IMG/VR virus record: IMGVR_UViG_2737471818_000007
Source: a virus
Lineage: Duplodnaviria; Heunggongvirae; Uroviricota; Caudoviricetes
Direction: 5' to 3' (one strand)
Length of the DNA stretch: 47,226 nt
Shown: positions 1 to 47,226 of the stretch, piece after piece
Layout of the letters: every line of letters begins with the position of its first letter
Numbering within the stretch: position 1 is the first letter of the stretch
Notes under the pieces: generated by a model
Seen by the model: the letters and a program-made list of their open reading frames with translations, nothing else
The model's database searches: none
Told to the model about the DNA's origin: nothing
Program-made: the position numbers and the translations under genes

Positions 1-582
1 TTACTCTGCAGGTGAAGTCGGCCACTCAATATCAGGTGCAGTTGATGTATCAACACGGTTCAGCAATACCCGATACTTCTTCCAGGCTTCCAGCAACGAG
101 GTTTCTTCCTCCGTTGCAATTTCCAGATCTGCAGCATCCTGAAGTGGCGCAATATGCTCACTGGCTACCTGCATCAGGCTTTTTTTTGTTTCTTCCGCCT
201 CCCGGATCCGGAACAGTTTTTCTGCTTCCGTATCCTTCACCCAGGCTGTGCCGTTCCACTTCTGATATTCCCCTCCCGGCGATAACCAGGTAAAATTTTC
301 CGGTAACGGACCGAGTTCAGAAATAAATAACGCGTCGCCGGAAGCCACGTCATAGACGGTTTTACCCCGATGGTCTTCAACGAGATGCCACGATGCCTCA
401 TCACTGTTGAAAACAGCCACAAAGCCAGCCGGAATATCTGGCGGTGCAATATCGGTACTGTTTGCAGGCAGACCGGTATGAGGCGGAATATATGCGTCAC
501 CTTCACCAATAAATTCATTAGTTCCGGCCAGCAGATTATAAATTTTTATGGTCCGTGGTTGTTCACTCATTCTGAATGCCAT
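1..582 (-). CDS. tfa: tail fibre assembly protein (Tfa-like)
   Basis: 193-aa ORF with stop at 1-3; its ATG (580-582) overlaps the stf stop (TAATG); resembles lambda Tfa (recalled, not searched). Confidence 0.85.
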
Positions 583-2906
583 TATGCAAGCCTCACAATA
601 TAGTTAAATGCAATGTTTTTGACGGTGTTTTCCGCGTTACCCGCAGCGTTAACGGTGATGGTGTGTCCGTGTGAACCAATACTGAAAGAATGGGCATGAG
701 CACCGATAACAACCGGATGCTGGTGCGCACCAATACCAACTGTATGCGCATGTGCACCGGCACTCACGGCTGTACCGGACAATGAGTGACTGTGGCTGCC
801 CTGACTGTCCGTTTTCGATAAATAAGCAATACCCTGTGTGTTGGTTCCTTTAACTGTGGATAAACTTCCTGTAATGGTTGCTGTTCCATACTGACTCCAG
901 CCAGAACTGTTCATCCTTAAACCACTTGTGTGGGCATGAGCACCCGCGGCCCCTGTTGAACCGCTCAGACTGTGAGCATGAGCCCCCGTGTTATTCGTCG
1001 ATTTGGTGCCGTAATCGAAACTGCCTGTTGTTTTCGTCCCGTAATCAAACGACGATGTGGTTTTCGTCCCCAAATCCGTACCGGATGCACTGGCACTGTG
1101 GGTGTGCGACTTAATTCCATCCTGTTCCTGAGACAATACAGCACGACCGCTGGCGGGTTTCCCCTTGATTGTCCAGCCTCGCATATCAGGAAGCACACCC
1201 GATGGATACGCGACAGCAAGTTTTGGGTAGGCTGATTTGTCAAACGCCTGCCCCTGCATCAGGACGTAGCCAGACGGAACGATATCTGATGGCCACGGGA
1301 TCGGCGCACCTGCCGGAAAGGCCGAATTCTCTCCGGCCCCAAGGTATTCAAGAACATCTGCAACGGAATTTTTTGCCAGAATATCCCTGCCAACCTGAGT
1401 CAGTTCAGTCAGGCTGGCGGCATCATTTTCCGCAAAATACGGTAATTTATTTTTCGCCGTGGAAAGCCCTGCCAGCGCCGTCAGTGTCGCATTCTTCGGT
1501 TGTTTACCCGCAAGCGCGTTAGTCATGGTGGTAGCAAAATCTGGATCATTCCCGAGCGCTGCGGCCAGTTCATTCAGCGTATTCAGTGCGTCAGGTGACG
1601 CGTCGATAACATCTGCAATCGCGGCCAGTACAAAAGCGGTGTTCGCAATCTGGGTATTGTTTGTTCCCCTGAGCGCGGTTGGTGCTGTTGGCGTTCCGGT
1701 CAGTGCCGGACTGTCCAGTGGGGCTTTTCTGTTCGTTTCATCCATTACCACCTTAACCGCCTTTGGCGTTGCAGCAAGCGTTTCAGACGTGCTGTTGGTT
1801 GCACTGCTGAGCTGCACTATCCCCTTTCTCGTTGTGTCCGCATCCTCAAGCGCGACAGCTGAAGCTATATCTTCTGCACGTTTTGCCGAATTTTCTGCAC
1901 GTATTGCCGCCGCTTCTGCCGCACTTTTGCTCTGCGATGCTGATACCGCACTTCCCGCAGCCTCTGTCGCCTTCGTGGATGCCGTTGACGCACTCCCCGC
2001 CGCCGCTGTTTTTGCGTCTGCCGCGGCAGAGGCGCTCCGTTCCGCTGCTGTTTCAGATGACCTGGCATTCGTCTCGGACGTTTTTGCCGCCCTGGCAGAA
2101 TTTTCTGCCGCCGTTGCCGAGGAAGCTGCACGACCGGCACTTGATGATGCGTTCGTTTCTGATGATTTTGCTGCCTCTTTTGAGGCCACCGCATCTCGTG
2201 CTGAAGTGGCGGCCTCTGACGCTTTCGTGGCCGCGGTGGAGGCAGACGTGGCGGCTGATTGTTGTGACGCTGCAGCATTCGTTTCTGACGTTTTCGCCGC
2301 ACCGGCACTGGTGGCCGCCGCGTTTTTTGAGGACTCTGCGGCTGCGGCACTTTTTTCCGCTTCAGTGGCCTTTGCTGATGCCGCTTCTGCGCCGGAGGAC
2401 GCTTCCTGAGCTGACGATGCAGCCTGTCCGGCGGACGTGCTGGCGGCGCGTGCTGAGTCAGTTGCATCAGTCACAAGGGCCGCGACCTGAGCAGCTGATG
2501 CACTGGCATCGCCGGCTGATTTCTTCGCGTCTGCCGTACTCTGTGCCACCACGGACGCGTTACGCGCCACCTCTTCCACCATCAGTTCAAGACGACGCAG
2601 CACCTCCGGCCGGGCATCATCCTCCGTCATGGCACAGAGAAAATCATTCAGCGTCCCCGGTTGTGAATCTTCATACACGGTGATGGTCCCGGCGTGCGAT
2701 GGTGGAAAACCGTCAACCTGCAGGATGACACTGTACTGACCGTACTCCACATCCATGCTGTAACGCCCGGCTTCATCCGGATTCTCTGAGCCCACCGTGT
2801 TCACCACCACCGTGGTGCTGTTACGTCTGGCTTTCAGCTGAATGGTGCAGTTCTGTACCGGTTTTCCTGTGCCGTCTTTCAGGACTCCTGAAATCTTTAC
2901 TGCCAT
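582..2906 (-). CDS. stf: side tail fibre protein (Stf-like)
   Basis: Track ORF 582..2912 begins at GTG; first ATG at 2906 gives [26 protein letters not shown] as in lambda Stf; long Ala/Ser-rich middle and His-rich GAHAH repeats near the C-terminus. Confidence 0.85.
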
Positions 2907-2970
2907 ATTCACCCCACAAAAAAGCCCACCGGTTCCGGCGGGCTGTCATAACACTGTGTTACCAGGCTAA

Positions 2971-3591
2971 TCAGAATTTATAACCGACCCCAACGATGAA
3001 TCCGTCAGTACGCCAGTCGCCACTGCCGGAGCCTTCATAAGCAATATCAACAACGACGGACGCTGCCGGATTAATCTGTATACCTGCACTCCACGCCACT
3101 GAGGTATGCCGCATTGCACTTTCGTCCCTGGCGGTGGTCGTCTCTTTCATATACCCGGGAGTGATTTCCGTCTTACGGTAATCCCTTGTACTGCCGGACC
3201 ACCGACTGTGAGCCACTCCGGCCATGGCGTACGCACTGACCTGCTTACTGATTTGTAAAACCGGTCCGGCCATCACGCTCACATAACGTCCACGCAGGCT
3301 CTCATAGTGAAACGTATCCTCCCCGGTCATCACTGTGCTGCTCTTTTTCGACGCGGCGAACCCCAGGGAAGCCATCACCCCCACACTGTCCGTCAGCTCA
3401 TAACGGTACTTCACGTTAATCCCTTTCAGATGACTCACACCGGTATCCCCGCCCGACAACGACGGCAATGTACCCGGTTTCACCTGAAAATAGCCCACCG
3501 TAAACGTACCATGTCCACCTTCCGCACGGGCCGGAGTGACTGTCACCGCAAGTGCGGCAAAGACAGCAACGGCAATACACACATTACGCAT
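2971..3591 (-). CDS. lom: Lom outer-membrane protein (Ail/Lom family)
   Basis: 206-aa ORF with signal peptide (MRNVCIAVAVFAALAVTVTPARA) and C-terminal GYKF typical of 8-strand beta-barrel Ail/Lom; lambda position between J and stf. Confidence 0.9.
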   Translation of the reverse strand: MRNVCIAVAVFAALAVTVTPARAEGGHGTFTVGYFQVKPGTLPSLSGGDTGVSHLKGINVKYRYELTDSVGVMASLGFAASKKSSTVMTGEDTFHYESLRGRYVSVMAGPVLQISKQVSAYAMAGVAHSRWSGSTRDYRKTEITPGYMKETTTARDESAMRHTSVAWSAGIQINPAASVVVDIAYEGSGSGDWRTDGFIVGVGYKF

Positions 3592-3652
3592 CGTTCACCT
3601 CTCACTGTTTTATAATAAAACGCCCGTTCCCGGACGAACCTCTGTAACACAC

Positions 3653-6600
3653 TCAGACCACGCTGATGCCCAGCGCCTGTTTCTTAATCACCATAACCTG
3701 CACATCGCTGGCAAACGTATCCGGCGGAATATCTGCCGAATGCCGTGTGGACGTAAGCGTGAACGTCAGGATCACGTTTCCCCGACCCGCTGGCATGTCA
3801 ACAATACGGGAGAACACCTGTACCGCCTCGTTCGCCGCGCCATCATAAATCACCGCACCGTTCATCAGTACTTTCAGATAACACATCGAATACGTTGTCC
3901 TGCCGCTGACAGTACGCTTACTTCCGCGAAACGTCAGCGGAAGCACCACTATCTGGCGATCAAAAGGATGGTCATCGGTCACGGTGACAGTACGGGTACC
4001 TGACGGCCAGTCCACACTGCTTTCACGCTGGCGCGGAAAAGCCGCGCTCGCCGCCTTTACAATGTCCCCGACGATTTTTTCCGCCCTCAGCGTACCGTTT
4101 ATCGTACAGTTTTCAGCTATCGTCACATTACTGAGCGTCCCGGAGTTCGCATTCACGTTACCGCTGATATCGGCATTTTTCGCCGTCAGCCGCCCATCCG
4201 GTGTCAGGGAAAATGCCGGAGGATTACCGCCGCTGGTAATGGTCGGAGCCGTCAGGCGTTTCAGGAACACGTCGTTCATGAATATCTGATCGCCCTGACC
4301 AACAAACATTGGTCTTGTGTTGCCATTAGACGGATCAATAAACGCGATACGGTTAGCGGCAACCAGGAACTGGCTCAGTTTGCCTTCCTCCGTGTCCTCC
4401 ATGCTGAGGCCAATACCCGCGACATAATGTTTGCCGTCTTTGGTCTGCTCAATTTTGACGCCCCACATGGCATTCCACTTATCGTTGGCGTCCTTCCACT
4501 CTTTCGAAAACTCCTCCAGTCTGCTGGCGTTATCCTCCGTCAGCTCGACTTTTTCCAGCAGCTCCTTGCCGAGATGGGATTCGGTTATCTGGCCTTTGAA
4601 AAAATCCAGGTAACCTTCCGCATCATCGCTCGCCCGACCGACGGCCTCCACGAATGCCGATTTGCCAACGGTGTTCACACTGCGGATATAAAAGTAATAA
4701 TCATGGCCCGGTTTGATATTGATACTGGCGGCTATCCAGTACAGCCCCGTGCCAAGGTAGCGGGCTGTGGTTTCAACCTGCCTGATATCGGTAATCCGCG
4801 TTTCGGAGAACCAGAACTCAAACTGTACCGTCGGATCGTAAACCGCAAGATGCGGCGTGGCGGTTATCTGAAAATAGCCCGGCATCAGCTCAATCCGAGA
4901 CGGCGCTGCCGGTGCGGCAATCCGGAACGATACCGATGCCGGATCGCCCTGCTGTCCCCACGCATTTACCGCCCGGACTGTCAGCCTGTAGTTCCCCAGC
5001 GCCAGTTGCCTGAAGCGGTATGTGGTTTCCGTCGTCCGGGCCGTGCTGACCAGCCGCTCACTGCCGTCGTCCGCTGTTACGGTCAGGCGAAGCAGGAAGC
5101 TCACCCCCTTCACCACCTTCGGTGTGTCCCAGCGCGCCAGCACCTGATATTCCCCGCTGTCTGCGGTGACTTCTGCGGTCAGGTGCTGCACCGCTGGCGG
5201 CGTGACACCATTTACCGTGCCGCTCTGGTCGCCGTCAAAGTGCGCCCCGTTATCCACGATGGCCTCTTTTTCCGGTACATGCTGCACGGCGGTGATGGCA
5301 TACGTGCCGTCGTCGTTCTCACGGATACTCACGCAGCGGAACAGGCGCTGGCGCAACGTCGGCAGCTTCAGCCCCCATACGCTGTATTCAGCAACGCCGT
5401 CAGGAACACGGCTCACTTTCACCTTCACGCCGTCGGTGACGGACTGAACCTCCACGCTGACCGGACTCCCCTGCCCGTCAACCAGGCTTATCAGCGTGGT
5501 GCCGGAAGATGGCAGCGTGATTTCACGGTCGAGCGTCAGCGTCCGGGTCTGGCTGTTTACCGCCAGCACGCGCCCGCCGGTGCGGATACCGGCATAGTCA
5601 TCATCGCAGATTTCAATGACATCGCCCGGTACATGGCGAAGCCCTTCGGCACCCACGCTGAAGTCCACGGTCTGCGTTTCCAGCAGTTCTGTTTTAATCA
5701 GCCACAGCCCGGCGCGGTGTGCCTGCCCCCGGCTGGTACAGCCAAAGGCATCCATCTTCGTAACATTACGACCGTAACGGGCAATGGCCTGCGTATCTTC
5801 AACAAGCTCTGTCGCCGTCTCCCAGCCGTTATTCGGGTCAATCCAGTTCACCTCAACGGCATTATGGCGGTCCTTCAGGGCGCTGAAGCTGTAGCGGAAC
5901 GGCGCGCCATCATCCGGCATCACCACATTACTGCGGTTATAGGTCCACGCCTTATCCGACGGTCGGTCCTGCACGAACGTCAGCGTCTGCCCGTTCCATA
6001 CCGGCATACAGCGCATCGCCGAGCAGAAATCGCTGAGCACATCCCACGCCTTACGCTGTGTGGTCAGGTACGCATTACAGGTGATGCGCGGCTCCGTGCC
6101 GCCAAAGCCGTCCGGCACTGACTGGTCGCAGTACTGGCCGATGACATACAGCGCCCATTTATCCACATCCGCCGCACCAAGACGTTTCCCCATGCCGTAG
6201 CGCGGATGGGTCAGCATATCCCACAGACACCAGGCCATGTTATTGCTGTATGCTGGTTTAAACGTTCCGTCCCAGATACCGCTGTATTGCCGCGTCTGCG
6301 GGTTATAGTTCGACGGCACCTGCAGAATGCGCCCGCGAAGATGATAATTACGACTCACCTGCTGGCTGCCGAACTGCTCCGAGTCCACCTGTACACCGAC
6401 CAGTGCCGTGTTCGGGTAGCCCTGTTTCACATCGATGATTTCGGTGTATGACGACCAGAGCGTTTTGTTCTGCAGCTGGTCTGTAGTGCTGTCCGGCGTC
6501 ATTCTGCGCATCCGGATATTAAACGGGCGCGGCGGCAGGTTACCCACCACCACCGAGGCCAGATACTGCGAGGTGGTTTTGCCCTTAATGGTGATGTCTT

Positions 6601-7051
6601 TTTCCGTCACCCAGCCACCATTACGCTGTATCTGAACCAGCAGACGGACTTCCGACGGATTCCTGTCACCCTTTGAGGTGGTTTCCACCAGTGCCTGCAC
6701 ACCGAAGGTAAAGCGCAGACGGTCGATGTTTGCAGACGTGATGGTCCGGGTAATCGGCGTGTCGTACTTCACTTCCGTACCCAGCACCGTCTCGGAGCCG
6801 GAGGATTCAAATCCCTCCGGCGGTGTCTGCTCCTGCTCACCTGCCCGGAACACCACCGTGACGCCGGATATATTGGTATTCCCCTCACTGTCCAGCACCG
6901 GCGTACTGTTCAGCAGCACGCTTTTTAATCCATCCACCGGACCTTCAATCGGCCCTTCACTGATCGCATCAATCACGCTCAGTAACTGCGTGGATTTCAG
7001 GTTATCTTTCGCTTCGCGAGGAGTGTGCCCCTTGCTGCCACCTTTACCCAT
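3653..7051 (-). CDS. J: host specificity protein J (central tail fibre)
   Basis: 1132-aa ORF, ATG at 7049-7051; sequence is collinear with lambda gpJ throughout (recalled). Confidence 0.95.
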
Positions 7052-7111
7052 TTATCTGGCTCCATTAACAACAAAACCGCCCGCAGGCGGTTTCACATAA
7101 AACGTTTTACA

Positions 7112-7759
7112 TCAGCGACCAATCACCACAACCTGACCACCATCACCCTCATCAGCAGTACTGATACTCTGTGAAATCACACGCGACCCCACACGCATCT
7201 CACCATACAGTACCGGTAACGGATTCCCCTGGGCGATCATATTATCCAGCGAGGAAAAAAAGGTGTTCTGTTTGCCGTTATCCGCGGACTCCATGGACGG
7301 CGTTTTGATGGCCGGTGTCAGCATCTGCGCTATCCCGCCGAGGATCATACTGGCCCCGGCGGCATACATCCCCGTAAGTGCTGCCGCACCCAGCCAGCCC
7401 GCGGGATTCCACCAGGCTACCGCAACAACCACAGCCCCCAGGATGGTCTGAAAAATTCCGCCATGCTTTGCACCGGCAAGCCGGGGAACAATGTGGATCA
7501 CCGTACCGTCCGGTAACGGTTCATGGAGCTGTGCCGTTACTCCGGACTCGCTGACATCCCGCCCGGCGATACGTACCTGATACCAGCCGTCACTCAGTTT
7601 CTGACGAAACGACGGAAGTTGTGTGGCCAGCGCCCGGATGGCTTCAGCCCCCGTTTTCACACGAAGGTCGATGCGGCGACCAAATCGTTGCAAATCCCCG
7701 TAAAGGCAGAGGCGTGCCATGCCCGGTGCCGCCAGAGGGAGTGTGTGCGTCGCTGCCAT
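7112..7759 (-). CDS. I: tail assembly protein I
   Basis: 215-aa ORF resembling lambda gpI; its 5' end overlaps the 3' end of K by about 100 nt as in lambda. Confidence 0.9.
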   Translation of the reverse strand: MAATHTLPLAAPGMARLCLYGDLQRFGRRIDLRVKTGAEAIRALATQLPSFRQKLSDGWYQVRIAGRDVSESGVTAQLHEPLPDGTVIHIVPRLAGAKHGGIFQTILGAVVVAVAWWNPAGWLGAAALTGMYAAGASMILGGIAQMLTPAIKTPSMESADNGKQNTFFSSLDNMIAQGNPLPVLYGEMRVGSRVISQSISTADEGDGGQVVVIGR

Positions 7760-8400
7760 TTTTCTGTATACCTCTCTCGTTTACTCAGTTGTTCAGGAAT
7801 ATGGTGCAGCAGCTCGCCGTCACCACAGTAAATGGCGGCATGATTCGGCACCGATGAACCAAAGCAGCACAGCAGCACATCGCCCGGCTGCGCCGCTGAC
7901 AGGGTGACCGGGTAAAAGCCGGTATCTGCCATGTTGTCCAGGTAAAGATTCTGACCGTTACGCCACCAGTCATCCTCACGATGAAAATCCGGTATCTCAA
8001 TTCCTGCCAGATGATAAGCGTCCCGGAACAGCGTGTAACAGTCCGTCACCCCGTGATCAAAGCGCCTTCCGGTCAGATGTGGCACGCAGCGGAATTTATG
8101 GAGAGCCCCCCGACAGACCAGCCACCACGGCAAATCACTCTGTACCTGCAGCTGACGGTCGGCTTCACTCAGCCAGGGCAGACCACCGGGATGGCTGTGG
8201 ACCAGCGCCACCACCTCGCCCTGTATTTGTGCCCGCAGCCAGTCTTCCGGTACCATCCGGAAACACGCCTCCGGAGTACCGGAGATATTCACGCAGGGAA
8301 GATACCTTTCCCCCTCCGGCGTTCTCACCACGAAGCCGCACGACTCCGCTGGCGCACATCGCCGGGCGTGCGCCAGAATCACTGATTCAGTCTCTGTCAT
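7657..8400 (-). CDS. K: tail assembly protein K (MPN/JAB plus NlpC/P60-like)
   Basis: Track ORF 7657..8475 trimmed to the ATG giving MTETESVILAHARRCAPAESCGFVV (lambda gpK N-terminus), which lies just after the L stop. Confidence 0.85.
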   Translation of the reverse strand: MTETESVILAHARRCAPAESCGFVVRTPEGERYLPCVNISGTPEACFRMVPEDWLRAQIQGEVVALVHSHPGGLPWLSEADRQLQVQSDLPWWLVCRGALHKFRCVPHLTGRRFDHGVTDCYTLFRDAYHLAGIEIPDFHREDDWWRNGQNLYLDNMADTGFYPVTLSAAQPGDVLLCCFGSSVPNHAAIYCGDGELLHHIPEQLSKRERYTEKWQRRTHSLWRHRAWHASAFTGICNDLVAASTFV

Positions 8401-8404
8401 GGAT

Positions 8405-9103
8405 TTACTGCGAAAGTTTATTGATGGAAAGGAAACCGCCAAAGTTACCGACGTTATGACGTGACTTACAGCCACTCAGGCATTTACTGCATTTATCCTT
8501 CGTGATATCAGACGTCGGCTGGTCATATTCATCCGCGACAGCCGGACCGTGATAACCGCACTCATCACCGCGATAGGTCCAGGTACAGGTGTTGGCCAGC
8601 ATGGTACGTCCCGGGAAAACCGCACCGTCTGTCTCCGCTGGCGAGGCCAGAACAAACGTTGCCGTCACCGCCGTCAGATCGCTGCACTGTTCAATACGCC
8701 AGTAACTGATCACCTCCTGTTCCGGATCGGCTTCACTGTTTCCGTTAGTAAAATTCACCGCATCCAGAAAACGGGCGTAAACCTTACGCCGGATCACCGT
8801 TCCGCCAGCCAGACTCTGTAAATCCTCCACCATCCCGGTAACCATCCCGTACAGGTTGGACACCGTCAGGGTGGGGCGGGCGCTGCTTCCCTTGCCTTTC
8901 ATTTCAAACCCTGCTCCCTGAACAGGATACACCTCATATTTCCGGCCCTGCCAGGTGACGGCCTCCCCCTTCTCGTTAGGCTCATTACTGAAAAAATAAC
9001 GCTCCCCGCCAATCTCTGTCAGATCAATTTCCCAGAGTACCAGGCTGGCAGACTGCTCCGTACGGGTACATTCATTCAGTGTTTCCTGCCGGATATCCTG
9101 CAT
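8405..9103 (-). CDS. L: tail tip assembly protein L
   Basis: 232-aa ORF, near-collinear with lambda gpL (MQDIRQETLNECTR...GGFLSINKLSQ). Confidence 0.92.
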   Translation of the reverse strand: MQDIRQETLNECTRTEQSASLVLWEIDLTEIGGERYFFSNEPNEKGEAVTWQGRKYEVYPVQGAGFEMKGKGSSARPTLTVSNLYGMVTGMVEDLQSLAGGTVIRRKVYARFLDAVNFTNGNSEADPEQEVISYWRIEQCSDLTAVTATFVLASPAETDGAVFPGRTMLANTCTWTYRGDECGYHGPAVADEYDQPTSDITKDKCSKCLSGCKSRHNVGNFGGFLSINKLSQ

Positions 9104-9112
9104 CCGTCCTCC

Positions 9113-9445
9113 TCATACCACGACCTGTTCAAAATTTGCGGTTACCGTGACCCACAGCGCCCCCACACTGGACGACCATTTACGGCAGACCACCCGGACA
9201 GGTGTCCAGCCATAAGGCGGTGTCCACTGAAACGCCCTGACCCCACCGTGCCGGGCCAGAAACGCTTCCAGCGCCTGATGCTCCCCTTTACGGACACGGA
9301 TCGTGACACTGTACGTTGGCAACAGAGGATTCAGTCCCGCCGGACGACGCTGTTCATAACCATCACCCAGTTTAACTGTCACCACTTTGGGCTCTGAATC
9401 CACCTTCATATCCGGACGGACTTTCCAGCTAAATATCTCCATCAC
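9113..9445 (-). CDS. M: tail tip protein M
   Basis: 110-aa ORF resembling lambda gpM; ATGA overlap with the H stop. Confidence 0.88.
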   Translation of the reverse strand: MMEIFSWKVRPDMKVDSEPKVVTVKLGDGYEQRRPAGLNPLLPTYSVTIRVRKGEHQALEAFLARHGGVRAFQWTPPYGWTPVRVVCRKWSSSVGALWVTVTANFEQVVV

Positions 9446-12400
9446 CGGTATACTCCGCTTAACTGCCCGCCATCACGGGACTGTTGTTGCATAAAATCTT
9501 CTGCAGCCCTTTTCCCCAGGTTGTAAACCGCCTGCATGACTTCCGGCCCAATCTGTCCGTTCTGGCCATCATTATTGATCTCGATGTTGTACTGCGGCGC
9601 AAACATCACCATCCCCGAACCACAGGTCGCTGCCACAACACCCAGCTTACCGTCAGCCCCCCTGCGCAAGGGCAGGATAGCCTCAGGCCCCGCTTCACCC
9701 ATCACCCCCGCGCCTTTTGCAAAAGCAAAAAACGTCGGACGGTTAACCACCGTGCCACTGTAGCGACTCAAATCAGCAGACTGATAAACACCACCTTCTG
9801 CATTGGTTTTCACATCACCGAAATCAAACCCCATCACACTGCCAATCCCTTTGACAGCCTTCATCATGGTTGCCTGCGCCAGAATTTTTGCCATATCTGA
9901 CAGCACAGATGAGGTGAAAGATTTGAAATTGAGTTTGCCGGTGGTAACAAAAGTTGCCAGACCATTTCCCATACTACTGAAAGCAGACATAAACATCTGT
10001 TCTGCAGTCCCGGCAGCATTATCCGCGTCGGCAGTAAAATTCATGAACGCGCGTTTTGTACCGTTTCTCCACTCCCCCTGCGCAGCATCCATCTGTTGCC
10101 AGTAGCGGCGATTCTCATTCAGTTTCCGGTTCAGACTGTCTGTCAGCGTCTGTTCAGCCTTCCGGTATGCGTCAGAACCATACGAGCCTTTCTGCTTACT
10201 GTCCCGTTCAAGTTGCTCCAGCTGTTGCTGGTACTGCTGTCGTAGACGCAACTGCGACTGGTACCGCTGCCGTTGCTGATCGCCCATTCCTGCCATGGCA
10301 ACGTCCAGATCGTGTTGCTGACGCTGTGCGCGCTCTTCCTCAGCCAGTTGACTGGTCAGCTGAATGGTCTTTTTCTTCAGGTCATTGAGGGCAGTCTGCT
10401 TCTGCAGCTCCTGCTGTTTTGCATCCAGCAGCGTCAGTGCCTGAATCAGCTCATCCTTGTGAGCCAGTACACTTTTTTCATCTGCTGTCAGTTTTTTACC
10501 GGCTAAATCGCTGATACGCTGCTGAAGGGCCAGAAGCTGTTTATGCGCTTCTGTCATCCTTTCAGTAGCCATGCCCGCTGACTGTCTGGCGGCGGCAATC
10601 TGTCCCTCCACCTGCGCCTGTTGCTGGCTGTACTGCAGTAATAGCCGGGTGGCCTCATCATTACGGGTGGCAGGCGTTTTTTTCTTAATGGCTTTTTCGT
10701 AACGTTCATTTTCACGCTGTATCGCTGCGTCCCTGACCGCCTGATCGGCGTACTGCATGGCATTAATACGCGCAATTTCACGCTGATGTCGTGCTGCTTC
10801 CGTTTCGTTCATCCGGTTCAGCGCGGCATTTTCAGCATTCCGGCGTTTCTGCTGCTCCTGATAATTTCGCTCAGCCTGCTCTTTTGCATCCTGCAAATCC
10901 TGCTGGCGTTTTCGCTCTTGCAGCGCATCCAGTTGTTGCTGATCGTATTCCCCCGTGGTGGACGCCTTAGTCCACGGAAATTTCTTCGCCCGCTGAATTT
11001 TTTCCTGCAGCGACGCAATCTGCGCATCAAGGGAATCTTCCCGACCAATGTTCATGGCCGCATCCCAGAACTGCTTCCACCAGTCAGACAAGGTTTGCAG
11101 CGTACTGCCCAGCGCATTGAGGTTATTATCAATATCCGACGTACGTTTACCGGTTTCCTCTGCCAGTGCAGACATGGCTATCCGGGCTGCGTCACTGGTG
11201 CGCCCCTGCTCTCCGAGCACACGGATCTGTTCAAGCTGGGTGGCTGTCAGAAAATGCAGTTCATCATCCAGCGCCTTCGCAGCACTGACCGGATCATCCT
11301 TCAGCCGTTTAAACTGACTGATGGTGTCACTGACAGACTGCCCTACCGAGCGTTCCATCTGTGCGGCAGCTTTCGCCACCATACCAATATCGCTACCGTG
11401 AAATGCACCGCTCCCCACTACCTGCGCCAGTGACCCCGCCATGGCATGTTGCGTGATGCCATTACCGGAAAGATTTTTACTGAGCGCCCACAACTGCCCG
11501 GCTGTCACACCGGCATAGTGTCCGGTGAGCTCAAGCTGCCGGTTAAAGGCTTCGCCTTCTTCCTGCCCCTCCATCCAGGCTTTACCCAGACCAATAACCG
11601 CAGCAGTGATCCCTCCGATAACTCCCCCCACCGCCAGGCCTTTCGGAGTCATTAATTTATCAATCCAGCCGGCACGGTTAGCCAGGGTGATCCCGGAGCC
11701 ACGAAGCGCACCGAAATTACCTCGCGCCAGCTCACCAATCATGACCCCCAGCTCCCGACGGGCTGCCGCACTTTTCAGTCCCAGCGAATGTGTGGTGTTT
11801 CCGGCTTTCTCCATTTTACGGATGTACACCTCCGCGGCACTGCTGCACCCAAGTTGTGCCGCCTTTGCCCGAAGCAGTTCCGTCGTGGTCATTTTCTGGC
11901 GACTTGTCTGTTCTTTCAGCTGACGAATAAATGCGGTTTTCTGGCGGGTGGCCGTTTCCTCTGCCTGTGTCAGAACGCGGGTTTTCGCTGTCACCTCAGA
12001 AATCAGGGCCAGATAATCCTGCTGAGCAATCCCGCCACTGTTTCTGGCCTGTCGGATCTGCTGCTGAATACGCTGTAACTCCTGCAGCCCCGCACTGGCC
12101 TGTTTTACGCTGTCGATCTGACGATAAAATGCGGCAGCCATCTTATCCTGCGCCGCAGCCAGCGCAGCCGCCTGAACCTGCTCCTCCCGCATCTGACGAC
12201 TCAGGACCTCCATCCGCAGGCGCGCCCTTTCCACATCTTCCGCCAGCGAAACATGCCCCTGCGCATGCTTCACCACGGCCTGAGTCTGTATCACCGTCGC
12301 GCTGGCAGCCTGTTTCTGACTTTCCTCAAACCGTTTCATACGGGCTTCGGCCCGCTCCGCCTCCCTTGCTGTACCATTCAGCAGATTTTTTACACGCGGA

Positions 12401-12465
12401 AGCTGCTCTTTAAAATCGGCGGTATCAATGCTTAAATCAATGACAAGGTCAGCAATCTGGTCCAA
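9442..12465 (-). CDS. H: tail tape measure protein H
   Basis: 1007-aa coiled-coil-rich ORF; C-terminus (NNDGQNGQIGPEVMQAVYNLGKRAAEDF...RDGGQLSGVYR) matches the lambda gpH C-terminus; longer than lambda H (853 aa). Confidence 0.9.
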   Translation of the reverse strand: MDQIADLVIDLSIDTADFKEQLPRVKNLLNGTAREAERAEARMKRFEESQKQAASATVIQTQAVVKHAQGHVSLAEDVERARLRMEVLSRQMREEQVQAAALAAAQDKMAAAFYRQIDSVKQASAGLQELQRIQQQIRQARNSGGIAQQDYLALISEVTAKTRVLTQAEETATRQKTAFIRQLKEQTSRQKMTTTELLRAKAAQLGCSSAAEVYIRKMEKAGNTTHSLGLKSAAARRELGVMIGELARGNFGALRGSGITLANRAGWIDKLMTPKGLAVGGVIGGITAAVIGLGKAWMEGQEEGEAFNRQLELTGHYAGVTAGQLWALSKNLSGNGITQHAMAGSLAQVVGSGAFHGSDIGMVAKAAAQMERSVGQSVSDTISQFKRLKDDPVSAAKALDDELHFLTATQLEQIRVLGEQGRTSDAARIAMSALAEETGKRTSDIDNNLNALGSTLQTLSDWWKQFWDAAMNIGREDSLDAQIASLQEKIQRAKKFPWTKASTTGEYDQQQLDALQERKRQQDLQDAKEQAERNYQEQQKRRNAENAALNRMNETEAARHQREIARINAMQYADQAVRDAAIQRENERYEKAIKKKTPATRNDEATRLLLQYSQQQAQVEGQIAAARQSAGMATERMTEAHKQLLALQQRISDLAGKKLTADEKSVLAHKDELIQALTLLDAKQQELQKQTALNDLKKKTIQLTSQLAEEERAQRQQHDLDVAMAGMGDQQRQRYQSQLRLRQQYQQQLEQLERDSKQKGSYGSDAYRKAEQTLTDSLNRKLNENRRYWQQMDAAQGEWRNGTKRAFMNFTADADNAAGTAEQMFMSAFSSMGNGLATFVTTGKLNFKSFTSSVLSDMAKILAQATMMKAVKGIGSVMGFDFGDVKTNAEGGVYQSADLSRYSGTVVNRPTFFAFAKGAGVMGEAGPEAILPLRRGADGKLGVVAATCGSGMVMFAPQYNIEINNDGQNGQIGPEVMQAVYNLGKRAAEDFMQQQSRDGGQLSGVYR

Positions 12466-12763
12466 ATCTCATTCCTCCCGATATACCTTCCCCCAGATGC
12501 ATCAGCTCTTCATCCGTGCGTTCAGGGATCACCCTGTCATCCGTAACCAGACTGAAATCATCCGCCGGAATACGTTCACCGGACACCATCTGAACCATCA
12601 GCGACTTCAGTGTGGAAATCTGTGCATCCAGCCAGATATCCCCGAAACTCTGCTTCCGGAAGAAATCCCCCCATTCGCCCAGTTCTGACGCTGACATTTC
12701 TGATAACATCCGCCGCCAGTCTGCCCGCCGGAACTCACGGGCAAGCTGCATCACAAACTGCAT
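12449..12763 (-). CDS. T: tail assembly chaperone T segment (expressed as a G-T fusion by -1 frameshift)
   Basis: ORF in the -1 frame relative to G, open from the end of G (upstream codons DTGKVLTRE then MQFVMQLA...); lambda G-T arrangement; probably no independent start. Confidence 0.75.
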   Translation of the reverse strand: MQFVMQLAREFRRADWRRMLSEMSASELGEWGDFFRKQSFGDIWLDAQISTLKSLMVQMVSGERIPADDFSLVTDDRVIPERTDEELMHLGEGISGGMRFGPDC

Positions 12764-12771
12764 CTCCCGCG

Positions 12772-13161
12772 TCAGGACTTTTCCGGTGTCAGGGGAACCT
12801 GTTCACCGTTCTGAACATCACCGGTGGAGACCGGCATACCACTCAGGGATAAAACCAGACTGCCCCCGTCGCCAAGCGCGTCATAAGACCAGGTGTTTTT
12901 TACATCCTCATTCAGCGCATCCACATCCTGTGACGGGTCCGTATTCCACATTGACCGGGAAACCAGCCAGGCATTGATATCCATCCCCATACGCAGAAAT
13001 TCAATCTGACGATCCGCCACCGGCATGGCATCATCCAGGGCGTCAAACTCAGCTGTCCGTTTCTGGACAAACGCCAGATACTCCACCCGCTGAAGTCCGG
13101 ATAATTCTGTCAGTACCACAGACTGATTACCGTAGTTAAATGTGTCCTGTTTCAGAAACAT
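12772..13161 (-). CDS. G: tail assembly chaperone G
   Basis: Track ORF 12772..13191 trimmed to the ATG at 13161 (MFLKQDTFNYGNQ...) preceded by GGAGGGG; resembles lambda gpG. Confidence 0.85.
   Translation of the reverse strand: MFLKQDTFNYGNQSVVLTELSGLQRVEYLAFVQKRTAEFDALDDAMPVADRQIEFLRMGMDINAWLVSRSMWNTDPSQDVDALNEDVKNTWSYDALGDGGSLVLSLSGMPVSTGDVQNGEQVPLTPEKS
12778..12784 (-). other. putative -1 programmed frameshift slip site (GGAAAAG) for G-T fusion
   Basis: mRNA reads ACA CCG GAA AAG TCC TGA in the G frame; a -1 slip at G GAA AAG enters the T frame three codons before the G stop; lambda uses G GGA AAG at the same place. Confidence 0.55.
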
Positions 13162-13217
13162 GTCCCCTCCGTAAACAAAAAACCCCGGCATACCGGGGTA
13201 AAAAACAGACTGCCAGG

Positions 13218-13958
13218 TTAATCACCATTAACGGTAACACCGGCCACAGCAACCTGCGCACCACCCGCAGTCATCCCCACAATCGAGGTGCTGCCCGCTT
13301 TCACACCTTTCACCGTGGCCACCATGCCACTCAGCGTAACCGTGGCGATATCAGGAGATGATGACGCCACGCTCACCGTTTTATCAGAAGCATCTTCCGG
13401 TACTGTGCTGAATGTCAGCGTCGTCGTTGCCCCCACTCTGACACTGGCGGAAACCGGCATTACTGTCAGCCCGGTCACCCCCACAATTTCAGTCCCCTCC
13501 TCAGCCAGATACGGACGCCCCACACCGCTGATTTTAACCGTACGGGTCATCACATCTTTTGACGTAATGGTTTTACCCAGCGAACTCAGCCAGCCGCGGA
13601 ACACATCAACGGTACCGTTAGGGTATTTAATGCGGAATGCACGAACTTCACCGGAATCAAACAACTGAATCAGTTTTTTCTGTCCGCTGTCACCCGGACG
13701 CCAGGCCAGCGTCGCGGATGTATCACCAACAGATTTTTGCCCCTGAGTTGTCGTTTTCCAGTCAGCATTTTCATCATCGAGATAATCGTCATCTTCCGCA
13801 TCTGCAGTCATTTCCCCCGGCTGCAGATCCTTCACCATCGCGAGGCGCAGCCAGTCCGTATCTGACAAAGGATTCGCAAATGCGTCGCCCTTGCCGGTAT
13901 ACATCCAGAACGTCGTCCCCGCCCCTTTCATTTTTTCAAGTGGATTCGGTGTCGTCAT
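13218..13958 (-). CDS. V: major tail protein V (with C-terminal Ig-like domain)
   Basis: Track ORF trimmed to the ATG at 13958 (MTTPNPLEKMKGAGTTFWMY, cf. lambda V [20 protein letters not shown]). Confidence 0.92.
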   Translation of the reverse strand: MTTPNPLEKMKGAGTTFWMYTGKGDAFANPLSDTDWLRLAMVKDLQPGEMTADAEDDDYLDDENADWKTTTQGQKSVGDTSATLAWRPGDSGQKKLIQLFDSGEVRAFRIKYPNGTVDVFRGWLSSLGKTITSKDVMTRTVKISGVGRPYLAEEGTEIVGVTGLTVMPVSASVRVGATTTLTFSTVPEDASDKTVSVASSSPDIATVTLSGMVATVKGVKAGSTSIVGMTAGGAQVAVAGVTVNGD

Positions 13959-13968
13959 TTCCCACCCC

Positions 13969-14370
13969 TTAATTTGTATATGTGATTTGATACGTGATTT
14001 CCGCCATCGCCCATGTTGCCATATCGTTATCACGCTGATAGTTAAATCCCCGTGGGATCATGGTATCGATAAGGCCGTAAAGCGCCGGAATATCCTCCAG
14101 TGCCGGGTAAATAATGTTGTCCATCCACGTATCCAGATCAGAATCCGGTGCCTGTGCGCGGATAAAGACGGCGACATGCAGAACTGCCAGCCAGTCATCC
14201 TCATCCGTCATTTTTCCGGTGTACTGTGCATCACTCAGCCACACCGCCACGGCAGGCAGCTCCTGCGCATCAATAAAGGCAGGAAGGCCGTCAAACAGGA
14301 CGGTCTTCTCCCCGCACGTCGTTTTCAGGCGCGACAATACGGCCTGACGAATTTGTGTGTGTCGGTTCAT
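13969..14370 (-). CDS. U: tail terminator protein U
   Basis: 133-aa ORF resembling lambda gpU (..FDGLPAFIDAQELPAVAVWL..); ATGA overlap with the Z stop. Confidence 0.9.
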   Translation of the reverse strand: MNRHTQIRQAVLSRLKTTCGEKTVLFDGLPAFIDAQELPAVAVWLSDAQYTGKMTDEDDWLAVLHVAVFIRAQAPDSDLDTWMDNIIYPALEDIPALYGLIDTMIPRGFNYQRDNDMATWAMAEITYQITYTN

Positions 14371-14957
14371 CGGGTCAGATATAACCTCAGTTGGTGTTTC
14401 AGGGCATACCCCAGCTGTTTCGGCATCTCGTTATCAATGACGCTTTTACGGGCATCCTCAAATGCCTGTGTCAGCGCTCCGGCCAGCGGGATTTTCACAA
14501 CCTCCACAGGTAGACGATTTTTTTTCGGTCTGCCCTGATGGTCGCGCCCTGTTGCGAAACGCGCTTCAGGAAGACGTCTCAGAACATGCCAGCGACCATT
14601 CGCCAGTTGCCGGATAAACGCGCCACGGAAAAAATATTTCCCCACCCTCAGCCCGTCACCGGCACGCCGTCGCGTTGTGTTCAGTTTGATGGCGGGAAGG
14701 TTGCCACGGTTAATGCGGATCCTGGCATACATTTTTCCGGAAGGGCTGGCACTCAGCATCCTGACGCGCCCCCTGACCAGTTTCAGGGGGATCCCCTTCA
14801 TCTGGTTATCACCGGCTACGGTATCGCGGGCAACCTGTCGGGTAGCCTGAGAAATGGCTTTCTGTGCCACACGATTTATTGCCCAGGCGCTGGCCTGTGG
14901 CACCATACGGGTATCAAGGATGTCCAGATTACGGATGGCGTTTTCAAGACCTTTCAT
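14367..14957 (-). CDS. Z: tail completion protein Z
   Basis: Track ORF 14367..15071 trimmed to the ATG at 14957 (MKGLENAIRNLDIL...); lambda order FII-Z-U. Confidence 0.85.
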   Translation of the reverse strand: MKGLENAIRNLDILDTRMVPQASAWAINRVAQKAISQATRQVARDTVAGDNQMKGIPLKLVRGRVRMLSASPSGKMYARIRINRGNLPAIKLNTTRRRAGDGLRVGKYFFRGAFIRQLANGRWHVLRRLPEARFATGRDHQGRPKKNRLPVEVVKIPLAGALTQAFEDARKSVIDNEMPKQLGYALKHQLRLYLTR

Positions 14958-15318
14958 AATATCGCCCCGTACTGATATCACCCCGGGAACTGTCACACCG
15001 TTGCAGGCGGATATAACAGCATCCCCCGTCGTCCTGAGTAATGCGATCCACCCGAAAAAGATCCCCACCAACCTCCAGCGTATCCAGACGGCGCAGTCCC
15101 GTAATATCTGCTGTTTTCACAAACAAAGACGGTGAAGAATCTTCAAACCGTACTCCTCCGGCAACGAACGAAATTTTTTCAGGATCATCAAAAACACCCC
15201 TGAGTGTTTTTCCTTCAAGCTGACCGGACGTAATTACCGCCGTAATCCCCATATGACAAAGAATGACCTCGTCAGCCATGGCGACGGCGGCATCAAACGG
15301 ATTATCGAAATCTGCCAC
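14944..15318 (-). CDS. FII: head-tail connector protein FII
   Basis: 124-aa ORF MADFDNPFDAA... matching lambda FII; apparent GTG start preceded by GGGGGAAAG. Confidence 0.88.
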   Translation of the reverse strand: MADFDNPFDAAVAMADEVILCHMGITAVITSGQLEGKTLRGVFDDPEKISFVAGGVRFEDSSPSLFVKTADITGLRRLDTLEVGGDLFRVDRITQDDGGCCYIRLQRCDSSRGDISTGRYYERS

Positions 15319-15331
15319 CTTTCCCCCACAT

Positions 15332-15712
15332 TCAACACATTTTCACGAGGCCACTTTCTACCATGCTGGCTGCCACCACGGCAGATACACGAAACACTTC
15401 TCCCGGACGTACAAATGCCACGGGGTTATCCCGTGTGGCGTGGAGTGCATTGACATGTAACATCACCACAGCTTTGACCATGACCATATCCACAGAATTT
15501 CGGTTCTCACTCTCCCCACGTTCGGATCGTGTTTCGTTTTTTTGTTGTGGTTCTTCATCATCCTTATACAGGCCGTCTGAACCATCACTTAATTCTTCTT
15601 CCCACTCCGCCAGACGTTGTTCAAGATCAGCTTTAGAGCCTGAAATATCGGCATCGCGCCCGAGTACTGCCGCCAGCTCCTGAAGACGCGCTGTTATTTC
15701 TTCTTTTGTCAT
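15332..15712 (-). CDS. FI: DNA packaging / head assembly protein FI
   Basis: Track ORF 15332..15844 trimmed to the ATG at 15712 (MTKEEITARLQELAAVLGRD..., cf. lambda FI MTKDELIARLRSL..); AGGAGA RBS upstream. Confidence 0.88.
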   Translation of the reverse strand: MTKEEITARLQELAAVLGRDADISGSKADLEQRLAEWEEELSDGSDGLYKDDEEPQQKNETRSERGESENRNSVDMVMVKAVVMLHVNALHATRDNPVAFVRPGEVFRVSAVVAASMVESGLVKMC

Positions 15713-15762
15713 CACATCTCTCCTGTGCGATAAAGAAAAAGGCGGGAATATCCCGCCTGACC

Positions 15763-16791
15763 TTATTTCACCTGAACTACCACAAACGCGTCCGGATCCG
15801 GCAACACCATCAACGGCGCAGACTGCGTCATGGTATATTCGCACCCCGGGTCCCCCACCTCTAACCAGTGTTTCGGATAACGAATTGCAGAGGTGATCCC
15901 TTCACTCAGCGCCTGGTTATCCTGGATTGCGCCATAACAACGGACACCCTCCACCTGAGTGTTTCCAAGAATCAGTGTGCCTTCCGGCAGATAACGCTGC
16001 TCATCCCCGTTTTCATCAACATACGTTGTTTTCGCCACCATGATGGCCAGATCACCGTAATAACCTTTAAAAGAAACCACGGAACCCAGATCTTTCAGCG
16101 CGGTTTCCAGTTCAGATTTTGAGCCACGGCGGGTATCCAGTTTTTCACGAAACAGCTTAAAACCGTTCAGCATACGCCAGACAGTACCGTCCATAATCGC
16201 AATATTGATGGTACCGGAAGCAAAATCGCAGTACGCATCCAGATCATGCGTCGGATCAAAGGTGTCAGCATTCTGTTTTGACCATTCGCGTCCCCCTGCC
16301 TGCGTAATGTTATTGGCGGCAGAACGACCAAAATCCACTTCCACCGTCTCAAACTGTTCACCGCTCATGGTGTACTTACCCTGCAGAACAGCGCTGACCG
16401 CCTGCATTTCTTCCACCTGCACAATCGCTTGCTCTTCCTGTTTCAGGTTGTCAGTCAGAATACGCAGGCGACGGTAGGCCGGGTCATTAAGACGGGCCGG
16501 ATCTTCCCCCGGAAGACGCTCCACCGCCTGCTGATAATCCAGCCGGTGTTTTGGTTTAACATAGCCGGGGCGTAACACGCGGGTTTCACCACCACGACTG
16601 CGCAGTACCTTACCTGACACAACCGGAGACACATATGCCGCAACCGGTGTTTTTCCGGTGATTTTATCCAGCATCACTTCCTGAGTATGGAAAGTGACCG
16701 TACGACGAAAAAACAGCTCCAGAAACAGCGCACGGAATTTCACTTTCTGCTCGGTGTAGCCGAGCAACTGACGCGTGGTAAATAACCCCAT
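15763..16791 (-). CDS. E: major capsid protein E
   Basis: Track ORF trimmed to the ATG at 16791 (MGLFTTRQLLGYTEQKVKF.., cf. lambda E MSMYTTAQLLAANEQKFKF); collinear with lambda gpE. Confidence 0.93.
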   Translation of the reverse strand: MGLFTTRQLLGYTEQKVKFRALFLELFFRRTVTFHTQEVMLDKITGKTPVAAYVSPVVSGKVLRSRGGETRVLRPGYVKPKHRLDYQQAVERLPGEDPARLNDPAYRRLRILTDNLKQEEQAIVQVEEMQAVSAVLQGKYTMSGEQFETVEVDFGRSAANNITQAGGREWSKQNADTFDPTHDLDAYCDFASGTINIAIMDGTVWRMLNGFKLFREKLDTRRGSKSELETALKDLGSVVSFKGYYGDLAIMVAKTTYVDENGDEQRYLPEGTLILGNTQVEGVRCYGAIQDNQALSEGITSAIRYPKHWLEVGDPGCEYTMTQSAPLMVLPDPDAFVVVQVK

Positions 16792-16860
16792 AATTGACTT
16801 TCCTTTAAAAACACAAACGGGCCGCATCACGACCCGTTTTTTCAGTTAATCACTTCACCA

Positions 16861-17196
16861 TCAGGCGTGGCTGATGGCACTTCCCACAAACGCGTTGGCT
16901 TTTTTCACCGCATCCACCGAATCCGGCCAGACCAGCGATTCGGTGGCAAACGTACCGCTTTTGTAGTACGTCAGTGTGGGCTCGGTCCCGGCCAGCGCCA
17001 GTACCAGCACCCCCACAGCCGTTCCGGCTTTCTGACCATCCCATGCCACCAGTTTTCCGCTGGCGTCATCCAGCATCAGTGGCGTCAGTGAAGGCGTGGC
17101 AACACTGATACCACTGGTACCTGTTGCGGTATATACCGGATCGCTTCCGGCAAAAATGCGCCCGTCCGCGCGCTTTTCTGTGGTGGTTTTAATCAT
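16861..17196 (-). CDS. D: head decoration protein D
   Basis: Track ORF trimmed to the ATG at 17196, preceded by CAGGAGA; conserved TPLMLD..KLVAWDG..YKSGTF motifs of lambda gpD. Confidence 0.88.
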   Translation of the reverse strand: MIKTTTEKRADGRIFAGSDPVYTATGTSGISVATPSLTPLMLDDASGKLVAWDGQKAGTAVGVLVLALAGTEPTLTYYKSGTFATESLVWPDSVDAVKKANAFVGSAISHA

Positions 17197-17236
17197 TTTC
17201 TCAGTCTCCTGATTTATCTGAATCACGGATCCCCGC

Positions 17237-18853
17237 TTACGGCATACTCATCAGCAGTTCTTCTTCCCCGTTCCCGGCAGTTCCGCCACCGGAAACGGCA
17301 CTGGCGGCATGCTGTGCCATGAAGCGCTCAAAAAGTGTTACCTGTGACGGTTGCGATACTGATGGCGCAGCTGCCAGCAGCGTTTTCGCCTGCTCCACTG
17401 TCATTCCAGGTTGTTCAGCCAGCGCCTGTGCCAGTTTTTCGCGTCCTTTTGCTTCCGGCAACGCAATAATTTGATCGCCGGTACTTGCCGTACCGGTTGC
17501 CGGTGCCGCTGCCAGTAGCATTTTCGCCTGTTCCACCGTCATTCCCGGCTGTTCAGCCAGCGCCTGTGCGAGTTGTTCACGCCCTTTTGCTTCCGGAAGT
17601 ACCATAATCTGCTCGCCGGTACTTGCCGCACCGGCAACCGGTGCCGCTGCCAGTAACGTTTTCGCCTGCTCCACCGTCATTCCCGGCTGTTCAGCCAGCG
17701 TCCGTGCCAGTTGTTCACGTCCTTTTGCTTCCGGAAGTGCCACAATCTGATCGCCTGTGCTGTCAGTACCGGCAACCGGTGCTGCCGCCAGTAATGTTTT
17801 TGCCTGCTCAACTGACATTCCCTGCTGACCTGCCAGCATCTGCGCCAGTTTTTCGCGTCCTTTCGCCTCCTGACAATTCAGGATCCCCATCACGCGCTGA
17901 TTTTCCTGGGACACCGCTTCAGCAACGGTGAGATTTTTTGTTGTCATCGTATTCTCCTGTGTAACAGAGTCGTTCAGAGCAGAAACCATTACATCAACGG
18001 CATCTGCAGCATTAATCAGTTGATCAGCCAGGCCTGTATCAATGCCTGCCTGGCCGTCATAAACGGCAGCCTCGGTATTCATCACCACCTCTGAACTCAG
18101 CCCCGTATAAAGTGCCACCTTGTCGACAAACATCCGGCGGGCCTCATCAATACGGCGCTGAAAATCCGCACGCACACCTGTCGGCAACGCCTGAATACTG
18201 TTGCCGTCAACCTTGTGCTGCCCGGAGTAAATCAGCGTGATATCCACGCCTTCCTGTGCCAGTTGTTTCTCGTAACTGGTGTGCGCCATCATCACACCAA
18301 TCGAACCAATTTTTGCCGTCTGCGTGACCAGCCGACGCGTACAGGCCGCCGCCAGCAACATGGCGGCTGAACAGGCCATGTCATTACACAGCGCCCACAC
18401 GGGCTTCTGTTCCCGCAGACGGTAAATCATGTCAGCACAGTCAAACGCCCCGGCAGCCTGACCGCCCGGACTGTCGATATCCAGTAAAATGCCGCGTACA
18501 TCCGGGTCGTTCACCGCTGACTTAAGACGGGCAGTCAGACCGTCATAACCGGTCATACCGGAATATGGCCGCAGGGTACCCATTTTATGTACCAACGTGC
18601 CGCTCACCGGCAGAATGGCAATACCATTTTTCACCTGGTAACTCTTTACCGGACGCGGACCACCAGTCATATAATCGGTAACCGCCAGCTGCATACCATC
18701 GGCATCAAGCTGAACGGCCTGCTGCGGAACGGCAAGGTTGCCCGCCCCCATCTCCTTACCCAGTGCGCAAAAGAAAACCCGCGCATAGGCGGGTTCCAGT
18801 AAAAGCGGCTCATTAAATGCCATCGCGGCAATATGTGATAAATTACAGCGCAT
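17237..18853 (-). CDS. C: head maturation protease C (S49/ClpP-like) with scaffold (Nu3-like) C-terminal region
   Basis: 538-aa ORF; N-terminus and protease core are collinear with lambda gpC; C-terminal region carries four tandem copies of a ~46-aa unit; start overlaps the B stop. Confidence 0.9.
   Translation of the reverse strand: MRCNLSHIAAMAFNEPLLLEPAYARVFFCALGKEMGAGNLAVPQQAVQLDADGMQLAVTDYMTGGPRPVKSYQVKNGIAILPVSGTLVHKMGTLRPYSGMTGYDGLTARLKSAVNDPDVRGILLDIDSPGGQAAGAFDCADMIYRLREQKPVWALCNDMACSAAMLLAAACTRRLVTQTAKIGSIGVMMAHTSYEKQLAQEGVDITLIYSGQHKVDGNSIQALPTGVRADFQRRIDEARRMFVDKVALYTGLSSEVVMNTEAAVYDGQAGIDTGLADQLINAADAVDVMVSALNDSVTQENTMTTKNLTVAEAVSQENQRVMGILNCQEAKGREKLAQMLAGQQGMSVEQAKTLLAAAPVAGTDSTGDQIVALPEAKGREQLARTLAEQPGMTVEQAKTLLAAAPVAGAASTGEQIMVLPEAKGREQLAQALAEQPGMTVEQAKMLLAAAPATGTASTGDQIIALPEAKGREKLAQALAEQPGMTVEQAKTLLAAAPSVSQPSQVTLFERFMAQHAASAVSGGGTAGNGEEELLMSMP
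17360..17875 (-). repeat. four in-frame tandem repeats (~138 nt each) inside gene C
   Basis: Peptide unit LPEAKGREQLAxxLAEQPGMTVEQAKTLLAAAPxxGxxSTGxQIx repeated four times (residues ~327-498); the nucleotide repeats are visible by eye. Confidence 0.85.
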
Positions 18854-20414
18854 CGCCTTTTTCTCCCGTTGTCTGTCGGATCTGCTGTTGAAACGCGTCC
18901 TTTATCCAGACCGGACGCGGAAGACCGGCAGCCTGTCGCTCCTGAGTTTCCCGTAGCTGCTGGCGGAAAATCTCCTGATAGTCATCCCCCATCAGGGCCA
19001 GCTCTTTCTCGTATGTACTCAGGCCGCCTTCAATGCGCATCACCGCTTCCTGCACTTCCTTAAGGCCATCAATCGCCATACGACCGGCACCAATCCACTC
19101 GGCACGGCACCACCCGGAACGGGCCTCCCAGAATGAGAAACGGGATTTCGGCGGACGGATCACACCACGAATAAGGGCTTCCTCCAGCCAGCAGGCAAAC
19201 ATCTGTGACGCCAGGCGACTGGCCACAAATTTTCGTTTTCCCATAAAATACCGCCACGACTCATTGGCGGATGCCCTGGCACTGGAATAACTGACCTGTG
19301 AATAATCCCGGGAAAGCTGCTCATACGACACACCCAGTCCGGCAGCAATGTAACGTAACAGCGCCTTTTCCAGTTCAGAAAAACCATTATCCGCATTCTG
19401 GGCTGTCTGCAGATTCAGTGAATCTCCCGGGTAAAGATGCGGAATACGGACCCCGCCCAGTTTTACCGTATTGGTGGCGTAATAACGCGCGTAGCCTTTC
19501 ATGATGGTGTTCAGGGGATTTTTACCTCCATCTCCCACCCCGGCGATATATTCAAACGCTTTTTCCGAATCCAGTGTGGATTCAATCGTGGCGGCATACA
19601 TGGCGCGAACCACCGCCGACTGCAGTTGCGTGGCCTGCAGTGTGTCGAGCATCTTGAGACGCTCCATTACAGAATAAAACTGGTTGGCCCCGCGGGTCTG
19701 CCCGTCTTCCTGTGGCTGAAACACATGGATCATTCCCGGTCGTCCGGAAGGCAGTGTTGCCGTAATTCGTGTCCATTTACTGACACCGTAGCCGGGCCAG
19801 TCATCATCCTGAACATGGTAGGCCAGCGCTTTTCCGTGTCGGTTTATTTCCACCCCGGCACGCATAAAACGATCGCCGGTACCATAACCGGGTGTACTGA
19901 CACGCTTCGGGCTGATGGTTTTGAATTTCGTCCGGAATAATGACGTGGATTCCGCATCCCATACGGGCTGGACAAAAATTTCACCGTTAAACGTATGGAC
20001 CCCCACCCCTTCACGAATAAATTCGGTAAACGAACGACGCCCTTCCACATCCATCGTACCAAACACCGGATCGCAGTATTCCATCCACGCCGCCTCAACA
20101 TCTTCAATAAAAGCATGTGAATCTGCTTCCGACATCCCCAGCCAGCGCCAGTTGGGACGGTAACTCAGACGAAACATGTGCCCGACAATATGATCCTTAT
20201 GAATTTCCACTGCATTCGATGCAATACCGTTGTTACGGACCAGCTCATCCGCGCGGGCGTTACCCAGATGAATGGAAGGTAAGAGCGCCACGTCGGCACT
20301 TTCCGGTGCAGGCAGCCATTCTGCCATTTGCCCACCGAACCCGGAACCACCACCAGAATATCCCATGCTTTGCCGTAAAGGCTGCCCATGAATATCCACC
20401 AGTTCCCCGTTCAC
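18843..20414 (-). CDS. B: portal protein B
   Basis: 523-aa ORF collinear with lambda gpB (GGGSGFGG.., RGANQFYSVMERLKMLDTLQ..); track start is a GTG at 20414, so the true start is uncertain. Confidence 0.9.
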   Translation of the reverse strand: MNGELVDIHGQPLRQSMGYSGGGSGFGGQMAEWLPAPESADVALLPSIHLGNARADELVRNNGIASNAVEIHKDHIVGHMFRLSYRPNWRWLGMSEADSHAFIEDVEAAWMEYCDPVFGTMDVEGRRSFTEFIREGVGVHTFNGEIFVQPVWDAESTSLFRTKFKTISPKRVSTPGYGTGDRFMRAGVEINRHGKALAYHVQDDDWPGYGVSKWTRITATLPSGRPGMIHVFQPQEDGQTRGANQFYSVMERLKMLDTLQATQLQSAVVRAMYAATIESTLDSEKAFEYIAGVGDGGKNPLNTIMKGYARYYATNTVKLGGVRIPHLYPGDSLNLQTAQNADNGFSELEKALLRYIAAGLGVSYEQLSRDYSQVSYSSARASANESWRYFMGKRKFVASRLASQMFACWLEEALIRGVIRPPKSRFSFWEARSGWCRAEWIGAGRMAIDGLKEVQEAVMRIEGGLSTYEKELALMGDDYQEIFRQQLRETQERQAAGLPRPVWIKDAFQQQIRQTTGEKGDAL

Positions 20415-20620
20415 AGCCCCACTCCTGCCGGGCCACGACGCCGTCCGGATACACCCAGCGCACTTTCCAGCTCTTCAATATACTGACGCAGTTCACCAAT
20501 TGTCGCCCGCGAATACTGAACCTGACGCCCGTCCTTGCTGACGGAAACCACAGCACGTCCGATCATCAGTTCATGTAACGCCCGGCGGGCATCGCATAGC
20601 ATTTCATGCGTATAAATCAT
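20411..20620 (-). CDS. W: head-tail joining protein W
   Basis: ATG at 20620 immediately after the A stop (TAAGTGATG); ..ARRALHELM..RRRGPAGVGL resembles lambda gpW. Confidence 0.85.
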   Translation of the reverse strand: MIYTHEMLCDARRALHELMIGRAVVSVSKDGRQVQYSRATIGELRQYIEELESALGVSGRRRGPAGVGL

Positions 20621-20623
20621 CAC

Positions 20624-22540
20624 TTATCCTCCACTCAGAGCAGCCGCGATTTCTTCAATAGTCATTTCATCGTCGTCCTGTTCATCTCTTCTGGCGCGGG
20701 CCAGTGCATCCAGATCCAGTTGCCACCGCTGAACGGAAATGCGCAGCGCTGCATAGGCATACACCAGACAGTCCAGAGCTTCATTACGCCGTTTTCTGGC
20801 ATCCCACTGGAGTTTCACCCGCCCGTTCACAACTTTTTCAACCAGCTCTTCTGCCACGAGTTGTTTAGCTTCAACATCAGAAAAAATGTCCGGGTTATCC
20901 GGAAAACGGAAGGTATACGGTGCGACTTCACTGGCAGATACCACCGGCAGGGCAAAACGCGCATACAGCATTTCCTTGACGGTATCGGAACCCACCTCAC
21001 ACAAAAACACCCCACGCTGGTTTCGCTTTTTTGGCATGGTGATCACCGGCTTGCCGTACACCGACGCCCCTTTGATGGGGAGCACAAAAAAAGTGCCGTG
21101 TTTTCTGGATCGCTGATACACAATGTCCTGGTCAATACCACCGGTATCCCAGCAGACGCGGGAAATGGAAATTTCAGTGCCATCTGCATGACGGTATTTT
21201 TTCCGGATCACGGCATCAACGCGTTTAAGGGTGTCCTCATCTTCCGGTCTCCCCATGATGATCTGCTTGTCAATCAGAAAAGCTTCTTCGCCAGGAGCCC
21301 AGCCCCAGACATAAATCTCATAACGGTTTTTCTGAGAGTCGATCCCTGCGGTCAGGTAAACCACCCGCAGGGGAACCTGCGCATCATAGTGGCAGACTTT
21401 TTCCAGCAATAACTCAAAGCTCAGTTTTTCTGCCACAGCCTCTTCATAAGGCTCCCCCAGCGTGGTGTTAATGAACGTCTTGACGCCATTCGGATCCTTC
21501 AGTGCATCAAGCCAGTCATAAACAATCTGTACCCAGGTGGTGAACGGGCTGTATGCCGTCCAGATGTGGTACGAGATTGAGCGCGGTGGCGGGATTTCCT
21601 CATCACCGGCGCTGTAAAATGTCAGACCGTCACGCGTCCACATCCCGGTATTGTCACAAATCCACCGCCCGTCGGTCTGGTCAAGTTCCGACTGACGGAT
21701 CGCGCAGCCATTATGTTCACACAGGTAATACACCGTCTCCGGCTTGCCCTTCTCCCATTTCAGGCCAAAGGTTGTCGCATCATCGCCAAACTTCAGATAC
21801 TGGGCTTCACCACAATGAGGGCATGGCACATAAAACCGCATAAAATGTGCAGATTCGTTCGCGGCTTTTTCAATCTGGCAAAAACCTTTAATTTTGGGCG
21901 TTGAGCCGCGTATGGATTTAGGCCATACCGAACCTTCGATACGCTTATCGCCAAGCAGAGTTGGTGAACCTTCTTTTTCCACATCCGGTTCAAACGAGGA
22001 GAGTTCGTCATAGCAGACCACATCCACAGATTTTTCACGGTAGTTTTTGGCAGCAGCTCCGCCCAGACACCAGAATCCCACACCGGAGGAGAAACGTTTC
22101 AGGGTAAGCGTGTTGTCCCGATGTTTTCTGCCAAACCACGGAGCCAGCTCCAGTAATACAGGAACGTCTCTTATCGTTGGTTCGACATGGGATTTCATAA
22201 AATCTTCTGCCGCAGAATCTGTCGGCTGAAAAAGCAGGCTGTTACGGGATTTGTGTTCAATAAAATAAGCCTCCACCCCCAACAGCATTTTGGTGTAACC
22301 AACACGCGCCGATTTAATCAGATTAACGGTGCGGATCCGGTCATTCCCCATGCTGTTCATGATGGCAACCTGAAACGGCAGTGTTTCCCATTGCCCGGGA
22401 GTATATGAAGACTCTTTTGGCAGATAATAATGCTGATCAGCCCACTGAACTGTCGTCAGTGGTACCGGAATATTGAGAGATACAAGCCCTGTTGCTATCG
22501 CACCGGCTGCATTAGCTGCCTTCTGTGCGTCTGAAATCAT
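20624..22540 (-). CDS. A: terminase large subunit A
   Basis: Track ORF begins at TTG 22543, ATG at 22540; collinear with lambda gpA ([14 protein letters not shown].., [18 protein letters not shown].., CWDTGGID..). Confidence 0.95.
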
Positions 22541-23060
22541 CAATCCACCCGCCTACGTTCTCACCAGCTTTAGCTGCAACGTTGGAGGCTTTTGCGATTT
22601 CAGTTTTCACCACATCAAGGTGTGACGGTGAAATATCCGGATATTTACGCTGTAATGTCAGCGGCACACGTACAAGTATCCCCGAAATCTCCTGTGCCAC
22701 ACGTTGCAGAATGAAGGTAAACAATTCCGTTTCCAGTACCAGCCCTTCTTCGCGGGCATTTTTCAGTTCCTGTGCATCAGCCTGTGCTTTTGTGAGTCGG
22801 TAGCGCTCATAGTCAATGGTGCCGGGTTGTAAATCTGATTCCGCAGCCGCACGCAAATCCTCGGTCTCTTTGCGGAGTTTTTCGTTTTCAATATCGGCTT
22901 CGCGCTGCGCATACCACTGAATTGCCATGGCGGTATCAAATACAGATTCAACCCCCTTACTACCACCAGAGACACAAGAGAGCCCCTGAGACTGCCAGCG
23001 TTCAATCGTTCGTGGATCCACGTTGAAAATTTCCGCGAGCTTCTTTTTATTAACCTTCAT
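22512..23060 (-). CDS. nu1: terminase small subunit Nu1
   Basis: Track ORF trimmed to the ATG at 23060 ([12 protein letters not shown].., cf. lambda Nu1 MEVNKKQLADIF); overlaps the A start. Confidence 0.9.
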
Positions 23061-23214
23061 AAAACATTTCCATATCAAATGCAGGGTCCGACATGGAAGT
23101 GCTCAAAGACGTCTTTTTCGGGCACTTTCATGTCGGACCTTTTACGGATGTGATTGATGAAAAAACAATGAGTTATACACGAGAAGTACCGACACGCTTT
23201 TTCCCGAAAAATTT

Positions 23215-23265
23215 TCATAAATAGCGAAAATCCGCGCCGCTGCCGCCCCGTGGCAGGCCCCCCCA
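23215..23265 (-). other. cos site (cosN region), lambda-like
   Basis: Minus strand reads CGGGGCGGCAGCGGCGCGGATTTTCGCTATTTATGAAAATTTTTCGGG, close to the lambda left end GGGCGGCGACCTCGCGGGTTTTCGCTATTTATGAAAATTTTCCGG; lies ~170 bp upstream of Nu1. Confidence 0.7.
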
Positions 23266-23808
23266 CCGGAAGGACCCGCACAAATGAGAGCGTTTATCAT
23301 TAACATTTACAGATAAGATGACGTACATCATTGAAACGCCATTCAGCCATATACCGGCAGCATTCGGTGTTGCACTTCATAACTCTGCGACTACGGTTAT
23401 AAAAGCATTGGCTACTTTTGCCACCGGCAAATCTTCAATGGATTTCCCCTGCCGGTTTTTTATTTTCATCGATGCATAACATTGCTTTTACATCAATAGC
23501 AGCTATTGTCAGTAGTATGTTGTATCGATGCATGGGTGGTATTGGCGGTCTTCGCCGACCGGTTCTGTGTAGCTCCCTATGACCGGTTTTTTTATTTCTA
23601 AGATTATAGAAGTCCTTCACTGTATGAAGGACTTCTATAACGCTTCTTACTTTGTAATTTTCGCACCTTCCGGTAATTCCATAGGTTAAAAAAACCTCAT
23701 AATCTCTAACAATTATCATCCACACAGGATAAAGACATCTGACCAGATTGCAGTATTAAAAGCTCTCATGCAGACTACGCACCCCATATCATATACAAGG
23801 TTATACTG

Positions 23809-24219
23809 ATGGTTCAGGTTGCCATTTTTAAAGAAATATTTGATCAAGTGCGGAAAGATTTAAACTGTGACCGATTTTACTCTGAACTAAAACGTCACAA
23901 TGTCTCACATTACATTTACTATTTAGCCACAGGTAATATTCACGTTGTATTGAAAAATGATAACACAGTGTTAATAAAAGGACTTAAGGAGGTTGTGAAT
24001 GTTAAATTTCGCAGAGACACGCGACTTATAGAAAATTACTCTCATAAGTTGAAATCAAGAGAAATCACATTTCATGAATACAGGGAAAATCTGGCTAAGG
24101 CTGGAGTTTTCCGATGGGTTACAAATGTCCATGAACACAAAAGGTATTACTATACCTTTGACAACTCATTATTGTTTACCGAAAGCATTCAGAACACGAC
24201 ACAATTTTTTCCACGCTAA
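23809..24219 (+). CDS. ybcV: DUF1398-family protein (YbcV-like)
   Basis: 136-aa ORF with ATG at 23809; occupies the DLP12 ybcV position next to bor; identity from memory only. Confidence 0.6.
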
Positions 24220-24443
24220 ACCATATCGCCCGGTTTAATCCCCCTCACTATCCGGCACTCCCACACAGGAGTTACCAGTCGGTACTGTGGACATAGTTAA
24301 TCCGGGAATACAATGAAAATACAGCACATCTGGCATACTTTAATAAACATTAAAAATATGAGATTTCAACTCATTGTTTAGGTTTTGTTTAAATTTCTAC
24401 AAATACGATTCAACAACCTTAAAAACACAACGGGAATAACACT

Positions 24444-24737
24444 ATGAAAAAAACGCTACTCACTTTCACGCTGGCCCTGCTTATCTCTGGATGTGCTCAA
24501 CAGACGTTTACTGTTGAAAACCAACCGACAACAGTAACACCGAAGGAAACCATCACTCATCATTTCTTCGTTTCTGGAATTGGTCAGAAGAAAACTGTCG
24601 ATGCAGCCAAAGTTTGTGGTGGCGCAGAAAAAGTTGTTAAGACTGAAACCCAGCAAACATTCGTAAATGGATTGCTCGGTTTTATCACTTTCGGCATTTA
24701 TACTCCGCTGGAAGCTCGGGTATATTGCTCACAATAA
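24444..24737 (+). CDS. bor: Bor lipoprotein (serum-resistance, Iss family)
   Basis: 97-aa ORF MKKTLLTFTLALLISGCAQQTFTV... with lipobox LISGC; near-identical in pattern to lambda Bor; opposite strand to the late operon as in lambda. Confidence 0.92.
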   Translation: MKKTLLTFTLALLISGCAQQTFTVENQPTTVTPKETITHHFFVSGIGQKKTVDAAKVCGGAEKVVKTETQQTFVNGLLGFITFGIYTPLEARVYCSQ

Positions 24738-24745
24738 TATCATAA

Positions 24746-24769
24746 GTTGCCCATCTCGATGGGCAACTC
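24746..24769. terminator. hairpin between convergent bor and endolysin genes
   Basis: Perfect 10-bp inverted repeat AGTTGCCCAT-ctcg-ATGGGCAACT directly after the bor stop; U-rich run on the minus-strand side. Confidence 0.5.
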
Positions 24770-25054
24770 TATCTGCACTTGATGCGCAAATAACAACTTC
24801 CAAAAGAAAAATAGCAAAAGCAGACCGTGTCACATAAAGACGTGCAGTTACTTTCTTTTCTATTCCTTTCATAACGGACGGCTTTAAAAGAAGATTTATA
24901 CGATCTGCCGAGGATTTTTCTCTGTACTCACTGATTCATATTCTCCTCTTTGTTTGGTATAAAAACCGAACTCTTTCTCCAGTCGTTTTTCTTGTTCGGT
25001 AAGTCTAATAACAAGCTAACCGCAGGTTGGATTTACTGGCCTCATTAATGCCAA

Positions 25055-25600
25055 CTACACCACCACGCGCTCTTTCATCCAGCCATACACGAACGATTCA
25101 TTAGCCTCACGTTTTTCTGCCAGTTCAAGGTAGCGATCTCCCTGCGTACAGTTTAGCGCTGTCAGAATCACCAACTCACCATCCCTGCCACGTTTTGACA
25201 AATAGGCGCGTAACGCATTAATGGTACGTGGGCCGATACAACCATCTGCATCAATGTCCGGATACAACTCTCCTTTCTGGTTAAATACATTAAGCCAGCG
25301 CTGAAGCATTCTGGATGCCACTGACGGCCCCATGTTTACGCCGGTATCACACAATTCAGCAGCGATCTCCGGAGACAGGCTCGCAACCTTGTGAAAACGT
25401 GGTCCGTACCAGTAGTCCGCTTCAAGAATTTCGAGGGCCTGCCCACGCGTCAGGTCACGAATATCCCCCTGATAACCGTGTGCACGGGCAACTTTTCCAG
25501 TAATGCCCCATTTAGTCGGACCACCTTTATCATCAGGGTGGTTGACGTAGCCGCCCTCTTTGCCAAGAACAGCATCAAAAATTTCATCTTTCGACTTCAT
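25055..25600 (-). CDS. endolysin, GH108-type lysozyme with peptidoglycan-binding domain
   Basis: Track ORF begins at GTG 25648; ATG at 25600 gives MKSKDEIFDAVLGKEGGYVNHPDDKGGPTKWGIT, the GH108 N-terminal signature; starts right after the stop of the upstream membrane ORF. Confidence 0.8.
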   Translation of the reverse strand: MKSKDEIFDAVLGKEGGYVNHPDDKGGPTKWGITGKVARAHGYQGDIRDLTRGQALEILEADYWYGPRFHKVASLSPEIAAELCDTGVNMGPSVASRMLQRWLNVFNQKGELYPDIDADGCIGPRTINALRAYLSKRGRDGELVILTALNCTQGDRYLELAEKREANESFVYGWMKERVVV

Positions 25601-25601
25601 C

Positions 25602-25880
25602 TCAGCGCCTTCGTAATACAAAGATTTTTGAAACGTTCCCACGAGCACGAACCACCAGCACGCAGAACAGCAGGTTAAAAAACACTTCCAGCCAGCCCGT
25701 TGCTAACGGGCGACCACACAGATAGCTGAGGGGCGCAAAGGCATACAGCAACATCAGCAGCCAGGCCAGCCACGACATCAGCGGTTTATGTCTCGACTCA
25801 CCACGACGATAAAAAAAGAGCGTCAGCACGATAACCGTGCTTAACACCATATTCAGTAATCCGGGAAGGTTACTTAACAT
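25602..25880 (-). CDS. lysis-cassette membrane protein (second holin-like protein)
   Basis: Track ORF begins at GTG 25892; ATG at 25880 preceded by GGAGG; ~92 aa with two or three hydrophobic helices; sits between holin and endolysin. Confidence 0.6.
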   Translation of the reverse strand: MLSNLPGLLNMVLSTVIVLTLFFYRRGESRHKPLMSWLAWLLMLLYAFAPLSYLCGRPLATGWLEVFFNLLFCVLVVRARGNVSKIFVLRRR

Positions 25881-26259
25881 TACCGCCTCCACCCCGCAGA
25901 CGGGAGAACAGCCCAGATACCAGCGATGCGATATCCTGCTGGTGGATGAATGATAGAATCTTCACCGACACCACCGATACCAGTACCGCACAAAGCGCGT
26001 CGAGAGATGTGCTGTGGAGATTCAGTTTTTCAGCCAAGTAAGACGCCATCACATCCGCCCCCAGCACGCCAACAATGAACGACACCAGAAAATGCGCTGC
26101 CACACGCCAGACAGAAATCTTCTGTGGTATCGTGGCCACAAACAGCGCCCCTGCGAATGCACCAAACACAATCCCGAAATCCGTTCCGGTAAACAGCCCG
26201 AATACCGTCGCCCCGCCGAGCGCCGCAGCCGTGCCGGAACCGGATAAGGGTTCAGACAT
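25870..26259 (-). CDS. putative holin
   Basis: Track ORF 25870..26472 trimmed to the ATG at 26259 preceded by AGGAGA; 129 aa, Gly/Ala-rich transmembrane segments; first gene after the terminator-rich leader. Confidence 0.65.
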   Translation of the reverse strand: MSEPLSGSGTAAALGGATVFGLFTGTDFGIVFGAFAGALFVATIPQKISVWRVAAHFLVSFIVGVLGADVMASYLAEKLNLHSTSLDALCAVLVSVVSVKILSFIHQQDIASLVSGLFSRLRGGGGNVK

Positions 26260-26275
26260 ACTTTTTCTCCTGTAA

Positions 26276-26308
26276 ATAAAAAAGGGCCTCTGTCGGCCCG
26301 TAAAAAAA
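26276..26308 (-). terminator. rho-independent terminator just upstream of the holin (tR'-like)
   Basis: Minus strand GGGCCGACAGAGGCCC followed by TTTTTTATTT, about 20 nt before the holin RBS. Confidence 0.6.
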
Positions 26309-26426
26309 CACCCCATCAAAGGCACCCGCAGATGCCTTTTGTGTGGTGTTATCTGGTGTTTTCTGATGTGATGTGTACAGGACACAGATGTGAAAAAGGT
26401 CCGCCGGTACGAACCCTGTGTATGAA

Positions 26427-26455
26427 TAAAAAAATGCCCGTCAGGAGACGGGCCA
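26427..26455 (-). terminator. rho-independent terminator in the late leader
   Basis: Minus strand GCCCGTCTCCTGACGGGC followed by ATTTTTTT. Confidence 0.6.
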
Positions 26456-26508
26456 ACGCATTCATCATGCAAGAGTTAAGCAGGATTACTTGTATCGAAT
26501 TATCGGTA

Positions 26509-26583
26509 TCAGAATGAGTCGTCAACCTGCAACCGCAATTCTGACGAATCGTAGGTTCCGGTACAGGTGACGACTCATTCTGA
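26509..26583. repeat. large inverted repeat (stem ~20 bp, loop ~32 nt)
   Basis: ATCAGAATGAGTCGTCAACCTG ... CAGGTGACGACTCATTCTGAT. Confidence 0.7.
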
Positions 26584-26656
26584 TAACGCATACCATTAAC
26601 AATGTAAAAAACCAGCAAGCCTCAAATAAATTAGCATAATTAAAATCTCAGAATAC

Positions 26657-26762
26657 GATGCCTGATGCATTATCGGGATAAAGCATAATTACCTGATAAA
26701 TGAAATGCCTGCATTGCAAAGATCCTCACCAATAACCATGCTTTATCCCGATAAGGCATCAC
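26657..26762. repeat. 21-bp inverted repeats flanking a ~50-bp spacer
   Basis: TGCATTATCGGGATAAAGCAT ... ATGCTTTATCCCGATAAGGCA (20 of 21 match). Confidence 0.65.
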
Positions 26763-27056
26763 ATAATTAAATATGTTGCATTAAGATGACGTTCCGCCCC
26801 ATAACACCCTGATATTCACCTAACTCGCCATGAAATCAGAACGCCATCTGAATACACAGAAAAAAGCTGGCTTTACACCACCCTGCATGTGAACGCAGAA
26901 CTCACCCCACCACGTGCTTTCGCAACCAGCACACAATCTGTGTCAAAAACTGGCAGATGAGCAATGAAACTGCCAGTGCGGTCACCTGTCTTAGTTCGCA
27001 TCGCTAATTCTGCGTGATAACAAGCTTTTCGTTCTTATCTTATTGTGCACTCCTGG

Positions 27057-28106
27057 TTAACCCGCCTGCTCCATTATTTCACCAACGGTCTGTTCAAAAC
27101 GTTCTTTTTCCAGTTCCACGCCAGTCGCCCTGCGTCCCAGTGACAGTGCCGCTTTTATTGTCGCCCCCGACCCCATAAAAAAATCGGCAACCAAATCACC
27201 GGGGCGACTGCTGGCCTCAATTATCTGCCGCAACATATCGGCTGGTTTTTCACAGGGATGTTTGCCCGGATAATACTGCACGGGCTTGTGCGTCCAGACA
27301 TCCGTATACGGAACGGCAACTGATACGGAAAAATAACGCCGCAGGGATTTGTACTCCTTCAGCAGGCTGGCATATTGCCGGTTCAGTTCACTGTATGTGC
27401 TGACCAGCTGGTGGTGTGGCTTTTCCAGTTCCCCGCGTTGATGTTTTTCTGCTGCAACACGCGCAAACAACGCCTGTAATTTCAGATAATCACCTTCGTT
27501 CGGCAACTGCCACTGACTGATACCAAACCAGTGCGAAGCCATGTTTTTCTTTCCGGTGGCTTCCGCTATCTGTTTTGACGTTATTCCCAGTGATTCACGC
27601 GCATCACGAAAGTAAGAAATCAGCGGGGCCATGACGTGCTGTTTTAGCTCGCTCCCCTTTGCCGCATAGCCGTCATTTTTGGGCCGGTATGGCCCCTGAT
27701 AATGTTCTGCAAACAGAATGCGTTCTGTTGCCGGGAAATACGCCCGCAGGCTTTCCTTGTTGCATCCGTTCCAGCGTCCGGACGGCTTCGCCCAGATAAT
27801 GTGGTTCAGCACATTAAAGCGCTCACGCATCATGATTTCGATATCAGATGCCAGGCGATGACCACAGAACAGGTAGAGACTTCCGGCAGGTTTCAGTACC
27901 CGCCAGAACTGCGCCAGACACTGTTCCAGCCATTTCAGGTAATCATCGTCGCCCTTCCACTGGTTATCCCAGCCCTCGGGCTTCACTTTAAAGTATGGCG
28001 GGTCTGTGACTATCAGATCGACTGAGTTTTCCGGTAAGGTCTGGATAAATTCCAGGCAATCAGCGTTGATTAACTCACAACTGGATATTTTTACAGTATT
28101 AACCAT
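27057..28106 (-). CDS. DNA methyltransferase, beta-class N6-adenine/N4-cytosine type
   Basis: 349-aa ORF with ATG at 28106; motif IV DPPY near the N-terminus (LIVTDPPYF) and motif I FxGxG near the C-terminus (DFFMGSGAT). Confidence 0.8.
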   Translation of the reverse strand: MVNTVKISSCELINADCLEFIQTLPENSVDLIVTDPPYFKVKPEGWDNQWKGDDDYLKWLEQCLAQFWRVLKPAGSLYLFCGHRLASDIEIMMRERFNVLNHIIWAKPSGRWNGCNKESLRAYFPATERILFAEHYQGPYRPKNDGYAAKGSELKQHVMAPLISYFRDARESLGITSKQIAEATGKKNMASHWFGISQWQLPNEGDYLKLQALFARVAAEKHQRGELEKPHHQLVSTYSELNRQYASLLKEYKSLRRYFSVSVAVPYTDVWTHKPVQYYPGKHPCEKPADMLRQIIEASSRPGDLVADFFMGSGATIKAALSLGRRATGVELEKERFEQTVGEIMEQAG

Positions 28107-28256
28107 AGATCAATAAGCACTTCTCTGATAGGCTCATACCGCTTTTGCGCAAAGCAGATGGGCCTGAGGTTTGCTTGTGACCCCAAAGCATGAGCAGATG
28201 GCTGGCAGGTGCCGCTAACACCCACCAGCCGCCCATTACCACAAATTAAAAAGCCT

Positions 28257-28454
28257 TCACTGCGGAAGGCGTCTGTAACAACCGAACTGATAATCTGCCA
28301 GACCCGCCATAACAAGCTGAGTCAGTATTAACTGGCAGCGTTCGCGTGAAAGGTAAGTATTCTGCGCAATTTCCCCGACGGTCGCCGGTTCGGTGACGCG
28401 TAATTCATTAAAAACCACTCTGGCGGTTTCGGTCATATCCTGCTGTTTTAGCAT
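28257..28454 (-). CDS. small putative winged-helix DNA-binding protein
   Basis: Track ORF 28257..28634 trimmed to the ATG at 28454 (MLKQQDMTETARVVFNELRVTEPATVGEIAQNTYLSRERCQLILTQLV..., 65 aa); upstream of the methyltransferase on the same strand; function inferred only. Confidence 0.45.
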   Translation of the reverse strand: MLKQQDMTETARVVFNELRVTEPATVGEIAQNTYLSRERCQLILTQLVMAGLADYQFGCYRRLPQ

Positions 28455-28576
28455 GTCTTTTTCCCTTTTCCGGTTAACGTGACATACCAATAACTCTTGT
28501 CGAAAAAGCCAGCAAGCTGAAAGACTGGTATTCGTAACCACCAGCGCGTTTAACGTACTGTACCACTTTTCGGGCA

Positions 28577-28603
28577 CAAAAAACCCGCTCGGCGGCGGGT
28601 TTA
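28577..28603 (-). terminator. putative rho-independent terminator
   Basis: Minus strand AACCCGCCGCCGAGCGGGTT followed by TTTTTGTG. Confidence 0.4.
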
Positions 28604-28713
28604 GGCTGTGTGGCGAAGCGACTATCCTTAACACAATACAATAGTTTTTGCGTACGCGTTAATGATTTTGTAAAATTAATTGATGGGTTGATTTTAAAAC
28701 AAGGATATATTAT

Positions 28714-30117
28714 ATGGCTCGTAAAGATTTCACTCAGCAAATAGACATTCCAATTCAAAATATCCTCCTCGATACTGAAAATGCCAGAATCCGCGCAGGT
28801 AGAGATCAAAACAACTGCATTTCAAGGATATTGCGTAAAGAAAACCAGATGCTTGTATTGATGGAGGATATTGCAGAAAACGGACTTACAACCATGCCCA
28901 TATTGGTTATGCCTCACTCAGAAGGTAAATGGGTAGTTAAAGATGGTAATAGACGAATAACAGCTTTAAAACTATTAAATAACCCAGATAGTTGCCCGGA
29001 ACCACATTTAATTCCGAAAATAAAAAAAATAAAAGAAAAATATCATGACAACATACCTACTACTGTTGACTGTTTATCAAGTGACAATTTTGAAGCAGTA
29101 TTTAAAGAGATAATAGCAAGGCATTCTGGAGCACGTAATGGTGCTGGTCAATATGACTGGTTTGCATATATGCGAACAATTTATCTATTAAATAATGGAC
29201 ATCCAACTGATTATAAAAGAGCTGGTCAATATATGTGTTGGGCTGAACAAGAAGGCATTGATGTAGATGATGATTTCCCAATCACTAGTGTAGCCAGATT
29301 CTTTACTAGAGATAATCTTCTATTGTTAGGATTTGAAGTGGAAAATGATAAATTGAAGCCAATACTCTCAAAAGAAAAAATAATAAAAATGGCCTCAAAA
29401 ATTAATAGCGACTTTTCTTCAAAAATAGTTGATGTTAACACCGTCTTTAATCCTAGCGATGCAAAGAAATATCTTTGCTCGGTAAGAAAATATGCAGGAA
29501 TAATAGATGATTTTGCTTACAATAGTGATGACACAGAACAAGAAAATAATAAAAAAGAAGAAACAAATAAATGTTCCTCTCCATCTGAAGTGGATAACAA
29601 TAATGCGCAATCAGATAGTAAGAGTGACGCACCTGTACTACTAAAAAAACACGCAGGTAGAGGAGGTACACCTAAAAAAATACCAGCAGAGCGAAATAAA
29701 ATTTTTGGTAGAGGAAAGCCTGGAATTACTATTCCTGAAAATGAGACTAAAATAAGAACTATAATCTCAGAACTTAGGCAATTAGATGTAAAAAAAACAA
29801 CTCTTGCAACTGCATTTCTTCTTCGGGCACTGCTGGAGTTAAGTGATAAAGAATATAGAACAATTAACAAGTTGCAAGATAAAAAAAGCTTAGCTAAAAA
29901 TATTGCTAATAGCGCAGATCATATGTTGAAAAATAATCTAATCACTGACTCAGAACACCATATAATATCAGCTTATACTCGCGGCGAGCAAGGAACTGTG
30001 CACATTGAAACTTTACAAAAATTAATTCACAGAGAGACACATCACCCAGATTATATCTCAATTAATGTTTTTTGGGACAATATAGGTTGTTTTGTTCGAG
30101 CTTGTTGGAAAGATTAA
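28714..30117 (+). CDS. ParB/Srx-fold (DGxRR motif) N-terminal domain protein, unknown function; candidate nuclease or defence protein
   Basis: 467-aa ORF with ATG at 28714; N-terminus has ParB-like motifs (ILLDTENARIR; GLTTMPILVMP; VVKDGNRRITALKLL); Lys-rich low-complexity linker; His-rich C-terminal domain; very AT-rich. Confidence 0.65.
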   Translation: MARKDFTQQIDIPIQNILLDTENARIRAGRDQNNCISRILRKENQMLVLMEDIAENGLTTMPILVMPHSEGKWVVKDGNRRITALKLLNNPDSCPEPHLIPKIKKIKEKYHDNIPTTVDCLSSDNFEAVFKEIIARHSGARNGAGQYDWFAYMRTIYLLNNGHPTDYKRAGQYMCWAEQEGIDVDDDFPITSVARFFTRDNLLLLGFEVENDKLKPILSKEKIIKMASKINSDFSSKIVDVNTVFNPSDAKKYLCSVRKYAGIIDDFAYNSDDTEQENNKKEETNKCSSPSEVDNNNAQSDSKSDAPVLLKKHAGRGGTPKKIPAERNKIFGRGKPGITIPENETKIRTIISELRQLDVKKTTLATAFLLRALLELSDKEYRTINKLQDKKSLAKNIANSADHMLKNNLITDSEHHIISAYTRGEQGTVHIETLQKLIHRETHHPDYISINVFWDNIGCFVRACWKD

Positions 30118-30163
30118 AATAATATACCACGCTGGACTAATTTATTAGTCCAGCGTACAGTTT

Positions 30164-31018
30164 TCATTTCTTCTTCATAGAGGGAGTGCTATGAATATTT
30201 AAATTTTTATATACCATAAGTTCTGTAACTCTTGGCCTTGTCAAATGAGTTGAGTAATGTAAAGAAAACTCCACAATTTTTTCGTCTTTATATAACTTCC
30301 TGATTTCTTCACAATTATCATATGTAACAATTATCGGAGTGGAAATATCCTTAACCTTTTCAGAAATTAATTTATGATCATGAGGTTTATAATGATTTCT
30401 ATAAAGCTGGCTACCTTTTTCATAATATGGAGGATCAAGATAAATTAGAGATTTTTTTGGTAGTGTATTTTTTATACTACCAATCAACTCACAGGCATCC
30501 AAATTATAAAGATCAATAAATTTTTTCATTCCACCTATTTTTTTTACTCTTTCACATAGTTTCTTCTTATTATACCTAGCATCAATCTTATATTTACCAC
30601 TCTGTTCTTTTCCTCCTATAACCCCACCTGATAAGATTCCAGAACGATTGGTTCGATTGAGAAAAAACGTAGCAAAACCAATAGATAAAATATCATGTTT
30701 AGTATAATTGTTTATTACATCTTTTTGCTTATACCAATTATCCATTGTTACTTCTGTTTCATTTATCAATGAAATAAATTTATCATTCTCATTTAACACT
30801 GACCACCAAAATGAGTAAACAACAGGATCCAAATCATTAATAATGACATGATCTACATATCCATGCATTAGCAAATACAATGCAGCTCCTGCGCCGCCAG
30901 CATATGGCTCCACATAATACCCACCACTAATTCCGTTATACCTCAGCAGTTCTGATATCCAAGGCCCCATCCTCCCTTTTCCACCGGGATAACGTAATGG
31001 GGTAAAAAATGTAGTCAT
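30164..31018 (-). CDS. DNA adenine methyltransferase, D12 (Dam-like) class
   Basis: Track ORF 30164..31054 trimmed to the ATG at 31018 (MTTFFTPLRYPGGKGRM..); motifs YPGGK, VEPYAGGAG, FLNRTNRSG, YLDPPYY parallel E. coli Dam; AT-rich; convergent with the ParB-like gene. Confidence 0.8.
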   Translation of the reverse strand: MTTFFTPLRYPGGKGRMGPWISELLRYNGISGGYYVEPYAGGAGAALYLLMHGYVDHVIINDLDPVVYSFWWSVLNENDKFISLINETEVTMDNWYKQKDVINNYTKHDILSIGFATFFLNRTNRSGILSGGVIGGKEQSGKYKIDARYNKKKLCERVKKIGGMKKFIDLYNLDACELIGSIKNTLPKKSLIYLDPPYYEKGSQLYRNHYKPHDHKLISEKVKDISTPIIVTYDNCEEIRKLYKDEKIVEFSLHYSTHLTRPRVTELMVYKNLNIHSTPSMKKK

Positions 31019-31105
31019 GCTGAACCTCATACAAAACCAGGAAATTAAATGCATTTTACCCTAAATCACATCAATTCTAAATAACTAAATTAACAGTATT
31101 AAAAT

Positions 31106-31459
31106 TCAGTTATCTGAAAGTATAAATAGCATCCCATCAACGAACCCCAATGCTGTTTGTAGTTCTTTTCTGATTGTGCCATCTGAACACTTCCGCTTTT
31201 TTGCAATTGTACGGAGAGAAATCCCGATAACAAAGTGAGCAATGATCAGCTCATATTCTTCTGGTTTATATTTCCGCAACCGGGCCACACATCCATCAAT
31301 CATAATTCCTTCATCATCATCGCACTGGAGACGTGACATTTTACCGTGTGGTAGAAGCCCCTTGAAGCCTGCCGCTATCGACTGCCAATCAACACCACTA
31401 TTTTCTGCTGCAGCCCATGCCCCCCAGCGGTCTAAAACCTCATACATATCACGCCCCAT
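31106..31459 (-). CDS. Q: late-gene antiterminator Q (QuuD / phage 82 Q family)
   Basis: Track ORF trimmed to the ATG at 31459 preceded by AGGTG; ..LDRWGAWAA..SIAAGFKGL..CDDDEGIMIDGCVARL.. resembles DLP12 QuuD (recalled). Confidence 0.75.
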   Translation of the reverse strand: MGRDMYEVLDRWGAWAAAENSGVDWQSIAAGFKGLLPHGKMSRLQCDDDEGIMIDGCVARLRKYKPEEYELIIAHFVIGISLRTIAKKRKCSDGTIRKELQTALGFVDGMLFILSDN

Positions 31460-31820
31460 TACTAACACCTCTAATTTCGCAAATCTTCACGCCCAGCCGA
31501 CCACCAGGAACGGGCTGACCGCGCACAATATTAATTTCATCAAACTGCTCGTCGTCGATAAGCAGTCCCGCATGCGTCAGCGCATCCAGCGGTGCTTTCA
31601 GGATATTGTCCAGATCACGACGGCGCTTATCCGGTGGCTCTGCAATAATCTTTATCGCCAGCCTTCCGGACAGGTTTAATTTCAGCCGCTGCTGGCAAAC
31701 AATAAGCGCCACATCCCGGCGATAACGCTCACCGGCTTTTGATACAAAATATGTGCTGCCACGACGTCGCCAGTAGGTGTTCACCGTTGGCGGGTAAGGC
31801 AAAACAAACTCTATACGCAT
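31449..31820 (-). CDS. rusA: RusA Holliday-junction resolvase
   Basis: 123-aa ORF; PPTVNTYWRRRG..RRRDLDNILKAPLDALT.. matches RusA-family motifs. Confidence 0.85.
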   Translation of the reverse strand: MRIEFVLPYPPTVNTYWRRRGSTYFVSKAGERYRRDVALIVCQQRLKLNLSGRLAIKIIAEPPDKRRRDLDNILKAPLDALTHAGLLIDDEQFDEINIVRGQPVPGGRLGVKICEIRGVSNGA

Positions 31821-31832
31821 CCGTAACCTCTT

Positions 31833-32882
31833 TTACCCGAGCACGCCGGTTGCAAAGGCGTGATCAAGAAAACGAAAAATTAAATCAACCTGAGAACCAT
31901 GCTTTTCTTCGAACGCCAGCAGATCCGCATGAAGTTCGTTGTGATGTTCCGGGCACAACGGTAGCGTGAAAATATCGTGGGCTTTTGTTCCCATCCCTCC
32001 CTGACCGTGACCAATCAGGTGATGGGGATCGTCGGCTGGCTTACCACAACACGCACACGGCTGTGTCTTTACCCAGCGCGTGTATTTCTTATTAACCCAA
32101 CGGCGACGTTTAGGTCGTTTCATGAAAGATTCCGGAGACTCCGGATCAACGGCAATGCTGACCACCGTCTTTTCCTGTGGTGGGTTTTGTTGCTGATGGA
32201 TGTGAGGCAGTAGTGCAATATTTTTTGTGCGCTGCTTCAGTATGCTGGTGGCTGTCTGCTCTCCCGGTATGATGTCGCTCTCGCGGTACACAGAGCGGAT
32301 TTTTTCCGCACGTAACCCCAGAGAACGACGTAATACTACCTCCGGTAGTGCGTCCGCTACCTGATTACAGACCGCCCACCAGGATAATTCAGCCAGCGAT
32401 AATTCCCGCTCCTGTGTACCGCTTATTGCGTGACGTATGACGTCAATCATCCAGGCTGTCAGATTTTGTTGAGCAAGCTGCCCGAGTGATTCGGAGGTCT
32501 GGTCACGCAGCTGGTTGTCACAGTGCCAGCACAACACCATTGCGCCGGTACCGTAACGATGTATGACGGTTTCACTATGGTGATAGTCTCCATGAGGCCA
32601 CTGGCAGGATTTAACGTGGCGTAACAGCCAGTCAGACAGTGCACCAGTGCCACCAGCAGCACGAATCACCCGCTCATCGCTGAAAAATGGCAGTAATGAT
32701 TTATCTTCCGCCAGCGGCTGGCGAACGGCAGGAACGACACCGGGCGGCAGATTGCGCATGCTTTTCGGTTCAGGCTCCACCAGCACACGCCCCTGCATAA
32801 ACAAAGGCATCGCATCAGGACCGGGCCTGAAAAGTACAATCCCCAGACGGTGAGCAATTTCAGGAGTCACTAATACCCGCAC
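31833..32882 (-). CDS. DUF968 / HNH-motif protein (YdfU-like)
   Basis: 349-aa ORF (GTG start after GGAGGT); C-terminus has a Cys/His HNH-like motif (CACCGKPADDPHHLIGHGQGG..CPEHHNELH); Qin YdfU-like from memory. Confidence 0.7.
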   Translation of the reverse strand: MRVLVTPEIAHRLGIVLFRPGPDAMPLFMQGRVLVEPEPKSMRNLPPGVVPAVRQPLAEDKSLLPFFSDERVIRAAGGTGALSDWLLRHVKSCQWPHGDYHHSETVIHRYGTGAMVLCWHCDNQLRDQTSESLGQLAQQNLTAWMIDVIRHAISGTQERELSLAELSWWAVCNQVADALPEVVLRRSLGLRAEKIRSVYRESDIIPGEQTATSILKQRTKNIALLPHIHQQQNPPQEKTVVSIAVDPESPESFMKRPKRRRWVNKKYTRWVKTQPCACCGKPADDPHHLIGHGQGGMGTKAHDIFTLPLCPEHHNELHADLLAFEEKHGSQVDLIFRFLDHAFATGVLG

Positions 32883-32883
32883 G

Positions 32884-33156
32884 TTACCTCCAGATCCGTT
32901 GCTGGAATGTGCGGGACGGACGCTGTGGGCGTTCGGAGTAAGGGAGTCTGACTGAGATTATCCAGTGACGATAGTCGAGACTAAGAGCTTTCTTAACCTC
33001 GTATCCACGCCTGCGGTAGTTCTGTATCAGCCATTCGGCCTGTTCTTCAGTGCAGGGGTCATGCTGATACCAGTCATATTTGAATGTGTGAGAACGCCGC
33101 CCGTGCCTGCTGGCAGGGGCGGTATCAGAATTGTAATGTTTTGCGTGGCGTGCCAT
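32884..33156 (-). CDS. hypothetical basic protein
   Basis: 90-aa ORF tightly packed upstream of the DUF968 gene; no family recognised. Confidence 0.4.
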   Translation of the reverse strand: MARHAKHYNSDTAPASRHGRRSHTFKYDWYQHDPCTEEQAEWLIQNYRRRGYEVKKALSLDYRHWIISVRLPYSERPQRPSRTFQQRIWR

Positions 33157-33222
33157 CGGCTTTCTCCGGTGGCACGGTGTTACTCAGCAGGGGATCAGAC
33201 CTGTACCGAATTGTAGATGAAT

Positions 33223-33495
33223 TTACTCATCTTCAAAAGCAGAAAAACCAGCCTTAAACTCTGCCTCTTTCAGAACCTGCAATGATGTGACAAATTCATC
33301 TTCACGTAAAATAAAACCGTCTGTCACAAGTCCGTCCACAAAATAAATTAACGCAGCTCCACTCTTCTTTTGTTGAGATTGTAAACATTCAATACGGCAG
33401 TGACTGGCGATAACGCCATTCTCAACGCGCACAGTATAGAGGCCATCTTCACTAAAAATTTCACGCAATTCTTCGATTTTCATCAGCAGAATCAT
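33223..33495 (-). CDS. hypothetical protein
   Basis: 90-aa ORF with ATG at 33495; no family recognised. Confidence 0.4.
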   Translation of the reverse strand: MILLMKIEELREIFSEDGLYTVRVENGVIASHCRIECLQSQQKKSGAALIYFVDGLVTDGFILREDEFVTSLQVLKEAEFKAGFSAFEDE

Positions 33496-33644
33496 TCCGG
33501 ATAAATAACTCTCCCCTGTTTGGGGTCCATCCCTCTTCTCCCTGCGCGCTACTTAAGTATTTTTGATTCTATTTACCCCTAACGGCCCCTCAAGAACCAC
33601 AACCAACGGAGTACACAAAAAGCTAATCAACTACGCCGCACAAT

Positions 33645-33672
33645 AAAAAACCCGCCGAAGCGGGTTTTCATT
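33645..33672 (-). terminator. rho-independent terminator downstream of the Doc-type toxin gene
   Basis: AAAAAACCCGCCGAAGCGGGTTTTC: 7-bp stem with A-run and T-run flanks; an identical hairpin recurs at 34489. Confidence 0.65.
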
Positions 33673-33682
33673 AGAAGCATCT

Positions 33683-34168
33683 TTAGTTTTGCTGTTCTAT
33701 TTTAAGCTTGATAGTTTCATACAAAACAATAGTTGCGCCTGTTTTACATAATTCCCGACTGTCATACGCACGAGACCAATAACACAACCAATTTTCAAGC
33801 TCTTCTCGTGTATAAATTTTACAGGCCAGCCCCTCAGCCATCTCTACAACTTCATCGCCTGGCGCGGTTAATTCGTATCCATTTAACAATAAAAAAACCG
33901 CACCAGCCATCATTGCTGTGCGCTTGTTTGCATTGGCAAATGGATGATTCTGAATCAGACTTTCAATCAATACCGATGCCAGTACAAACATGTCGTTGGT
34001 TTGCTCATACCATCGAACCATACTGGGACGAGACTGAGAAGAACTTAAATTATCAACACTCAGCACACCAACAGGTTCATCTGGTGTTTGAAGCTCAATT
34101 AAAAGGCGATTGATTTCAGTAAGATCATCAACCGAGAGGTAGTGCACTCCTTCAACAATCTCAGCCAT
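33683..34168 (-). CDS. Fic/Doc-family toxin (Doc-like)
   Basis: Track ORF begins at TTG 34177, ATG at 34168; contains HPFANANKRTA matching the Doc motif HxFx(D/N)(A/G)NKR. Confidence 0.75.
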   Translation of the reverse strand: MAEIVEGVHYLSVDDLTEINRLLIELQTPDEPVGVLSVDNLSSSQSRPSMVRWYEQTNDMFVLASVLIESLIQNHPFANANKRTAMMAGAVFLLLNGYELTAPGDEVVEMAEGLACKIYTREELENWLCYWSRAYDSRELCKTGATIVLYETIKLKIEQQN

Positions 34169-34186
34169 AGAGCACAATACCCATCA

Positions 34187-34366
34187 TTACACTTTTGAAA
34201 GATCTTCCATTGCCTTCTCGTAACGAGAAAAACCGAAATCGAAAGCATTTTTCACCTGCTCACGATGAGTGCAATTTTCATCGATAGCCGGGCGCGGAGC
34301 TGCCACAACGCTTTTATCGCGAGGGGGAATAGTCAATCGCGGGTGTTTTTTTAGTGCGTAGCTCAT
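34187..34366 (-). CDS. putative antitoxin of the Doc-like toxin (59 aa, below the ORF-track cutoff)
   Basis: ORF MSYALKKHPRLTIPPRDKSVVAAPRPAIDENCTHREQVKNAFDFGFSRYEKAMEDLSKV ends 18 nt upstream of the toxin ATG; operon position of an antitoxin. Confidence 0.5.
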   Translation of the reverse strand: MSYALKKHPRLTIPPRDKSVVAAPRPAIDENCTHREQVKNAFDFGFSRYEKAMEDLSKV

Positions 34367-34484
34367 TGGTGTACCCTTACTTCTCCGTCCTGTTCTTTAA
34401 CAAAAATTAAGTCAATACAAAATTAGTCAGGCTAATGTTGTTAGCATAGCCTAATACCAATCGTATTCACAACCACAGTACGTG

Positions 34485-34510
34485 AAAAAACCCGCCGAAG
34501 CGGGTTAAGT
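34485..34510 (-). terminator. rho-independent terminator downstream of hok
   Basis: Second copy of AAAAAACCCGCCGAAGCGGGTT; on the minus strand the hairpin is followed by TTTTTT. Confidence 0.65.
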
Positions 34511-34576
34511 GCGGGTGCGTTGAGGATGCCTGACACATCAGAGGTGGCGAGGAATTTCTCCCTCGCCAGGTCACTC

Positions 34577-34732
34577 TTACTCCTCAGATTCGTAAGCTGT
34601 GAAGACAGCGACCTCCGTCTGGCCGGTTCGGATTCGTACCTCGCAGAGGTCTTTCCTCGTTACCAGTGCCGTCACTATGACGGTTAAACAGATGACGATC
34701 AGGACGATTAACATCGCCTTTTGCTGCTTCAT
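34577..34732 (-). CDS. hok: Hok/Gef-family type I toxin
   Basis: 51-aa ORF MKQQKAMLIVLIVICLTVIVTALVTRKDLCEVRIRTGQTEVAVFTAYESEE, classic Hok; below the ORF-track size cutoff. Confidence 0.85.
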   Translation of the reverse strand: MKQQKAMLIVLIVICLTVIVTALVTRKDLCEVRIRTGQTEVAVFTAYESEE

Positions 34733-34790
34733 AGCCTGCTTCTCCTTGACCTTTCGGTCCGTAAGAGGCTAACCTACATGTGTCTAGCAT
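34584..34790 (-). CDS. mok: Mok-like overlapping reading frame (translational coupling for hok)
   Basis: 68-aa ORF in another frame, starting upstream of hok and ending inside it, as in the R1 hok/mok/sok locus. Confidence 0.55.
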   Translation of the reverse strand: MLDTCRLASYGPKGQGEAGYEAAKGDVNRPDRHLFNRHSDGTGNEERPLRGTNPNRPDGGRCLHSLRI

Positions 34791-34986
34791 GAAATTGGCC
34801 TCAGATTAATGTTAAGCGTCTTGCAGGACGCGTAATGTTAACTAGGGCTTTTCTCTATCTGCCTTTGGTGTTCATGCCTGAGGCAGATAGCCTCAAGCAC
34901 CCGCAGCAATTCTACTTAAGTTAGATAAGCTTTTCTATGGTATTCTCTCAGCGTCCCGTAAATACAGTCTCGGCTCATCATTTTTA

Positions 34987-35250
34987 TCACAGGTGCGAGG
35001 AAAATATATAGCGCCCTCCATCAAGCATAACGAAATACATTTTCCATTCATCGCCATTCCTCAATTTAATACGAAGACTTTCCCCGCAAGTGTATTTATT
35101 AAACAACTGTTCCGATGTGCTAGTAAGAGGTATTTTTACCGTTATTACAACTACTGCCCCACCATTTAACTCTCGAAGTTCAGCATCCGCATCCACAAAA
35201 GATGAATAAATGTTATGATCTGGGTAATCAACAATTAACTGCATATTCAC
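34987..35250 (-). CDS. hypothetical protein
   Basis: 87-aa ORF; no family recognised. Confidence 0.4.
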   Translation of the reverse strand: MNMQLIVDYPDHNIYSSFVDADAELRELNGGAVVVITVKIPLTSTSEQLFNKYTCGESLRIKLRNGDEWKMYFVMLDGGRYIFSSHL

Positions 35251-35381
35251 TCCTTAAATATAGCAACTAAAACAAACAACGATTTAACAGTAGGAATTGT
35301 TTTTATAACATATGAACAGTGCAAGATCTATCCAGATGAAGCCTCCCCTCCCCCCCCGTCTCATTACATGCATTTACTATC

Positions 35382-35897
35382 TCACCGTAAAACATCCTCC
35401 ACGCTTATCAGTCCGTTTCGCTTCAGGTAGTCCATCGCCATCTCCGGTAATTTGCAGTCTGGATTAGCTTTTTTCAGTTGACTGACCAGTAGTTTAACCC
35501 ACATTGTTAATTCGCTAACCTGATTGCCGGAAGCTGGTGGGTTGTCGGCTTTACCCAGAATGACAGCACTGCAGGCCTCTTTGAGTACCCAATCAACAGC
35601 ATCTTTCCATGCTCCTGTTTCGACTGGTGGATTCTCACGCTTTACCTGTTCATAAAAGCGCACGGCTTTAACCAGTCCTTCTGATGTCACCGGAACTGGC
35701 GGGGCAGTGAATAAGGCCTGAATCTCATAGCTCTGCCTGTCGTTGCAATCCTCTTTTGTCGGTACATATTTCCAGTCACCAATCCACATCTTCTCCTGAA
35801 AGTCCGTAACGCCTTTTTTCACATAGCGATATCGCCATGCAACTGGTTTTGCCTGCCCTACCGTTTCATGCCCTTCCTGATAATTAATCTCGCTCAT
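35382..35897 (-). CDS. hypothetical phage protein
   Basis: 171-aa ORF; its ATG overlaps the stop of the upstream 56-aa ORF (ATGA). Confidence 0.55.
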   Translation of the reverse strand: MSEINYQEGHETVGQAKPVAWRYRYVKKGVTDFQEKMWIGDWKYVPTKEDCNDRQSYEIQALFTAPPVPVTSEGLVKAVRFYEQVKRENPPVETGAWKDAVDWVLKEACSAVILGKADNPPASGNQVSELTMWVKLLVSQLKKANPDCKLPEMAMDYLKRNGLISVEDVLR

Positions 35898-36064
35898 TCA
35901 TCGCCCCACTCATCACAATATGCTTCGACAGGTGTTTTTCCTGCTTCGTAGTCATCACGCCAGGCTTCAGCTGTACTTCCTCCACGTAACTCTGCATAAT
36001 CCATTAACAGTTCATGCCATTCTTCAAAACTGACGTTGTATTTAGTTGAACCAAAATCAGCCAT
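35894..36064 (-). CDS. small acidic protein (56 aa, below the ORF-track cutoff)
   Basis: MADFGSTKYNVSFEEWHELLMDYAELRGGSTAEAWRDDYEAGKTPVEAYCDEWGDE; strong RBS GAGGAGGAAGG; start overlaps the stop of the 60-aa ORF and stop overlaps the start of the 171-aa ORF. Confidence 0.55.
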   Translation of the reverse strand: MADFGSTKYNVSFEEWHELLMDYAELRGGSTAEAWRDDYEAGKTPVEAYCDEWGDE

Positions 36065-36239
36065 TTTGTCCTTCCTCCTCGTCTTTTATTTCGTGATATG
36101 AGTAATTGCAGTAGTTAAAGAAAATTTCTTTTGCTTCGTCATGAATTTCATCAGGTGTTGCGTCATCGTCCACTTCGAATACATCCTCAAAATCCCCACC
36201 AGCTATTCCCGTTTCAATAATTATTTTGAACTTTCGCAT
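36057..36239 (-). CDS. small highly acidic protein (60 aa)
   Basis: MRKFKIIIETGIAGGDFEDVFEVDDDATPDEIHDEAKEIFFNYCNYSYHEIKDEEEGQNG; translationally coupled to the next ORF. Confidence 0.5.
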   Translation of the reverse strand: MRKFKIIIETGIAGGDFEDVFEVDDDATPDEIHDEAKEIFFNYCNYSYHEIKDEEEGQNG

Positions 36240-36383
36240 TTCACTACCGCCCTTTCGGGTGGCCTCCTGATGTTCTGAGGGTGCAGAAATCCCTCCGGTT
36301 AAGGATTAAATTTTATTTACAGAACTGAATTTAATTATTCAGATATACGTATCTGTAACCTTACTAACCTACTCACTGGATGC

Positions 36384-36857
36384 CTATTTCATAAAAATAA
36401 TCCAGTGGGTTTTATCGTTTTTTCCTGTTCGTTGACCGATAACAGGTTTTCTGTCGGTCAGCACCAATATCTGGCGAACAGGTATTTGCGTTTCATTCCA
36501 TTTAAAAATCAGAACGCCGGATGGACGCAACACACGAAAGGCTGCTTTAAATCCCTGCCGCAAATCATCACGCCAGGTATCTTTATTCAGCCGTCCATAT
36601 TTCTTTCCCATCCAGGCGTTATCACCAACACGCTCAAGATGCGGAGGGTCGAATATAACCATCGAAAAAGATGCGTCTGCAAATGGTAGTGCACGAAAAT
36701 CAGCTATCAGATCAGGACTGATAATCAGGCATCGTCCATCACACAATGTGTGCTCTTCCTTTCTGATATCGCTAAATATCGCCCGGTCGTCATTCTTATC
36801 GAACCAGAACATACGGCTGCCACAGCACATATCAAGAATGGTTACCGGTGTACTCAC
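36384..36857 (-). CDS. small methyltransferase-like protein (phage Dam-like, DPPH motif)
   Basis: 157-aa ORF with motif-I-like ILDMCCGS and motif-IV-like VIFDPPH; nin-region position. Confidence 0.55.
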   Translation of the reverse strand: MSTPVTILDMCCGSRMFWFDKNDDRAIFSDIRKEEHTLCDGRCLIISPDLIADFRALPFADASFSMVIFDPPHLERVGDNAWMGKKYGRLNKDTWRDDLRQGFKAAFRVLRPSGVLIFKWNETQIPVRQILVLTDRKPVIGQRTGKNDKTHWIIFMK

Positions 36858-37291
36858 AGCATCACCTCCTGATAATTACCCTGATAGAACGCCAGCACAC
36901 GCTGCATAACCTCACTCTGCCGGCACTCGCTACAGATTATAATCAGACGCCTGTCATAGCGGCGTATTTCTCCGTCTGGTAATGACCAGATAAGGTCAGG
37001 ATCAACCACAACCGTTTTTTTCACCTTTGCCCTGGATAGTTTTTTGCGGGCGTTTTGCCAATCCTTACGAGCCTGTTCAGAGGGAAATAACCCATAGCCA
37101 GAGTTGTATACATCGCCACTGGCAACCAGCTCTCTGGCGAGAACGCTCATCAGATATCTTGTCGCACCTGTTTTAGCTTCCAGTTGCCGTAACGTCTCAC
37201 GACCGCTCTGGCGCACGAGTTCAACCACCTGCCCTTTAATTTTTTCCCGCTCTTCTTGTGTAAATACTTTTGCCATAAGCGCCTCCGGCAA
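36854..37291 (-). CDS. hypothetical phage protein
   Basis: 145-aa ORF, ATGA-type overlap with the downstream gene; no family recognised. Confidence 0.45.
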   Translation of the reverse strand: MPEALMAKVFTQEEREKIKGQVVELVRQSGRETLRQLEAKTGATRYLMSVLARELVASGDVYNSGYGLFPSEQARKDWQNARKKLSRAKVKKTVVVDPDLIWSLPDGEIRRYDRRLIIICSECRQSEVMQRVLAFYQGNYQEVML

Positions 37292-38062
37292 TCACTTTTC
37301 CGATGCAACACGGCGGGAAGAATCCGTAATCTGTCGGACAATATCCCGGTGCTTGTTCAGCTCCCGCAGCGCCGCGCAGACTCGCTCCCACTTCCGGACA
37401 TGATTTTTCGCCCGACGCAGTTCGCGGTTTGCCATGTGCAGCGATGGTAAAATCAGGTCATTCGCACGCGTTTCGGTAAACGATGGCAGCGACTGCACAA
37501 TGTCCGCCACAGTTTCTGTTTTAATATCTTCCTGTGTTGCAACCTCCTGTACTGGTAACACAACCCCCGCTGACTGAGGAAAGGCTTTACCATCAGTTTC
37601 CGCTACAGATGCGGCTTTCAGTTCTGCTGGTAAATTCTCGCCTGGCATGCAGTAACGAAATTTACCGTTCTGATTAACGCGTGCCAGCCGCCCTGTTGAG
37701 GTTACTACCGCCAGCGTGGAAGCAACCTTGCGAATGCTGACACCGAACTTACCCGCCAGTTCCTCACACGTTTTAGCCCCCTCCTGGCCGATAAACTCAA
37801 TCATCATGTCAGCGGTAACTTTTTGTTCGACCACCTCGGTTAGTACATCCGGTGCTTCAGATTGCACGGGCTGCTCTTCGGTTACCCCGGATTCACCTTC
37901 TCCAGCCAGAAACCAGGTGTGGCCGGTTTTATCAACTACGCCATTTCTTTTTAGTTCCCACAGCTCGTTCAGTACTTCTTCACTACTGATATCAAGTCGC
38001 ACAGCCAGTTCCACCGACGTGGCTTTTCCCATTGCTTTCAGTGCGTCAAAAACGGTCTCCAT
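37292..38062 (-). CDS. hypothetical phage protein with predicted winged-helix segments
   Basis: 256-aa ORF immediately downstream of the DnaC-like gene; no family recognised. Confidence 0.5.
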
Positions 38063-38084
38063 TAAAATTTCCTCCCGGTAAAAA

Positions 38085-38831
38085 TTACTTCACAACCCTT
38101 AAATGGCTGACATTTGAACGCCAGCTATCCCAGTTAAAATTCACCCAGCGACCACCGTTCATGGCCATGCGGTCCATCACGCGTTCGCCAAGCAGCGTAT
38201 TCATCGCCGCATGGTTCAGATTCGTCAGCATCCCGACGCTGTGCATCGAGGCCGTTCTGCGATCGAATATCTGGTTCAGTGTGACCTGTTCGTTACGCGT
38301 ATCCCGCTGCATACCGATTTCATCCAGGATAAGCAGGTCAACTTCACACAACCCCTGCAAAAATTTTTCGCCTGAGTTTTTGTTGTCGTAGTTGCCGTGC
38401 AACGCCAGCATCACATCCGCCACCGTCACAACAATCACGCTGCGACCTTTCGCCAGAAGATGGTTACCAATGGCTGCTGCCAGATGATTCTTTCCGGTAC
38501 CAGGCTTACCGCTGAACACAAAATTCGTGCACCCGCTCATCAGTTCGTCTGCAATGGACTTCGCCTGGCTGAGTGCATGACGCTGTCCGTCGTTCTGCAT
38601 CTGGTAATTCGCAAACGAACATTTCTGGTGCAACGGCTGAATACCGGAACGATTCAGGAATTTTTCCACCCGCAACTGGCGATTCTGGCGGTTAATCTCC
38701 TCGCTACGTTTTCGCTCTTCTGCAAGCTGCCACTCTCTCCACTCGTCCACTGTCCGGTACCGCGCGGTTACATGCTGCGGGGCCAGCTTACGGATACGTT
38801 CAAGAACACCACCTGCCGCAATATTTTTCAT
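38085..38831 (-). CDS. DnaC-like helicase loader (IstB-type AAA+ ATPase)
   Basis: 248-aa ORF with Walker [16 protein letters not shown] and Walker B LLILDEIG; lambda P position. Confidence 0.85.
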
Positions 38832-38837
38832 GGCCCG

Positions 38838-39857
38838 TTACCCCCTGAACCCCGGCGGAATTTCGGTGTCCGGCTCGGAAATGTGATTCACGCAACGCTG
38901 CGCGGGACCACGCCACAGTCGAATCACCAGTTCATCCCATTTTTCACGGAGTTTTGACGGGCTCTTGATGTTTTTTATCCAGAACGGATCCCGTTGTGCC
39001 CGACTAAACATTTCGCAAATTTGCCTGTGAGTTCTGCCGTCAAGCACCCGCATCATGCGCACGTCATTGGCCCACTCTGTCCAGTTAGGTTCTTTAGGAC
39101 GCGTGATCTCGCCATCATCGCTGGCAGCCTGTTCGTAAAGACTGACAACTCGCCCCCAAATCCACTGAGCGCATGCCAAATCTTCCTGGGTTCCCCACCG
39201 ACTTTTTTTCGCACTGAACACAACCGCGTCAGGATGTCGGGTTAAAAAATCCGGTTCAGTCGTCTGCGGGTCCGGTTGCGAAGCTTCCGGACGAAAAGTG
39301 TTTTTATTCTCTGTAGTAATCTCTGTTGTATTCTCTGTAAGATCATCAGGCCATTTTGACCCGATGACATTGGGTCGTTTTGAACCAATGGAGCGTTTCA
39401 TTTTGACCTCTTCCATCGTGTCATTTTGACCTGATGGAGCGGCGCATTTTGAACCGATGGATTCGTTCAATTTGCCACCATCTAAAAGCTCGCTCCCATA
39501 GTTGATCGTGTAGAAATTGGTCATATCGCGCTTTGATTTATTGAGCTTTTCACAACGCAAAAGCCCCAGCGTTTTCAGACTTGCAAACGCGCGCTTTAAC
39601 GTTGACTCTGACCAGAATGGGAACTGTTCCAGCCATTGTTCCGTTGTGTTATAAATCCAGCGAACACCATCACATTCCATACCGGAGTTGGTATCTCTCA
39701 ACCAGTAGTGCAGTTGTTGCAAAACAATGGCTTCGTTTAAGCCGATTCTCATTGCCAGCTGCGTGTTTATAACCAGTGGGCGTTCAGCAAAAAGAAGGCT
39801 CATAATTCCATCCAGCTTTTTGTTGGTATTGCTGTCGATACGCAAGTTTGAAAGCAA
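38838..39857 (-). CDS. replication initiator (O-like) containing the origin iterons
   Basis: 339-aa ORF; N-terminus ..MSLLFAERPLVINTQLAMRIGLNEAIVLQQLHYWL typical of phage replication initiators; the true start may be the ATG at 39803. Confidence 0.75.
   Translation of the reverse strand: MLSNLRIDSNTNKKLDGIMSLLFAERPLVINTQLAMRIGLNEAIVLQQLHYWLRDTNSGMECDGVRWIYNTTEQWLEQFPFWSESTLKRAFASLKTLGLLRCEKLNKSKRDMTNFYTINYGSELLDGGKLNESIGSKCAAPSGQNDTMEEVKMKRSIGSKRPNVIGSKWPDDLTENTTEITTENKNTFRPEASQPDPQTTEPDFLTRHPDAVVFSAKKSRWGTQEDLACAQWIWGRVVSLYEQAASDDGEITRPKEPNWTEWANDVRMMRVLDGRTHRQICEMFSRAQRDPFWIKNIKSPSKLREKWDELVIRLWRGPAQRCVNHISEPDTEIPPGFRG
39350..39480. repeat. origin-like iterons inside the O-like gene
   Basis: Five to six direct repeats of the form CATTTTGA(A/C)C(C/T)(G/A)ATGG at ~22-25 bp spacing, encoding repeated SIGSK peptides; as in lambda ori. 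Confidence 0.65.
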
Positions 39858-40305
39858 TTGCTTTTTCTATAAGTTCGTCAGTTTCACGATCCACTACGGC
39901 AGGATCAGCAAAAAGCAGTCCGGACTCCACCACATCGCCATATTCTTTGTTTAACCCGGCGATCATGTACGTGATGCTTTTTCCGTCACTAATTTCACGA
40001 TACAATCTGAAATCATTAATCCGGATAGCCTCCATAATTGCAGGCACTAGCGCCGTGAACTTTTCACGCTTATCCCTGGTGTCGATAGCCTTCCAGCGTT
40101 CGAATATCTTCACTCGATTAACGCCAAGCGCTCGCTGATCAACCGCGCCACCTTCATCTGTGACACGCTGAACATCGATGTTCGGGCGCTCTTTCAAAGC
40201 CCAGAATGCTTCAGTGATTAATATCGTCGCCTGCTCCTGTGTCATTCCTAGTCGACATATCCAGGCATCCAGAGCCTCACGAGCCTGTTCAGGAGTGATT
40301 TTCAT
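39784..40305 (-). CDS. hypothetical protein at the cII position (YdaT-like?)
   Basis: 173-aa ORF between the cro-like dicC and the O-like gene; family assignment uncertain. Confidence 0.5.
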   Translation of the reverse strand: MKITPEQAREALDAWICRLGMTQEQATILITEAFWALKERPNIDVQRVTDEGGAVDQRALGVNRVKIFERWKAIDTRDKREKFTALVPAIMEAIRINDFRLYREISDGKSITYMIAGLNKEYGDVVESGLLFADPAVVDRETDELIEKAIAFKLAYRQQYQQKAGWNYEPSFC

Positions 40306-40519
40306 TGTTCAACCGCCCCGCCCGCTTCGTCTTACGATATTCGTCATAAACCTTGGGATCATACTGAAGCTCGCCGCCAGATGCCTCCTGTAGACGCATC
40401 GCGCGATCTTCGGGAACTAAATCCCCTTTCCAGCTATAAAGCGAAGCCAAACGAATACCTGCTGCTTGTGCAAGTTTTGTTTTTGAACCGAAATACAAAA
40501 GAGCGTCAGTTTTAAGCAT
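40289..40519 (-). CDS. dicC: DicC, Cro-like regulator
   Basis: 76-aa ORF MLKTDALLYFGSKTKLAQAAGIRLASLYSWKGDLVPE.. matching Qin DicC (recalled); divergent from dicA. Confidence 0.85.
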   Translation of the reverse strand: MLKTDALLYFGSKTKLAQAAGIRLASLYSWKGDLVPEDRAMRLQEASGGELQYDPKVYDEYRKTKRAGRLNNENHS

Positions 40520-40602
40520 TTAAAACACCTTGATTGTTAGCCATGACTAACAAAATAGATGTTAACAAAAACATAGTCAATACGATTTAGCATTAGCTAA
40601 CT

Positions 40603-41010
40603 ATGGATACAAAAAATTTAACTATCGGCGAACGCATTAGGTATCGTCGGAAAAACCTCAAACACACCCAAAGGTCTCTTGCTAAAGCCCTGAAAATCTC
40701 CCATGTGTCTGTATCACAATGGGAACGGGATGATAGTGAACCTACAGGGAAGAACCTTTTTGCCCTCAGCAAAGTATTGCAATGCTCACCAACATGGATT
40801 CTATTTGGCGATGAAGACAAGCAACCAACACCACCTGTTGAGAAGCCAGTTGCCTTATCTCCCAAAGAACTAGAGCTCCTTGAGCTGTTTAATGCACTGC
40901 CAGAATCAGAACAGGATACCCAGCTCGCCGAAATGCGAGCTCGAGTAAAAAACTTCAATAAACTCTTTGAAGAATTACTAAAAGCCCGTCAGCGGACAAA
41001 TAAAAGATAA
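40603..41010 (+). CDS. dicA: DicA, HTH-XRE repressor (CI-like)
   Basis: 135-aa ORF MDTKNLTIGERIRYRRKNLKHTQRSLAKALKISHVSVSQWER.. matching Qin DicA (recalled). Confidence 0.9.
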   Translation: MDTKNLTIGERIRYRRKNLKHTQRSLAKALKISHVSVSQWERDDSEPTGKNLFALSKVLQCSPTWILFGDEDKQPTPPVEKPVALSPKELELLELFNALPESEQDTQLAEMRARVKNFNKLFEELLKARQRTNKR

Positions 41011-41176
41011 CATCATCAATGAGTTATCTTTTACCACATCAATTATGTTAGTCATAACATACAAAACCACTTGACCAATATGTTAGTCATGACTAATCTT
41101 GTTTGCATCAACACACCGCACGGTGTTCTCAGCAAACCGTTCCGCTACCCCAGCGTTAAGGGGAAATGAGGTCAAC

Positions 41177-41332
41177 ATGGATACTATCGATCTTGGCAAC
41201 AACGAATCTCTGGTATACGGCGTGTTCCCAAACCAGGACGGCACGTTCACCGCAATGACGTATACCAAAAGCAAATCGTTTAAAACCGAATCTGGCGCGC
41301 GTCGCTGGCTGGAAAGAAATTCAGGTGAGTGA
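41177..41332 (+). CDS. ydfA: YdfA (DUF1391)
   Basis: Track ORF 41099..41332 trimmed to MDTIDLGNNESLVYGVFPNQDGTFTAMTYTKSKSFKTESGARRWLERNSGE (51 aa). Confidence 0.75.
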   Translation: MDTIDLGNNESLVYGVFPNQDGTFTAMTYTKSKSFKTESGARRWLERNSGE

Positions 41333-41333
41333 T

Positions 41334-41462
41334 ATGGATTTCGACGCAATCATGAAAAAGGCTTATGAAGAATACTTCGAAGGCCTTGCCGAAGGCGAAG
41401 AAGCTCTCAGCTTCGGTGAGTTTAAACAGGCGCTTTCCAGTTCGACAAAATCTATCGACTAA
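41334..41462 (+). CDS. ydfB: YdfB-like small protein (42 aa)
   Basis: ATG 2 nt after the ydfA stop; MDFDAIMKKAYEEYFEGLAEGEEALSFGEFKQALSSSTKSID; below the track cutoff. Confidence 0.6.
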   Translation: MDFDAIMKKAYEEYFEGLAEGEEALSFGEFKQALSSSTKSID

Positions 41463-41473
41463 CGGGGTTAAAG

Positions 41474-41632
41474 ATGGAATTTAAAGATTTACCTCCAGAC
41501 ACTCAGAAAATCGCCGCAGAAACACTGAAATCTCTCATTTTGAACGGGGAGACAGAAAAGGTAGAGCCAGCTAAAAAACTGGCTCAAGAAATCAGAGAAG
41601 CCTTTATTGCTCTTTATCAGTCTTCTCCATAG
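41474..41632 (+). CDS. YdfC-like small protein (52 aa)
   Basis: MEFKDLPPDTQKIAAETLKSLILNGETEKVEPAKKLAQEIREAFIALYQSSP; below the track cutoff; in-operon position. Confidence 0.5.
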   Translation: MEFKDLPPDTQKIAAETLKSLILNGETEKVEPAKKLAQEIREAFIALYQSSP

Positions 41633-42099
41633 CGGCTTGTTTTTCTTCTTTTAATATATTGCGAATTGTAATAACTGAATTAGCCGCCTCTGAAGGGGAT
41701 GACATTTTGCCAGCCCGAATTAACTCAACTGTTAAGTTCAAAGCTGCAACAGATGGATAGGTAAATGGGTTAATTAACTTGTCTGACATTTTATCCTCCA
41801 TTGAGGTTCTGAGTTAAAAATGGAGACCAACACGCAGCCACATGTGGTCATGCGCCGGACACGGATAAGAATCCGGCACTGACAGTTTACTGAAAGGATA
41901 TATCACTGAAAAATCAGGGCATAACGCGAAAGCGCACGGCGAAGTTCGTCTCACTGTACGGTGTCGTTAAATTTAATTCGACCGTGCGCTTCCGGTTGTG
42001 GCACTCCGCGAAATGGCGCGGCGGTACGTATGGCGGGGTTATTCCTTCCCCCTGTTGAGGACACCGGGTTGTCAGGTTGACCATACGCCTGAGTGACAA

Positions 42100-42175
42100 C
42101 CCCGCTGCAACAACCCATGTTGATTACCTTTTGGCGGCATCAGTTTCATTGCTGGCTGATGTCCGTCCTTTTTAA
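42100..42175 (+). ncRNA. dicF: DicF-like small RNA (divergent variant)
   Basis: Located upstream of dicB; TTTGGCGGCATCAGTTTCATTGCTGGCTGATGTCCGTCCTTTTT (hairpin plus U-run) followed by the TAAAGTGAATTTTGTGATG.. sequence that I recall flanking K-12 dicF; the core differs from K-12 dicF. Confidence 0.4.
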
Positions 42176-42356
42176 AGTGAATTTTGTGATGCGGTGAATG
42201 CGGCTCAGCGCACGCGGAACAGTTAAAAAGGCCAGTTGACTTCCGTATTGGTTCTTATGGGTGGGTTCTCTGTATCCGGCGTTAATTGTTAACTGGTTAA
42301 CGTCACCTGGAGGCACCAGGCACCGCATCACAAAATTCATTGTTGAGGACGCGATA

Positions 42357-42539
42357 ATGGAAACGTTATTACCAAACGTCAATACGTCTGAAGGTTGTTT
42401 TGAAATTGGTGTCAGAATCAGTAACCCTGTATTTACTGAAGATGCCATTAATAAGAGAAAACACGAACGGGAGCTATTAAATCAAATATGCATTGTTTCA
42501 ATGCTGGCCCGTTTACGCCTGATGCAAAAAGGACGCTGA
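42357..42539 (+). CDS. dicB: DicB cell-division inhibitor
   Basis: Track ORF 42261..42539 trimmed to the ATG at 42357 after GAGGA; METLLPNVNTSEGCFEIGVRISNPVFTEDAINKRKHERELLNQICIVSMLARLRLMQKGR. Confidence 0.9.
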   Translation: METLLPNVNTSEGCFEIGVRISNPVFTEDAINKRKHERELLNQICIVSMLARLRLMQKGR

Positions 42540-42541
42540 CA

Positions 42542-42745
42542 ATGAATACAGCATTTGCACTCGTTCTGACAGTTTTTCTTAATACAGGCGAACCAGTCGA
42601 TCTTGTTATTGGTATACATGACTCAATGAAAGAATGCATGGCTGCCGCAGCGGAACAGAAAATTCCCGGCAACTGTTATCCGGTTGATAAAGTTATTCGC
42701 ATGGACAATAACGAAATCCCGGCAGGACTTAAAACAGCACCGTAA
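42542..42745 (+). CDS. ydfD: YdfD-like protein
   Basis: Track ORF 42488..42745 trimmed to MNTAFALVLTVFLNTGEPVDLVIGIHDSMKECMAAAAEQKIPGNCYPVDKVIRMDNNEIPAGLKTAP; starts 3 nt after the dicB stop. Confidence 0.7.
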   Translation: MNTAFALVLTVFLNTGEPVDLVIGIHDSMKECMAAAAEQKIPGNCYPVDKVIRMDNNEIPAGLKTAP

Positions 42746-42825
42746 TTAATATCCGGTTTCATTTTTATATGCCAGCAATGGCAGGGATTTGTTCACCCTT
42801 AAATCTGTAATGAGGTTAAAACAAA

Positions 42826-45264
42826 ATGAGTAAAGTCTTTATTTGCGCCGCCATTCCGGACGAACAGGCAATAAAGGAAGAAGGTGCAGTCGCTGTAGCC
42901 ACTGCCATTGAAGCCGGCGACGAACGCCGCGCCCGTGCCAAATTTACCTGGCAATTCCTGGAGCAATATCCGGCTGCTCAGGACTGCGCTTATAAATTTC
43001 TTGTTTGCGAGGATAAACCCGGCATGCCCCGCCCTGCCATCAACTCCTGGGATACCGAATATATGCTGGAAAACCGCTGGGATGAAGAGTCAGCCTCTTT
43101 TGTCCCGATCGAACCAGAATCCGATCCGATGAACGTCAATTTTGACAAGCTGTCCCTTGAAGTACAGAACGCGGTCCTGGTTAAGTTCGGTACATGTGAA
43201 AACATCACCGTTGATATGGTGATTAGTGCACAGGAATTGTTGCAGGAGGACATGGCAACATTCGACGGGCATATCGTTGAGGCATTGATGAAAATGCCTG
43301 AAGTTAACGTCATGTATTCAGAACTAAAGCTGTTCGCCATCGGGTGGGTTAAACATAAATGTAAGCCGGGTGCAAAATGGCCTGAGATCCAGACAGAATT
43401 ACGCACCTGGAAAAAACGTCGCGAAGCCGAACGCAAAGAAACCGGGAAATACACGTCTGTTGTTGATCTTGCCCGCGCCAGAGTCAACCGGCAGCACACT
43501 GAAAACTCAGCAGGAAAAATCAACCCCGCCACTGCCGCCATTCGTCGCGAATACAAGCAGACATGGAAAACGCTGGATGAAGAACTGGCCTACGCTCTGT
43601 GGCCTGGCGATATTAATGCCGGAAACATTGACGGCAGCATCCATCGCTGGGCAAAAAATGAAGTTATCGACAAAGATCGCGAAGACTGGAAGCGCATTTC
43701 CGCATCAATGCGCAAACAACCCGATGCCGTCCGCTACGACCGTCAGACTATTTTTGGCCTTGTCCGTGAGCGTCCGATCGACATTCACAAAGATCCCGTG
43801 GCACTGAACAAATACATCACTGAATACCTGGCGACAAAGGGCGTGTTTGAGGATGAAGAAACAGACCAGAACACTGCTGATATTCTCCAGCCGTCAGCAG
43901 CACAAACTGATGCAGTGGAAACTGAAGTATCTGATACCCAAAAAAATGAAAGCACGCTGGAAACTGAACCATCTGTAGAGCGTGAGGGGCCGTTCTACTT
44001 CCTTTTCACCGATAAGGATGGCGAAAAATATGGTCGTGCAAACAAACTTTCTGGTCTGAATAAGGCGCTGGCTGCAGGGGCTACTGAAATCACGAAAGAA
44101 GAATATTTTGCCCGCAAAAACGGCACATACTCAGGTTCACAACAAAATACTGGTGCATCTGACACGATCGCACAACCAGAGCCGGTAAAAGTTACCGCTG
44201 ACGAAGTAAACAAAATTATGCAGGCAGCCAATATCAGCCAGCCTGACGCCAATAAGTTGCTTGCTGAATCACGTGGTGAATTTGTTGCAGGGATTAGCGA
44301 CCCGAATGATCCGAAATGGGTGAAGGGGATTGAAACCCGCGATTCAGTGAATCAGAACCAGCAAGAAACGGAACAGAACGACCAGAAAGCGGAACAAAAC
44401 AGCCCAAATGCGCAACAGGAGCCGGAAAAAGCCTGCACCGCCTGCGGTCAGACCAGCGGCGGCAACTGCCCTGATTGTGGTGCGGTGATGGGCGACGCAA
44501 CGTATCAGGAAACCTTTAATGAAGAAAATCTGGATGAATCTCAGGAAAAAGATCCGGAGGAAATGGAAGGCGCTGAACATCCACACAAGGAGAATGCTGG
44601 CAGCTATCAGGACCACGCCAGCGATAGCGAAACTAGCGAGACGGCAGATCCCTTAATTGCGGTGAACGGTCATCACGTTATCACATCCACCAGCAGAGTG
44701 TGGTACCACCTGATGATCGACCTTGAAACGATGGGTAAAAAAAGTAATGCCCCCATCGTGGTTATTGGTGCTGTGTTCTTCGATCCGCAGACCGGGGAAA
44801 TCGGGCCAACATTTTATATCGTTATCAGCCTGGTTGACGCTATGGACACGGGTGCTGTTCCTGATGGTTCCACCATCGAATGGTGGCTTGCTCAGTCCAG
44901 CGAAGCCAGATCTGCAATTTTAGTTGATCAGGTAAAACTGGTTGACGCTCTTATTCAATTTCGGGAATTCATCAATGAGTACTCGGATGAAAAATTCGTT
45001 CAGGTATGGGGCAATGGTGCAACTTTCGACAACACTATTTTACGAACCTCGTACGAACGCCTGAACATCCCCTACCCGTGGCGTTACTACAACGATCGCG
45101 ATGTACGTACAATCGTTGAACTGGGAAAAACTATCGGCTTCGATGCCAGAACAGTTATTCCATTTGAAGGCGTGCGCCACCATGCGCTGGATGATGCCCG
45201 TCACCAGGCGAAATACGTTACAGCCACGATACAAAAACTGATCCCGAATCAGGCTGATTTTTAA
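42826..45264 (+). CDS. large protein with C-terminal DEDDh 3'-5' exonuclease domain and a Cys4 zinc ribbon
   Basis: 812-aa ORF; C-terminus has Exo I (MIDLETMG), Exo II (VWGNGATFDNTIL) and Exo III (HHALDDARHQAKY) motifs; CTACGQTSGGNCPDCG zinc ribbon; sits in the recombination-module position. Confidence 0.75.
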   Translation: MSKVFICAAIPDEQAIKEEGAVAVATAIEAGDERRARAKFTWQFLEQYPAAQDCAYKFLVCEDKPGMPRPAINSWDTEYMLENRWDEESASFVPIEPESDPMNVNFDKLSLEVQNAVLVKFGTCENITVDMVISAQELLQEDMATFDGHIVEALMKMPEVNVMYSELKLFAIGWVKHKCKPGAKWPEIQTELRTWKKRREAERKETGKYTSVVDLARARVNRQHTENSAGKINPATAAIRREYKQTWKTLDEELAYALWPGDINAGNIDGSIHRWAKNEVIDKDREDWKRISASMRKQPDAVRYDRQTIFGLVRERPIDIHKDPVALNKYITEYLATKGVFEDEETDQNTADILQPSAAQTDAVETEVSDTQKNESTLETEPSVEREGPFYFLFTDKDGEKYGRANKLSGLNKALAAGATEITKEEYFARKNGTYSGSQQNTGASDTIAQPEPVKVTADEVNKIMQAANISQPDANKLLAESRGEFVAGISDPNDPKWVKGIETRDSVNQNQQETEQNDQKAEQNSPNAQQEPEKACTACGQTSGGNCPDCGAVMGDATYQETFNEENLDESQEKDPEEMEGAEHPHKENAGSYQDHASDSETSETADPLIAVNGHHVITSTSRVWYHLMIDLETMGKKSNAPIVVIGAVFFDPQTGEIGPTFYIVISLVDAMDTGAVPDGSTIEWWLAQSSEARSAILVDQVKLVDALIQFREFINEYSDEKFVQVWGNGATFDNTILRTSYERLNIPYPWRYYNDRDVRTIVELGKTIGFDARTVIPFEGVRHHALDDARHQAKYVTATIQKLIPNQADF

Positions 45265-45325
45265 TGTTCAACCGTCGCCAGTTGTAGTTGGTATTCTGCA
45301 ACTGGCGCGTTCCGGAGTGATAACC

Positions 45326-45595
45326 ATGAGCGAACAGTACCTGATAACGCTCGATGAGTGGAAACCCAAACGGTTCAGTCTCCCAATAACAAACACTACC
45401 CTGGTGAAATACGGAAAACTTGGATACATCGTACCAAGACCACAAAAAATTCGTGGACGTTGGCTGATAGATCGCCGGGCAGTATTTGTTGGACCTGGTG
45501 AAACGGGAATTGCGCCGGAAATTCATACTGGCGATGATGATGCACTGAAGGAGATTTTAACTCATGTCACCGAGGCCACGAAAAAACAGCACTGA
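45326..45595 (+). CDS. excisionase-like protein
   Basis: Track ORF 45317..45595 trimmed to MSEQYLITLDEWKPKRF..; small basic protein immediately upstream of and overlapping int. Confidence 0.6.
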   Translation: MSEQYLITLDEWKPKRFSLPITNTTLVKYGKLGYIVPRPQKIRGRWLIDRRAVFVGPGETGIAPEIHTGDDDALKEILTHVTEATKKQH

Positions 45596-46682
45596 CGTAG
45601 CCGGTCTTTACGAAAAGTTTGATCGCAGAACTGGCAGAGTTTACTACCAGTATAAAAACCCTGTGACTGGAAAATTTCACGGACTCGGAACAGACAAAGG
45701 CAAAGCTGAAAGAATCGCTTCCACAGCCAATCAGCGAATAGCTGCAGCAGAAGCCGAATATTTCATGCGCAAAATTGATGAAAGTCCATCAGCAACAAAA
45801 CGTCGGGGTATCAGATTAAAGGCATGGGTTGATCGATATCTGAAAATACAGGACACGCGACTGAAAAATGGAGATATTGCAGCTACAACTCACAAAGAAA
45901 AAACTCGAATGGCTGCATACCTGGTTTCCCGTCTGGGAAACCACCCATTGAAAGAACTGGAAGTAAGAGACTTTGCATTAATACTGGATGAGTGGCTGGA
46001 TAAAGACATGGTCAGCACAGCGAGAGTAAATCGTGGATTATGGGTTGATATTTATAAAGAAGCACAGCATGCAGGGGAAGTTCCTCCTGGATGGAATCCT
46101 CCGGAGGCTACCCGTAAACCGATCCCTAAAGTAACCAGAGCCAGACTCACCCTGGAAGACTGGCAAAAAATTTACAACGCAACGCCTGAAAAACACTTTA
46201 TCCGTAACGCAATGCTTCTTGCGATTGTTACTGGTCAGCGCCGTGATGACATTTGCCATATGCGTTTTTCAGATGTGTGGAACGAACACCTGCATATTAC
46301 CCAGGGAAAAACTGGAATGCGTCTGGCGTTACCGCTGACGCTACGCTGTGATGCCATTGGGATATCGCTAAAAGAAGTGATTGATGGATGCAGGGACAGA
46401 ATATTGAGTCCATACCTGATTCATAGTCGGCACCAAAAACAACCAAAACCAATGAGTAAAGACAACCTGAGCGATTACTTTGCCAAAGCGCGGGAGCTGG
46501 CTGGAATAATTCCACCAGCAGGAAAAACTCCGCCAACATTTCATGAACAACGTTCTCTATCAGAACGGCTGTACCGTGCACAGGGTATCGATACAAAAAC
46601 ATTACTGGGACATAAAGTCCAGGCAACCACCGATCGTTATAACGATACTCGTGGTCAGGAATGGGTTAAATTGGTTGTTTGA
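45564..46682 (+). CDS. int: tyrosine integrase (lambda Int family)
   Basis: 372-aa ORF with ATG at 45564; C-terminal catalytic region ..TLLGHKVQATTDRYNDTRGQ.. including the conserved tyrosine context. Confidence 0.9.
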   Translation: MSPRPRKNSTDVAGLYEKFDRRTGRVYYQYKNPVTGKFHGLGTDKGKAERIASTANQRIAAAEAEYFMRKIDESPSATKRRGIRLKAWVDRYLKIQDTRLKNGDIAATTHKEKTRMAAYLVSRLGNHPLKELEVRDFALILDEWLDKDMVSTARVNRGLWVDIYKEAQHAGEVPPGWNPPEATRKPIPKVTRARLTLEDWQKIYNATPEKHFIRNAMLLAIVTGQRRDDICHMRFSDVWNEHLHITQGKTGMRLALPLTLRCDAIGISLKEVIDGCRDRILSPYLIHSRHQKQPKPMSKDNLSDYFAKARELAGIIPPAGKTPPTFHEQRSLSERLYRAQGIDTKTLLGHKVQATTDRYNDTRGQEWVKLVV

Positions 46683-46727
46683 CGAAATAAATACAGCTGA
46701 AAAATGTTGATATTGCTTTGCTAGTGT

Positions 46728-46756
46728 AAAAACCCCGGCATCAACCGGGGTTCGGA
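46728..46756 (-). terminator. rho-independent terminator of the flanking minus-strand gene
   Basis: Minus strand CCCCGGTTGATGCCGGGG followed by TTTTTA, directly after the stop of ORF 46759..47226. Confidence 0.6.
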
Positions 46757-46758
46757 GA

Positions 46759-47226
46759 CTAATCTTGATCAGGTTCCTGCTTAGAATAATGTTTTCCAAC
46801 AATAAACGCCGTAACCAATGCAACAAGATCTATTGAAACGAGAGTTCCGGCAAGAACTGTCTCCCCCATGACGCCAAAGACAGTGGCAGCTAAGATGATC
46901 AATATTGCCAACCAAAAAGCCTTTGTTTGACCATCTCTGGCAATATCAATGCTATCAGCCACTGTTTTATGGCGATGAGCCTGCTCTTTTTCGGTCAACT
47001 CAACAAGTCGATTTGCAAGCCCAGGCACCAGTTGATCATACTTTTTAAGCATTGAAGGTGGCGGAACAGGCCCCTGAAAATGCTGGCAAACAATAGCCCG
47101 CACCTGCGGACTATCCAAAACCCTGTTTAAGACCTCTGGATTTTCGATTACTCGAGAAACCAGTTCATTATCCTTTTGTTCTTCACAAGTGAGTTTGGTG
47201 TTCTCACTTTCTTTTTGATCTGGCAT
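46759..47226 (-). CDS. hypothetical membrane-anchored protein (probably outside the prophage)
   Basis: 155-aa ORF with ATG at the window edge (47224-47226); two C-terminal hydrophobic helices; has its own terminator; lies beyond the int 3' end. Confidence 0.55.
   Translation of the reverse strand: MPDQKESENTKLTCEEQKDNELVSRVIENPEVLNRVLDSPQVRAIVCQHFQGPVPPPSMLKKYDQLVPGLANRLVELTEKEQAHRHKTVADSIDIARDGQTKAFWLAILIILAATVFGVMGETVLAGTLVSIDLVALVTAFIVGKHYSKQEPDQD

Follow-up and report, generated by a model that had tools for sequence, protein, structure and literature searches.

A predicted G-T programmed -1 ribosomal frameshift at G GAA AAG in the tail genes of a lambda-like Escherichia coli prophage

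The stretch of DNA analysed here, referred to as the window (47,226 nucleotides; IMG/VR record IMGVR_UViG_2737471818_000007), contains a block of phage tail genes in which homologues of V, G, T, H and M were assigned by Pfam in the lambda order. The tail tube gene and the tape measure gene flank the G/T pair on the same strand, and the M homologue also lies downstream of T. All features of the G-T region are on the minus strand, as follows.

13218..13958, minus strand: major tail tube gene, V homologue with a C-terminal Big_2 domain, directly upstream of G (Pfam PF16461 Phage_TTP_12, E=7e-68)
13172..13199, minus strand: terminator-like hairpin ACCCCGG-TATG-CCGGGGT followed by TTTTTTGTTT, between V and G
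13161..12772, minus strand: gene G, tail assembly chaperone, 129 aa (Pfam PF06894 Phage_TAC_2, E=3.6e-38)
12775..12802, minus strand: G/T overlap of 28 nt in which both frames are open; the upstream -1-frame stop is TGA 12805..12803
12784..12778, minus strand: candidate shift heptamer G GAA AAG, with P site GAA 12783..12781 and A site AAG 12780..12778; GGA AAA in the -1 frame
12449..12778, minus strand: T segment after the predicted shift, 109 codons (12778..12452) and stop TGA 12451..12449 (Pfam PF06223 Phage_tail_T, E=1.4e-13)
12751..12763, minus strand: start-like codons in the T frame, namely ATG 12763..12761 (the RefSeq 'T' start), GTG 12754..12752 and ATG 12751..12749, not conserved in the family
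9442..12465, minus strand: tape measure gene, H homologue, 1007 aa (Pfam TMP_2, Tape_meas_lam_C and TMP_4; RefSeq annotation)

The PF06894 match spans residues 1-119 of the 129 residues in the G product, and the identical sequence carries the RefSeq annotation gpG. The product begins with MFLKQ..., and its start codon ATG 13161, which is also the RefSeq start, is preceded by GGAGGGG; judged from these features, G most likely starts here rather than at ATG 13191 of a longer open reading frame. The latter codon is inside the terminator-like hairpin, which stands just 5' of the G Shine-Dalgarno sequence. Phage Ayreon has an annotated terminator at the equivalent position and the match rows of mEp460 list one too, and the hairpin between V and G may reduce how strongly G, T and H are transcribed in comparison with V. 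On the other side of the pair, the tape measure gene starts at TTG 12465 and overlaps the end of the T frame by 17 nt, an overlap that also exists in cdtI, Gifsy-1 and Fels-1, where it is 29 nt. Farther along the same strand, upstream of the decoration and major capsid genes, a 538-aa protein is encoded (17237..18853, minus), whose translation includes four tandem copies of a ~36-aa unit, LPEAKGREQLAxxLAEQPGMTVEQAKTLLAAAP...

In its own frame, the 3' end of G reads ...CTG ACA CCG GAA AAG TCC TGA, with the stop TGA at 12774..12772. The T frame is +2, which is -1 relative to G. The initial annotation had correctly placed G GAA AAG at the G/T junction and T in the -1 frame, and the same frame relation was found in every relative analysed. 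It had also described the T frame as open from three codons before the G stop in exactly the lambda arrangement; the frame is instead open from 12802, 28 nt or 9 codons before the stop, and it is the heptamer that begins three codons before it. The arrangement likewise departs from that of lambda, as the G stop lies 1 codon past the heptamer here and 5 codons past it in lambda. GGAAAAG is the sole shift-prone motif in the 28-nt overlap, which contains no canonical X XXY YYZ heptamer (positions 1-3 of GGAAAAG are GGA and not a homotriplet) and no other slip site, canonical or A/T-rich. The bare count of the 7-mer is not significant, as the window holds 13 copies where 7.5 +/- 2.6 would be expected. 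Its significance comes from its position and conservation, for which the comparison with relatives is decisive.

In RefSeq/PGAP, G and T appear as separate CDSs, T beginning at ATG 12763 (12449..12763 of the window, minus strand), and this separation was seen in all three E. coli records examined, two of them copies at least 96% identical and one a ~75% relative. The second product is most probably a 237-aa G-T fusion made via a frameshift, in which 128 residues of G would be followed by 109 of T (join(13161..12778, 12778..12449), minus strand). Identity between the T product and lambda T is 37%.

Sixteen complete E. coli genomes, most of them from cattle, carry prophages that match the G-T segment at more than 99% identity, and a very common prophage type with ~75% identity to the segment occurs in ~1,800 of 5,426 complete E. 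coli genomes. Phages cdtI, mEp460, Ayreon and Tritos are likewise ~75% identical to it, and for the Salmonella prophages Gifsy-1, Gifsy-2 and Fels-1 the figure is 68-71%. For a wider family scan, an alignment of T proteins was run against one genome per bacterial species and every junction was analysed, giving 57 distinct relatives with ~34-75% T identity.

Some matches came from assemblies with unexpected labels. One set (L144-L156) consists of lambda-like T matches, all 38% identical to the query, in assemblies of, among others, Neobacillus, Oceanobacillus, Pseudomonas, Shewanella, Kitasatospora, Chromatium and Leeuwenhoekiella; several of these loci are on low-coverage contigs, some of them ~48.4-48.5 kb long, and the set looks like contamination of assemblies with lambda control DNA. 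Enterobacterial-prophage-type G-T loci were also carried by metagenome-assembled genomes labelled Bacillota, Proteobacteria and Geobacteraceae (L091, L094 and L117). The T proteins of L091 and L094 are 74-75% identical to that of the window and the one of L117 is 41% identical, with a junction the same as those of several Enterobacter loci; these three are probably mis-binned contigs.

The heptamer ends exactly 32 nt from the LAREF motif of T in 53/53 distinct loci. When the candidate site was located in each relative purely by this distance, its sequence being disregarded, 57 distinct loci were compared, in which the site reads GGAAAAG in 46, GGGAAAG (the lambda type) in 6, GGCAAAA in 2, and GGGAAAA and AAAAAAG in one each; other variants are GGTAAAG in Pantoea, AGAAAAG in Morganella and C CCA AAA in a Vibrio phage. 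Comparing slip sites across relatives, as had initially been proposed, puts GGAAAAG at 46/57 and GGGAAAG at 6/57, and the oddness first implied for G GAA AAG does not hold, since it is the majority heptamer of the gene family and the phi80 record already annotates it as a slippery sequence.

The synonymous positions of the heptamer are almost invariant. Position 1 is the synonymous third-codon position of a G codon that itself varies (CCG, GCG, CTG, ACG, TTG or GTG), and the codon usage of these G genes would put G there in 22.9 of 56 loci, whereas 54 have it. At the A site, AAG is used in 53/56 loci, compared with 44% of the lysine codons elsewhere in G, and the P-site glutamate codon is GAA in all 46 cases, compared with 56% elsewhere in G. 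Binomial P values for this synonymous fixation range from 1e-12 to 1e-19 and are overstated, since they ignore shared ancestry among the loci. In an entropy table of third-codon positions, for which the loci were anchored on A_AAR, the neighbouring positions have an entropy of ~1.9 bits, indicating that synonymous sites are otherwise saturated; the contrast of the heptamer with its flanks is unambiguous despite shared ancestry. With the A_AAG core and the G at positions 1-2 conserved, the synonymous sites fixed and the register to the T domain fixed, the comparison indicates that selection acts on the nucleotides of the heptamer.

The -1 model, which holds for T in all relatives, gives G-frame open reading frames of 130-185 aa; a +1 model was rejected, as it would leave G-frame open reading frames of merely 6-102 aa. 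The 0-frame stop follows the heptamer after 0 codons in 5 distinct loci, after 1 codon in 21 and after 5 codons in 27, and this variation shows that a nearby stop is not a conserved element of the site.

Given the G and T protein families, the gene context, the frame relation, the nucleotide-level selection and the switch of conservation between frames, all of which support the initial reading of a conserved G-T frameshift, it is likely, with a probability of roughly 0.8, that a lambda-like E. coli prophage uses this site for its G-T programmed -1 ribosomal frameshift. In this reading, most ribosomes would translate G (129 aa) and terminate at TGA 12774..12772, and a small fraction would slip back by one base at G GAA AAG with tRNA-Glu in the P site and tRNA-Lys in the A site. 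The tRNA-Lys would move from AAG to AAA and re-pair perfectly, better than before the slip, and the tRNA-Glu (anticodon UUC) would move from GAA to GGA, keeping the first-position G:C and third-position A:U pairs with a G.U in the middle. Translation would then resume at GTC 12778..12776 in the T frame to yield the 237-aa fusion, of which, by analogy with lambda, the G part would bind the tape measure protein and the T part would recruit the tail tube protein. The occurrence of the shift, the slip by both tRNAs and the efficiency are inferred. A tandem -1 slip of both tRNAs is the best-supported model for the site, and the selection on position 1 suggests that P-site re-pairing matters.

The P-site codons in the family are all GNA, and the E. 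coli tRNAs for GNA codons have C36 and a modified U34, so that positions 1 and 3 could re-pair in every variant of the family. The middle pair after the shift would then be G:C for GGA, G.U for GAA, G.G for GCA and G.A for GTA. The initial description of the pairing in the window, with A-site re-pairing from AAG to AAA preserved and P-site re-pairing from GAA to GGA imperfect through a second-position mismatch, agrees with Peng et al. 2019 (PMC6924986), and its prediction of either reduced G-T efficiency or tolerance of a P-site mismatch is reasonable.

A frameshift that is real but made by tRNA-Lys alone, on the tetramer A_AAG or the hexanucleotide NNA_AAG, with tRNA-Glu not re-paired and the conserved GG serving another role, is the strongest of the alternatives and still an improbable one. 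The variation at heptamer position 3, which gives the P-site codons GAA, GGA, GCA and GTA, would fit it, as would the inability of the middle position to pair in G GCA AAA and G GTA AAG and the site A GAA AAG in Morganella, and shifts at NNA_AAG without full P-site re-pairing are known from IS1222 (G_CGA_AAG) and Bacillus subtilis cdd (A_CGA_AAG) (PMC5009743). Nevertheless, the excess of G at synonymous position 1 (54/56 versus 22.9) is what re-pairing at the first P-site position predicts, and a P-site codon of the form GNA throughout would leave both positions 1 and 3 re-pairable in every variant.

Biochemical studies bear on how often such a slip could take place. It is well documented that A_AAG is shifty in E. 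coli because tRNA-Lys moves from AAG to AAA (PMC5009743; PMC4066793), and A_AAG is the best tetramer in this species (PMC4066793), and heptamers with X_XX = G_GA are a recognised intermediate class (PMC5009743). In the reconstituted E. coli system of Peng et al., AUG GAA AAG gave mainly the 0-frame product and was called 'unfavorable for slippage', and G GGA AAG shifted readily under limiting EF-G (PMC6924986). In the measurements of Sharma et al., motifs with a single slippery codon shifted at ~0.15% when no stimulator was present, and a pseudoknot raised this to as much as 5.6%, the value for A_AAG (PMC4066793). Since lambda needs only about one G-T per 30 G (PMC5009743), a weak site is compatible with function; the efficiency of the shift in the window is probably at or below the roughly 1:30 of lambda, and the G-T ratio in the clade of the window may be lower than that of lambda.

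The protein-level conservation around the site points in the same direction as the nucleotide pattern. As far as the heptamer, the G frame is the better conserved of the two in amino acids; directly past it the T frame is, with conserved residues V/A-L-x-x-E-L-x-F, and stops in the T frame of the relatives are frequent 6-9 codons upstream of the heptamer. Such a pattern is the signature that a frame switch at the heptamer, and not internal initiation, would leave.

Production of T as a free protein from its own start, either ATG 12763 or GTG 12754/ATG 12751 behind GGGAG, would make a frameshift unnecessary, and it corresponds to the stand-alone T CDS in RefSeq/PGAP and in several phage records. 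The GGGAG of the window does stand 9-12 nt upstream of GTG 12754/ATG 12751, a feature found in the sub-clade of the window only. However, ATG 12763 abuts GGGAG with no spacer, and the codon equivalent to it is CTG or CTT in Gifsy-1, Fels-1 and Gifsy-2. T has no conserved start codon in the family, and about half of 50 distinct loci contain no ATG, GTG or TTG between the upstream T-frame stop and LAREF. In addition, the T-frame residues are conserved from the heptamer onward, that is, upstream of the start-like codons. Lambda T is said to be made only as G-T, a result ascribed to Levin, Hendrix and Casjens in 1993. Free T is thus very unlikely, and translation of T through the frameshift at G GAA AAG remains the preferred reading.

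A chance occurrence of GGAAAAG, which the number of copies in the window might suggest, or a frame change by RNA polymerase slippage on the A run can be practically dismissed, because the position and sequence of the site are conserved across dozens of species-level relatives and because a run of four A is far below the homopolymer tracts known for transcriptional slippage, which are far longer.

No stimulatory element common to the family was detected. The window shows no conserved downstream structure, with fold z scores of -0.9 over 95 nt and -0.3 over 50 nt past the heptamer, and the family mean is z = -0.06 for 51 distinct loci, no better than shuffled sequences. An upstream Shine-Dalgarno-like element 6-17 nt before the heptamer occurs in 18/53 loci, compared with 4-17 in control windows, which is not convincing, and the window has no such core upstream of the heptamer. 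A search of 12300..13300 against Rfam returned no family, its sole match being sub-threshold and on the terminator-like hairpin between V and G.

A separate observation concerns three loci of Leclercia and Atlantibacter, in which GGAAAAG is followed without any gap by a strong hairpin (-19.5 to -23 kcal/mol; z = -3.3 to -4.3). It is absent from the clade of the window and from most other relatives, and it may be a lineage-specific stimulator; as a family-wide stimulator, a downstream hairpin was rejected, since it is strong only in the Atlantibacter and Leclercia sub-clades.

Judged from its genes and sequence, the site of the window belongs with the tail assembly chaperone frameshifts of the lambda G/G-T family. 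It shares with lambda the homologous G and T proteins, the V-G-T-H-M order, the T frame at -1, an AAG A-site codon preceded by A, the distance of 32 nt from the heptamer to LAREF, and the lack of any conserved stimulatory structure found. It differs in the heptamer itself, which in lambda is G GGA AAG with perfect pairing of tRNA-Gly and in the window is G GAA AAG, where tRNA-Glu would have a middle G.U after the shift. The T segment of the window is also shorter, with 109 aa compared with ~144 aa in lambda, and is without the C-terminal repeat of lambda T. The lambda G-T frameshift has reportedly been studied by Levin, Hendrix and Casjens (1993) and by Xu, Hendrix and Duda (2004, 2013 and 2014), and PMC5009743 gives a summary of this work.

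Closer precedents for the heptamer exist among other phages, and a G-T frameshift with GGAAAAG is already known from the phi80 annotation and the Gifsy-1 and Gifsy-2 hybrids. In phage phi80 (GenBank FN582354.1), GGAAAAG at 10194..10200 is annotated as 'slippery sequence for -1 translational frameshift', and the identical heptamer, a joined gpG-T CDS and the same gene order are shared with the window; its T is ~44% identical, and its G stop, lambda-like, lies 5 codons past the heptamer. In Gifsy-1, Gifsy-2, Fels-1, cdtI, Ayreon and mEp460, the junction is CCG GAA AAG (T/C)CC TGA, the same as in the window, and Gifsy-1 and Gifsy-2 carry annotated G+G' frameshift hybrids. T identity in this group is given as 61-75%, with Fels-1 at 64% and Gifsy-2 at 53%, and DNA identity as 68-75%; these are separate prophages, in which the C-terminus of G upstream of the site diverges from that of the window.

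Outside the phages, pea enation mosaic virus has a site, G_GAU_UUU_UGG_UAG, that shares X_XX = G_GA and a mismatch at the middle P-site position (PMC5009743). Its 0-frame stop is one codon past the heptamer, as in the G_GAA_AAG_UCC_UGA of the window, and the nearby 0-frame stop matters in that virus (PMC5009743). Heptamers of the G_GA type are also present in insect-specific flaviviruses, dianthoviruses and mesoniviruses (PMC5009743). These RNA virus systems differ in that they are eukaryotic, their A-site codon is UUU, their 3' RNA stimulators are strong and their genes are unrelated. E. coli dnaX (A_AAA_AAG) and IS1222 (G_CGA_AAG) rely, as the site of the window would, on the one tRNA-Lys of E. 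coli, which pairs weakly with AAG and re-pairs with AAA; dnaX differs in that an upstream Shine-Dalgarno-like element and a downstream hairpin bring about high efficiency, neither of which is conserved in the G-T family.

As to how much of this is new, a literature search, with Xu, Hendrix and Duda 2004 outside its coverage, found no phage paper on GGAAAAG in phage tail genes. The PRFect tool names 'twofour' and 'twofive' as additional classes of motif in the overlaps of phage tail chaperone genes, and these, judged by name, would fit GGAAAA. The mildly new part of our results is quantitative, namely that GGAAAAG is the majority heptamer among species-level relatives, with its synonymous positions fixed, and that the GGGAAAG of lambda is in the minority; the predominance of GGAAAAG may already be in print, for example in the comparative survey of Xu et al. 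2004. The combined proposition that G_GAA_AAG predominates as the G-T site among enterobacterial lambda-like phages, is maintained through purifying selection and works in nature through second-position G.U re-pairing of tRNA-Glu is a tentative one, and we consider it doubtful as a whole.

For the lambda G-T paradigm, which is well established, the present site adds little, and its practical value is a point of annotation, given that G and T are listed separately and that ~1,800 complete E. coli genomes hold relatives. Beyond that, G GAA AAG is a convenient natural test of P-site mismatch tolerance on E. coli ribosomes, at a low-efficiency site without a stimulator. The energetics of second-position mismatches have so far been outside the model of Bock et al. 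2019, and if the combined proposition is true, they would become measurable here. These prophages would then offer a system in nature that, free of any stimulator, achieves a low G:G-T ratio with a sequence that biochemists have used as a 'poorly slippery' control.

Follow-up and report, generated by a model that had tools for sequence, protein, structure and literature searches.

The closest described counterparts of the gene analysed here are the head protease and scaffold genes of phages lambda, 21 and N15. In lambda, the S49 protease gpC and the nested scaffold gpNu3 have a common C-terminus (NC_001416, 4418-5737 and 5132-5737), and the interactions described comprise Nu3-Nu3, Nu3-C, Nu3-E and Nu3-B (PMC3224144). 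Genes 5 and 6 of phage 21 (M81255, OL657228) are built in a like manner, with a nested scaffold start lying just upstream of a series of tandem in-frame boxes that are followed by a C-terminal tail motif. These boxes, of about 46-50 aa, are mutually homologous and lie within the nested scaffold gene; GenBank M81255 annotates them as 'Tri1 box / Tri box / Tri3 box, function unknown'. The three-box type is also found in Gifsy-1 and in many Salmonella and E. coli prophages. In N15, phi80 and HK225, gene 5 encodes the S49 protease and the nested gene 6 a 'head scaffolding protein' of about 137 aa, a much shorter scaffold that carries a single copy of the unit motif repeated in the present gene. 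The literature searched yielded no study on the function of either the Nu3 motif or these boxes, and no structure of Nu3 is known.

The window analysed here is a stretch of 47,226 nucleotides of viral DNA. Its minus-strand gene at 17237..18853 encodes a gpC-like prohead protease/scaffold protein of 538 aa, composed of an S49 peptidase domain, four repeated units and a C-terminal tail. The whole protein matches Pfam Peptidase_S49 (PF01343) over aa 146-290 (E=3e-33, 115 bits against a cutoff of 24.9) as well as phrog_53, 'head maturation protease' (E=6e-220), and is 56% identical to lambda C and 67% identical to phage 21 gp5. The SppA/ClpP-like peptidase domain (17984..18418, minus strand) matches the SppA structures 3rst and 4kwb in a phmmer search of the PDB (E of about 9e-17), the only match found in the PDB with the whole protein. 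Ser162 (codon 18368-18370) aligns with the SppA serine of the MAASGG motif and is invariant in alignments of 40 homologues. The same Pfam scan placed a Peptidase_C23 match over unit 1 (26.3 bits against a cutoff of 25); this marginal match is treated as spurious, because it covers an Ala/Leu/Gln-rich helical segment with no papain-like context.

The neighbouring genes follow the lambda order, all on the minus strand, with the portal gene (18843..20414) upstream and, downstream, a D-like gene (16861..17226) and an E-like gene (15763..16830), whose products are 54% and 59% identical to those of lambda. The RefSeq annotation of a 99.4%-identical prophage agrees with this order, and names the corresponding gene 'S49 family peptidase' between the portal and head-decoration genes. 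The first-pass annotation had assigned the gene to the C/Nu3 type of protease and scaffold genes from the sequence, and this is correct; the prophage that carries it is a lambda-like one of E. coli. The term "delta domain", which that annotation applied to the repeat region, does not fit: this name denotes the N-terminal region of the HK97 capsid protein, while the repeat lies in the protease/scaffold gene and the capsid protein is here a separate product of 342 aa (341 aa for lambda gpE) with no N-terminal extension.

Tandem Repeats Finder reports one tandem array at 17370..17870, with a period of 138 nt, 3.6 copies and 84% matches (score 659), by a wide margin the strongest tandem repeat of the window. 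When the sequence is compared with itself at different shifts, identity is 0.78 for a shift of 138 nt versus 0.27 ± 0.04 at other shifts, far beyond chance. In the protein register, the array consists of four complete in-frame units of 46 aa (138 nt) at aa 319-502, behind the S49 domain and inside the scaffold part of the protein. The earlier claim of four consecutive in-frame copies of a unit of about 46 aa is confirmed. The location first given for the array, 17360..17875, holds, but its extent is slightly wider: as units 1 to 4 map from 17899 down to 17348, the array spans 17348..17899 on the minus strand.

Unit 1 (aa 319-364, 17762..17899; QRVMGILNCQEAKGREKLAQMLAGQQGMSVEQAKTLLAAAPVAGTD) is the most diverged copy; its orthologues are the one unit of lambda and the Tri1 box of phage 21. 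It is followed by unit 2 (aa 365-410, 17624..17761; STGDQIVALPEAKGREQLARTLAEQPGMTVEQAKTLLAAAPVAGAA), by unit 3 (aa 411-456, 17486..17623; STGEQIMVLPEAKGREQLAQALAEQPGMTVEQAKMLLAAAPATGTA), which is 88% identical to unit 2 at the nucleotide level, and by unit 4 (aa 457-502, 17348..17485; STGDQIIALPEAKGREKLAQALAEQPGMTVEQAKTLLAAAPSVSQP). The remaining 36 residues (aa 503-538, 17240..17347; SQVTLFERFMAQHAASAVSGGGTAGNGEEELLMSMP) form a tail common to the protease and the predicted scaffold. Its motif, LF[DE]RFM…LLMSMP, is kept in alignments of the phage 21-type relatives, and by analogy the tail may serve as a capsid-targeting peptide.

A nested in-frame scaffold gene is predicted at 17237..17947 (minus strand), from sequence features and from the annotation of phage 21 and N15. 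Its ATG (17947-17945, Met303) is preceded, with a 6-nt spacer, by a Shine-Dalgarno-like AGGAG at 17954..17958 that is conserved in relatives, and in the alignment it coincides with the start given for gene 6 of phage 21. In 79 of 80 related loci, unit 1 is preceded at a distance of 12-14 codons by an in-frame ATG with an AGGAG/GAGG motif. The predicted product of 236 aa would begin with MTTKNL…, comprise a 16-aa leader, the four units and the 36-aa tail, and correspond to lambda Nu3 and to the product of phage 21 gene 6. In lambda, the Nu3 start lies 60-odd residues earlier, within the protease domain, and a unique 50-aa linker stands ahead of the unit; the Nu3 start methionine (aa 239 of C) is absent from the present protein in the alignment.

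Phage 21 and this prophage have in common the gene position, the S49 protease, the tandem in-frame boxes and the tail motif, and the predicted nested start here lies, as in phage 21, just ahead of the boxes. The four-unit array likewise consists of mutually homologous units of this length within the predicted nested scaffold gene. The difference is one of number: since phage 21 has three boxes and this prophage four, the array is a copy-number variant of the Tri box repeat. In addition, units 2-4 are more alike here (76-88% nucleotide identity) than the well-diverged Tri2 and Tri3 boxes of phage 21, and past the first box megablast no longer detects DNA similarity to phage 21. Lambda gpC (NC_001416) holds exactly one unit, homologous to unit 1 (…ENSRIMGILNCEEAHGREEQARVLAETPGMTVKTARRILAAAP…), as the first-pass annotation had stated. 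The exceptional status that this comparison with lambda seemed to imply is not borne out, since three copies are present in phage 21, in Gifsy-1 and in most Salmonella relatives.

The same annotation described the copies as nearly identical at the nucleotide level and took this as a sign of recent expansion. Comparison of the units gives a different picture. Pairwise nucleotide identity is 88% between units 2 and 3, 76-77% between either of these and unit 4, and 59-69% between unit 1 and the others, and the longest exact runs common to copies measure only 8-31 nt. Values of dS between copies range from 0.16 to 1.6, with dN/dS of 0.09-0.42 overall and 0.09-0.25 in the core for most unit pairs. 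Among the variable core columns, 24 fall at third codon positions of the minus-strand frame versus 7 and 8 at the other two, so that variation is about threefold more frequent at third positions than at the first or second; the amino-acid sequence is kept from copy to copy while synonymous sites are near saturation. The copies are old, and each is under purifying selection at the protein level.

This pattern also bears on the reading that the repeat works as DNA or RNA, for instance as repeated protein-binding sites or as an antisense gene. For the homologous region, one phage 21 record lists CII sites identified by pattern matching, and a 102-aa plus-strand ORF (17623..17931) overlaps the array. 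The concentration of variation at third codon positions of the minus-strand frame and the conservation of amino acids over near-saturated synonymous sites nevertheless argue for selection on the protein; the motif is, moreover, conserved as protein in distant phages with unrelated DNA, and the plus-strand ORF translates into a low-complexity Pro/Val/Ala sequence. A function at the nucleic acid level is thus extremely improbable.

The age of the array is further documented by its distribution. In 60 genomes drawn across the 96 complete E. coli genomes that match the scaffold region, the four-copy span is gap-free in all but one (59/60; 764 nt in 53), down to about 85% identity. Units are positional orthologues between relatives in 130 of 144 cases. 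Large protein clusters, with members from E. coli, E. marmotae, E. albertii, Citrobacter and Salmonella, show the 538-aa form, and four units are the commonest state among IMG/VR relatives. Searches of isolated phage genomes at the nucleotide and protein levels did not find the four-copy allele.

Copy number nevertheless varies, in whole-unit steps. Among the 120 closest proteins, 74 have three units, 40 have four, and two each have five and two; in IMG/VR loci, stop-to-stop ORFs of 462, 508, 554 and 600 codons correspond to 2, 3, 4 and 5 units, so that close relatives with 2, 3 or 5 copies differ by exact 46-codon steps. The three-copy allele of strain PapRG-04-4 arose by an exact 138-nt deletion with its junction in CCGGAAGCAAAAGG, common to units 3 and 4, and is a clean unequal-crossover deletion. 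Whole units are gained or lost through unequal homologous recombination between them, and gene conversion takes place occasionally. Because alleles of two, three and five units occur, four units are not strictly required.

A recent and unstable expansion of a single lambda-like unit, or an assembly error, could in principle account for such an array, and both the whole-unit variation among close relatives and the 88% identity of units 2 and 3, with an exact run of 31 nt sufficient for occasional recombination, are what it would lead one to expect. Against it, nucleotide differences between copies amount to 12-41% of positions, with dS as high as 1.6, the four-copy span persists gap-free in prophages only 85% identical, and the units are mostly positional orthologues across relatives, which makes this explanation highly improbable. 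Assemblers do not collapse or expand copies so diverged, and an assembly artefact is excluded by the recurrence of the identical gap-free span in dozens of independent complete genomes. The earlier suspicion of a recombination-prone repeat is correct insofar as the array is resized by recombination to 2, 3 or 5 units, but such alleles are rare compared with the four-copy one. The four-copy array is an established allele of its lineage, neither a recent expansion nor an artefact.

Outside this lineage, the unit is a widespread motif, normally present as a single copy behind S49 or ClpP prohead proteases. A profile built on it, with the consensus …IL.l.EAKGRE.LA..LA..pGMtveqAK.lLaaaP, matches 565 representative proteins; among the best 150 of these, 132 are single-copy, with the unit about 45 aa from the C-terminus. 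In distant representatives, it stands behind an S49 domain in 9 of 10 and behind a ClpP domain in the other. Across hundreds of distant phages, conservation reaches at least 90% at each of the residues I6, E11, A12, G14, R15, A19, L22, A23, A33 and L37. Pfam searches with single units return no family, and a PDB search with a 65-sequence unit profile gives no meaningful match, its only match with E<0.01 being a designed repeat protein at about 3.6 bits per domain.

The AlphaFold2 model of the full-length protein (pLDDT 62.6) was used for secondary structure only. In this model, each unit is composed of short helices in the order helix, EAKGRE, helix, loop, helix, with pLDDT values of 70-80 for the units and below 50 for the linkers. 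The unit is accordingly modelled as a 46-aa helix-loop-helix followed by a flexible Ala/Gly/Pro-rich linker of the form AAAP-x-AG-xx-S; its fold and the packing between units are uncertain, since the scaffold-only model has low confidence (mean pLDDT 42, pTM 0.19). The P22 scaffold gp8 carries a C-terminal helix-turn-helix coat-binding domain, likewise a small helix-loop-helix module near the scaffold C-terminus. The likeness is one of functional analogy only, as gp8 has one module and no linked protease, and homology between the two was rejected on an hhalign probability of 1.1%.

Taken as a whole, these observations are likely explained by an old and stable four-unit allele of a C/Nu3-type gene that gives rise to two products and whose units act as multivalent modules. 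As in lambda, phage 21 and N15, the two products would be the full-length protease and the 236-aa scaffold started at ATG 17947. Since the units and the tail are common to both, we propose that identical contacts would bring both into the procapsid as it assembles. Each unit may act as an independent module for self-association, for binding to the capsid protein or portal, or for both, and four units per chain would confer a higher valency than the one of lambda. After assembly, the S49 protease would degrade the scaffold, probably by cleavage in the Ala-rich linkers as we conjecture, and the pieces would leave the shell. A change in capsid geometry is improbable, as the capsid protein (342 aa) matches lambda gpE (341 aa) in length and is 59% identical to it.

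Alternatively, the units could be interchangeable flexible filler, providing core mass or volume or cleavable linkers with no specific binding, in which case copy number would be near-neutral. The existence of natural alleles of 1-5 units is compatible with this idea, as are the predicted disorder of the linkers and the similar lengths reached by scaffolds of different make-up (201 aa for lambda Nu3, 200 aa for phage 21 gp6 and 236 aa here). The motif core is, however, strongly conserved across hundreds of distant phages, its dN/dS of 0.09-0.25 in most pairs indicates more constraint than a spacer needs, and four copies strongly predominate within the lineage, so that a pure spacer role appears unlikely. 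Returning to units as binding modules, a more specific and doubtful, though possible, extension is that their number tunes valency, one chain engaging several capsid subunits or cross-linking scaffolds into a network or condensate-like core, with four as the selected optimum for this combination of capsid and portal.

The array is a larger version of the repeat first annotated in phage 21, and hence a known type of repeat in a common prophage gene. For annotation, the 538-aa 'S49 family peptidase' is a real protein rather than a product of mis-assembly, its gene probably hides an unannotated nested scaffold gene, and length classes 46 aa apart represent copy-number alleles. The binding partners and residues of lambda-family scaffolds are poorly defined, and the repeat marks a conserved functional core of these proteins. 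The alleles of one to five copies, in otherwise similar T=7-type head modules, form a natural series in which scaffold valency can be related to assembly; if valency is indeed tuned by unit number, this series would be a ready test system for its effect on procapsid fidelity and stoichiometry.

The array that the first-pass annotation had placed at 17360-17875 is detected by Tandem Repeats Finder at 17370..17870, with a period of 138 nt, 3.6 copies, 84% matches, and a score of 659; the program finds no second tandem repeat scoring above 70 elsewhere in the 47-kb window. It lies within a gpC-like ORF of 538 aa on the minus strand (17237..18853). In the protein register, four complete 46-aa units each carry an EAKGRE core (residues 329, 375, 421, and 467): unit 1 (aa 319-364; 17762-17899), unit 2 (aa 365-410; 17624-17761), unit 3 (aa 411-456; 17486-17623), and unit 4 (aa 457-502; 17348-17485), all encoded on the minus strand. 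Their coordinates give a full span of 17348..17899, slightly wider than first proposed for this same array, and the greater divergence of unit 1 brings the Tandem Repeats Finder total down to 3.6 copies. Shifting the array segment against itself gives an identity of 0.78 for a 138-nt offset and 0.71 for one of 276 nt, against 0.27 ± 0.04 at every other shift. Repeat detection, protein register, and self-shift identity agree that four in-frame tandem units of 138 nt are real, and the units are tandem copies of a conserved scaffold-core motif. Comparison with lambda gpC confirms a single unit in lambda; phage 21 has three and the window four.

The 538-aa protein matches phrog_53 'head maturation protease' in PHROGs (E=6e-220) and contains a Pfam Peptidase_S49 domain (aa 146-290, E=3e-33), with Ser162 aligned with the serine of the SppA MAASGG motif; the solved structures related to it are exclusively SppA signal-peptide peptidases. 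Taken alone, the repeat region has four matches each to the 'capsid assembly protein' and 'head scaffolding protein' phrogs. Identity of the 538-aa protein is 56% with lambda gpC and 67% with phage 21 gp5. A gene of the E. coli EC11 prophage, annotated 'S49 family peptidase', is 99.4% identical to that of the window, and its neighborhood, in the order terminase small and large subunits, W-like, portal, S49 gene, decoration, major capsid, FI etc., is the canonical lambda head module. The window capsid protein is 59% identical to lambda E at nearly equal length (342 vs 341 aa), and the decoration protein 54% identical to lambda D. The EC11 prophage, the closest complete-genome relative, also carries an IS3-family insertion between its lysis and terminase genes (5948..7110). 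Over unit 1 (aa 309-375, ~17729..17929), Pfam reports Peptidase_C23, the Carlavirus endopeptidase, at 26.3 bits, barely over the 25-bit gathering cutoff; the Ala/Leu/Gln-rich composition of the helical motif most likely makes this hit a false positive, which could misdirect automated annotation.

Since a lambda-type integrase, tail fibre, holin, and replication genes are also present, the window is a lambdoid prophage. A 23-bp direct repeat (39378..39461, 3.7 copies, 70% match) lies within a 339-aa ORF without Pfam match (38838..39857, minus strand), directly upstream of a DnaC/IstB-like ATPase gene (38085..38831). The lambda ori iterons are located within the O replication-initiator gene, and by analogy these repeats are probably the prophage origin. 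Two DNA methyltransferase genes (N6_N4_Mtase and Dam-like D12 class; 27057..28106 and 30164..31054, both minus strand) flank a 467-aa ORF without Pfam match on the plus strand (28714..30117), and this segment possibly represents a moron, or a defence-type insertion, within the late-regulatory region. Adjoining the integrase gene (45564..46682) is an 812-aa ORF (42826..45264, plus strand), of which the C-terminal 175 aa form an Rv2179c-like 3'-5' exoribonuclease domain (E=2e-67) and the first ~620 aa have no Pfam match.

The copies had been described as nearly identical at the nucleotide level and hence recently expanded, with an assembly artefact named as what would refute the array. Pairwise identity is 59-88%: units 2 and 3 share 122 of 138 nt (88%), unit 4 is 76-77% identical to units 2 or 3, and unit 1 is 59-69% identical to the others. 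Recent expansion is contradicted by this divergence, by the Nei-Gojobori dS of 0.16-1.6 between copies, and by the conservation of the four-copy span in relatives down to ~85% identity. Core dN/dS is 0.09-0.42 (Nei-Gojobori), and variable core columns number 24 at third codon positions vs 7 and 8 at the others. Judging from these sequence comparisons, the copies are old and protein-level selection holds each one, with every copy under purifying selection. Third-position variation together with protein-level selection rules out a DNA-level function; a DNA-level element or an antisense ORF is also contradicted by conservation of the protein where the DNA is unrelated.

An artefact is likewise contradicted by complete genomes. 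In 60 evenly spaced genomes out of the 96 complete E. coli genomes matching the scaffold region, that region is gap-free in 59, with the full 764 nt in 53 and identity from 99.6% to ~85%. The single exception, PapRG-04-4, is shorter by 138 nt through a clean in-frame loss of one unit, and its deletion junction, inside CCGGAAGCAAAAGG, a stretch common to units 3 and 4, has the form of a textbook unequal crossover. Among the best 120 relatives from a collection of 5.8 billion proteins, 74 have three units (mostly Salmonella and phage 21-type, ~497-508 aa), 40 have four (mostly 538 aa), two have five (568 and 578 aa), and two have two. The 538-aa form, some clusters of which have hundreds of members, is spread across E. 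coli, E. marmotae, E. albertii, Citrobacter, and Salmonella. Of 80 related IMG/VR loci, 44 are four-copy, most with a stop-to-stop ORF of 554 codons, and rare relatives of 508, 462, and 600 codons correspond to three, two, and five units in exact 46-codon steps. The four-copy allele is absent from a collection of 50,697 phage records, where phage 21-type phages are the best matches.

When the units of 36 distinct four-copy proteins are compared, 130 of the 144 are closest to the unit at the corresponding position in a different protein, and the remaining 14 to a different unit of their own protein. The four units therefore pass down largely together as one block, and gene conversion has acted in some cases, as exemplified by the Citrobacter proteins P0032 and P0041 with nearly identical internal units. 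Larger rearrangements are seen in the phage 21-type relatives P0044 (657 aa), P0072/P0073 (551 aa), and P0076 (449 aa): in one, a duplication running from the protease domain end to box 3 inclusive brings the total to six units, and the other two have a hybrid extra box or a box 1/2 fusion leaving two boxes. Inter-box recombination therefore reshapes the three-box lineage too. The array is resized through unequal recombination and is stable at four copies within its lineage.

In lambda, Nu3 starts in frame inside C at aa 239, a Met that the window protein lacks. The window has instead an arrangement like that of phage 21, where scaffold gene 6 has its start Met immediately 5' of the repeats and its own annotated RBS: acacAGGAGaatacgATG, with the ATG at 17947-17945. 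On good sequence evidence, this internal ATG is predicted to start a nested scaffold of 236 aa (17237..17947, minus strand), comprising a 16-aa leader, the four units (184 aa), and a 36-aa tail. Every four-copy homologue examined keeps the Met, and in 79 of the 80 related IMG/VR loci an in-frame ATG with AGGAG or GAGG ahead of it is located 12-14 codons 5' of unit 1. Whereas the annotation of phage 21 and N15 includes the nested scaffold, RefSeq/PGAP gives near-identical prophages only the 538-aa 'S49 family peptidase' (12001..13617 in EC11), without a nested ORF.

A profile of the four units matches 565 of 1.84 billion representative proteins (E<=1e-3). Among the best 150 matches, 132 have one copy, 12 two, and six three, typically ~45 residues from the C-terminus of either 400-550-aa proteases or 100-230-aa proteins of stand-alone or nested scaffold size. 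In all of ten diverse long representatives, a protease domain lies upstream (nine S49, one ClpP). The consensus of 65 diverse units is xRxxxILxLxEAKGRExLAxxLAxxPGMTVxxAKxxLAAAPxAx, with I6, E11, A12, G14, R15, A19, L22, A23, A33, and L37 each at least 90% conserved. Searches for a Pfam family or a solved homologue of the unit found none, and homology to the P22 scaffold was rejected (profile comparison probability 1.1%). In the AlphaFold2 model of the full protein, computed with a 40-sequence alignment, the units have pLDDT of 70-80 and the joining linkers below 50; each unit is predicted as a short helix, a PEAKG turn, a helix (REQLAxxL), a loop (AEQPGM), and a helix (TVEQAKTLLA). The scaffold-only model is poor (pLDDT 42). 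That the units are a neutral spacer or filler would fit the natural series of one to five copies and the small spread in total scaffold length (201, 200, and 236 aa), but is improbable given how strongly the core is conserved and how far four copies predominate.

From the paradigm of lambda, phage 21, and N15 and the published lambda interactions (Nu3-Nu3, Nu3-C, Nu3-E, and Nu3-B; PMC3224144), we infer that the units would act as independent interaction modules, each with itself, the capsid protein, or the portal as candidate partners, four per chain providing higher valency. Units and tail being common to the protease and the nested scaffold, the two would co-assemble with portal and capsid protein, and the scaffold would then be degraded by the S49 protease, conjecturally by cleavage within the Ala-rich linkers. 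Capsid geometry would be expected to stay unaltered, given a capsid protein that resembles that of lambda and matches it in length.

The repeat as a feature is not new, since the phage 21 head operon, as deposited in GenBank in the 1990s (M81255), already carries repeat_region annotations 'Tri1 box', 'Tri box', and 'Tri3 box' ('function unknown; putative'). The window array is a copy-number variant of this type known for decades, and hundreds of database entries already list its four-copy protein under the name 'S49 family peptidase'. The four-copy allele, the one-to-five copy series, and the wide distribution of the motif are not described in the literature searched, the coverage of which is incomplete. 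Taken together, the array is a well-explained feature rather than an anomaly, and offers a modest experimental opportunity on scaffold valency.

Follow-up and report, generated by a model that had tools for sequence, protein, structure and literature searches.

The lysis cassette analyzed here raises the question of what became of its spanin. It lies in a stretch of 47,226 nucleotides of viral DNA (IMGVR_UViG_2737471818_000007), referred to below as the window, and a first-pass annotation made from the sequence alone had concluded that the spanin function might be missing, novel, or very small. Of these three possibilities, the data described below single out "missing": the absence of a spanin is real, and it reflects loss of genes, not a novel mechanism.

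The cassette is encoded on the minus strand in the order holin 1, holin 2, and GH108 endolysin, followed by a 317-bp gap and then by the convergent bor gene (cf. Table 1). Within the Q-controlled late operon, it is placed between the methylase and terminase genes. None of the lambda-like ORFs in the window (head, tail, terminase, Q, and integrase) is truncated; the cassette belongs to the late operon of an apparently complete lambdoid prophage. All the elements that the first-pass annotation had assigned to the cassette were found, with slightly corrected coordinates. The Gly/Ala-rich holin candidate matched Pfam Phage_holin_8 (E = 2e-22) and PHROG 198, "holin" (7e-42), and its gene is preceded by the ribosome-binding site AGGAGA. 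The second membrane protein, for which a strong ribosome-binding site had been claimed, has one and is, in addition, a member of a recognized holin family (Pfam Phage_holin_3_7, 4e-21; PHROG 217, "holin", 2e-36); it is cationic at the C-terminus and contains three hydrophobic segments, its gene and that of holin 1 overlap by 11 nt at the holin 1 stop, and an upstream GTG would extend it to 96 aa. It could be a holin or an antiholin partner.

Table 1. Features of the lysis region in the window (positions are those of the whole 47,226-nt stretch)
Feature	Position	Strand	Description and basis
bor	24444..24737	+	Lipoprotein gene, convergent with lysis genes; Lambda_Bor 2e-30; 89% nt identity to lambda
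47-aa chimeric ORF	24729..24872	-	DNA alignments; ORF A tblastn E = 0.001; no family match
Rz-bor hairpin, common to lambda	24745..24768	.	DNA alignment; 11-bp stem
Last 11 nt of lambda-type Rz (cAG TGC AGA TAG)	24769..24779	-	DNA alignment with lambda
Degenerate remnant of post-endolysin terminator hairpin	24961..24990	-	Alignment with relatives; folding
GH108 N-acetylmuramidase endolysin	25055..25600	-	181 aa; PG_binding_3 domain C-terminal
Holin 2	25602..25880	-	92 aa; ATG after GGAGG; 3 TMD; net charge +9
Holin 1	25870..26259	-	129 aa; 3-4 hydrophobic segments; N-terminal half Gly/Ala-rich

The GH108 signature noticed earlier in the endolysin was corroborated by domain searches (Glyco_hydro_108 with the EGGY motif, 3e-25; PG_binding_3, 1e-25; PHROG 315, "endolysin", 1e-51) and by 83% identity to Salmonella Sen1395 (PDB 6V3Z, E = 9e-105) and about 70% to 6V40, which places the protein among muramidases of the N4 gp61/TtsA kind. 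Since it contains no hydrophobic segment, it has neither a signal nor a SAR anchor and is soluble; its net charge is -2, and an amphipathic cationic tail is absent. It is not an exact equivalog of the NCBIfam "holin-associated N-acetylmuramidase", because it scored 72 bits against a cut-off of 240.

Adjacent, overlapping Phage_holin_8 and Phage_holin_3_7 genes 5' of the endolysin identify the cassette as one of the phiP27/LT-II-prophage type and not of the lambda S-R-Rz/Rz1 type, as the earlier description of a non-lambda cassette had implied. At the DNA level, the two holin genes are 87% identical to L28 and L29, the holin genes of the Stx2e phage phiP27, with the same order and the same overlap, and both cassettes are positioned downstream of Q and a methylase gene; however, the phiP27 endolysin (L30) is an M15 peptidase, and phiP27 keeps a 51-aa lipoprotein (20706-20861) that the window lacks. 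The E. coli LT-IIb prophage SerU-LTIIb (KU052038) has the same holin 1-holin 2-endolysin arrangement, a GH108 gene at 81% nucleotide identity, and no Rz/Rz1 annotated after the endolysin, but there the LT-IIb toxin genes follow, whereas the window has only a scar and bor. With lambda, the window shares, at about 89% identity, the bor gene, the hairpin that separates it from Rz, and the final 11 nt of Rz, as well as a downstream DUF1398 gene and lambda-type Nu1/A, while its holin and endolysin families are unrelated and Rz/Rz1 is reduced to the 11-nt stub. Both the two-holin cassette type and phages without a spanin were already known.

No spanin was detected anywhere in the 47-kb window by lipobox scans or by tblastn with six spanin families, in agreement with the earlier statement that no Rz/Rz1 was recognizable, and this held for the remainder of the late operon as well, where neither a spanin homolog nor a lipobox ORF was found. 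Lipobox scans, both strict and permissive, that covered all six frames down to ORFs of 20-25 aa yielded Bor as the only credible lipoprotein and hence no o-spanin; as Bor, the sole lipobox ORF, has no C-terminal TMD, there was no u-spanin of the T1 gp11 kind (lipoprotein signal plus C-terminal TMD) either. Between positions 23000 and 27000, no late-strand ORF combined an N-terminal TMD with a helical periplasmic domain, as expected of an i-spanin. The tblastn queries comprised lambda Rz/Rz1, a second Rz, P2-type LysB/LysC-like proteins, two other i/o-spanin pairs, and the phiP27 o-spanin candidate; the best hit in the window had E of about 0.2, and the four i-spanin types gave E ≥ 0.18. What is left in the window of a known spanin family is 11 nt from the 3' end of Rz.

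The gap was also as empty as had been claimed (about 300 bp with no ORF of 60 aa or more): its longest ORFs encode 47 aa and 28 aa (25014..24928, minus strand, TTG start). Neither matched a spanin family in Pfam, nor did the 47-aa ORF in PHROG or NCBIfam. The 28-aa ORF (net charge +1) was rejected as a gene, having neither a ribosome-binding site nor a family match, and its reading frame not being conserved in E. coli CH4793. The 47-aa ORF, put forward earlier as the one small spanin candidate, does exist, but the weak ribosome-binding site and the poor lipobox-like VVIC ascribed to it do not stand. The sequence upstream of it, AAAGCCGTCCGTT, contains no Shine-Dalgarno motif, the GAGG of its homologs having become AAGC, and VVIC is not a lipobox, because a Glu lies four residues before the Cys and the homologs have no Cys at that place; the n-region/h-region/lipobox architecture of a lipoprotein is absent as well. 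No match was found in PHROG (none at E ≤ 0.1), Pfam, or NCBIfam, and a search among 5.8 billion proteins returned only the ORF's own cluster, so that nothing marks it as a conserved lipoprotein with spanin features.

DNA alignments revealed what this ORF consists of. Its first ~30 codons probably correspond to the diverged 5' part of a gene for a small membrane protein with a C-terminal TMD (PHROG 4493/1115/3246), here called ORF A, whose window-type allele reads MKGIEKKVTARLYVTRSAFAIF...; this homology is supported by synteny, DNA alignment, and tblastn (E = 0.001), with no PHROG match, and the ORF A motif R-A-x-AFAI-(K/R)-x-VAV is degraded to R-S-AFAI-F-LLEV. The later codons are out of frame; they traverse the 3' end of Rz, then the hairpin and, in antisense orientation, bor. 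Since the ORF thus fuses truncated ORF A, at codon ~31, to the terminal 11 nt of a lambda-type Rz, followed by the hairpin and bor, we interpret the gap as a deletion or recombination scar, and the 47-aa ORF is probably a pseudogene. Homology to lambda has its left edge at these 11 nt and continues through the hairpin (MFE of -18.3 kcal/mol for a 60-nt stretch around the stem) and bor, and among the matches listed, all those to bor-containing phages start at window position 24779 (query position 1722). The alignments show that ORF A, at codon ~31, was connected to the Rz remnant by one deletion or illegitimate recombination. Upstream of ORF A, the post-endolysin terminator hairpin, strong in relatives, is degenerate in the window (-7.2 kcal/mol vs -24.9 kcal/mol for the E. 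coli CH4793 counterpart). A promoter and terminator scan of the gap gave only weak hairpins and nothing notable, and the gap contains no known RNA, as Rfam produced no match in 23000-28700 (E ≤ 1) and ARAGORN no tRNA in the window. Relatives carry tRNAs upstream of holin 1.

In relatives, ORF A lies immediately before the gene for the outer-membrane step. In phage GER2 and E. coli SW071618, its stop codon overlaps the start codon of the adjoining Rz/Rz1, and the gene that adjoins it in phiSTEC1575-Stx2k, E. coli CH4793, and 45 of the 80 IMG/VR loci encodes ORF B, a lipoprotein of 51 aa. GH108 homologs in other Enterobacterales nearly always have spanins or ORF B after them. That close relatives almost always possess such additional downstream genes suggests that the three genes alone are normally insufficient.

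The slot right after ORF A is occupied in relatives by either Rz/Rz1 or ORF B (PHROG 7528). Across the 29 alleles collected, ORF B has a pN/pS of 0.28, keeps its lipobox (LVGC or LSGC), and retains the cysteines in a mature part of about 30 residues. The one annotation published for it, made computationally, is that of an "o-spanin" whose partner is implausible. The 51-aa phiP27 lipoprotein was listed as an o-spanin by Kongari et al. 2018; the i-spanin given for phiP27 in the same work (20348-20542) has a TTG start and lies antisense to a 90-aa ORF, and, being doubtful, was not used as a query. Whether ORF B alone breaches the outer membrane is a side question that arose from this comparison and is of more interest than the window itself.

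The identical junction was present in 13 of 5,426 complete E. coli genomes, where a 321-bp stretch was 99.4-100% identical, and in 15 other IMG/VR contigs. Its recurrence in independent complete genomes and other viral contigs rules out an assembly artifact, and its identity in all of them points to a single event. Most of the genomes that carry it are from cattle or farm sources. The junction module resides on at least three phage backbones with differing terminases; in the prophage of E. coli AREA_497, which has the same lysis module with other head and packaging genes, no spanin was annotated by PGAP. In all 15 contigs, the endolysin protein is 100% conserved, while the neighboring holin 1 and terminase alleles vary, indicating that modules are actively exchanged. 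Only same-junction copies were retrieved when the gap was compared with the 5,426 genomes by megablast and blastn, in an exact-pattern scan of IMG/VR, and in the search of 5.8 billion proteins; as no undeleted copy of the window's ORF A allele was found, the ancestral state is deduced from diverged relatives. E. coli Ceylon31 carries a second, independent Rz-less junction in which an Rz-like 3' end is likewise kept, and the 11-nt remnant may be the usual edge of a mobile "bor module". The event may therefore have been a recombination between phages and not a deletion in situ.

These findings led us to propose, with a probability of about 70%, that this phiP27/LT-II-type lambdoid prophage cassette lost its spanin by deletion or recombination and that its lysis resembles that of an Rz/Rz1 mutant. 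Based on what is known of the families, Q-antiterminated late transcription would yield a GH108 muramidase, folded in the cytoplasm, and the two holin-family proteins, of which one or both would trigger and form holes large enough for endolysin release; the released muramidase would degrade murein. The third step, disruption of the outer membrane, has no dedicated gene, because that gene was lost: about 470 bp, which would have carried the ORF A 3' end and Rz/Rz1, are missing from the gap. The phage would then behave like a lambda Rz/Rz1 mutant, with induced cells rounding up, and release of progeny would need shear, low divalent cations, or membrane-active agents such as bile salts, or, alternatively, spanins supplied by co-resident prophages. 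As predicted from sequence, the phenotype is thus likely to be Rz-minus-like, condition-dependent lysis.

The prophage might instead be independent of lysis, either decaying or vertically inherited, in which case spanin loss would be neutral and the module would have spread by prophage-prophage recombination only. The rarity of the junction and its mostly cattle or farm provenance are in line with this idea, as are the degenerate post-endolysin terminator and ORF A ribosome-binding site and an IS insertion directly after the endolysin in one copy (L049). We consider it unlikely, however, given the full-length lambda-like genes and the invariance of the endolysin next to differing holin 1 and terminase alleles. 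It is quite unlikely, too, that the cassette is functionally complete and that the 47-aa peptide, a holin-family protein, or the endolysin breaks the outer membrane in the manner of the phiKT "disruptin" gp28. Spanins are not identifiable in about 13-15% of phages of Gram-negative hosts, and in phiKT, where i-, o-, and u-spanins are as unidentifiable as in the window, a cationic peptide replaces them; the 47-aa ORF does have one hydrophobic segment as its core and a net charge of +3, and the junction module persists on several backbones. Nevertheless, that ORF is a frame fusion of two unrelated sequences with no Shine-Dalgarno motif and no homolog beyond its own clone, the endolysin is acidic and tailless, close relatives almost always keep further lipoprotein or spanin genes, and the window, unlike phiKT, has a visible deletion scar and apparently no conserved cationic peptide gene.

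If the lesion were crippling, it would be a little surprising to find it on at least three backbones, and this gives some scope to release that needs no spanin. Spanin loss might be tolerated or even selected, the cassette releasing progeny or periplasmic contents spanin-free where the outer membrane is weakened, for example by antimicrobial peptides or bile salts; on this view, the window-, Ceylon31-, and LT-II-type junctions would be intermediates between a phage cassette and a type 10 secretion system; we give this little credence. That the holin and TtsA-like muramidase already form such a system, or are evolving into one, exporting periplasmic cargo without full lysis, is highly improbable: the endolysin has the two-domain architecture of the TtsA/Sen1395 muramidases, with which it shares 70-83% identity, Salmonella type 10 systems likewise pair holin and hydrolase without spanins (PMC13284979), and LT-II enterotoxin genes directly follow the endolysin, in the spanin slot, in relatives, but those systems are host-regulated, whereas the window cassette is part of a late operon that Q controls in a full lambdoid prophage and has no toxin or other cargo gene beside it.

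For the prophage, loss of the spanin genes thus remains our preferred reading, and its use is mainly one of annotation: the "47-aa candidate spanin" is not a gene, and the prophage should be described as spanin-deficient. The junction also represents a clean natural Rz/Rz1-null allele that has spread all the same to several lambdoid backbones, in E. coli mainly associated with cattle and farms, and this spread makes it a convenient test of how important spanins are outside the shaken flask.

The lysis cassette consists of two holin-family membrane proteins and a GH108 endolysin, followed across a small gap by a convergent bor and, past it, by a DUF1398 gene, Nu1, and the large terminase subunit; the first-pass annotation's description of the lysis genes proved accurate in every respect. 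In IMG/VR, the window is contig IMGVR_UViG_2737471870_000001. Holin 2 has a net charge of +9 and three hydrophobic segments. The endolysin lacks any hydrophobic segment and is therefore cytoplasmic, relying on a holin that forms holes. It shares 83% identity with Salmonella Sen1395 (PDB 6V3Z; E=9e-105) and about 70% with the 6V40 chain, which we take to be a TtsA-type protein. The cassette is not of the lambda type but of the phiP27/LT-II-prophage type, with an enzyme of the TtsA/Sen1395 family.

Coordinates of the lysis cassette, the gap and other features of the prophage (A2, DNA alignment of the gap region with lambda)
Feature	Position	Strand	Properties
Holin 1	26259..25870	-	129 aa; AGGAGA ribosome-binding site; Pfam Phage_holin_8, 2e-22; PHROG 198 "holin", 7e-42
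Holin 2	25880..25602	-	92 aa from ATG behind GGAGG; Phage_holin_3_7, 4e-21; PHROG 217, 2e-36
Endolysin	25600..25055	-	181 aa; Glyco_hydro_108 and PG_binding_3 domains
47-aa ORF	24872..24729	-	within the gap
Rz stub	24779-24769	-	AGTGCAGATAG; last 11 nt of lambda Rz (...Q C R stop); A2
Rz-bor hairpin	24768-24745		between Rz stub and bor; A2
bor	24444..24737	+	convergent; 317 bp past endolysin
Q	31468..31106		Phage_antitermQ
PD-Lambda-5 anti-phage defence pair	28714-30117; 30164-31054	+; -	between Q and lysis genes
Second N6_N4 methylase	27057-28106
Stretch with no convincing gene	26260-27056		about 800 bp, 5' of holin 1
Terminator-like hairpins	26453-26436; 26299-26284	late	5' of holin 1
538-aa ORF	17237-18853		adjoins portal gene
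Tandem repeat	17370-17870		within 538-aa ORF; 138 bp, 3.6 copies, 84% matches; encodes recurring "LPEAKGREQLAQALAEQPGMTVEQAKTLLAAAP" units
Fic/DOC-family protein	33683-34177	-	164 aa; early/moron region

No spanin of any class is encoded in the cassette. All ORFs of at least 20-25 aa in the 47-kb window were scanned for lipoprotein signals from each start codon in six frames, and Bor was the sole credible match under strict and permissive rules alike, which rules out an o-spanin and a unimolecular spanin, embedded ones included. Nor did tblastn reveal one in the 47 kb: the best hit had E~0.2 across queries comprising the Rz and Rz1 of lambda, another Rz, a LysB/LysC-like pair of P2 type, the phiP27 o-spanin candidate, and two further i/o-spanin pairs from homologous loci. 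The other late-strand ORFs correspond to a lambda-like head and tail set. Furthermore, no spanin is present in the PGAP annotation of a related prophage, that of E. coli AREA_497, which has the lysis module in common with the window and different head and packaging genes. The earlier statement that no spanin is recognisable thus holds, as no spanin homologue was found elsewhere in the window and the 47-aa ORF is no conserved lipoprotein.

The gap itself indicates how this state may have arisen. In E. coli CH4793 and similar relatives, the same endolysin is followed by a strong terminator hairpin and then by ORF A, encoding 37 aa (MKGIEVETPASLDLTRAAAFAIRLVAVAVLIWAVRWW), and ORF B, encoding a 51-aa lipoprotein (MPRTAAKWALVAILVPFFLVGC|VSLDKARQLFDTASQVCEIVDGVRQCMQN). 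The window can be aligned with this region up to about codon 30 of ORF A (alignments A1 and A3; tblastn E=0.001) and then turns abruptly into lambda sequence, position 24779 being the start of every bor-containing phage match among the matches listed. Because the sequence switches here from ORF A to the lambda Rz 3' end, hairpin, and bor, the 47-aa ORF is best read as a frame-fusion of truncated ORF A, Rz stub, hairpin, and antisense bor. It matched no Pfam, PHROG, or NCBIfam family, and among 5.8 billion proteins only its own two-member cluster. A weak ribosome-binding site and a poor lipobox-like "VVIC" had been noted for this ORF. The VVIC is no lipobox, since the homologues have VLIW there, and the GAGG Shine-Dalgarno sequence of the homologues is gone.

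The small membrane proteins of the PHROG 4493/1115/3246 family, ORF A among them, are encoded immediately 5' of an outer-membrane-step gene, whose start codon overlaps their stop codon (TGGTGGTGAnATG). ORF A precedes Rz in phage GER2, where an embedded Rz1 is seen in Rz, and in E. coli SW071618. It precedes ORF B in phiSTEC1575-Stx2k, in CH4793, and, among the 80 sampled IMG/VR loci that have this endolysin, in 45. Given that the Rz 3' end is kept in the window, the simplest history would be loss of about 470 bp from an endolysin-ORF A-Rz/Rz1-bor ancestor. The same product would arise if an ORF A-bearing cassette recombined with an Rz-bor module of lambda type. No undeleted version of the junction was found among 5,426 E. 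coli genomes or 5.8 billion proteins. Family members (comparison loci L004:4028-4325, L125:2299-2656, L126:1145-1718, and L026:1858-2737) share a conserved R-A-x-AFAI-K/R-x-VAV motif, and the short form ends in RWW. In different phages, such genes lie directly 5' of Rz or ORF B and overlap their start, and this constant position suggests a role tied to the outer-membrane step.

Across 5,426 complete E. coli genomes, the 321-bp gap stretch recurs in 13, chiefly of cattle or farm origin, at 99.4-100% identity, and 15 other IMG/VR contigs carry the same 47-aa ORF and junction, save one conservative substitution in three copies. The junction occurs on at least three packaging backbones, namely (i) the lambda-type terminase of the window, (ii) a terminase type at 63-68% identity (loci L035 and L038), and (iii) the unrelated AREA_497 type (24% identity). 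Among the carriers, holin 1 alleles vary (83% versus 100%), while the endolysin protein is invariant. The junction is one event, later shuffled among phages or prophages.

In GH108 homologues from 19 Enterobacterales genomes, the endolysin is followed by P2-type, Rz/Rz1-type, or 90-aa/75-aa spanin pairs or by ORF B, and by nothing in only one locus. Among the 80 closest IMG/VR loci, the downstream content was ORF B in 48, the scar of the window type in 15 (one with an IS element too), P2-type spanins in nine, LT-II enterotoxin genes in five, and, in one each, a P2-type context without spanins, a 93-aa ORF, and a truncated contig. E. coli Ceylon31 has a second, independent Rz-less joint, with an Rz-like 3' end (CAGTGTAAATAA) kept before the bor hairpin, so spanin loss beside this endolysin is recurrent. 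In the P2-like locus L080 (IMGVR_UViG_2713896902_000002), a tail-completion gene directly follows the endolysin, and the LysB/LysC-type spanins of nine sibling loci are absent, another independent loss. The LT-II A and B genes (L072, L073, L074, L095, L101; L001:4397-6368) come directly after a TtsA-like endolysin, where ORF A/ORF B or spanins otherwise stand, an arrangement reminiscent of type 10 secretion systems linked to toxins. Further downstream, L073 carries a 93-aa ORF and an Rz as well. Locus L007 (NZ_JBQPOM010000071.1), labelled Vagococcus sp., a Gram-positive genus, shows an enterobacterial P2-like lysis region (endolysin identity 88%; spanins with lipoboxes), probably through contamination or mislabelling.

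ORF B, the usual partner of this cassette (L002:5153-5308 in phiP27, L004:4170-4325, and 48 IMG/VR loci), is listed by Kongari et al. 2018 as the phiP27 o-spanin, the shortest in their set with 30 mature residues (PMC6139136). The i-spanin proposed for it in phiP27, a TTG-start ORF antisense to a 90-aa ORF, looks doubtful, and no plausible partner is evident. The ORF B family, PHROG 7528, is listed as "unknown function". With pN/pS = 0.28 (29 alleles) and lipobox and cysteines kept as far as Salmonella, Citrobacter, and Lelliottia, ORF B behaves as a real gene under purifying selection. In GER2, where Rz/Rz1 is intact, its copy is a pseudogene with four in-frame stops, a single anecdote that would fit redundancy of the two.

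Elsewhere in the prophage, the defence pair comprises a 467-aa protein with no Pfam match (PD-Lambda-5_A, 3.5e-74) and an adjoining D12-class methyltransferase (PD-Lambda-5_B, 3.5e-115). In relatives, the stretch 5' of holin 1 holds tRNA genes, stx2e, or other morons; no tRNA was found anywhere in the window.

During lysis, late transcription driven by Q would cross about 4.8 kb of moron region before it reached the cassette, and both holin-family proteins would collect in the inner membrane until triggering let the muramidase out to destroy the sacculus, leaving the outer membrane as the last barrier for want of a spanin. Lambda Rz/Rz1 mutants give spherical cells, which fail to lyse in millimolar divalent cations or without shear. 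By analogy, we expect the same of this prophage, and agents weakening the outer membrane or spanins of co-resident prophages would ease the block.

Salmonella type 10 secretion systems likewise combine a holin and a GH108 muramidase without spanins (PMC13284979). Unlike them, the window cassette lacks a cargo gene and is part of the late operon of a phage, and it is therefore no such system. Spanin-less phages are already known: Kongari 2018 (PMC6139136) counts 91 among 677 genomes, and phiKT uses a cationic peptide. The window adds a case in which a scar accounts for the missing spanin.

Follow-up and report, generated by a model that had tools for sequence, protein, structure and literature searches.

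The interval between Q and the lysis genes

The window (the whole stretch of 47,226 nucleotides analyzed) carries its late antiterminator gene Q and its lysis genes on the minus strand. Q ends at 31106 and the holin starts at 26259, leaving a gap of 4846 bp, in agreement with the separation of about 4.8 kb noted in an earlier sequence-only reading. The features of the region are as follows, in the direction of late transcription:

31106..31468, minus strand: late antiterminator Q, Q21/Q933W family (PF06530), probable ATG at 31459
28673..31125, unstranded: low-GC cargo insert of about 2.45 kb, from the Q 3' end to the predicted pR'
31053..31081, minus strand: TTTAGA-17-TAAAAT, a promoter that probably serves the PD-Lambda-5 methyltransferase itself (promoter scan; conservation in locus L017)
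30164..31018, minus strand: PD-Lambda-5 component B, a Dam-like D12 N6-adenine methyltransferase (PADLOC E 3e-115; PF02086)
30128..30157, unstranded: 13-bp hairpin between the convergent PD-Lambda-5 genes, which probably stops transcription in both directions (T-runs weak)
28714..30117, plus strand: PD-Lambda-5 component A, with a ParB/Srx-like N-terminal domain (PADLOC E 3.5e-74)
28575..28663, minus strand: predicted pR' cassette, homologous to Sp5/933W pR' (nhmmer E 2.5e-25)
28501..28528, minus strand: second, weaker terminator-like hairpin followed by CTTTTT (folding; conserved in alignments)
28257..28454, minus strand: 65-aa winged-helix (TrmB-like) ORF (weak PF01978 match; RefSeq in relatives)
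28253-28270: terminator-like hairpin after the winged-helix ORF (scan)
27057..28106, minus strand: N6_N4 (beta-class) DNA methyltransferase (PF01555 E 1e-43)
26616..27056, minus strand: variable 440-bp non-coding stretch, the tRNA/stx slot in relatives
26260..26615, minus strand: conserved leader ahead of the holin; strong terminators, 26436-26453 and 26284-26299
25870..26259, minus strand: holin, first lysis gene (PF16931), ATG at 26259
25602-25892, after the first holin: second holin (PF05449)
25055-25648, after the holins: GH108 endolysin (PF05838/PF09374)

The probable start codon of Q overlaps the RusA stop. Its product matches PF06530 over nearly the full length of the profile (positions 2-113 of 118, E 9.7e-45), is 44-45% identical to 933W Q, and matches the Q21 structures 6p18/6jnx weakly (E 1.9e-4, residues 12-90). 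A Pfam search gave no match of the window Q to PF06323, the family of phage 82-type Q proteins, while a true PF06323 Q, that of phage L049, scores 2e-83. By these profile matches the window Q is assigned to the Q21/Q933W family, and its earlier attribution to the 82 type was mistaken. Homology with other E. coli Q genes breaks off at 31118-31134: the final ~8 codons are part of the cargo junction, and the C-terminal tail of Q varies with each cargo.

PADLOC detected both components of PD-Lambda-5, in convergent orientation and 46 bp apart; at the level of these models, the defense system is thus made up of the D12 methyltransferase gene and its ParB-like neighbor. The methyltransferase ORF reaches 31054 and its likely start is the ATG at 31018; component A, whose RefSeq name comes from an O121 homologue, is oriented against Q and the late genes. 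The insert has a GC content of 0.32 versus about 0.5, and cargo plus Q are 98.7% identical in nine O121 genomes with a different downstream region. Its left edge was placed where Q homology stops, and its right edge where homology with cargo-free Stx2 phages starts (window 28672). A 21-nt imperfect inverted repeat at the edges (28680-28700 / 31120-31140; 76% complementarity) was evaluated as a possible site of recombination; it is probably due to chance because other cargos lack it. The reference PD-Lambda-5 system has been shown to protect against phage infection (PMC9519451); like that system (Vassallo et al. 2022), the window copy is prophage-borne and compact.

A conserved cassette downstream of Q

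When the sequence just after Q was aligned among loci whose Q proteins are 43-50% identical, no conservation was found, and the search was therefore moved further downstream. A conserved cassette was detected 2.4 kb downstream of Q (2441 bp, hence not immediately after it); a further 2.3 kb separates it from the holin. It aligns with the sequence that immediately follows Q in 933W and Sakai Sp5. Its parts, all on the minus strand, are:

28662-28657: weak -35-like TTAACG, with an 18-bp spacer to the -10
28660-28646: candidate Q-binding element AACGCGTACGCAAAA, which co-varies with Q clade
28638-28633: -10 hexamer TATTGT, at the TAnnnT position
28625-28632: range of the predicted start, ~28626, by homology to the mapped 933W-type start
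28630-28622: conserved box, window variant TAAGGATAG
28602-28581, T-run to 28578: 8-bp hairpin plus T-run, the putative first terminator (folding)

A transcript from the predicted start that ended at this hairpin (about +28 to +49) would be ~49 nt long.

The cassette was found to accompany the Q family. A profile search of 49 sources, 33 of them loci from one-genome-per-species Enterobacterales contigs, yielded a match in 48, always a single one that lies downstream of Q and on its strand. All 48 sequences with a Q21/Q933W-family Q carry one cassette, and the lone negative source encodes a Q of the lambda family and has, in the place of the cassette, a lambda-like pR'. A later search of L049, which carries a Q82-family Q on the same backbone as the window, found no cassette; it is therefore missing from both phages examined that have a different Q family. 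The promoter region of L049 is of another kind, and homology with the window picks up again at the terminator. The -10 position fits TAnnnT in 46/47 loci, and T-runs lie 45-59 nt past the conserved box in most. An alternative -10 located 5 bp upstream, which would reproduce phage 21 geometry with TAAGGAT at +2 to +8, was ranked second because it fits TAnnnT in 27 of the 47 loci versus 46.

In Sp5/933W, dRNA-seq has mapped the homologous start to a point 258 nt ahead of tR', and RNase E cleaves the transcript at +173 (PMC7547250). Both numbers fit a single Sp5 start, the A in TAAGAGTGG, 7 nt past TATCAT; that the coordinates of the Sakai genome versions differ by 142 was inferred from this agreement of two independent numbers. 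The window resembles the 933W/Sp5 pR'-tR' region, source of the small RNA StxS, in its TAAGAGTGG box, TAnnnT -10, and hairpin with T-run ~45 nt downstream, and also in the presence, between pR' and the lysis genes, of cargo genes that antiterminated polymerase reads in 933W and is predicted to read here. Differences are, however, seen. The 933W cassette overlaps the Q stop codon (-17 bp), its promoter spacer is 16 bp rather than 18, and its spacer element is TTTACGATCGTAAA rather than AACGCGTACGC; in turn, the window lacks stx and tRNA genes. A strong first hairpin is also present in 933W, yet the published pR' RNA has 258 nt (PMC7547250).

Phage 21 (Q21 structures 6P18/6P19; pR' annotated in OL657228) has a Q of the same Pfam family and the same order of elements as the window: -35, a Q-binding element in the spacer right next to the -10, then the start, the TAAG-box, and a terminator that ends near +50. 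However, Q21 is only distantly related to the window Q (E 2e-4), its binding element consists of two 8-bp subsites in direct repeat (ATTGAGCA/AATGAGCA) while that of the window is palindrome-like, its promoter directly follows Q, and the cassette profile does not detect phage 21 sequence. A tentative candidate for the -10-like sigma-dependent pause element is the conserved TAAGAGTGG box, whose window variant is TAAGGATAG: it is similar to TAAGCTG, which has this role in phage 21, but it straddles the 933W-type start. If that start is used, the TAAGAG box straddles +1; in phage 21, TAAGCTG occupies +2 to +8.

The sequence of the spacer element follows the Q clade, with co-variation across four clades. 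In clade A, to which the window belongs, GCGTACGC is present in 41/41 loci (Q identity 56-100%); clade B has GCGGTCCGC, the 933W clade TTTACG(T/A)(A/T)CGTAAA, and phiP27 GCGGAATTCC. The window has a single copy of its element. The element is thus a candidate Q-specific DNA element beside the promoter.

Neither the cassette promoter nor its hairpin was listed by the automated promoter and terminator scan; we think that the hairpin was missed because A/T pairs lengthen the stem into the T-run. Promoter prediction over 25.5-32 kb, which the sequence-only reading had proposed, returned the site flagged there but left out the cassette promoter. As the scan found 11 promoter-like matches versus 14.5 expected from shuffles, without enrichment, promoter hexamers alone carry no weight. 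Rfam scans of 26.2-31.2 kb at gathering and permissive thresholds revealed no known RNA family; sub-threshold hits (isrK, AgvB, STnc100) were driven mainly by terminators. Altogether, homology with a mapped promoter and co-occurrence with the Q family argue that the cassette at 28575-28663 is very probably the late promoter pR', with its Q-loading site and first terminator.

The slot between Q and the predicted pR'

These observations support a third layout, in which the predicted pR' at about 28.63 kb would divide the “cargo” in two. It replaces the two proposals made earlier, namely pR' right after Q with all cargo genes late and pR' at 26.4-27.0 kb with all cargo genes independent. The predicted promoter lies ~2.4 kb downstream of Q because PD-Lambda-5 fills a recurrent insertion slot between them. 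In 45/47 loci the distance from Q to cassette is 598-2966 bp, and in 45/47 the slot has a different occupant, mostly on the opposite strand; several cargos match defense models. With its unrelated cargos of deviant composition, the slot is a prophage moron/defense hotspot. Our literature search for a Q-pR' hotspot found nothing specific. The hotspots of P2-like phages and P4 satellites (Rousset 2022; Vassallo 2022) are similar in having a fixed slot filled with unrelated defense or unknown genes, often as small low-GC cassettes. They involve, however, another phage group and another slot, and the one described here parts a regulator gene from its DNA target. The arrangement is familiar phage mosaicism rather than a new mechanism.

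The same layout is found in the DLP12 prophage of E. coli K-12 (quuD-nmpC-essD), where a Q of this family is followed by an opposite-strand lysogenic-conversion gene and then by the cassette. There the cassette is ~120 bp before the holin, Q belongs to the 933W clade (element TTTACGTACGTAAA), and a porin gene, which IS5 interrupts, takes the place of a defense system as cargo. The lc porin gene of phage PA-2 presumably has a layout like that of DLP12. In mEp390, as in DLP12, opposite-strand cargo is followed by the cassette and then directly by the holin.

If the cassette is pR', one may ask whether the module still works. The final ~8 residues of Q are cargo-specific, and lambda Q reportedly acts preferentially in cis (a report attributed to Echols 1976 and Burt & Brammar 1982), so that an altered C-terminus or sheer distance might have left the prophage late-defective. 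We consider this improbable. All 41 clade-A loci, from many genera, have a gap of 0.6-3 kb together with a variable Q tail, and a layout like that of the window is found in isolated phages (mEp460, mEp390, phiP27, Klebsiella P7641 and Stx1_499). Furthermore, the DLP12 Q/late promoter/lysis segment sustains a viable 434B hybrid (PMC9119081).

A position of pR' right after Q (about 31053-31102), with antitermination of all 4.8 kb including the D12 methyltransferase, seems very unlikely. It is the position found in lambda, 21 and 933W, and two promoter-like sites are present there. One is the site flagged by the sequence-only reading, which the scan does list: TTTAGA (31081-31076), 17 nt, TAAAAT (31058-31053). 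Its hexamers and spacing are kept in an independent PD-Lambda-5 copy, L017, whose flanks diverge, and it is therefore probably a real promoter. However, it lies within the low-GC cargo, which, among the other clade-A loci retrieved, only the O121 prophage and one soil MAG with PD-Lambda-5 have. No copy of the Q-clade element is found at this position, promoter-like matches are not enriched in this AT-rich DNA, and late transcription starting there would cross the ParB-like gene (1.4 kb) in antisense. The variable filling of the slot points in the same direction. The flagged site is thus probably the promoter of the defense methyltransferase and not pR'. The D12 gene, once proposed as the first late gene, sits upstream of the predicted pR' and would be off the Q-antiterminated transcript.

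Least probable of all is a pR' in the non-coding 26.3-27.0 kb region before the holin, with four Q-independent cargo genes: although about 800 bp next to the lysis genes are non-coding and contain strong terminators, and although the cassettes of mEp390 and DLP12 do adjoin the holin, this region has neither a cassette match nor a Q-clade element, the scan lists no minus-strand promoter-like site in 26260-27056, and it cannot hold a Q-specific site because it is common to phages with other Q types (L004 and L005, of clades B and C, match 26260-26615 at 96-97% identity, and 26600-27060 is shared with L049).

Predicted late transcription and its implications

With pR' at the cassette, Q made from the early operon would reach 28575-28663 by diffusion and bind AACGCGTACGC within the spacer of the promoter, where it would be loaded onto RNA polymerase that had initiated near 28626. 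The loaded polymerase would then resist the hairpin at +28 to +49 and the second hairpin (28501-28528), which lies in a segment common to phages of all three Q families. Antitermination would continue past the terminator that follows the winged-helix ORF and past the two strong pre-holin terminators (hairpins 26453-26436 and 26299-26284), which the scan detects where they had been noticed before and which fit a long antiterminated transcript. Because polymerase loaded at pR' would run through terminators, the late transcript is predicted to start with the 65-aa winged-helix ORF, followed by the N6_N4 methyltransferase and the lysis genes. The same pair of genes precedes tRNAs and stx in several Stx phages, and synteny of the methyltransferase is seen in phiP27, Stx2_12E129 and Stx2_EH1910. 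The tRNA genes that relatives carry between methyltransferase and holin are truly absent here and not missed, as ARAGORN found no tRNA in the window.

In this reading the PD-Lambda-5 insert is a horizontal acquisition. Its ParB-like effector gene points against the phage direction, and its methyltransferase probably has its own promoter while also being reachable by read-through from the Q transcript. The earlier suggestion that both methyltransferases are made late and modify progeny DNA is still plausible for the N6_N4 enzyme, which lies downstream of the predicted pR', but not for the D12 enzyme, which lies upstream.

That pR' comes right after Q is customary in the model phages, but the mechanism does not require this position. 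A broader proposal, to which we give about even chances, is that in one Enterobacterales-wide clade of Q21/Q933W-type Q a dedicated cargo slot, 0.6-3 kb long, obligatorily keeps the Q gene apart from the site where Q is loaded. The slot would be a defense hotspot insulated from late transcription; many of its occupants lack a Pfam or PADLOC match and would represent undescribed defense systems. The clade-specific, palindrome-like elements would be the sites that Q binds and would constitute a specificity code for four Q clades.

The predicted layout permits Q control to be assigned gene by gene: the N6_N4 methyltransferase would be under Q control and PD-Lambda-5 would not, which sets the time at which either of the two methyltransferases could act on phage DNA. 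The annotation rule that pR' directly follows Q is unsafe for clade-A Q. The short conserved cassette may serve as a practical marker of late promoters and hence, in Stx phages, of the start of the toxin transcript. The gap between Q and pR' offers a compact place to hunt for uncharacterized defense genes, and the co-variation of Q clade and element yields testable candidate Q-binding sites for the 933W family.

Gene order around Q and nature of the insertion

The prophage is read along the minus strand, and the order around the antiterminator gene Q is as follows.

Genes from DUF968 to the lysis region (window positions)
31833-32882, minus: DUF968 gene
31449-31820, minus: RusA gene
31106-31468, minus: Q, probable ATG at 31459
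30164-31054, minus: D12 adenine methyltransferase, likely start at 31018
28714-30117, plus: 467-aa ORF (ParB-like gene)
28257-28454, minus: 65-aa ORF (winged-helix)
27057-28106, minus: N6_N4 methyltransferase
between the N6_N4 methyltransferase and the holin: about 800 bp without long ORFs
25870-26259, minus: holin, followed by a second holin and a GH108 endolysin

ORF and motif scans of the window bore out the coordinates of the sequence-only reading, which was correct in observing that Q is separated from the lysis genes. A promoter/terminator scan also recovered the TTTAGA-17-TAAAAT sequence after Q and, upstream of the holin, both terminators of the hairpin/T-run type. Promoter-like matches in this stretch were not enriched over shuffled sequence (11 found, 14.5 expected).

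The GC content drops to 0.32-0.33 at 29-31 kb, compared with about 0.5 in both flanks. Of the two genes in this low-GC stretch, one is a match to PD-Lambda-5_B (E 3e-115) and the other to PD-Lambda-5_A (E 3.5e-74). This two-gene system was validated by Vassallo et al., who describe it as a compacted prophage form of a restriction-modification and abortive-infection system that confers broad protection (PMC9519451). A second PD-Lambda-5 copy, found in a soil metagenome-assembled genome, occupies the same slot between Q and the promoter cassette. Because TTTAGA and TAAAAT recur in that copy at an unchanged spacing while the adjoining bases differ, the promoter noticed directly after Q probably belongs to PD-Lambda-5 itself.

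The attribution of an 82-type Q turned out to be wrong. The Q protein of the window matches PF06530 (E 1e-44), the Q21/Q933W family according to Yin et al. (bioRxiv 10.1101/651190), and is 44-45% identical to 933W Q; its match to solved Q21 structures is weak (E 2e-4). Genuine phage 82-family (PF06323) and lambda-family (PF03589) Q proteins are seen in related prophages, and both are very unlike that of the window.

A conserved cassette downstream of Q and the predicted late promoter

In all the compared relatives that carry cargo after Q, one conserved block comes after the variable genes. Its consensus is TAACGCGTACGCAAAAA-N14-TAAGAGTGGTTACTTCGCCACACAGC, followed by a GC-rich hairpin and a T-run, and alignment of relatives places this cassette at 28575-28663 (minus) in the window, where AACGCGTACGCAAAA is unique even if three mismatches are allowed. 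Stx2 phages without cargo, Stx2_12E129_yecE among them, have the start of the cassette 5 bp past Q; their homology to the window starts at 28672, which sets the right edge of the insertion. In 933W and Sakai Sp5, the cassette overlaps the Q stop codon.

When the window Q was searched against one genome per bacterial species, 33 loci were found in Escherichia/Shigella, Klebsiella, Enterobacter, Citrobacter, Serratia, Yersinia, Providencia, Erwinia and other genera. Of 49 sources searched with the cassette profile, 48 gave exactly one match, always downstream of Q and on its strand. The source without a match is a phage with a lambda-family Q, which has a lambda-like pR' (GGTAAATTTGCCCTAACGATGGG) at the position of the cassette. 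Measured from the Q stop, the cassette begins at -17 bp in 933W and at 5 bp in one Stx2 phage; in the remaining 45 loci, 598-2966 bp separate the two, and most of the ORFs in this gap are on the opposite strand. One element of the cassette, within the promoter spacer, varies together with the Q protein; the remainder is common across clades.

Promoter-spacer element by Q protein
Clade A (41 loci, Q 56-100% identical to the window Q): GCGTACGC
Clade B (L004, L012 and L014, Qs 72-84% identical to one another): GCGGTCCGC
933W clade (933W and L005, Qs 78% identical to each other): TTTACG(T/A)(A/T)CGTAAA
phiP27 Q: GCGGAATTCC

A Q-binding element would be expected to co-vary in this way, which makes the spacer element a candidate for one; GCGGTCCGC and TTTACGATCGTAAA are candidate counterparts of GCGTACGC with their own cognate Q proteins. 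The annotated record of phage 21 shows the same order of parts, all within 95 bp after Q: a -35, a Q-binding element in the spacer, a -10, the start, a pause element (TAAGCTG) and a terminator.

The pR' start of Sp5 was mapped by dRNA-seq by Sy et al., who placed it 258 nt upstream of the 3' end of tR' and reported RNase E cleavage of the RNA at +173, within GUAUU between GU and AUU (PMC7547250). Both numbers are satisfied by a single start in the Sakai sequence, the A in TAAG-A-GTGG, 7 nt after TATCAT: the last T of the tR' T-run lies 258 nt from it, and +173 is a U of GUAUU. Since both figures fit one start, the published coordinates appear to be offset by 142 from the current RefSeq version. 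Transfer of this start to the window yields the following prediction.

Predicted late promoter (window positions)
28662-28657, minus: weak -35 TTAACG, 18-bp spacer
28638-28633, minus: -10 TATTGT, position transferred from Sp5
near 28626 (possible range 28625-28632), minus: start, transferred from Sp5
T-run ending at 28578, minus: hairpin and T-run after the predicted start

The -10 region (28633-28643, minus) is a tandem TATTG-TATTG-T in which TATTGT occurs twice, overlapping and offset by 5 bp; one of these hexamers fits the 933W geometry and the other that of phage 21. At 8 to 3 bp ahead of the TAAGAG box, 46 of 47 loci have a hexamer of the form TAnnnT; 5 bp further upstream, only 27 of 47 do.

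A strong hairpin with T7, similar to that of the window, is also present at +27 to +47 of the mapped pR' transcript in 933W and Sp5 (L013 3486-3510 and L015 669-693), and yet the published pR'-tR' RNA is 258 nt long. Either most transcripts read through this hairpin or a short RNA escaped detection.

A variable slot between Q and the predicted late promoter

A related Q gene is present in 862 of 5426 complete E. coli genomes. In all but 9 of the 862, similarity to the window ends at 31118-31134, within the last Q codons. The exceptions are O121 strains, which are 98.7% identical to the window across Q and both low-GC genes and on to 28460, but have a different late region beyond that. The last 8 or so Q residues vary with each cargo type (31106-31135 compared with the Q genes of L001-L048), and some of the cargo genes on the opposite strand extend across the Q stop. 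Hence, the recombination junction lies inside the 3' end of Q.

Unrelated genes fill this space in other relatives: a 336-aa ORF on the opposite strand; a CPBP protease; three opposite-strand ORFs; Dcm methyltransferase, HEPN and DUF262 genes; a GIY-YIG protein in phiP27; and a TIR-TM protein in mEp390. Matches to defence models include PD-Lambda-1 in phiP27, TIR-TM in mEp390, an NsnA/PD-T4-2-like gene and an NsnB/AriA-like ATPase. Many occupants have no match to such models. The PADLOC scan found none for the cargo of L006 (5377-7484), L004 (2338-3348), L021 (7367-8840), L025 (7365-9585; PADLOC only) and L030 (7544-8869), and the Pfam scan found none for L006, L004, L021, L030 and L038 (7368-8381; Pfam only). 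These six cargos may encode defence or lysogenic-conversion functions not yet described.

A 21-nt imperfect inverted repeat (28680-28700 and 31120-31140, 76% complementary, core TTGATGGG/CCCATCAA) is found at both edges of the PD-Lambda-5 insertion. It is probably due to chance, as other cargos lack it.

Exchange of entire modules is seen in the E. coli prophage AREA_497. Its backbone is that of the window both upstream (DUF968, RusA) and downstream (small ORF, methyltransferase, 440-bp stretch, holin). Its Q, however, is of the Q82 family and is followed by its own 211-bp promoter region, in which a profile search detected no cassette; homology to the window picks up again at the hairpin terminator. 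A lambda-family-Q example shows the same behaviour. Q and the promoter-proximal sequence are thus exchanged as one unit, which in the window includes the 2.45-kb insertion.

Consequences for late transcription

The proposal that pR' lies at 26.4-27.0 kb is very unlikely: 26260-26615 is 96-97% identical in phages of other Q clades (L004, L005) and 26600-27060 is common to the window and a phage with a Q82-family Q, so neither can carry Q specificity. In the first of these segments, 26424-26511 (minus) gives sub-threshold AgvB/STnc100-like matches, with the strong terminator 26436-26453 at their end. This stretch, which is preceded by TTGACG-17-TAATTC and shows 96-97% conservation in L004 and L005, could be a small prophage RNA or merely a terminator. 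A second variable slot (26616-27056) separates the N6_N4 methyltransferase from the pre-holin leader. In relatives it is occupied by tRNA-Gly, or by tRNAs together with stx. The window has a 440-bp non-coding stretch there, for which just 3 of 5426 E. coli genomes show more than 80% coverage. Elsewhere in the window, matches at the Rfam gathering level were obtained for IS009 RNA (41-239, minus) and for sok antitoxin RNA (34730-34902, minus), the latter in a hok/sok module of the prophage early region.

The idea that the cargo belongs to the late transcript holds in part. PD-Lambda-5 lies upstream of the predicted pR' and would therefore be outside the Q-antiterminated unit. Its methyltransferase is co-oriented with Q with no terminator between them, so early transcription through Q should extend into it; the ParB-like gene runs the other way. 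Downstream of the predicted pR' come the winged-helix ORF and the N6_N4 methyltransferase, a pair found in several Stx phages too, with the cassette on one side and tRNA and stx genes on the other. We infer that the winged-helix ORF and this methyltransferase are late genes. The Q-modified polymerase would have to pass hairpins at 28602-28578, 28528-28501, 28270-28253, 26453-26436 and 26299-26284.

A precedent is found in K-12 DLP12, where quuD is followed by opposite-strand nmpC, carrying IS5, and then by the cassette (L051 3699-3777), about 120 bp before essD and 2.86 kb after quuD. The DLP12 segment with Q, late promoter and lysis genes supports the viable phage 434B (PMC9119081), and the isolated phages mEp460, mEp390, phiP27, Stx1_499 and Klebsiella P7641 have the same layout. 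It follows that the arrangement of Q, cargo and cassette is a functional one.

Altogether, the sequence-only reading was partly right, and we hold with high confidence that comparison with related phages resolves the ambiguity it saw in the position of the late promoter. The slot between Q and pR' has, in substance, long been known as a moron site, and the case is an ordinary though neat one: a defence moron in a recurrent slot between Q and the late promoter.

Follow-up and report, generated by a model that had tools for sequence, protein, structure and literature searches.

Hfq-bound small RNAs are abundant in the cargo slot of lambdoid prophages (Tree et al. 2014, PMC4104026), and the PasA, PasC, and PasD small RNAs adjoin the holin–lysozyme operon (bioRxiv 10.64898/2026.05.13.724894; PMC8550237). 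The locus described here comes from a window of 47,226 nucleotides (IMG/VR record IMGVR_UViG_2737471818_000007), whose source is a phiP27-like lambdoid prophage. A feature of ~500 bp in this window is located in the late operon's variable cargo ("moron") slot, which is bounded by the phage DNA methylase and the holin. Judging by its sequence, one module of the feature, I2-T1, looks like an undescribed small-RNA cassette of a kind already known from such prophages. With modest confidence, we favor the reading in which this module would be a prophage cargo-slot small RNA that, together with ordinary insulating terminators, sits in a patchwork of RNA modules.

The slot is occupied differently in different prophages. 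In the window, which has an intact Q gene (PF06530), the methylase-to-holin interval consists of ~800 noncoding bases. In phiP27, the same interval contains ileZ, argO, and stx2eA/B, and in other relatives it contains tRNAs, TerB/DUF3927, or a hypothetical gene plus DUF1883. What the sequences show directly is how the stretch is built and divided into modules, how far it is conserved, its strand-specific covariation, and its synteny. The initial annotation described a structured leader upstream of the lysis genes. A structured, noncoding leader is indeed present, but it is not one unit: segment-by-segment BLAST finds modules A1, I1, I2-T1, and T2-T3 combined differently among relatives, with every module oriented for late transcription (minus strand). 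These sequence comparisons portray the ~800 bases as a recombinational patchwork of separately inherited RNA-level modules, namely A1, I1, I2-T1, and the holin leader (Table 1). The 5' flank, A1, occurs without I1 in the L005, L012, L015, L023, and L025 prophages at 81% identity. Its core is present in 58 of 5426 E. coli genomes, is unannotated in all matches listed, and lies directly 3' of the methylase in both loci inspected. All modules are rare in this E. coli collection (n = 5426), and neither I2-T1 nor A1-I1 was matched among 50,697 sequenced phage genomes.

Table 1. Features of the late region, in window coordinates.
Feature	Coordinates	Strand	Basis or details
Antiterminator Q	31106..31468	-	PF06530, E = 1e-44, full length
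Late promoter region (inferred) with promoter-proximal terminator tR'	28577..28700	-	CCCGC..GCGGG + T6 at 28598-28578; synteny, alignment A6
Phage DNA methyltransferase	27057..28106	-	PF01555, E = 1e-43; syntenic with phiP27 L24; upstream of the noncoding stretch
A1, backbone leader, 5' flank of cargo slot	26770..27056	-	Consensus fold; hairpin + T5 26977-26945, branched hairpin + T6 26930-26860
I1, rare palindromic insertion (contains the 21-bp repeats of the initial annotation)	26645..26761	-	Arms 26761-26733 and 26691-26663
I2-T1, portable ~165-nt structured RNA cassette, candidate small RNA	26428..26592	-	A5 alignment, RNAalifold, covariance model
T4, hairpin with T5 run	26393..26417	-	MFE structure; hairpin 26417-26396
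C/A-rich, G-poor spacer	26335..26392	-	AAAACACCAG unit, 1 to 5 tandem copies in related prophages
T2, long hairpin + T7	26301..26350	-	Arms 26350-26333 and 26324-26307 (18 nt each); T7 26307-26301
T3, GGGCC/GGCCC hairpin + T6	26276..26299	-	Stem 26299-26284; directly before holin RBS GGAG, 26270-26267
Holin (Phage_holin_8), first lysis gene	25870..26259	-	PF16931, E = 2e-22

The earlier statement that no protein of 60 aa or more is encoded here is wrong in the letter and right in substance. Mechanical ORFs of 89 aa (26349-26618, minus strand) and 61 aa (26332-26517, plus strand) exist, but relatives break both with indels that are not multiples of three. These indels come from alignment A5, which holds 13 distinct I2-T1 sequences from approximately five clades (effective sequence number 1.43), and they include a frameshift in L006 and 1-nt and 5-nt changes in other relatives. 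Two shorter candidates were likewise rejected as genes: an ORF across T1 (MMNALARLL...) is not conserved, and a 30-aa ORF inside I1 is interrupted by a TGG-to-TGA change in strain 52F4. With its ORFs broken in relatives, the region is thus effectively noncoding. Although tRNAs usually fill this slot, ARAGORN finds no tRNA gene or remnant in the window, and Rfam gives no tRNA match. The covariance-model scan proposed at the outset returned no Rfam family at gathering score; with E values up to 10 allowed, only sub-threshold, terminator-driven matches appear. Membership in AgvB, STnc100, or RprA was rejected (19.1 versus 56, 19.0 versus 47, and 21.9 versus 70 bits, score versus gathering threshold), the alignments resting on the terminator. 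Homology to PasA, PasC, and PasD1/2 of E2348/69, with coordinates from Table S6 of PMC8550237, was rejected as well, blastn-short yielding only chance words of 7–10 nt. A literature search for the I2 core sequence returned nothing relevant.

Position within the late operon bears on one proposal of the initial annotation, that the repeats form a qut/pause element or a 6S-like promoter-proximal RNA of the late promoter. The feature does lie in the Q-to-lysis interval with terminators downstream of it. However, in AREA_497 and L005 a terminator is found ~100 nt after Q, and synteny assigns the homologous place in the window to tR', which sits upstream of a 65-aa ORF and the methylase. The I1 and I2 repeats follow ~1.9 kb further downstream. 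tR' is conserved directly downstream of three different Q contexts, and the sequence upstream of it changes with Q type, as that of a Q-specific promoter plus qut unit should. Because the late promoter and tR' are so far upstream, the qut and 6S-like readings of the repeats fail. Moreover, most prophages that share this Q and holin lack I1 and I2, which are optional cargo. We give this proposal almost no credence.

Terminators dominate the transcribed strand. Between 25800 and 28400, a terminator scan finds 10 terminator-like sites versus 2.8 ± 1.5 in shuffles, and 8 of the 10 are on the minus strand. Two terminators had been annotated ahead of the holin. Both are real, on the minus strand and at the places given: T1, with a 7-bp stem (26453-26436; six G-C pairs) followed by T7 at 26434-26428, and T3. 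The count of two was too low, as T2 and T4 had been missed. The terminator scan detected T1 and T3, and folding together with the repeat finder revealed T2 and T4. All four consist of a G+C-rich stem-loop followed by a T-run on the transcribed strand, as intrinsic terminators do, and their stems are kept in relatives. T4 moves together with the "mid" segment in relatives, and the counterpart of T2 is the terminator after the DUF3927 gene. Of 5426 E. coli genomes, 384 match the segment from ~26362 to 26200, which spans the holin start together with T2 and T3; phiP27 matches it too. The holin leader has three terminators (T4, T2, and T3), which in themselves are ordinary lambdoid biology. Intrinsic terminators are thus stacked ahead of the lysis genes, as first described, and, if these predicted terminators function, Q-modified polymerase would have to read through all of them. 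A GcvB-sponge role for the CA-rich spacer was considered and dropped, since the duplex energy is no better than that of composition-matched shuffles.

The folding check recommended by the initial annotation shows that all four elements are far more stable than their shuffles (z from -5.4 to -8.1). Specifically, z is -8.1 for I2 with T1, -6.8 for I1, and -5.4 for T4/T2/T3, with 0 of 200 dinucleotide shuffles as stable in each of these cases. The ~20-bp hairpin annotated at I2 exists and is longer than described: the repeat finder gives arms at 26504-26524 and 26568-26588 that are 95% complementary, and the comparative structure (RNAalifold) has 25 pairs, joining 26588-26563 with 26530-26504. 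Across A5, 97.4% of the paired cells of I2-T1 can pair, versus 26–48% when the partners are slid. Four pairs have changed on both sides, a number that 12 of 500 shuffles reach. The I2 stem contains 33 G-U cells versus 4 A-C cells; the G-T pairs are fixed in clades, and the A-C pairs are singletons only. Tolerance of G-U but hardly of A-C points to an RNA on the late strand and not to a symmetric DNA site. The covariance model agrees in direction, scoring 184.6 bits on the sense strand versus 44.7 on the antisense strand. Among sequences only 75–82% identical to it, pairing in I2 is kept via compensatory and G-U changes while the loop and linker diverge freely. The sequence evidence points to a constraint on I2 that acts on late-strand RNA.

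The same evidence weighs on the possibility that I2 is a DNA-level site, serving either as operator to a dimeric regulator or as a methylation-sensitive target of the adjacent methylase. A 12-bp core in both arms is invariant in A5 apart from the N of the GANTC that each arm contains, an invariance that is partly ascertainment because the collection scans required the 12-bp core. GANTC is also under-represented in the window (124 versus 165 ± 14), yet three sites lie within 61 bp of I2. The outer stem, however, tolerates G-U in the manner of RNA; the arms are 41–43 bp apart, unlike known operators; and I2 is also found in prophages of the L005 type, which have no adjacent methylase. The methylase itself matches CcrM, RsrI, and MboIIA in catalytic motifs only, from which its specificity is not assignable. 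We judge a DNA-level site very improbable, and the operator pair that had been suggested does not fit I2.

The remainder of I2-T1 shows an equally distinctive arrangement. Its single-stranded linker carries GAUGAAUG at 26466-26459, 5 nt before the T1 stem. Twelve of the 13 sequences have GAUGAAUG unchanged, and the same holds for GATGAATG (L016 has GTTGAATG); the rest of the linker varies (31 of 54 columns). Five of the seven T1 pairs do not vary, and the tail of T1 is U7 in 12 of 13 sequences. A conserved single-stranded segment next to a terminator with a U-tail of at least six residues is the layout of Hfq-type small RNAs. I2-T1 shows two further traits of that class, a structure on the transcribed strand backed by covariation in a small set (approximately five clades) and a location in a lambdoid prophage's cargo slot, between Q and the lysis genes. 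A small RNA is a reasonable reading of the I2 hairpin, as had been suggested.

I2-T1 occurs in 23 of 5426 E. coli genomes, 15 IMG/VR contigs, and 7 metagenome contigs. It is found 3' of the methylase, tRNA-Gly, or tRNA-Ile/Arg and 5' of the holin or TerB, always in late-gene orientation in the loci examined. The hairpin, linker, and terminator are never separated: they move as a single, sharply bordered unit. In L003, L004, and L005, T1 is the first strong terminator 3' of the phage tRNAs. A simple consensus scan detects no sigma-70-like promoter on the sense strand ahead of I2 in four loci, and manual candidates have spacing that is inconsistent between clades. The carriers seen are phiP27-type prophages with a Phage_holin_8 lysis cassette, mostly from cattle or pig isolates, and include no model strain.

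Some of these properties would suit a purely cis-acting element. The phage T7 R sites and the lambda sib and N-leader hairpins are RNase III processing sites of polycistronic mRNAs. By analogy, the I1 and I2 stems could be processing or stability sites that split the methylase/tRNA part of the late transcript from the lysis part, with the terminators as insulators and no RNA acting in trans. Both stems attain the ~20 bp of an RNase III substrate, making them putative substrates, and at 25 bp (I2) and about 29–33 bp (I1) they exceed the approximately two helical turns that the enzyme needs. The missing I2 promoter is consistent with this idea, and the strand-specific G-U pattern, an RNA-level constraint, is silent on trans versus cis. 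However, processing by itself leaves unexplained both the conserved single-stranded GAUGAAUG beside the U7 terminator and the travel of hairpin, linker, and terminator as one sharply bordered unit. It would also be strange for a site used only in processing to carry a strong terminator 45 nt after the point of cleavage. We consider a cis-only function unlikely, if still deserving of serious attention.

I1 has a different character. The inverted-repeat pair that the initial annotation placed here is present with longer arms, 29 nt, 90% complementary, and 41 nt apart (repeat finder), forming a stem of about 29–33 pairs. Its 17-mer occurs exactly twice in the window versus 0.08 matches expected at up to 3 mismatches, and the window holds no second copy of I1. 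Four carriers are known from the E. coli genomes and loci searched (AREA_497, RM8082, 52F4, and the window), with one copy each; in the genome collection I1 is found in 3 of 5426, once each and always at the orthologous place. F2_407 and L025 have the empty site, so that, compared with related prophages, I1 is a genuine presence/absence insertion. In genome contigs (596 Gb), the exact 17-mer gives at least ~120 single-arm matches in unrelated taxa, as expected by chance. Among the matches listed, the viral and genome collections yield only such chance single-arm matches in place of second copies, and two extra viral matches are also chance. Kinship of I1 with I2 was examined and rejected: the I2 covariance model gives 20–25 bits on I1 of three relatives and no score in the window. 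With n = 4, the I1 relatives are too few for any test of function.

MITEs and the enterobacterial palindromic repeats (ERIC/IRU) are known classes of palindromic elements, and a miniature-transposon remnant was among the original suggestions for I1. More broadly, the whole feature could be functionless debris, that is, recombination scars and selfish or accidental palindromes carried passively in a tolerant slot, with I1 a transposon remnant or an inverted duplication. I1 has the terminal inverted repeats of a MITE, and its clean insertion relative to F2_407-type prophages is bracketed by a 10-bp direct repeat, TTTAATTATG, at 26771-26762 and 26644-26635. Module borders coincide with T-runs common to neighboring modules, which makes recombination at microhomology plausible; the CA-rich unit varies in copy number like a slippage-prone repeat; and the modules are all rare. 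Yet TTTAATTATG is asymmetric to the arms, with 18 extra bases on the right-arm side, and is near chance expectation for a 10-mer in 900 AT-rich bases. The multiple dispersed copies of a MITE are missing from the 5426 E. coli genomes, from the window, and, among the matches listed, from the other collections. Copy number thus gives the miniature-transposon suggestion for I1 no backing. As for I2, its pairing is preserved by compensatory and G-U changes at the divergence given above, and a DNA palindrome maintained by templated repair would be Watson–Crick perfect and not G-U biased. Debris strikes us as a rather improbable account of the feature.

For the cargo-slot small RNA that we favor, what we infer about expression, processing, Hfq dependence, and targets can be put as follows. 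In the lysogen, the stacked intrinsic terminators would stop transcription entering from upstream, and, in this proposal, the holin would consequently stay silent. I2-T1 would accumulate as a discrete, stable RNA ending at T1. Its 5' end would probably derive from processing of a longer transcript, the phage tRNA operon or the late leader, and not from its own promoter, and the 25-bp I2 hairpin may shield that end. The single-stranded GAUGAAUG beside the U-tailed terminator would be the likely pairing and Hfq-binding part. I2-T1 would thereby be a regulatory small RNA like those already known from the cargo slot. Upon induction, Q-modified polymerase starting from the late promoter (about 28.7–28.58 kb) would read through all the terminators into the lysis genes, and RNase III would find substrates in the >20-bp stems of I1 and I2 within this long transcript.

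Only tentatively do we raise a bolder version, in which I2-T1 is a new, horizontally mobile family of phage regulatory RNA, a "noncoding moron." Such an RNA could be swapped among prophage late operons, processed from tRNA or late transcripts, and target mRNAs of the host or phage in trans, or serve as a sponge, via GAUGAAUG, and its GANTC-bearing, 12-bp double-stranded core could be recognized by a specific protein or nuclease. If expressed, I2-T1 adds a family to the growing list of small RNAs with which prophages rewire the regulation of their livestock-associated and toxigenic E. coli hosts, and the toxin/cargo slot of phiP27-type phages can hold RNA-only cargo. The map of the slot, running from A1 through variable cargo to T2-T3 and the holin, helps in annotating phiP27-type prophages and in finding further cargo.

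Comparison with known systems places each part of the locus. Like MITEs and ERIC elements, I1 is small (about 117 bp) and has 29-nt inverted arms, insertion polymorphism, and a 10-bp flanking direct repeat; unlike them, it is single-copy at an orthologous site, with no dispersed copies among the matches listed and no known partner insertion sequence. I1 and I2 resemble the T7 R sites and the lambda sib and N-leader hairpins in being intergenic, transcribed-strand stems of more than 20 bp that separate functional blocks of genes. I2 differs from the T7 sites, which have internal loops, in its nearly perfect stem and its coupling to a terminator, and its cleavage is a prediction. Lambda 6S RNA and StxS, like the RNA proposed here, are short RNAs that run to an intrinsic terminator in the late leader and are read through under Q, but they extend from the late promoter to tR', and their equivalent in the window is the unit at about 28700-28577.

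The 3'ETS-leuZ RNA is a sponge RNA from the 3' external transcribed spacer of a tRNA operon. I2-T1 is similar in following phage tRNA genes in C5, F2_407, and ETEC1730, where it supplies the first strong terminator, and in having no promoter of its own that was found. It differs in that the window has no upstream tRNA, the tRNA spacing elsewhere is 140–730 nt, and the processing is putative.

The closest counterparts are the cargo-slot small RNAs AgvB/AsxR, PasA/PasC/PasD, and STnc100. I2-T1 has no sequence similarity to the Pas RNAs and scores 19–22 bits with the AgvB, STnc100, and RprA models versus gathering thresholds of 47–70. Its carriers are phiP27-type prophages, unlike the Stx1/2 phages of EHEC or EPEC. 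Its near-perfect 25-bp 5' hairpin is longer than those of AgvB/AsxR, the Pas RNAs, and STnc100. Otherwise, the candidate RNA is like them: all are noncoding, occupy the part of E. coli lambdoid prophages that follows Q and the late promoter and precedes the holin, have an intrinsic terminator with a long U-tail at the end, and have a patchy strain distribution in multiple contexts. PasD (172 nt) shares with I2-T1 its strand, approximate size, and layout, in which 5' hairpins are followed by a single-stranded stretch and then a terminator.

The window corresponds to IMG/VR contig UViG_2737471870_000001. Its late region is of the phiP27 type, and the stretch considered here lies between the methyltransferase and holin genes. 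In phage phiP27, the occupants of this interval are ileZ, argO, and the stx2e toxin genes; among other E. coli prophages, the contents are tRNA-Gly, tRNA-Thr/Gly, tRNA-Ile/Arg, TerB with DUF3927, or DUF1883 together with a hypothetical gene. The holin border is common to the window and LT-II toxin phages. Because relatives house toxin, tRNA, or other genes here, comparison identifies the stretch as the late operon's cargo ("moron") slot. No tRNA was found in the window, and an Rfam scan returned no family at gathering score in the stretch. The initial annotation reported no protein of 60 aa or more. Two mechanical ORFs (89 and 61 aa) do exist, but neither is conserved in relatives, and on this comparison the stretch is noncoding. 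Elsewhere in the window, gathering-level Rfam matches are to IS009, at the left end, and to sok antitoxin RNA, implying a hok/sok locus in the prophage.

Features of the late region and other matches in the window
Feature	Coordinates	Strand	Remarks
sok match	34730-34902		108 bits
Antiterminator Q	31106-31468		intact
Low-G+C cassette	28714-31054		two genes
Dam-family D12 methyltransferase	30164-31054	minus	in cassette
467-aa protein	28714-30117	plus	divergently oriented; no Pfam or NCBIfam match
Terminator CCCGC..GCGGG	28598-28578		T6
65-aa ORF	28454-28257		conserved
Hairpin GCCTTC..GAAGGC	28253-28270		terminator-like; T5
DNA methyltransferase	28106-27057	minus	PF01555
Noncoding stretch	between methyltransferase and holin	minus	about 800 bases
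A1 (leader)	27056-26770		
A1 core	26777-26950		~170 nt
I1 arms	26663-26691 / 26733-26761		29 nt; 90% complementary; 41 nt apart
I2-T1	26592-26428	minus	
I2 arms	26504-26524 / 26568-26588		95% complementary
T1 stem	26453-26436	minus	T7
T4 terminator-like hairpin	26417-26396	minus	T5 run
C/A-rich, G-poor spacer	26335-26392		between T4 and T2
T2 terminator-like hairpin	26350-26307	minus	T7 run
T3 stem	26299-26284	minus	T6
Holin-leader segment	about 26362 to 26200		~160 bp
Phage_holin_8 holin	26259-25870	minus	
Second holin and GH108 endolysin	after Phage_holin_8 holin	minus	
IS009 match	41-239		225 bits

Terminator scanning and repeat finding recovered every element that the initial annotation had listed, including the hairpin with a ~20-bp stem (I2) and the inverted-repeat pair (I1). 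Its two canonical terminators, T1 and T3, are real, but a count of two is too low, as T2 and T4 had been overlooked. Ten terminator-like sites occupy 25800-28400, eight of them on the minus strand, versus 2.8 +/- 1.5 in shuffles, and in folding energy the elements are 5 to 8 standard deviations more stable than dinucleotide shuffles. The terminators of the stretch are themselves ordinary. A further terminator-like hairpin separates the 65-aa ORF from the methylase; thus, the late leader has a long terminator series.

The strong CCCGC..GCGGG terminator is conserved ~100 nt past Q in AREA_497 and L005-type prophages, its homologous place is occupied in the window, phiP27, and C5, and the sequence immediately upstream switches with Q type. 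By inference, the late promoter, qut site, and promoter-proximal terminator tR' occupy about 28700-28577, 1.9 kb upstream of I1 and I2. That placement excludes the proposals that the repeats form a qut/pause element or a 6S-like RNA; rather, the late promoter/qut/tR' unit probably occupies 28577-28700 and gives rise to a short StxS/6S-like RNA. Between Q and this putative promoter sits a low-G+C cassette (about 30-35%) that looks like acquired restriction-modification or defence-type cargo; in phiP27, this place is taken by a GIY-YIG gene.

Segment-wise comparison with about 25 related loci reveals that parts of the stretch are inherited separately. A1 is the constant 5' flank of the slot. Its core is a strongly conserved noncoding block in 58 of 5426 complete E. 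coli genomes, directly past a phage methylase in both loci inspected and unannotated in all matches listed. L005-type prophages do not have the 65-aa ORF and methylase, and there the tR' region abuts A1. A1 is predicted to fold into two hairpin-plus-T-run elements, its core into a branched hairpin that has a T-run and a helix capped by GAAA. The constant 3' flank comprises T2-T3 and the holin start; the holin-leader segment has matches in 384 of the 5426 genomes and in phiP27. T2 in relatives starts at the stop codon of DUF3927, a gene lost from the window. Among the relatives compared, T2 and T3 show no compensatory changes, although both are conserved. Just upstream of T2, the spacer contains AAAACACCAG, a variable-number repeat whose tandem copies range from one to five across prophages (window; L005 3223-3254, L012, L023). 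Complementarity of this spacer to GcvB is not better than that of composition-matched shuffles.

Besides the window, three of the 5426 genomes carry I1, one copy each at the orthologous position; these four sequences are too few for a functional test. F2_407-type prophages keep A1 without I1, so I1 is a ~117-bp insertion/deletion polymorphism. A 10-bp direct repeat, TTTAATTATG, brackets it, with an 18-base offset from the right arm, and in AT-rich sequence such as this a 10-mer repeat is not far from what chance would give. No dispersed copies occur in the window or among the listed collection matches; a miniature transposon remnant, as first suggested, is therefore possible but unsupported.

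I2-T1 is one portable unit with sharp borders. It occurs in 23 of the 5426 genomes (as many as five BLAST places in a single genome, by match count), 15 viral contigs, and 7 metagenome contigs, with no matches among 50,697 sequenced phages. In all inspected loci, its orientation is that of the late genes, with a methylase or phage tRNAs before it and a holin or TerB after. Thirteen distinct sequences from about five clades (effective number low, 1.43) yield a consensus with three parts: a hairpin of 25 pairs, an unpaired linker of ~45 nt, and T1. Pairing holds in 97.4% of cells versus 26-48% with partners slid one to three columns, and four pairs have changes on both sides, a count reached by 12 of 500 shuffles. 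The loop (21 of 37 columns variable) and the linker (31 of 54) are free to diverge, except for GATGAATG, which lies five bases ahead of T1 and is the same in 12 of 13 sequences. Non-Watson-Crick cells comprise 33 G-U, fixed in clades, versus 4 A-C, all singletons. This asymmetry fits selection on a late-strand RNA and fits neither a DNA palindrome nor an operator pair. With the covariance model, each locus has exactly one sense copy (155-193 bits; antisense, 23-45 bits), and the window has no further match. The 12-bp I2 core CAGAATGAGTCG is common also to BLAST-found clades, its invariance being partly ascertainment because collection scans required it.

Only the N of GANTC varies within that core. 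GANTC sites are fewer than expected in the window (124 versus 165 +/- 14), yet three (26516, 26546, 26572) are clustered at the I2 hairpin, within 61 bp of it, with one in each arm. The adjacent methyltransferase is beta-class, of unassignable specificity. Separately, an unrelated metagenome contig (L149, Ga0209491_10048000; 36-39% G+C) gives many weak matches to the I2 model; its palindrome array on TCAGAATGA-like motifs (1500-2520) is probably a different repeat family.

The comparisons establish, at the level of sequence, noncoding status, strand-specific structure, modular inheritance, and a late-operon position downstream of Q and tR'. The original observation is confirmed and its interpretation supported in part. 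In the lysogen, stacked terminators would hold the holin silent, and a discrete I2-T1 RNA with its 3' end at T1 would accumulate. In four loci, a promoter scan reported no promoter-like site ahead of I2-T1. Past the phage tRNAs, the first strong terminator is T1, so the 5' end of the RNA is probably made by processing, as in 3'-spacer RNAs of tRNA operons. In two tRNA-bearing loci (L010 2700-2866, L005 2500-2680), a common sequence upstream of the tRNA-Thr/tRNA-Gly pair resembles a promoter by eye (TTTACA, 17 nt, TATTGC) and was not reported by the scan; it would drive a tRNA unit with T1 as its first strong terminator. Enterobacterial sRNAs usually bind Hfq and pair through a U-tailed terminator and the conserved single strand next to it; U-tailed T1 and its neighboring single strand are candidates for these roles. 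After induction, Q-modified polymerase would read through all terminators, and the I1 and I2 stems, each >20 bp, would then become RNase III substrates. The main rival holds that the stems are purely cis-acting, as processing sites; a weaker one takes the modules for neutral debris.

The alternative that we favor, a discrete I2-T1 RNA, has precedents. Hfq-bound sRNAs are abundant in the cargo slot of lambdoid prophages, AgvB and AsxR having been described (PMC4104026), and PasA/C/D adjoin the holin-lysozyme operon, PasD being related to STnc100 (bioRxiv 10.64898/2026.05.13.724894; PMC8550237). I2-T1 is like PasD in its strand, size, and layout, yet it shares no words >10 nt with Pas genes and scores 19-22 bits, mainly via its terminator, against AgvB, STnc100, and RprA models. 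Word and model scores rule out membership in the Pas, AgvB, STnc100, or RprA families. I2-T1 is best regarded as a new candidate among the already known prophage cargo-slot sRNAs.

Follow-up and report, generated by a model that had tools for sequence, protein, structure and literature searches.

A small winged-helix gene and a conserved structured leader accompany an M.EcoGII-family methyltransferase gene in the late region of a lambdoid prophage

M.EcoGII, a textbook example of a phage "methylate everything" anti-restriction enzyme, is also in wide use as a reagent to footprint chromatin by adenine methylation. The means by which a phage silences this enzyme and then deploys it safely are so far undescribed. 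A relative of M.EcoGII was recognized in a viral DNA of 47,226 nucleotides (Caudoviricetes, IMG/VR record IMGVR_UViG_2737471818_000007), which is called the window here, and it raises the question of how such a gene is controlled in a prophage. The enzyme family is already characterized. What is new is its company, namely a small winged-helix protein and a folded RNA leader, both undescribed. A literature search found no description of the leader or the small gene, and the sole sequence match was a cloning primer.

The methyltransferase gene (27057..28106, minus strand) encodes a protein of 349 aa. Pfam N6_N4_Mtase (PF01555) matches residues 29-340 with 150.2 bits (E 1e-43, cut-off 26.7), and PADLOC assigns the protein to MTase_II with 507 bits. 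The DPPY motif is found at residues 35-38 (nt 27993-28004), and FMGSG, corresponding to FxGxG, at residues 310-314 (nt 27165-27179). The order of motif IV (DPPY) at the N-terminal side, a central target-recognition region, and motif I (FxGxG) at the C-terminal side is that of the beta class, in agreement with the earlier note, which had recognized a beta-class amino-methyltransferase of this length from the two motifs. The solved structures nearest to the enzyme are also beta-class methyltransferases, such as M.RsrI, CcrM, and M.MboIIA. In a full-length comparison with M.EcoGII, also 349 aa, 298 of 347 residues are identical (86%), with the reference machine-read from a supplement and probably containing a few OCR errors. 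Based on this sequence similarity, the protein is classified as an M.EcoGII-family beta-class N6-adenine DNA methyltransferase.

M.EcoGII is a characterized non-specific adenine methyltransferase from prophages of E. coli O104:H4 (Murray et al. 2018, PMC5778455). It is unexpressed in the lysogen, deleterious when expressed constitutively, and fully active alone in vitro (PMC5778455). M.EcoGI and M.EcoGII, identical at 333 of 349 residues, are both non-specific, and all twelve restriction enzymes tested were blocked by one enzyme of this family (PMC5778455). The same paper mentions no antiterminator, upstream ORF, or leader, nor the genomic regulation of the gene. It names phage 1720a-02 as a carrier of a very similar enzyme (PMC5778455). 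The 1720a-02 enzyme is 93% identical to the window enzyme and comes with the same small gene and leader, and this phage is used here as a proxy for the native M.EcoGII locus of strain C227-11.

The window enzyme shares with M.EcoGII and M.EcoGI the length, the beta-class motif order, identity of about 86%, the prophage location, and the lack of an adjacent restriction gene, whereas it is another allele, 14% diverged from M.EcoGII. Extrapolation from the 86% identity suggests that this allele would methylate adenine with little or no sequence preference. It is improbable that the enzyme is instead sequence-specific or inactive, an ordinary orphan methylase. The divergence does extend into the central target-recognition region, but the differences are evenly spread, the motifs are all intact, and two members of the family are both non-specific. 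The dN/dS of 0.04-0.12 across the methylase family indicates that the enzyme is maintained.

Two more methylase-like genes are present in the prophage, and the earlier note had read all three as evasion of several host restriction systems. The three genes probably have separate purposes: late anti-restriction, PD-Lambda-5 defense, and an early-region orphan. The D12-class ORF recognized in the earlier note (30164-31054, minus strand) matches MethyltransfD12 in Pfam with 67.8 bits. It also matches the B component of PD-Lambda-5 in PADLOC (382 bits), and the A component, a ParB/Srx-N protein, is encoded on the plus strand at 28714-30117 (PADLOC 248 bits). Both components are present, convergent and 46 nt apart, and the same pair is found in O121:H19 genomes with 98.7% identity. 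This unit (28714..31054) lies between Q and the late promoter region and is separate from the methylase module, with another role. PD-Lambda-5 is an anti-phage system (Vassallo et al. 2022, PMC9519451). From the strong matches to both components, the D12 enzyme is identified as PD-Lambda-5 B, which would serve to defend the lysogen against other phages rather than to evade restriction. Restriction evasion remains the likely purpose of the 349-aa enzyme. Since one enzyme of the M.EcoGII family blocks twelve restriction enzymes, several methylases for several restriction systems are not needed. The third gene, a 157-aa ORF (36384-36857, minus strand), is methyltransferase-like as had been proposed. 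It matches PHROG 954 (E 4e-84) and, in PADLOC, MTase_II (239 bits), and its PGAP annotation reads "class I SAM-dependent methyltransferase".

The methylase gene lies on the late strand between the antiterminator Q gene (31106..31468, minus strand; Pfam Phage_antitermQ, 151.8 bits) and the holin genes, which start at about 26260; this placement in the earlier note was correct. It is a prophage-borne orphan without a cognate restriction gene, with the 65-aa winged-helix gene upstream and an ORF-poor stretch downstream, followed by the holins. Neither the ORF list nor PADLOC includes a nuclease gene within the module of winged-helix gene, leader, and methylase. A strong terminator-like hairpin (26436..26453, minus strand; -14.9 kcal/mol, z -3.6) is located between the methyltransferase and holin genes. 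A tRNA search from the methylase to the holin detected none, and stx and tRNA genes are absent from the window.

Upstream of the small gene, the hairpin that the earlier note had described as terminator-like (28577..28603, minus strand) consists of an 8-bp stem and U6, with a folding energy of -16.4 kcal/mol (z -2.9). It occupies the position of tR' and is the presumed target of Q antitermination. The hairpin is conserved with compensatory changes in all related phages, where it lies 3' of pR'-like promoters, and its counterpart in SfV is annotated as a terminator. A lambda-type AACGAT pause element is seen in SfV and Klebsiella. A weak isrK-like Rfam match covers 28578-28657. The candidate late promoter pR' (TTAACG-N18-TATTGT; 28633..28662, minus strand) matches 8 of 12 consensus positions, and a consensus promoter scan of the minus strand at 28604-28714 gave nothing at threshold. 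The candidate sits where homology to phiP27 and 1720a-02 begins.

The gene order common to the relatives is Q, a variable insert, a promoter-like region, a hairpin with U6, the small gene, the leader, the methylase, stx or nothing, and the holin. This order was seen in phiP27, SfV, mEp460, cdtI, 1720a-02, Hafnia yong2, Citrobacter phiNP, and Providencia and Morganella phages. In phiP27 and many Stx2 phages, the module is found between Q and stx. Compared with the late region of Stx phages with lambda-type Q, pR', and tR', the module fills the slot of the tRNA and stx genes directly after tR', whereas the window is without stx or tRNA genes and has PD-Lambda-5 between Q and the promoter region. 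The label "cargo" given to the methylase in the earlier note fits poorly, as the gene lies 3' of tR' in the late operon and the family is silent in lysogens. Judged from this position 3' of a tR'-type terminator, silence of the window enzyme in the lysogen, like that of M.EcoGII, is a consistent expectation.

The 150-nt gap between the small gene and the methylase had been treated as empty. Of the regulatory features in the module, the one lying there, a structured leader RNA 5' of the methyltransferase (28107..28256, minus strand), is the most conserved. The proposed helices are P1 (28231-28236 with 28190-28195), the P2 hairpin (28200-28230), P3 (28178-28183 with 28107-28112, the six nucleotides directly 5' of the AUG), P4 (28172-28176 with 28115-28119), P5 (28158-28164 with 28131-28137), and P6 (28151-28155 with 28141-28145). 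The minimum free energy (MFE) of the leader is -70.8 kcal/mol (z -2.9), and 15 diverse leaders show the same architecture when folded. The spacer before the methylase is 138-153 nt in all relatives compared, and between genera its nucleotides are no less conserved than those of the coding sequence. A covariance model of the leader gave a single match in the window (137.9 bits). Among the Enterobacterales/Morganellaceae methylase loci with upstream DNA, 55 of 60 have the leader, and the methylase follows 47 of 52 metagenomic leaders. The leader is present in 2882 of 5426 complete E. coli genomes (53%). Rfam 15 at E<=5 showed no match in 28107-28256, and none in the Vibrio counterparts.

Compensatory changes were observed at 21 of the 39 pairs against 7-13 in slid controls, counted on the same sequences whose concordant single-sequence folds had been used to build the structure. 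Paired cells amount to 93.9%, against 26-43% with slid partners, and covariation scores 0.204, whereas the slid controls reach no more than 0.077; the better pair counts stem from a model-fitted alignment, and much of the covariation separates a few clades only. G.U cells outnumber A.C cells about four to one (191 vs 51), which fits sense-strand RNA. RNAalifold on raw MAFFT alignments recovered only a partial structure owing to local misalignment, and the leader proved too conserved for a brute-force search for complementary column stacks to be informative. In the diverged leader copies from Vibrio, compensatory changes have maintained P2, P3, and P6.

It is very unlikely, in view of these data, that the conserved spacer acts as DNA, either as a promoter or operator, as a Dam/GATC-regulated site, or as a recombination "boundary" of mosaic lambdoid phages. 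Boundary sequences are indeed known in lambdoid phages, the very high conservation reaches into the predicted loops, some lineages have a P6 region that, as DNA, comes close to a perfect palindrome (GCTTTAGCGCTAAAGC), and a GATC is conserved beside the methylase ATG. Against these features stand the compensatory changes and the pairing well above that with slid partners, the G.U excess, and the Vibrio copies that keep the helices with a different sequence; a consensus scan also found no sigma-70-like promoter in the spacer, nor a separate methylase promoter. A coding function was considered for the leader and rejected. The only ORF in it, starting from a conserved ATGGGC (MGGWWVL...), is conserved neither in length nor in frame. 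It stops after MGGWWVL in many Enterobacteriaceae but extends to 16 codons in Providencia, to 33 in SfV, and to 47 in the window (range 7-47), with frame-shifting indels inside the conserved nucleotide blocks.

The position of P3 suggests what the leader does. In each of the 15 diverse leaders that were folded, the MFE structure has nucleotides -1 to -6 paired within P3, and this helix covaries. An SD-like 4-mer at -16 to -4 is lacking in 51 of 65 leaders. The leader probably keeps the toxic methylase in check. An alternative helix, UGGGC:GCCCA, is also supported, and the "off" fold may therefore be one of two states. A tentative extension of this idea, which is not considered likely, is that the leader represents a new class of cis-regulatory RNA switch in which two folds gate translation of the promiscuous, toxic methyltransferase. 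The pairing AUGGGC:GCUCAU would let the start-occluding domain form, and AUGGGC:GCCCA would break that domain. Its trigger might be a small molecule, for example SAM or SAH, or the winged-helix protein, which would then bind RNA and activate translation in the way of Com.

The second companion is the 65-aa protein gene (28257..28454, minus strand), which the earlier note had recognized as a small putative winged-helix gene. The dN/dS of 0.04-0.12 corresponds to purifying selection and indicates a real protein-coding gene. AlphaFold2 with a 36-sequence alignment predicted an H1-H2-H3-beta-hairpin topology with pLDDT 92.5 (helices 9-16, 26-33, and 37-49; strands 53-56 and 59-62), and the prediction from the single sequence was poor (pLDDT 59). 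The protein belongs to PHROG 331, of unknown function (E 1.5e-37), and PGAP names it "TrmB family transcriptional regulator". Eight winged-helix families of Pfam match below threshold, the best being TrmB with 17.7 bits against a cut-off of 25.6 and the other seven weaker; no Pfam family reached its cut-off, and an NCBIfam search gave no match. Foldseek against PDB found generic winged-helix domains (TM 0.65-0.81), which did not tell apart DNA-, RNA-, and protein-binding winged helices. The top matches were winged-helix dimerization domains of SAM-dependent methyltransferases, and further structural neighbors include MarR/OhrR and IclR regulators and SelB-SECIS. Helix 3 (CQLILTQLV) is the most invariant part. 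The protein has no dimerization element and is slightly acidic (pI 5.1-6.1) in four of five lineages, a charge that lends no support to DNA binding.

A conserved non-coding block (cTTGCTG...CAGAGTTAY..GT; 28478..28516, minus strand) precedes the winged-helix gene within its 5' UTR. Alignment showed that it is kept from E. coli to Providencia, and it has no significant fold (z 0.36). A terminator-like hairpin with a U-run (28253..28270, minus strand; consensus scan, -9.1 kcal/mol) overlaps the stop codon of the gene. Its stem covaries among Enterobacteriaceae (GCCUUC/GAAGGC, GCCUCC/GGGGGC, GCUGCC/GGCGGU), and a counterpart is absent in Morganellaceae.

The winged-helix gene is followed by the leader and the methylase in 76 of 76 viral contigs, and it is missing from 17 of 55 leader-methylase loci, which makes an obligate controller role unlikely. 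The small-protein subtypes swap independently of the leader and methylase. SfV and mEp460, for example, have an identical leader and a near-identical enzyme with different subtypes of the small protein. No column differs significantly between leaders with and without the small gene at the locus. An unchanged leader in both situations says nothing positive on a link between the leader and the small gene.

These distributions weaken the suggestion of the earlier note that the small ORF is a controller of the methyltransferase. The C proteins of restriction-modification systems are dimers with an XRE-type HTH; they bind to C-boxes, and the timing of the restriction gene is their main task. The 65-aa gene resembles them as a small, regulatory-looking gene directly upstream of a methylase gene, whereas it has a winged-helix fold, no restriction gene to control, and no detected C-box; the conserved upstream block does not form a C-box-like palindrome, and Pfam gave no HTH_3/XRE match. 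It is rather unlikely that the 65-aa protein controls transcription in the manner of a C protein, with binding to DNA upstream of the methyltransferase gene as the means to time or limit its expression. The fold itself, its MarR/OhrR and IclR neighbors, the PGAP name, the linkage in all 76 contigs, the purifying selection, and the palindromic P6 of some lineages would agree with such a role. They are to be set against the lack of a Pfam family at its cut-off, the small size, the absence of a dimerization element, the slight acidity, the 17 loci whose leaders are no different without the protein, the swapped subtypes beside the same leader in SfV and mEp460, and the lack of a separate methylase promoter in the consensus scan. 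Covariation and the tolerance of G.U in the leader helices also point to RNA rather than an operator.

Relatives of the methylase offer another comparison. In the com-mom operon of phage Mu, Com is a zinc-finger translational activator, and a hairpin occludes the mom start. Methylase relatives in Vibrio and Shewanella have a gene for a Mu Com-like zinc-ribbon protein instead of, or besides, the winged-helix gene. In the Vibrio loci, which keep the order of winged-helix-like ORF, spacer, and methylase, the AUG of the zinc-ribbon ORF sits in the 3' strand of P3. In two loci, L088 and L091, a Com-like ORF (Pfam Zn_ribbon_Com, 24.6 and 33.3 bits, cut-off 22.9) extends over the start of the methylase gene, an overlap also seen between com and mom. 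Judged from sequence, these ORFs are a precedent for translational control within the same enzyme family. No Com ORF was found in the window, where MGGWWVL... is the only ORF of the leader. If P3 forms as predicted, the start region of the modification gene would lie in an RNA helix in the window as in com-mom, and in the Vibrio and Shewanella relatives a Com-like ORF occupies the com position. They differ in the modification (N6-methylation versus carbamoylmethylation), in the leader, which is longer here with two domains and six helices, in the partner, which is a winged helix here, and in transcription, through Q antitermination here versus C/Dam/OxyR. A parallel with Mu mom has been drawn as a late, toxic DNA modification that is silent in the lysogen and gives broad protection against restriction (PMC12707154).

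This precedent makes it conceivable, albeit doubtful, that the winged-helix protein is an RNA-binding translational activator analogous to Com, which would open P3 or shift the leader to UGGGC:GCCCA and thereby delay translation of the methylase until the small protein has accumulated. The small gene directly precedes the leader and shares its transcript, helix 3, where the protein varies least, occurs together with the nucleic-acid element that varies least, and the Vibrio loci have the same gene order. Winged helices that bind RNA exist, and SelB-SECIS is among the structural neighbors. Yet the protein is not basic and is absent from a third of the leader-bearing loci, and the fold search does not discriminate binding of RNA from that of DNA or protein.

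The small protein could also act on the enzyme or on methylated DNA, as a restraining or targeting subunit, or as a reader or shield of m6A-DNA against type IV restriction. The near-neutral or acidic charge and the methyltransferase dimerization domains at the top of the Foldseek matches would suit this reading. Winged helices that sense m6A are known from prokaryotes (PMC11037411). Mrr-type enzymes target hyper-methylated DNA, and cloning of PD-Lambda-5 needed an mrr deletion host. Such a partnership is unlikely, however, given that the subtypes swap independently of the enzyme, that no DpnI-type domain is among the top 50 structural matches, and that M.EcoGII is fully active alone in vitro (PMC5778455).

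It is moderately likely that the winged-helix gene, the leader of about 150 nt, and the M.EcoGII-family methylase constitute a Q-dependent, late-expressed, Mom-like anti-restriction module of the lambdoid prophage under post-transcriptional control. The observations behind this reading are that the enzyme belongs to the M.EcoGII family, that its gene lies 3' of the tR'-position terminator and 5' of the lysis genes, that the leader is conserved and covaries, and that the small gene is under selection at the protein level. Before induction, transcription from the late promoter would end at tR', and the lysogen would make no enzyme. Upon induction, Q-modified RNA polymerase would pass tR' and then the hairpin that overlaps the stop codon of the small gene. 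The leader would hold down translation by the pairing of P3 with the six bases 5' of a start codon that mostly has no Shine-Dalgarno sequence, because promiscuous methylation harms the cell. The winged-helix protein may be an accessory modulator of the translation step or of the enzyme, which is the least certain part of the scheme; it would be useful but dispensable, because about a third of the leader-methylase loci are without its gene. The enzyme would then methylate adenines of phage DNA with little or no sequence preference, like its characterized relative. Progeny DNA would be protected from many adenine-sensitive restriction systems in the next host, the job that Mom does for Mu.

The native M.EcoGII-type gene thus comes with a conserved folded leader and usually with a small winged-helix protein. 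Distant relatives use a Mu Com-like regulator, which ties M.EcoGII to the Mom paradigm in regulation besides function. Because the module lies between Q and stx in many Stx2 phages, toxin expression could be affected if the module has any influence on the late transcript.

The 349-aa ORF at 27057-28106(-), described in the earlier note as a beta-class amino-methyltransferase, matches Pfam N6_N4_Mtase with 150 bits and contains, in the order typical of the beta class, DPPY (residues 35-38) and then FMGSG (residues 310-314). Its nearest relatives with solved structures also belong to the beta class (for example, M.RsrI, CcrM, and M.MboIIA). The full-length comparison with M.EcoGII revealed 298 identical residues out of 347 (86%); the reference was the machine-read text of the supplement of the SUPREM paper, in which probable OCR errors may have lowered this value slightly. 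M.EcoGII is a prophage-encoded protein of 349 aa that methylates adenine in any context; it is unexpressed in the lysogen, and its constitutive expression is deleterious (PMC5778455). The same authors named phage 1720a-02 as encoding a close counterpart (PMC5778455). This counterpart shares 93% identity with M.EcoGII, and the arrangement upstream of its gene is the same as in the window. By sequence, therefore, the methylase gene is a member of the known and characterised M.EcoGII family, and its product would be expected to methylate adenine non-specifically. While the enzyme is already known, the regulatory setting in which its gene naturally occurs appears to be undescribed: a leader RNA that is structured and widespread, a linked protein of the winged-helix type, and, in distant relatives, Com-like regulators. 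No description of any of the three was found in the searchable literature.

The window is a lambdoid prophage with its late genes on the minus strand, and is identical to IMG/VR contig UViG_2737471870_000001. All features described in the earlier note were recovered where it had placed them; its observation is confirmed, while its interpretation is supported only in part. RusA (31449-31820(-)), the antiterminator Q (31106-31468(-); Pfam Phage_antitermQ, 151.8 bits), and a D12-class methyltransferase (30164-31054(-)) are followed by a convergent ParB/Srx-like gene of 467 aa (28714-30117(+)), a hairpin plus U6 (28603-28577(-)), a small gene of 65 aa (28454-28257(-)), a 150-nt spacer (the leader), and the methylase. 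From the methylase to the holins, some 800 nt (26260-27056) contain neither a tRNA nor a convincing ORF, and correspond to the slot occupied in Stx phages by tRNA and stx genes. A strong terminator-like hairpin lies at 26453-26436(-), and the minus-strand holins lie beyond it. Sub-threshold Rfam matches were seen around this terminator for the prophage sRNAs AgvB/STnc100 (26424-26511(-), 19 bits) and over the presumed pR'-tR' short transcript for isrK (28578-28657(-), 16.9 bits); the terminators probably account for both.

The earlier note proposed that up to three DNA methyltransferases serve the evasion of several host restriction systems. Three methylase-like genes are indeed present, but each has a different functional setting. 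The D12 enzyme and the ParB/Srx-N protein match both components of PD-Lambda-5 (B, 382 bits; A, 248 bits), a prophage-borne, RM-like defence system with broad anti-phage activity (PMC9519451). The D12 methylase is assigned to self-protection of the defence system, not to restriction evasion. As an insert, this pair (28714-31054) separates Q from the late promoter region, and O121:H19 STEC prophages contain it at 98.7% identity. In other phages the same spot is taken by different inserts, a GIY-YIG nuclease in phiP27 and two reverse ORFs in cdtI, and it therefore looks like an insertion hot spot. The third gene, a 157-aa ORF in the early region (36384-36857(-)), is methyltransferase-like: it matches PHROG 954 'DNA methyltransferase' and PADLOC MTase_II/oMTase, and is labelled 'class I SAM-dependent methyltransferase' by PGAP. 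Its Pfam matches are all weak, and it does not match the phage Dam family.

The module is found in many phages in the order of Q, a variable insert, a promoter-like region, a hairpin with a U-run, the small gene, a spacer of 138-153 nt, and a methylase of about 350 aa. Carriers include phiP27 (L23/L24, between Q and stx2e), SfV (orf47/48), mEp460, cdtI, 1720a-02, Stx2a and Stx2c phages, and phages of Klebsiella, Citrobacter, Hafnia, Providencia, and Morganella. In SfV and Klebsiella, a lambda-type AACGAT pause element lies between a sigma-70-like promoter and the hairpin, which identifies the hairpin as tR', the terminator after the late promoter pR'. The late promoter of the window can be proposed only as a candidate, TTAACG-N18-TATTGT at 28662-28633, since it falls below the promoter-scan threshold. 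A non-coding block, cTTGCTG...CAGAGTTAY..GT (28478-28516(-)), lies upstream of the small gene's ribosome-binding site and is kept from E. coli to Providencia; it shows no significant fold and matches a sigma-70 promoter poorly.

The main new observation concerns the spacer, which is a leader RNA with a conserved structure. When 15 diverse leaders were folded independently, their minimum-energy structures agreed on two domains, which make up the proposed fold. In domain 1, P1 (AUGGGC with GCUCAU or GCCCGU) surrounds P2, a hairpin of 12-13 bp. In domain 2, the bases directly in front of the AUG are paired in P3 (GGUCA or GAUCA with UGAUC), which closes P4, P5 (GGCCCAC with GUGAGCC, including a conserved C.A), and the hairpin P6. 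In a MAFFT alignment of 65 distinct leaders, the same sequences that had yielded the fold, 92.2% of cells pair, compared with 28-43% with slid partners, and 12 pairs show compensatory change. A 70-sequence alignment fitted to the model, and hence to the structure, gave higher counts, with compensatory changes in 21 of 39 pairs versus 7-13 in slid controls and a covariation score of 0.204 versus at most 0.077, although a large part of the variation lies between a small number of clades. G.U cells exceed A.C cells (191 versus 51), the bias expected if the RNA has the same sense as the methylase. A Shine-Dalgarno-like 4-mer at -16 to -4 is absent in 51 of the 65 leaders. The covariance model finds one copy in the window (28091-28245, 137.9 bits) and also matches diverged copies from Vibrio and Gilliamella, where P2, P3, and P6 are kept by compensatory changes. 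The leader of Mixta mediterraneensis (L019:2363-2516) has the sole change among the 70 leaders in the invariant AUGGGC (G to A), and it alone also departs from the invariant GGCCCA (C to U). The two substitutions jointly keep an alternative long-range helix, UGGGC:GCCCA (28231-28235 and 28158-28162 in the window), that would be in competition with P1 and P5, a hint of two folds that exclude each other.

Across genera, the spacer is at least as conserved in nucleotide identity as the coding sequence of the methylase. A coding function was considered, but the ORF opening at the conserved ATGGGC varies in length and frame, and the leader is therefore regarded as non-coding. Rfam revealed no match to it. 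A methylase-alignment scan with one genome per species returned 80 loci; 60 of them are from Enterobacterales/Morganellaceae and have upstream DNA, and the leader is present in 55 of these. The small gene accompanies it in 38 of these 55; in the other 17, the leader directly follows tR' or an unrelated gene. Outside this count, the small gene also occurs in a Xenorhabdus locus (L092), where the leader match is no more than weak and diverged. In metagenomes, 58 contigs contain a true leader, and the methylase lies downstream in 47 of the 52 with room for it; the remaining five are 3'-truncated leader remnants. The leader-like copies on metagenome contigs L181, L185, L227, L261, and L276 lack the 3' strands of P3/P4 and the AUG, are followed by neither a methylase nor a clear ORF, and look like decayed remnants. 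Among complete E. coli genomes, 2882 of 5426 contain the leader, with up to eight copies per genome.

The suggestion that the 65-aa ORF encodes a winged helix was borne out. AlphaFold2 with a 36-sequence alignment produced a confident winged-helix model (pLDDT 92.5), while Pfam gave only sub-threshold matches (TrmB, MarR, HTH_24, DprA_WH, and similar); the protein belongs to PHROG 331, a family without known function. The structural neighbours of the model are generic, including O-methyltransferase dimerisation winged helices, OhrR/MarR, IclR, the SECIS-RNA-binding domain of SelB, and MotA, and the predicted fold does not tell the ligand. Four of the five lineages have slightly acidic forms of the protein. 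Its N-terminus and helix 3 (CQLILTQLV) hardly vary, while helices 1-2 and the wing occur as at least two exchangeable subtypes with natural recombinants. Two ENA metagenome proteins, P0122 and P0123, are such recombinants, joining the N-terminal two-thirds of the window subtype to the mEp460-subtype wing within the invariant helix 3.

Ranked options for its role are an RNA-binding activator similar to Com of phage Mu, an interaction partner for either the methylase or m6A-DNA, and a DNA-binding controller similar to C proteins, as the earlier note had supposed. A module-specific role is favoured by the strong purifying selection (dN/dS 0.04-0.12 within subtype; 5 non-synonymous and 20 synonymous changes against SfV), by the invariant helix 3, and by the perfect linkage in the reverse direction: all 76 viral contigs with the small gene and enough downstream DNA contain both leader and methylase. 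An obligate, cis-acting controller is argued against by the lack of the small gene in about one third of leader-bearing loci, and no leader column separates loci with and without it. SfV and mEp460 also combine an identical leader and a near-identical enzyme with different small-protein subtypes.

In distant relatives, Com-like ORFs were found beside the methylase. In Vibrio (L074-L076, L090), the methylase is preceded by a 36-42-aa CxxC...CxxC ORF whose own AUG lies within the P3 3' strand. In Vibrio ichthyoenteri (L088) and Shewanella carassii (L091), a similar zinc-ribbon ORF overlaps the methylase start, as com overlaps mom in Mu. These ORFs match Pfam Zn_ribbon_Com (24.6 and 33.3 bits; cut-off 22.9) and PHROG 6417 'translational regulator'. 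Another non-coding element, GCCUUGAGUACCUGAGACC...GGAGAGGAAGC with a GC-rich hairpin after it, is conserved in Vibrionaceae loci and has no match in Rfam; it lies between a winged-helix-like ORF and the methylase in L078, L080, L084, L085, and L087 (about 2330-2500), and upstream of the leader in L074-L076. Com is a zinc-finger activator of mom translation that remodels the RNA structure hiding the mom start (PMC6483171). Considering this role together with the Com-like ORFs, post-transcriptional control is a recurring feature of this methylase family, and the leader is a candidate element for such control in Enterobacterales. The locus would then be a Mom-like, late-expressed, post-transcriptionally restrained anti-restriction module, and its interest rests on the leader and the mechanism presumed for it.
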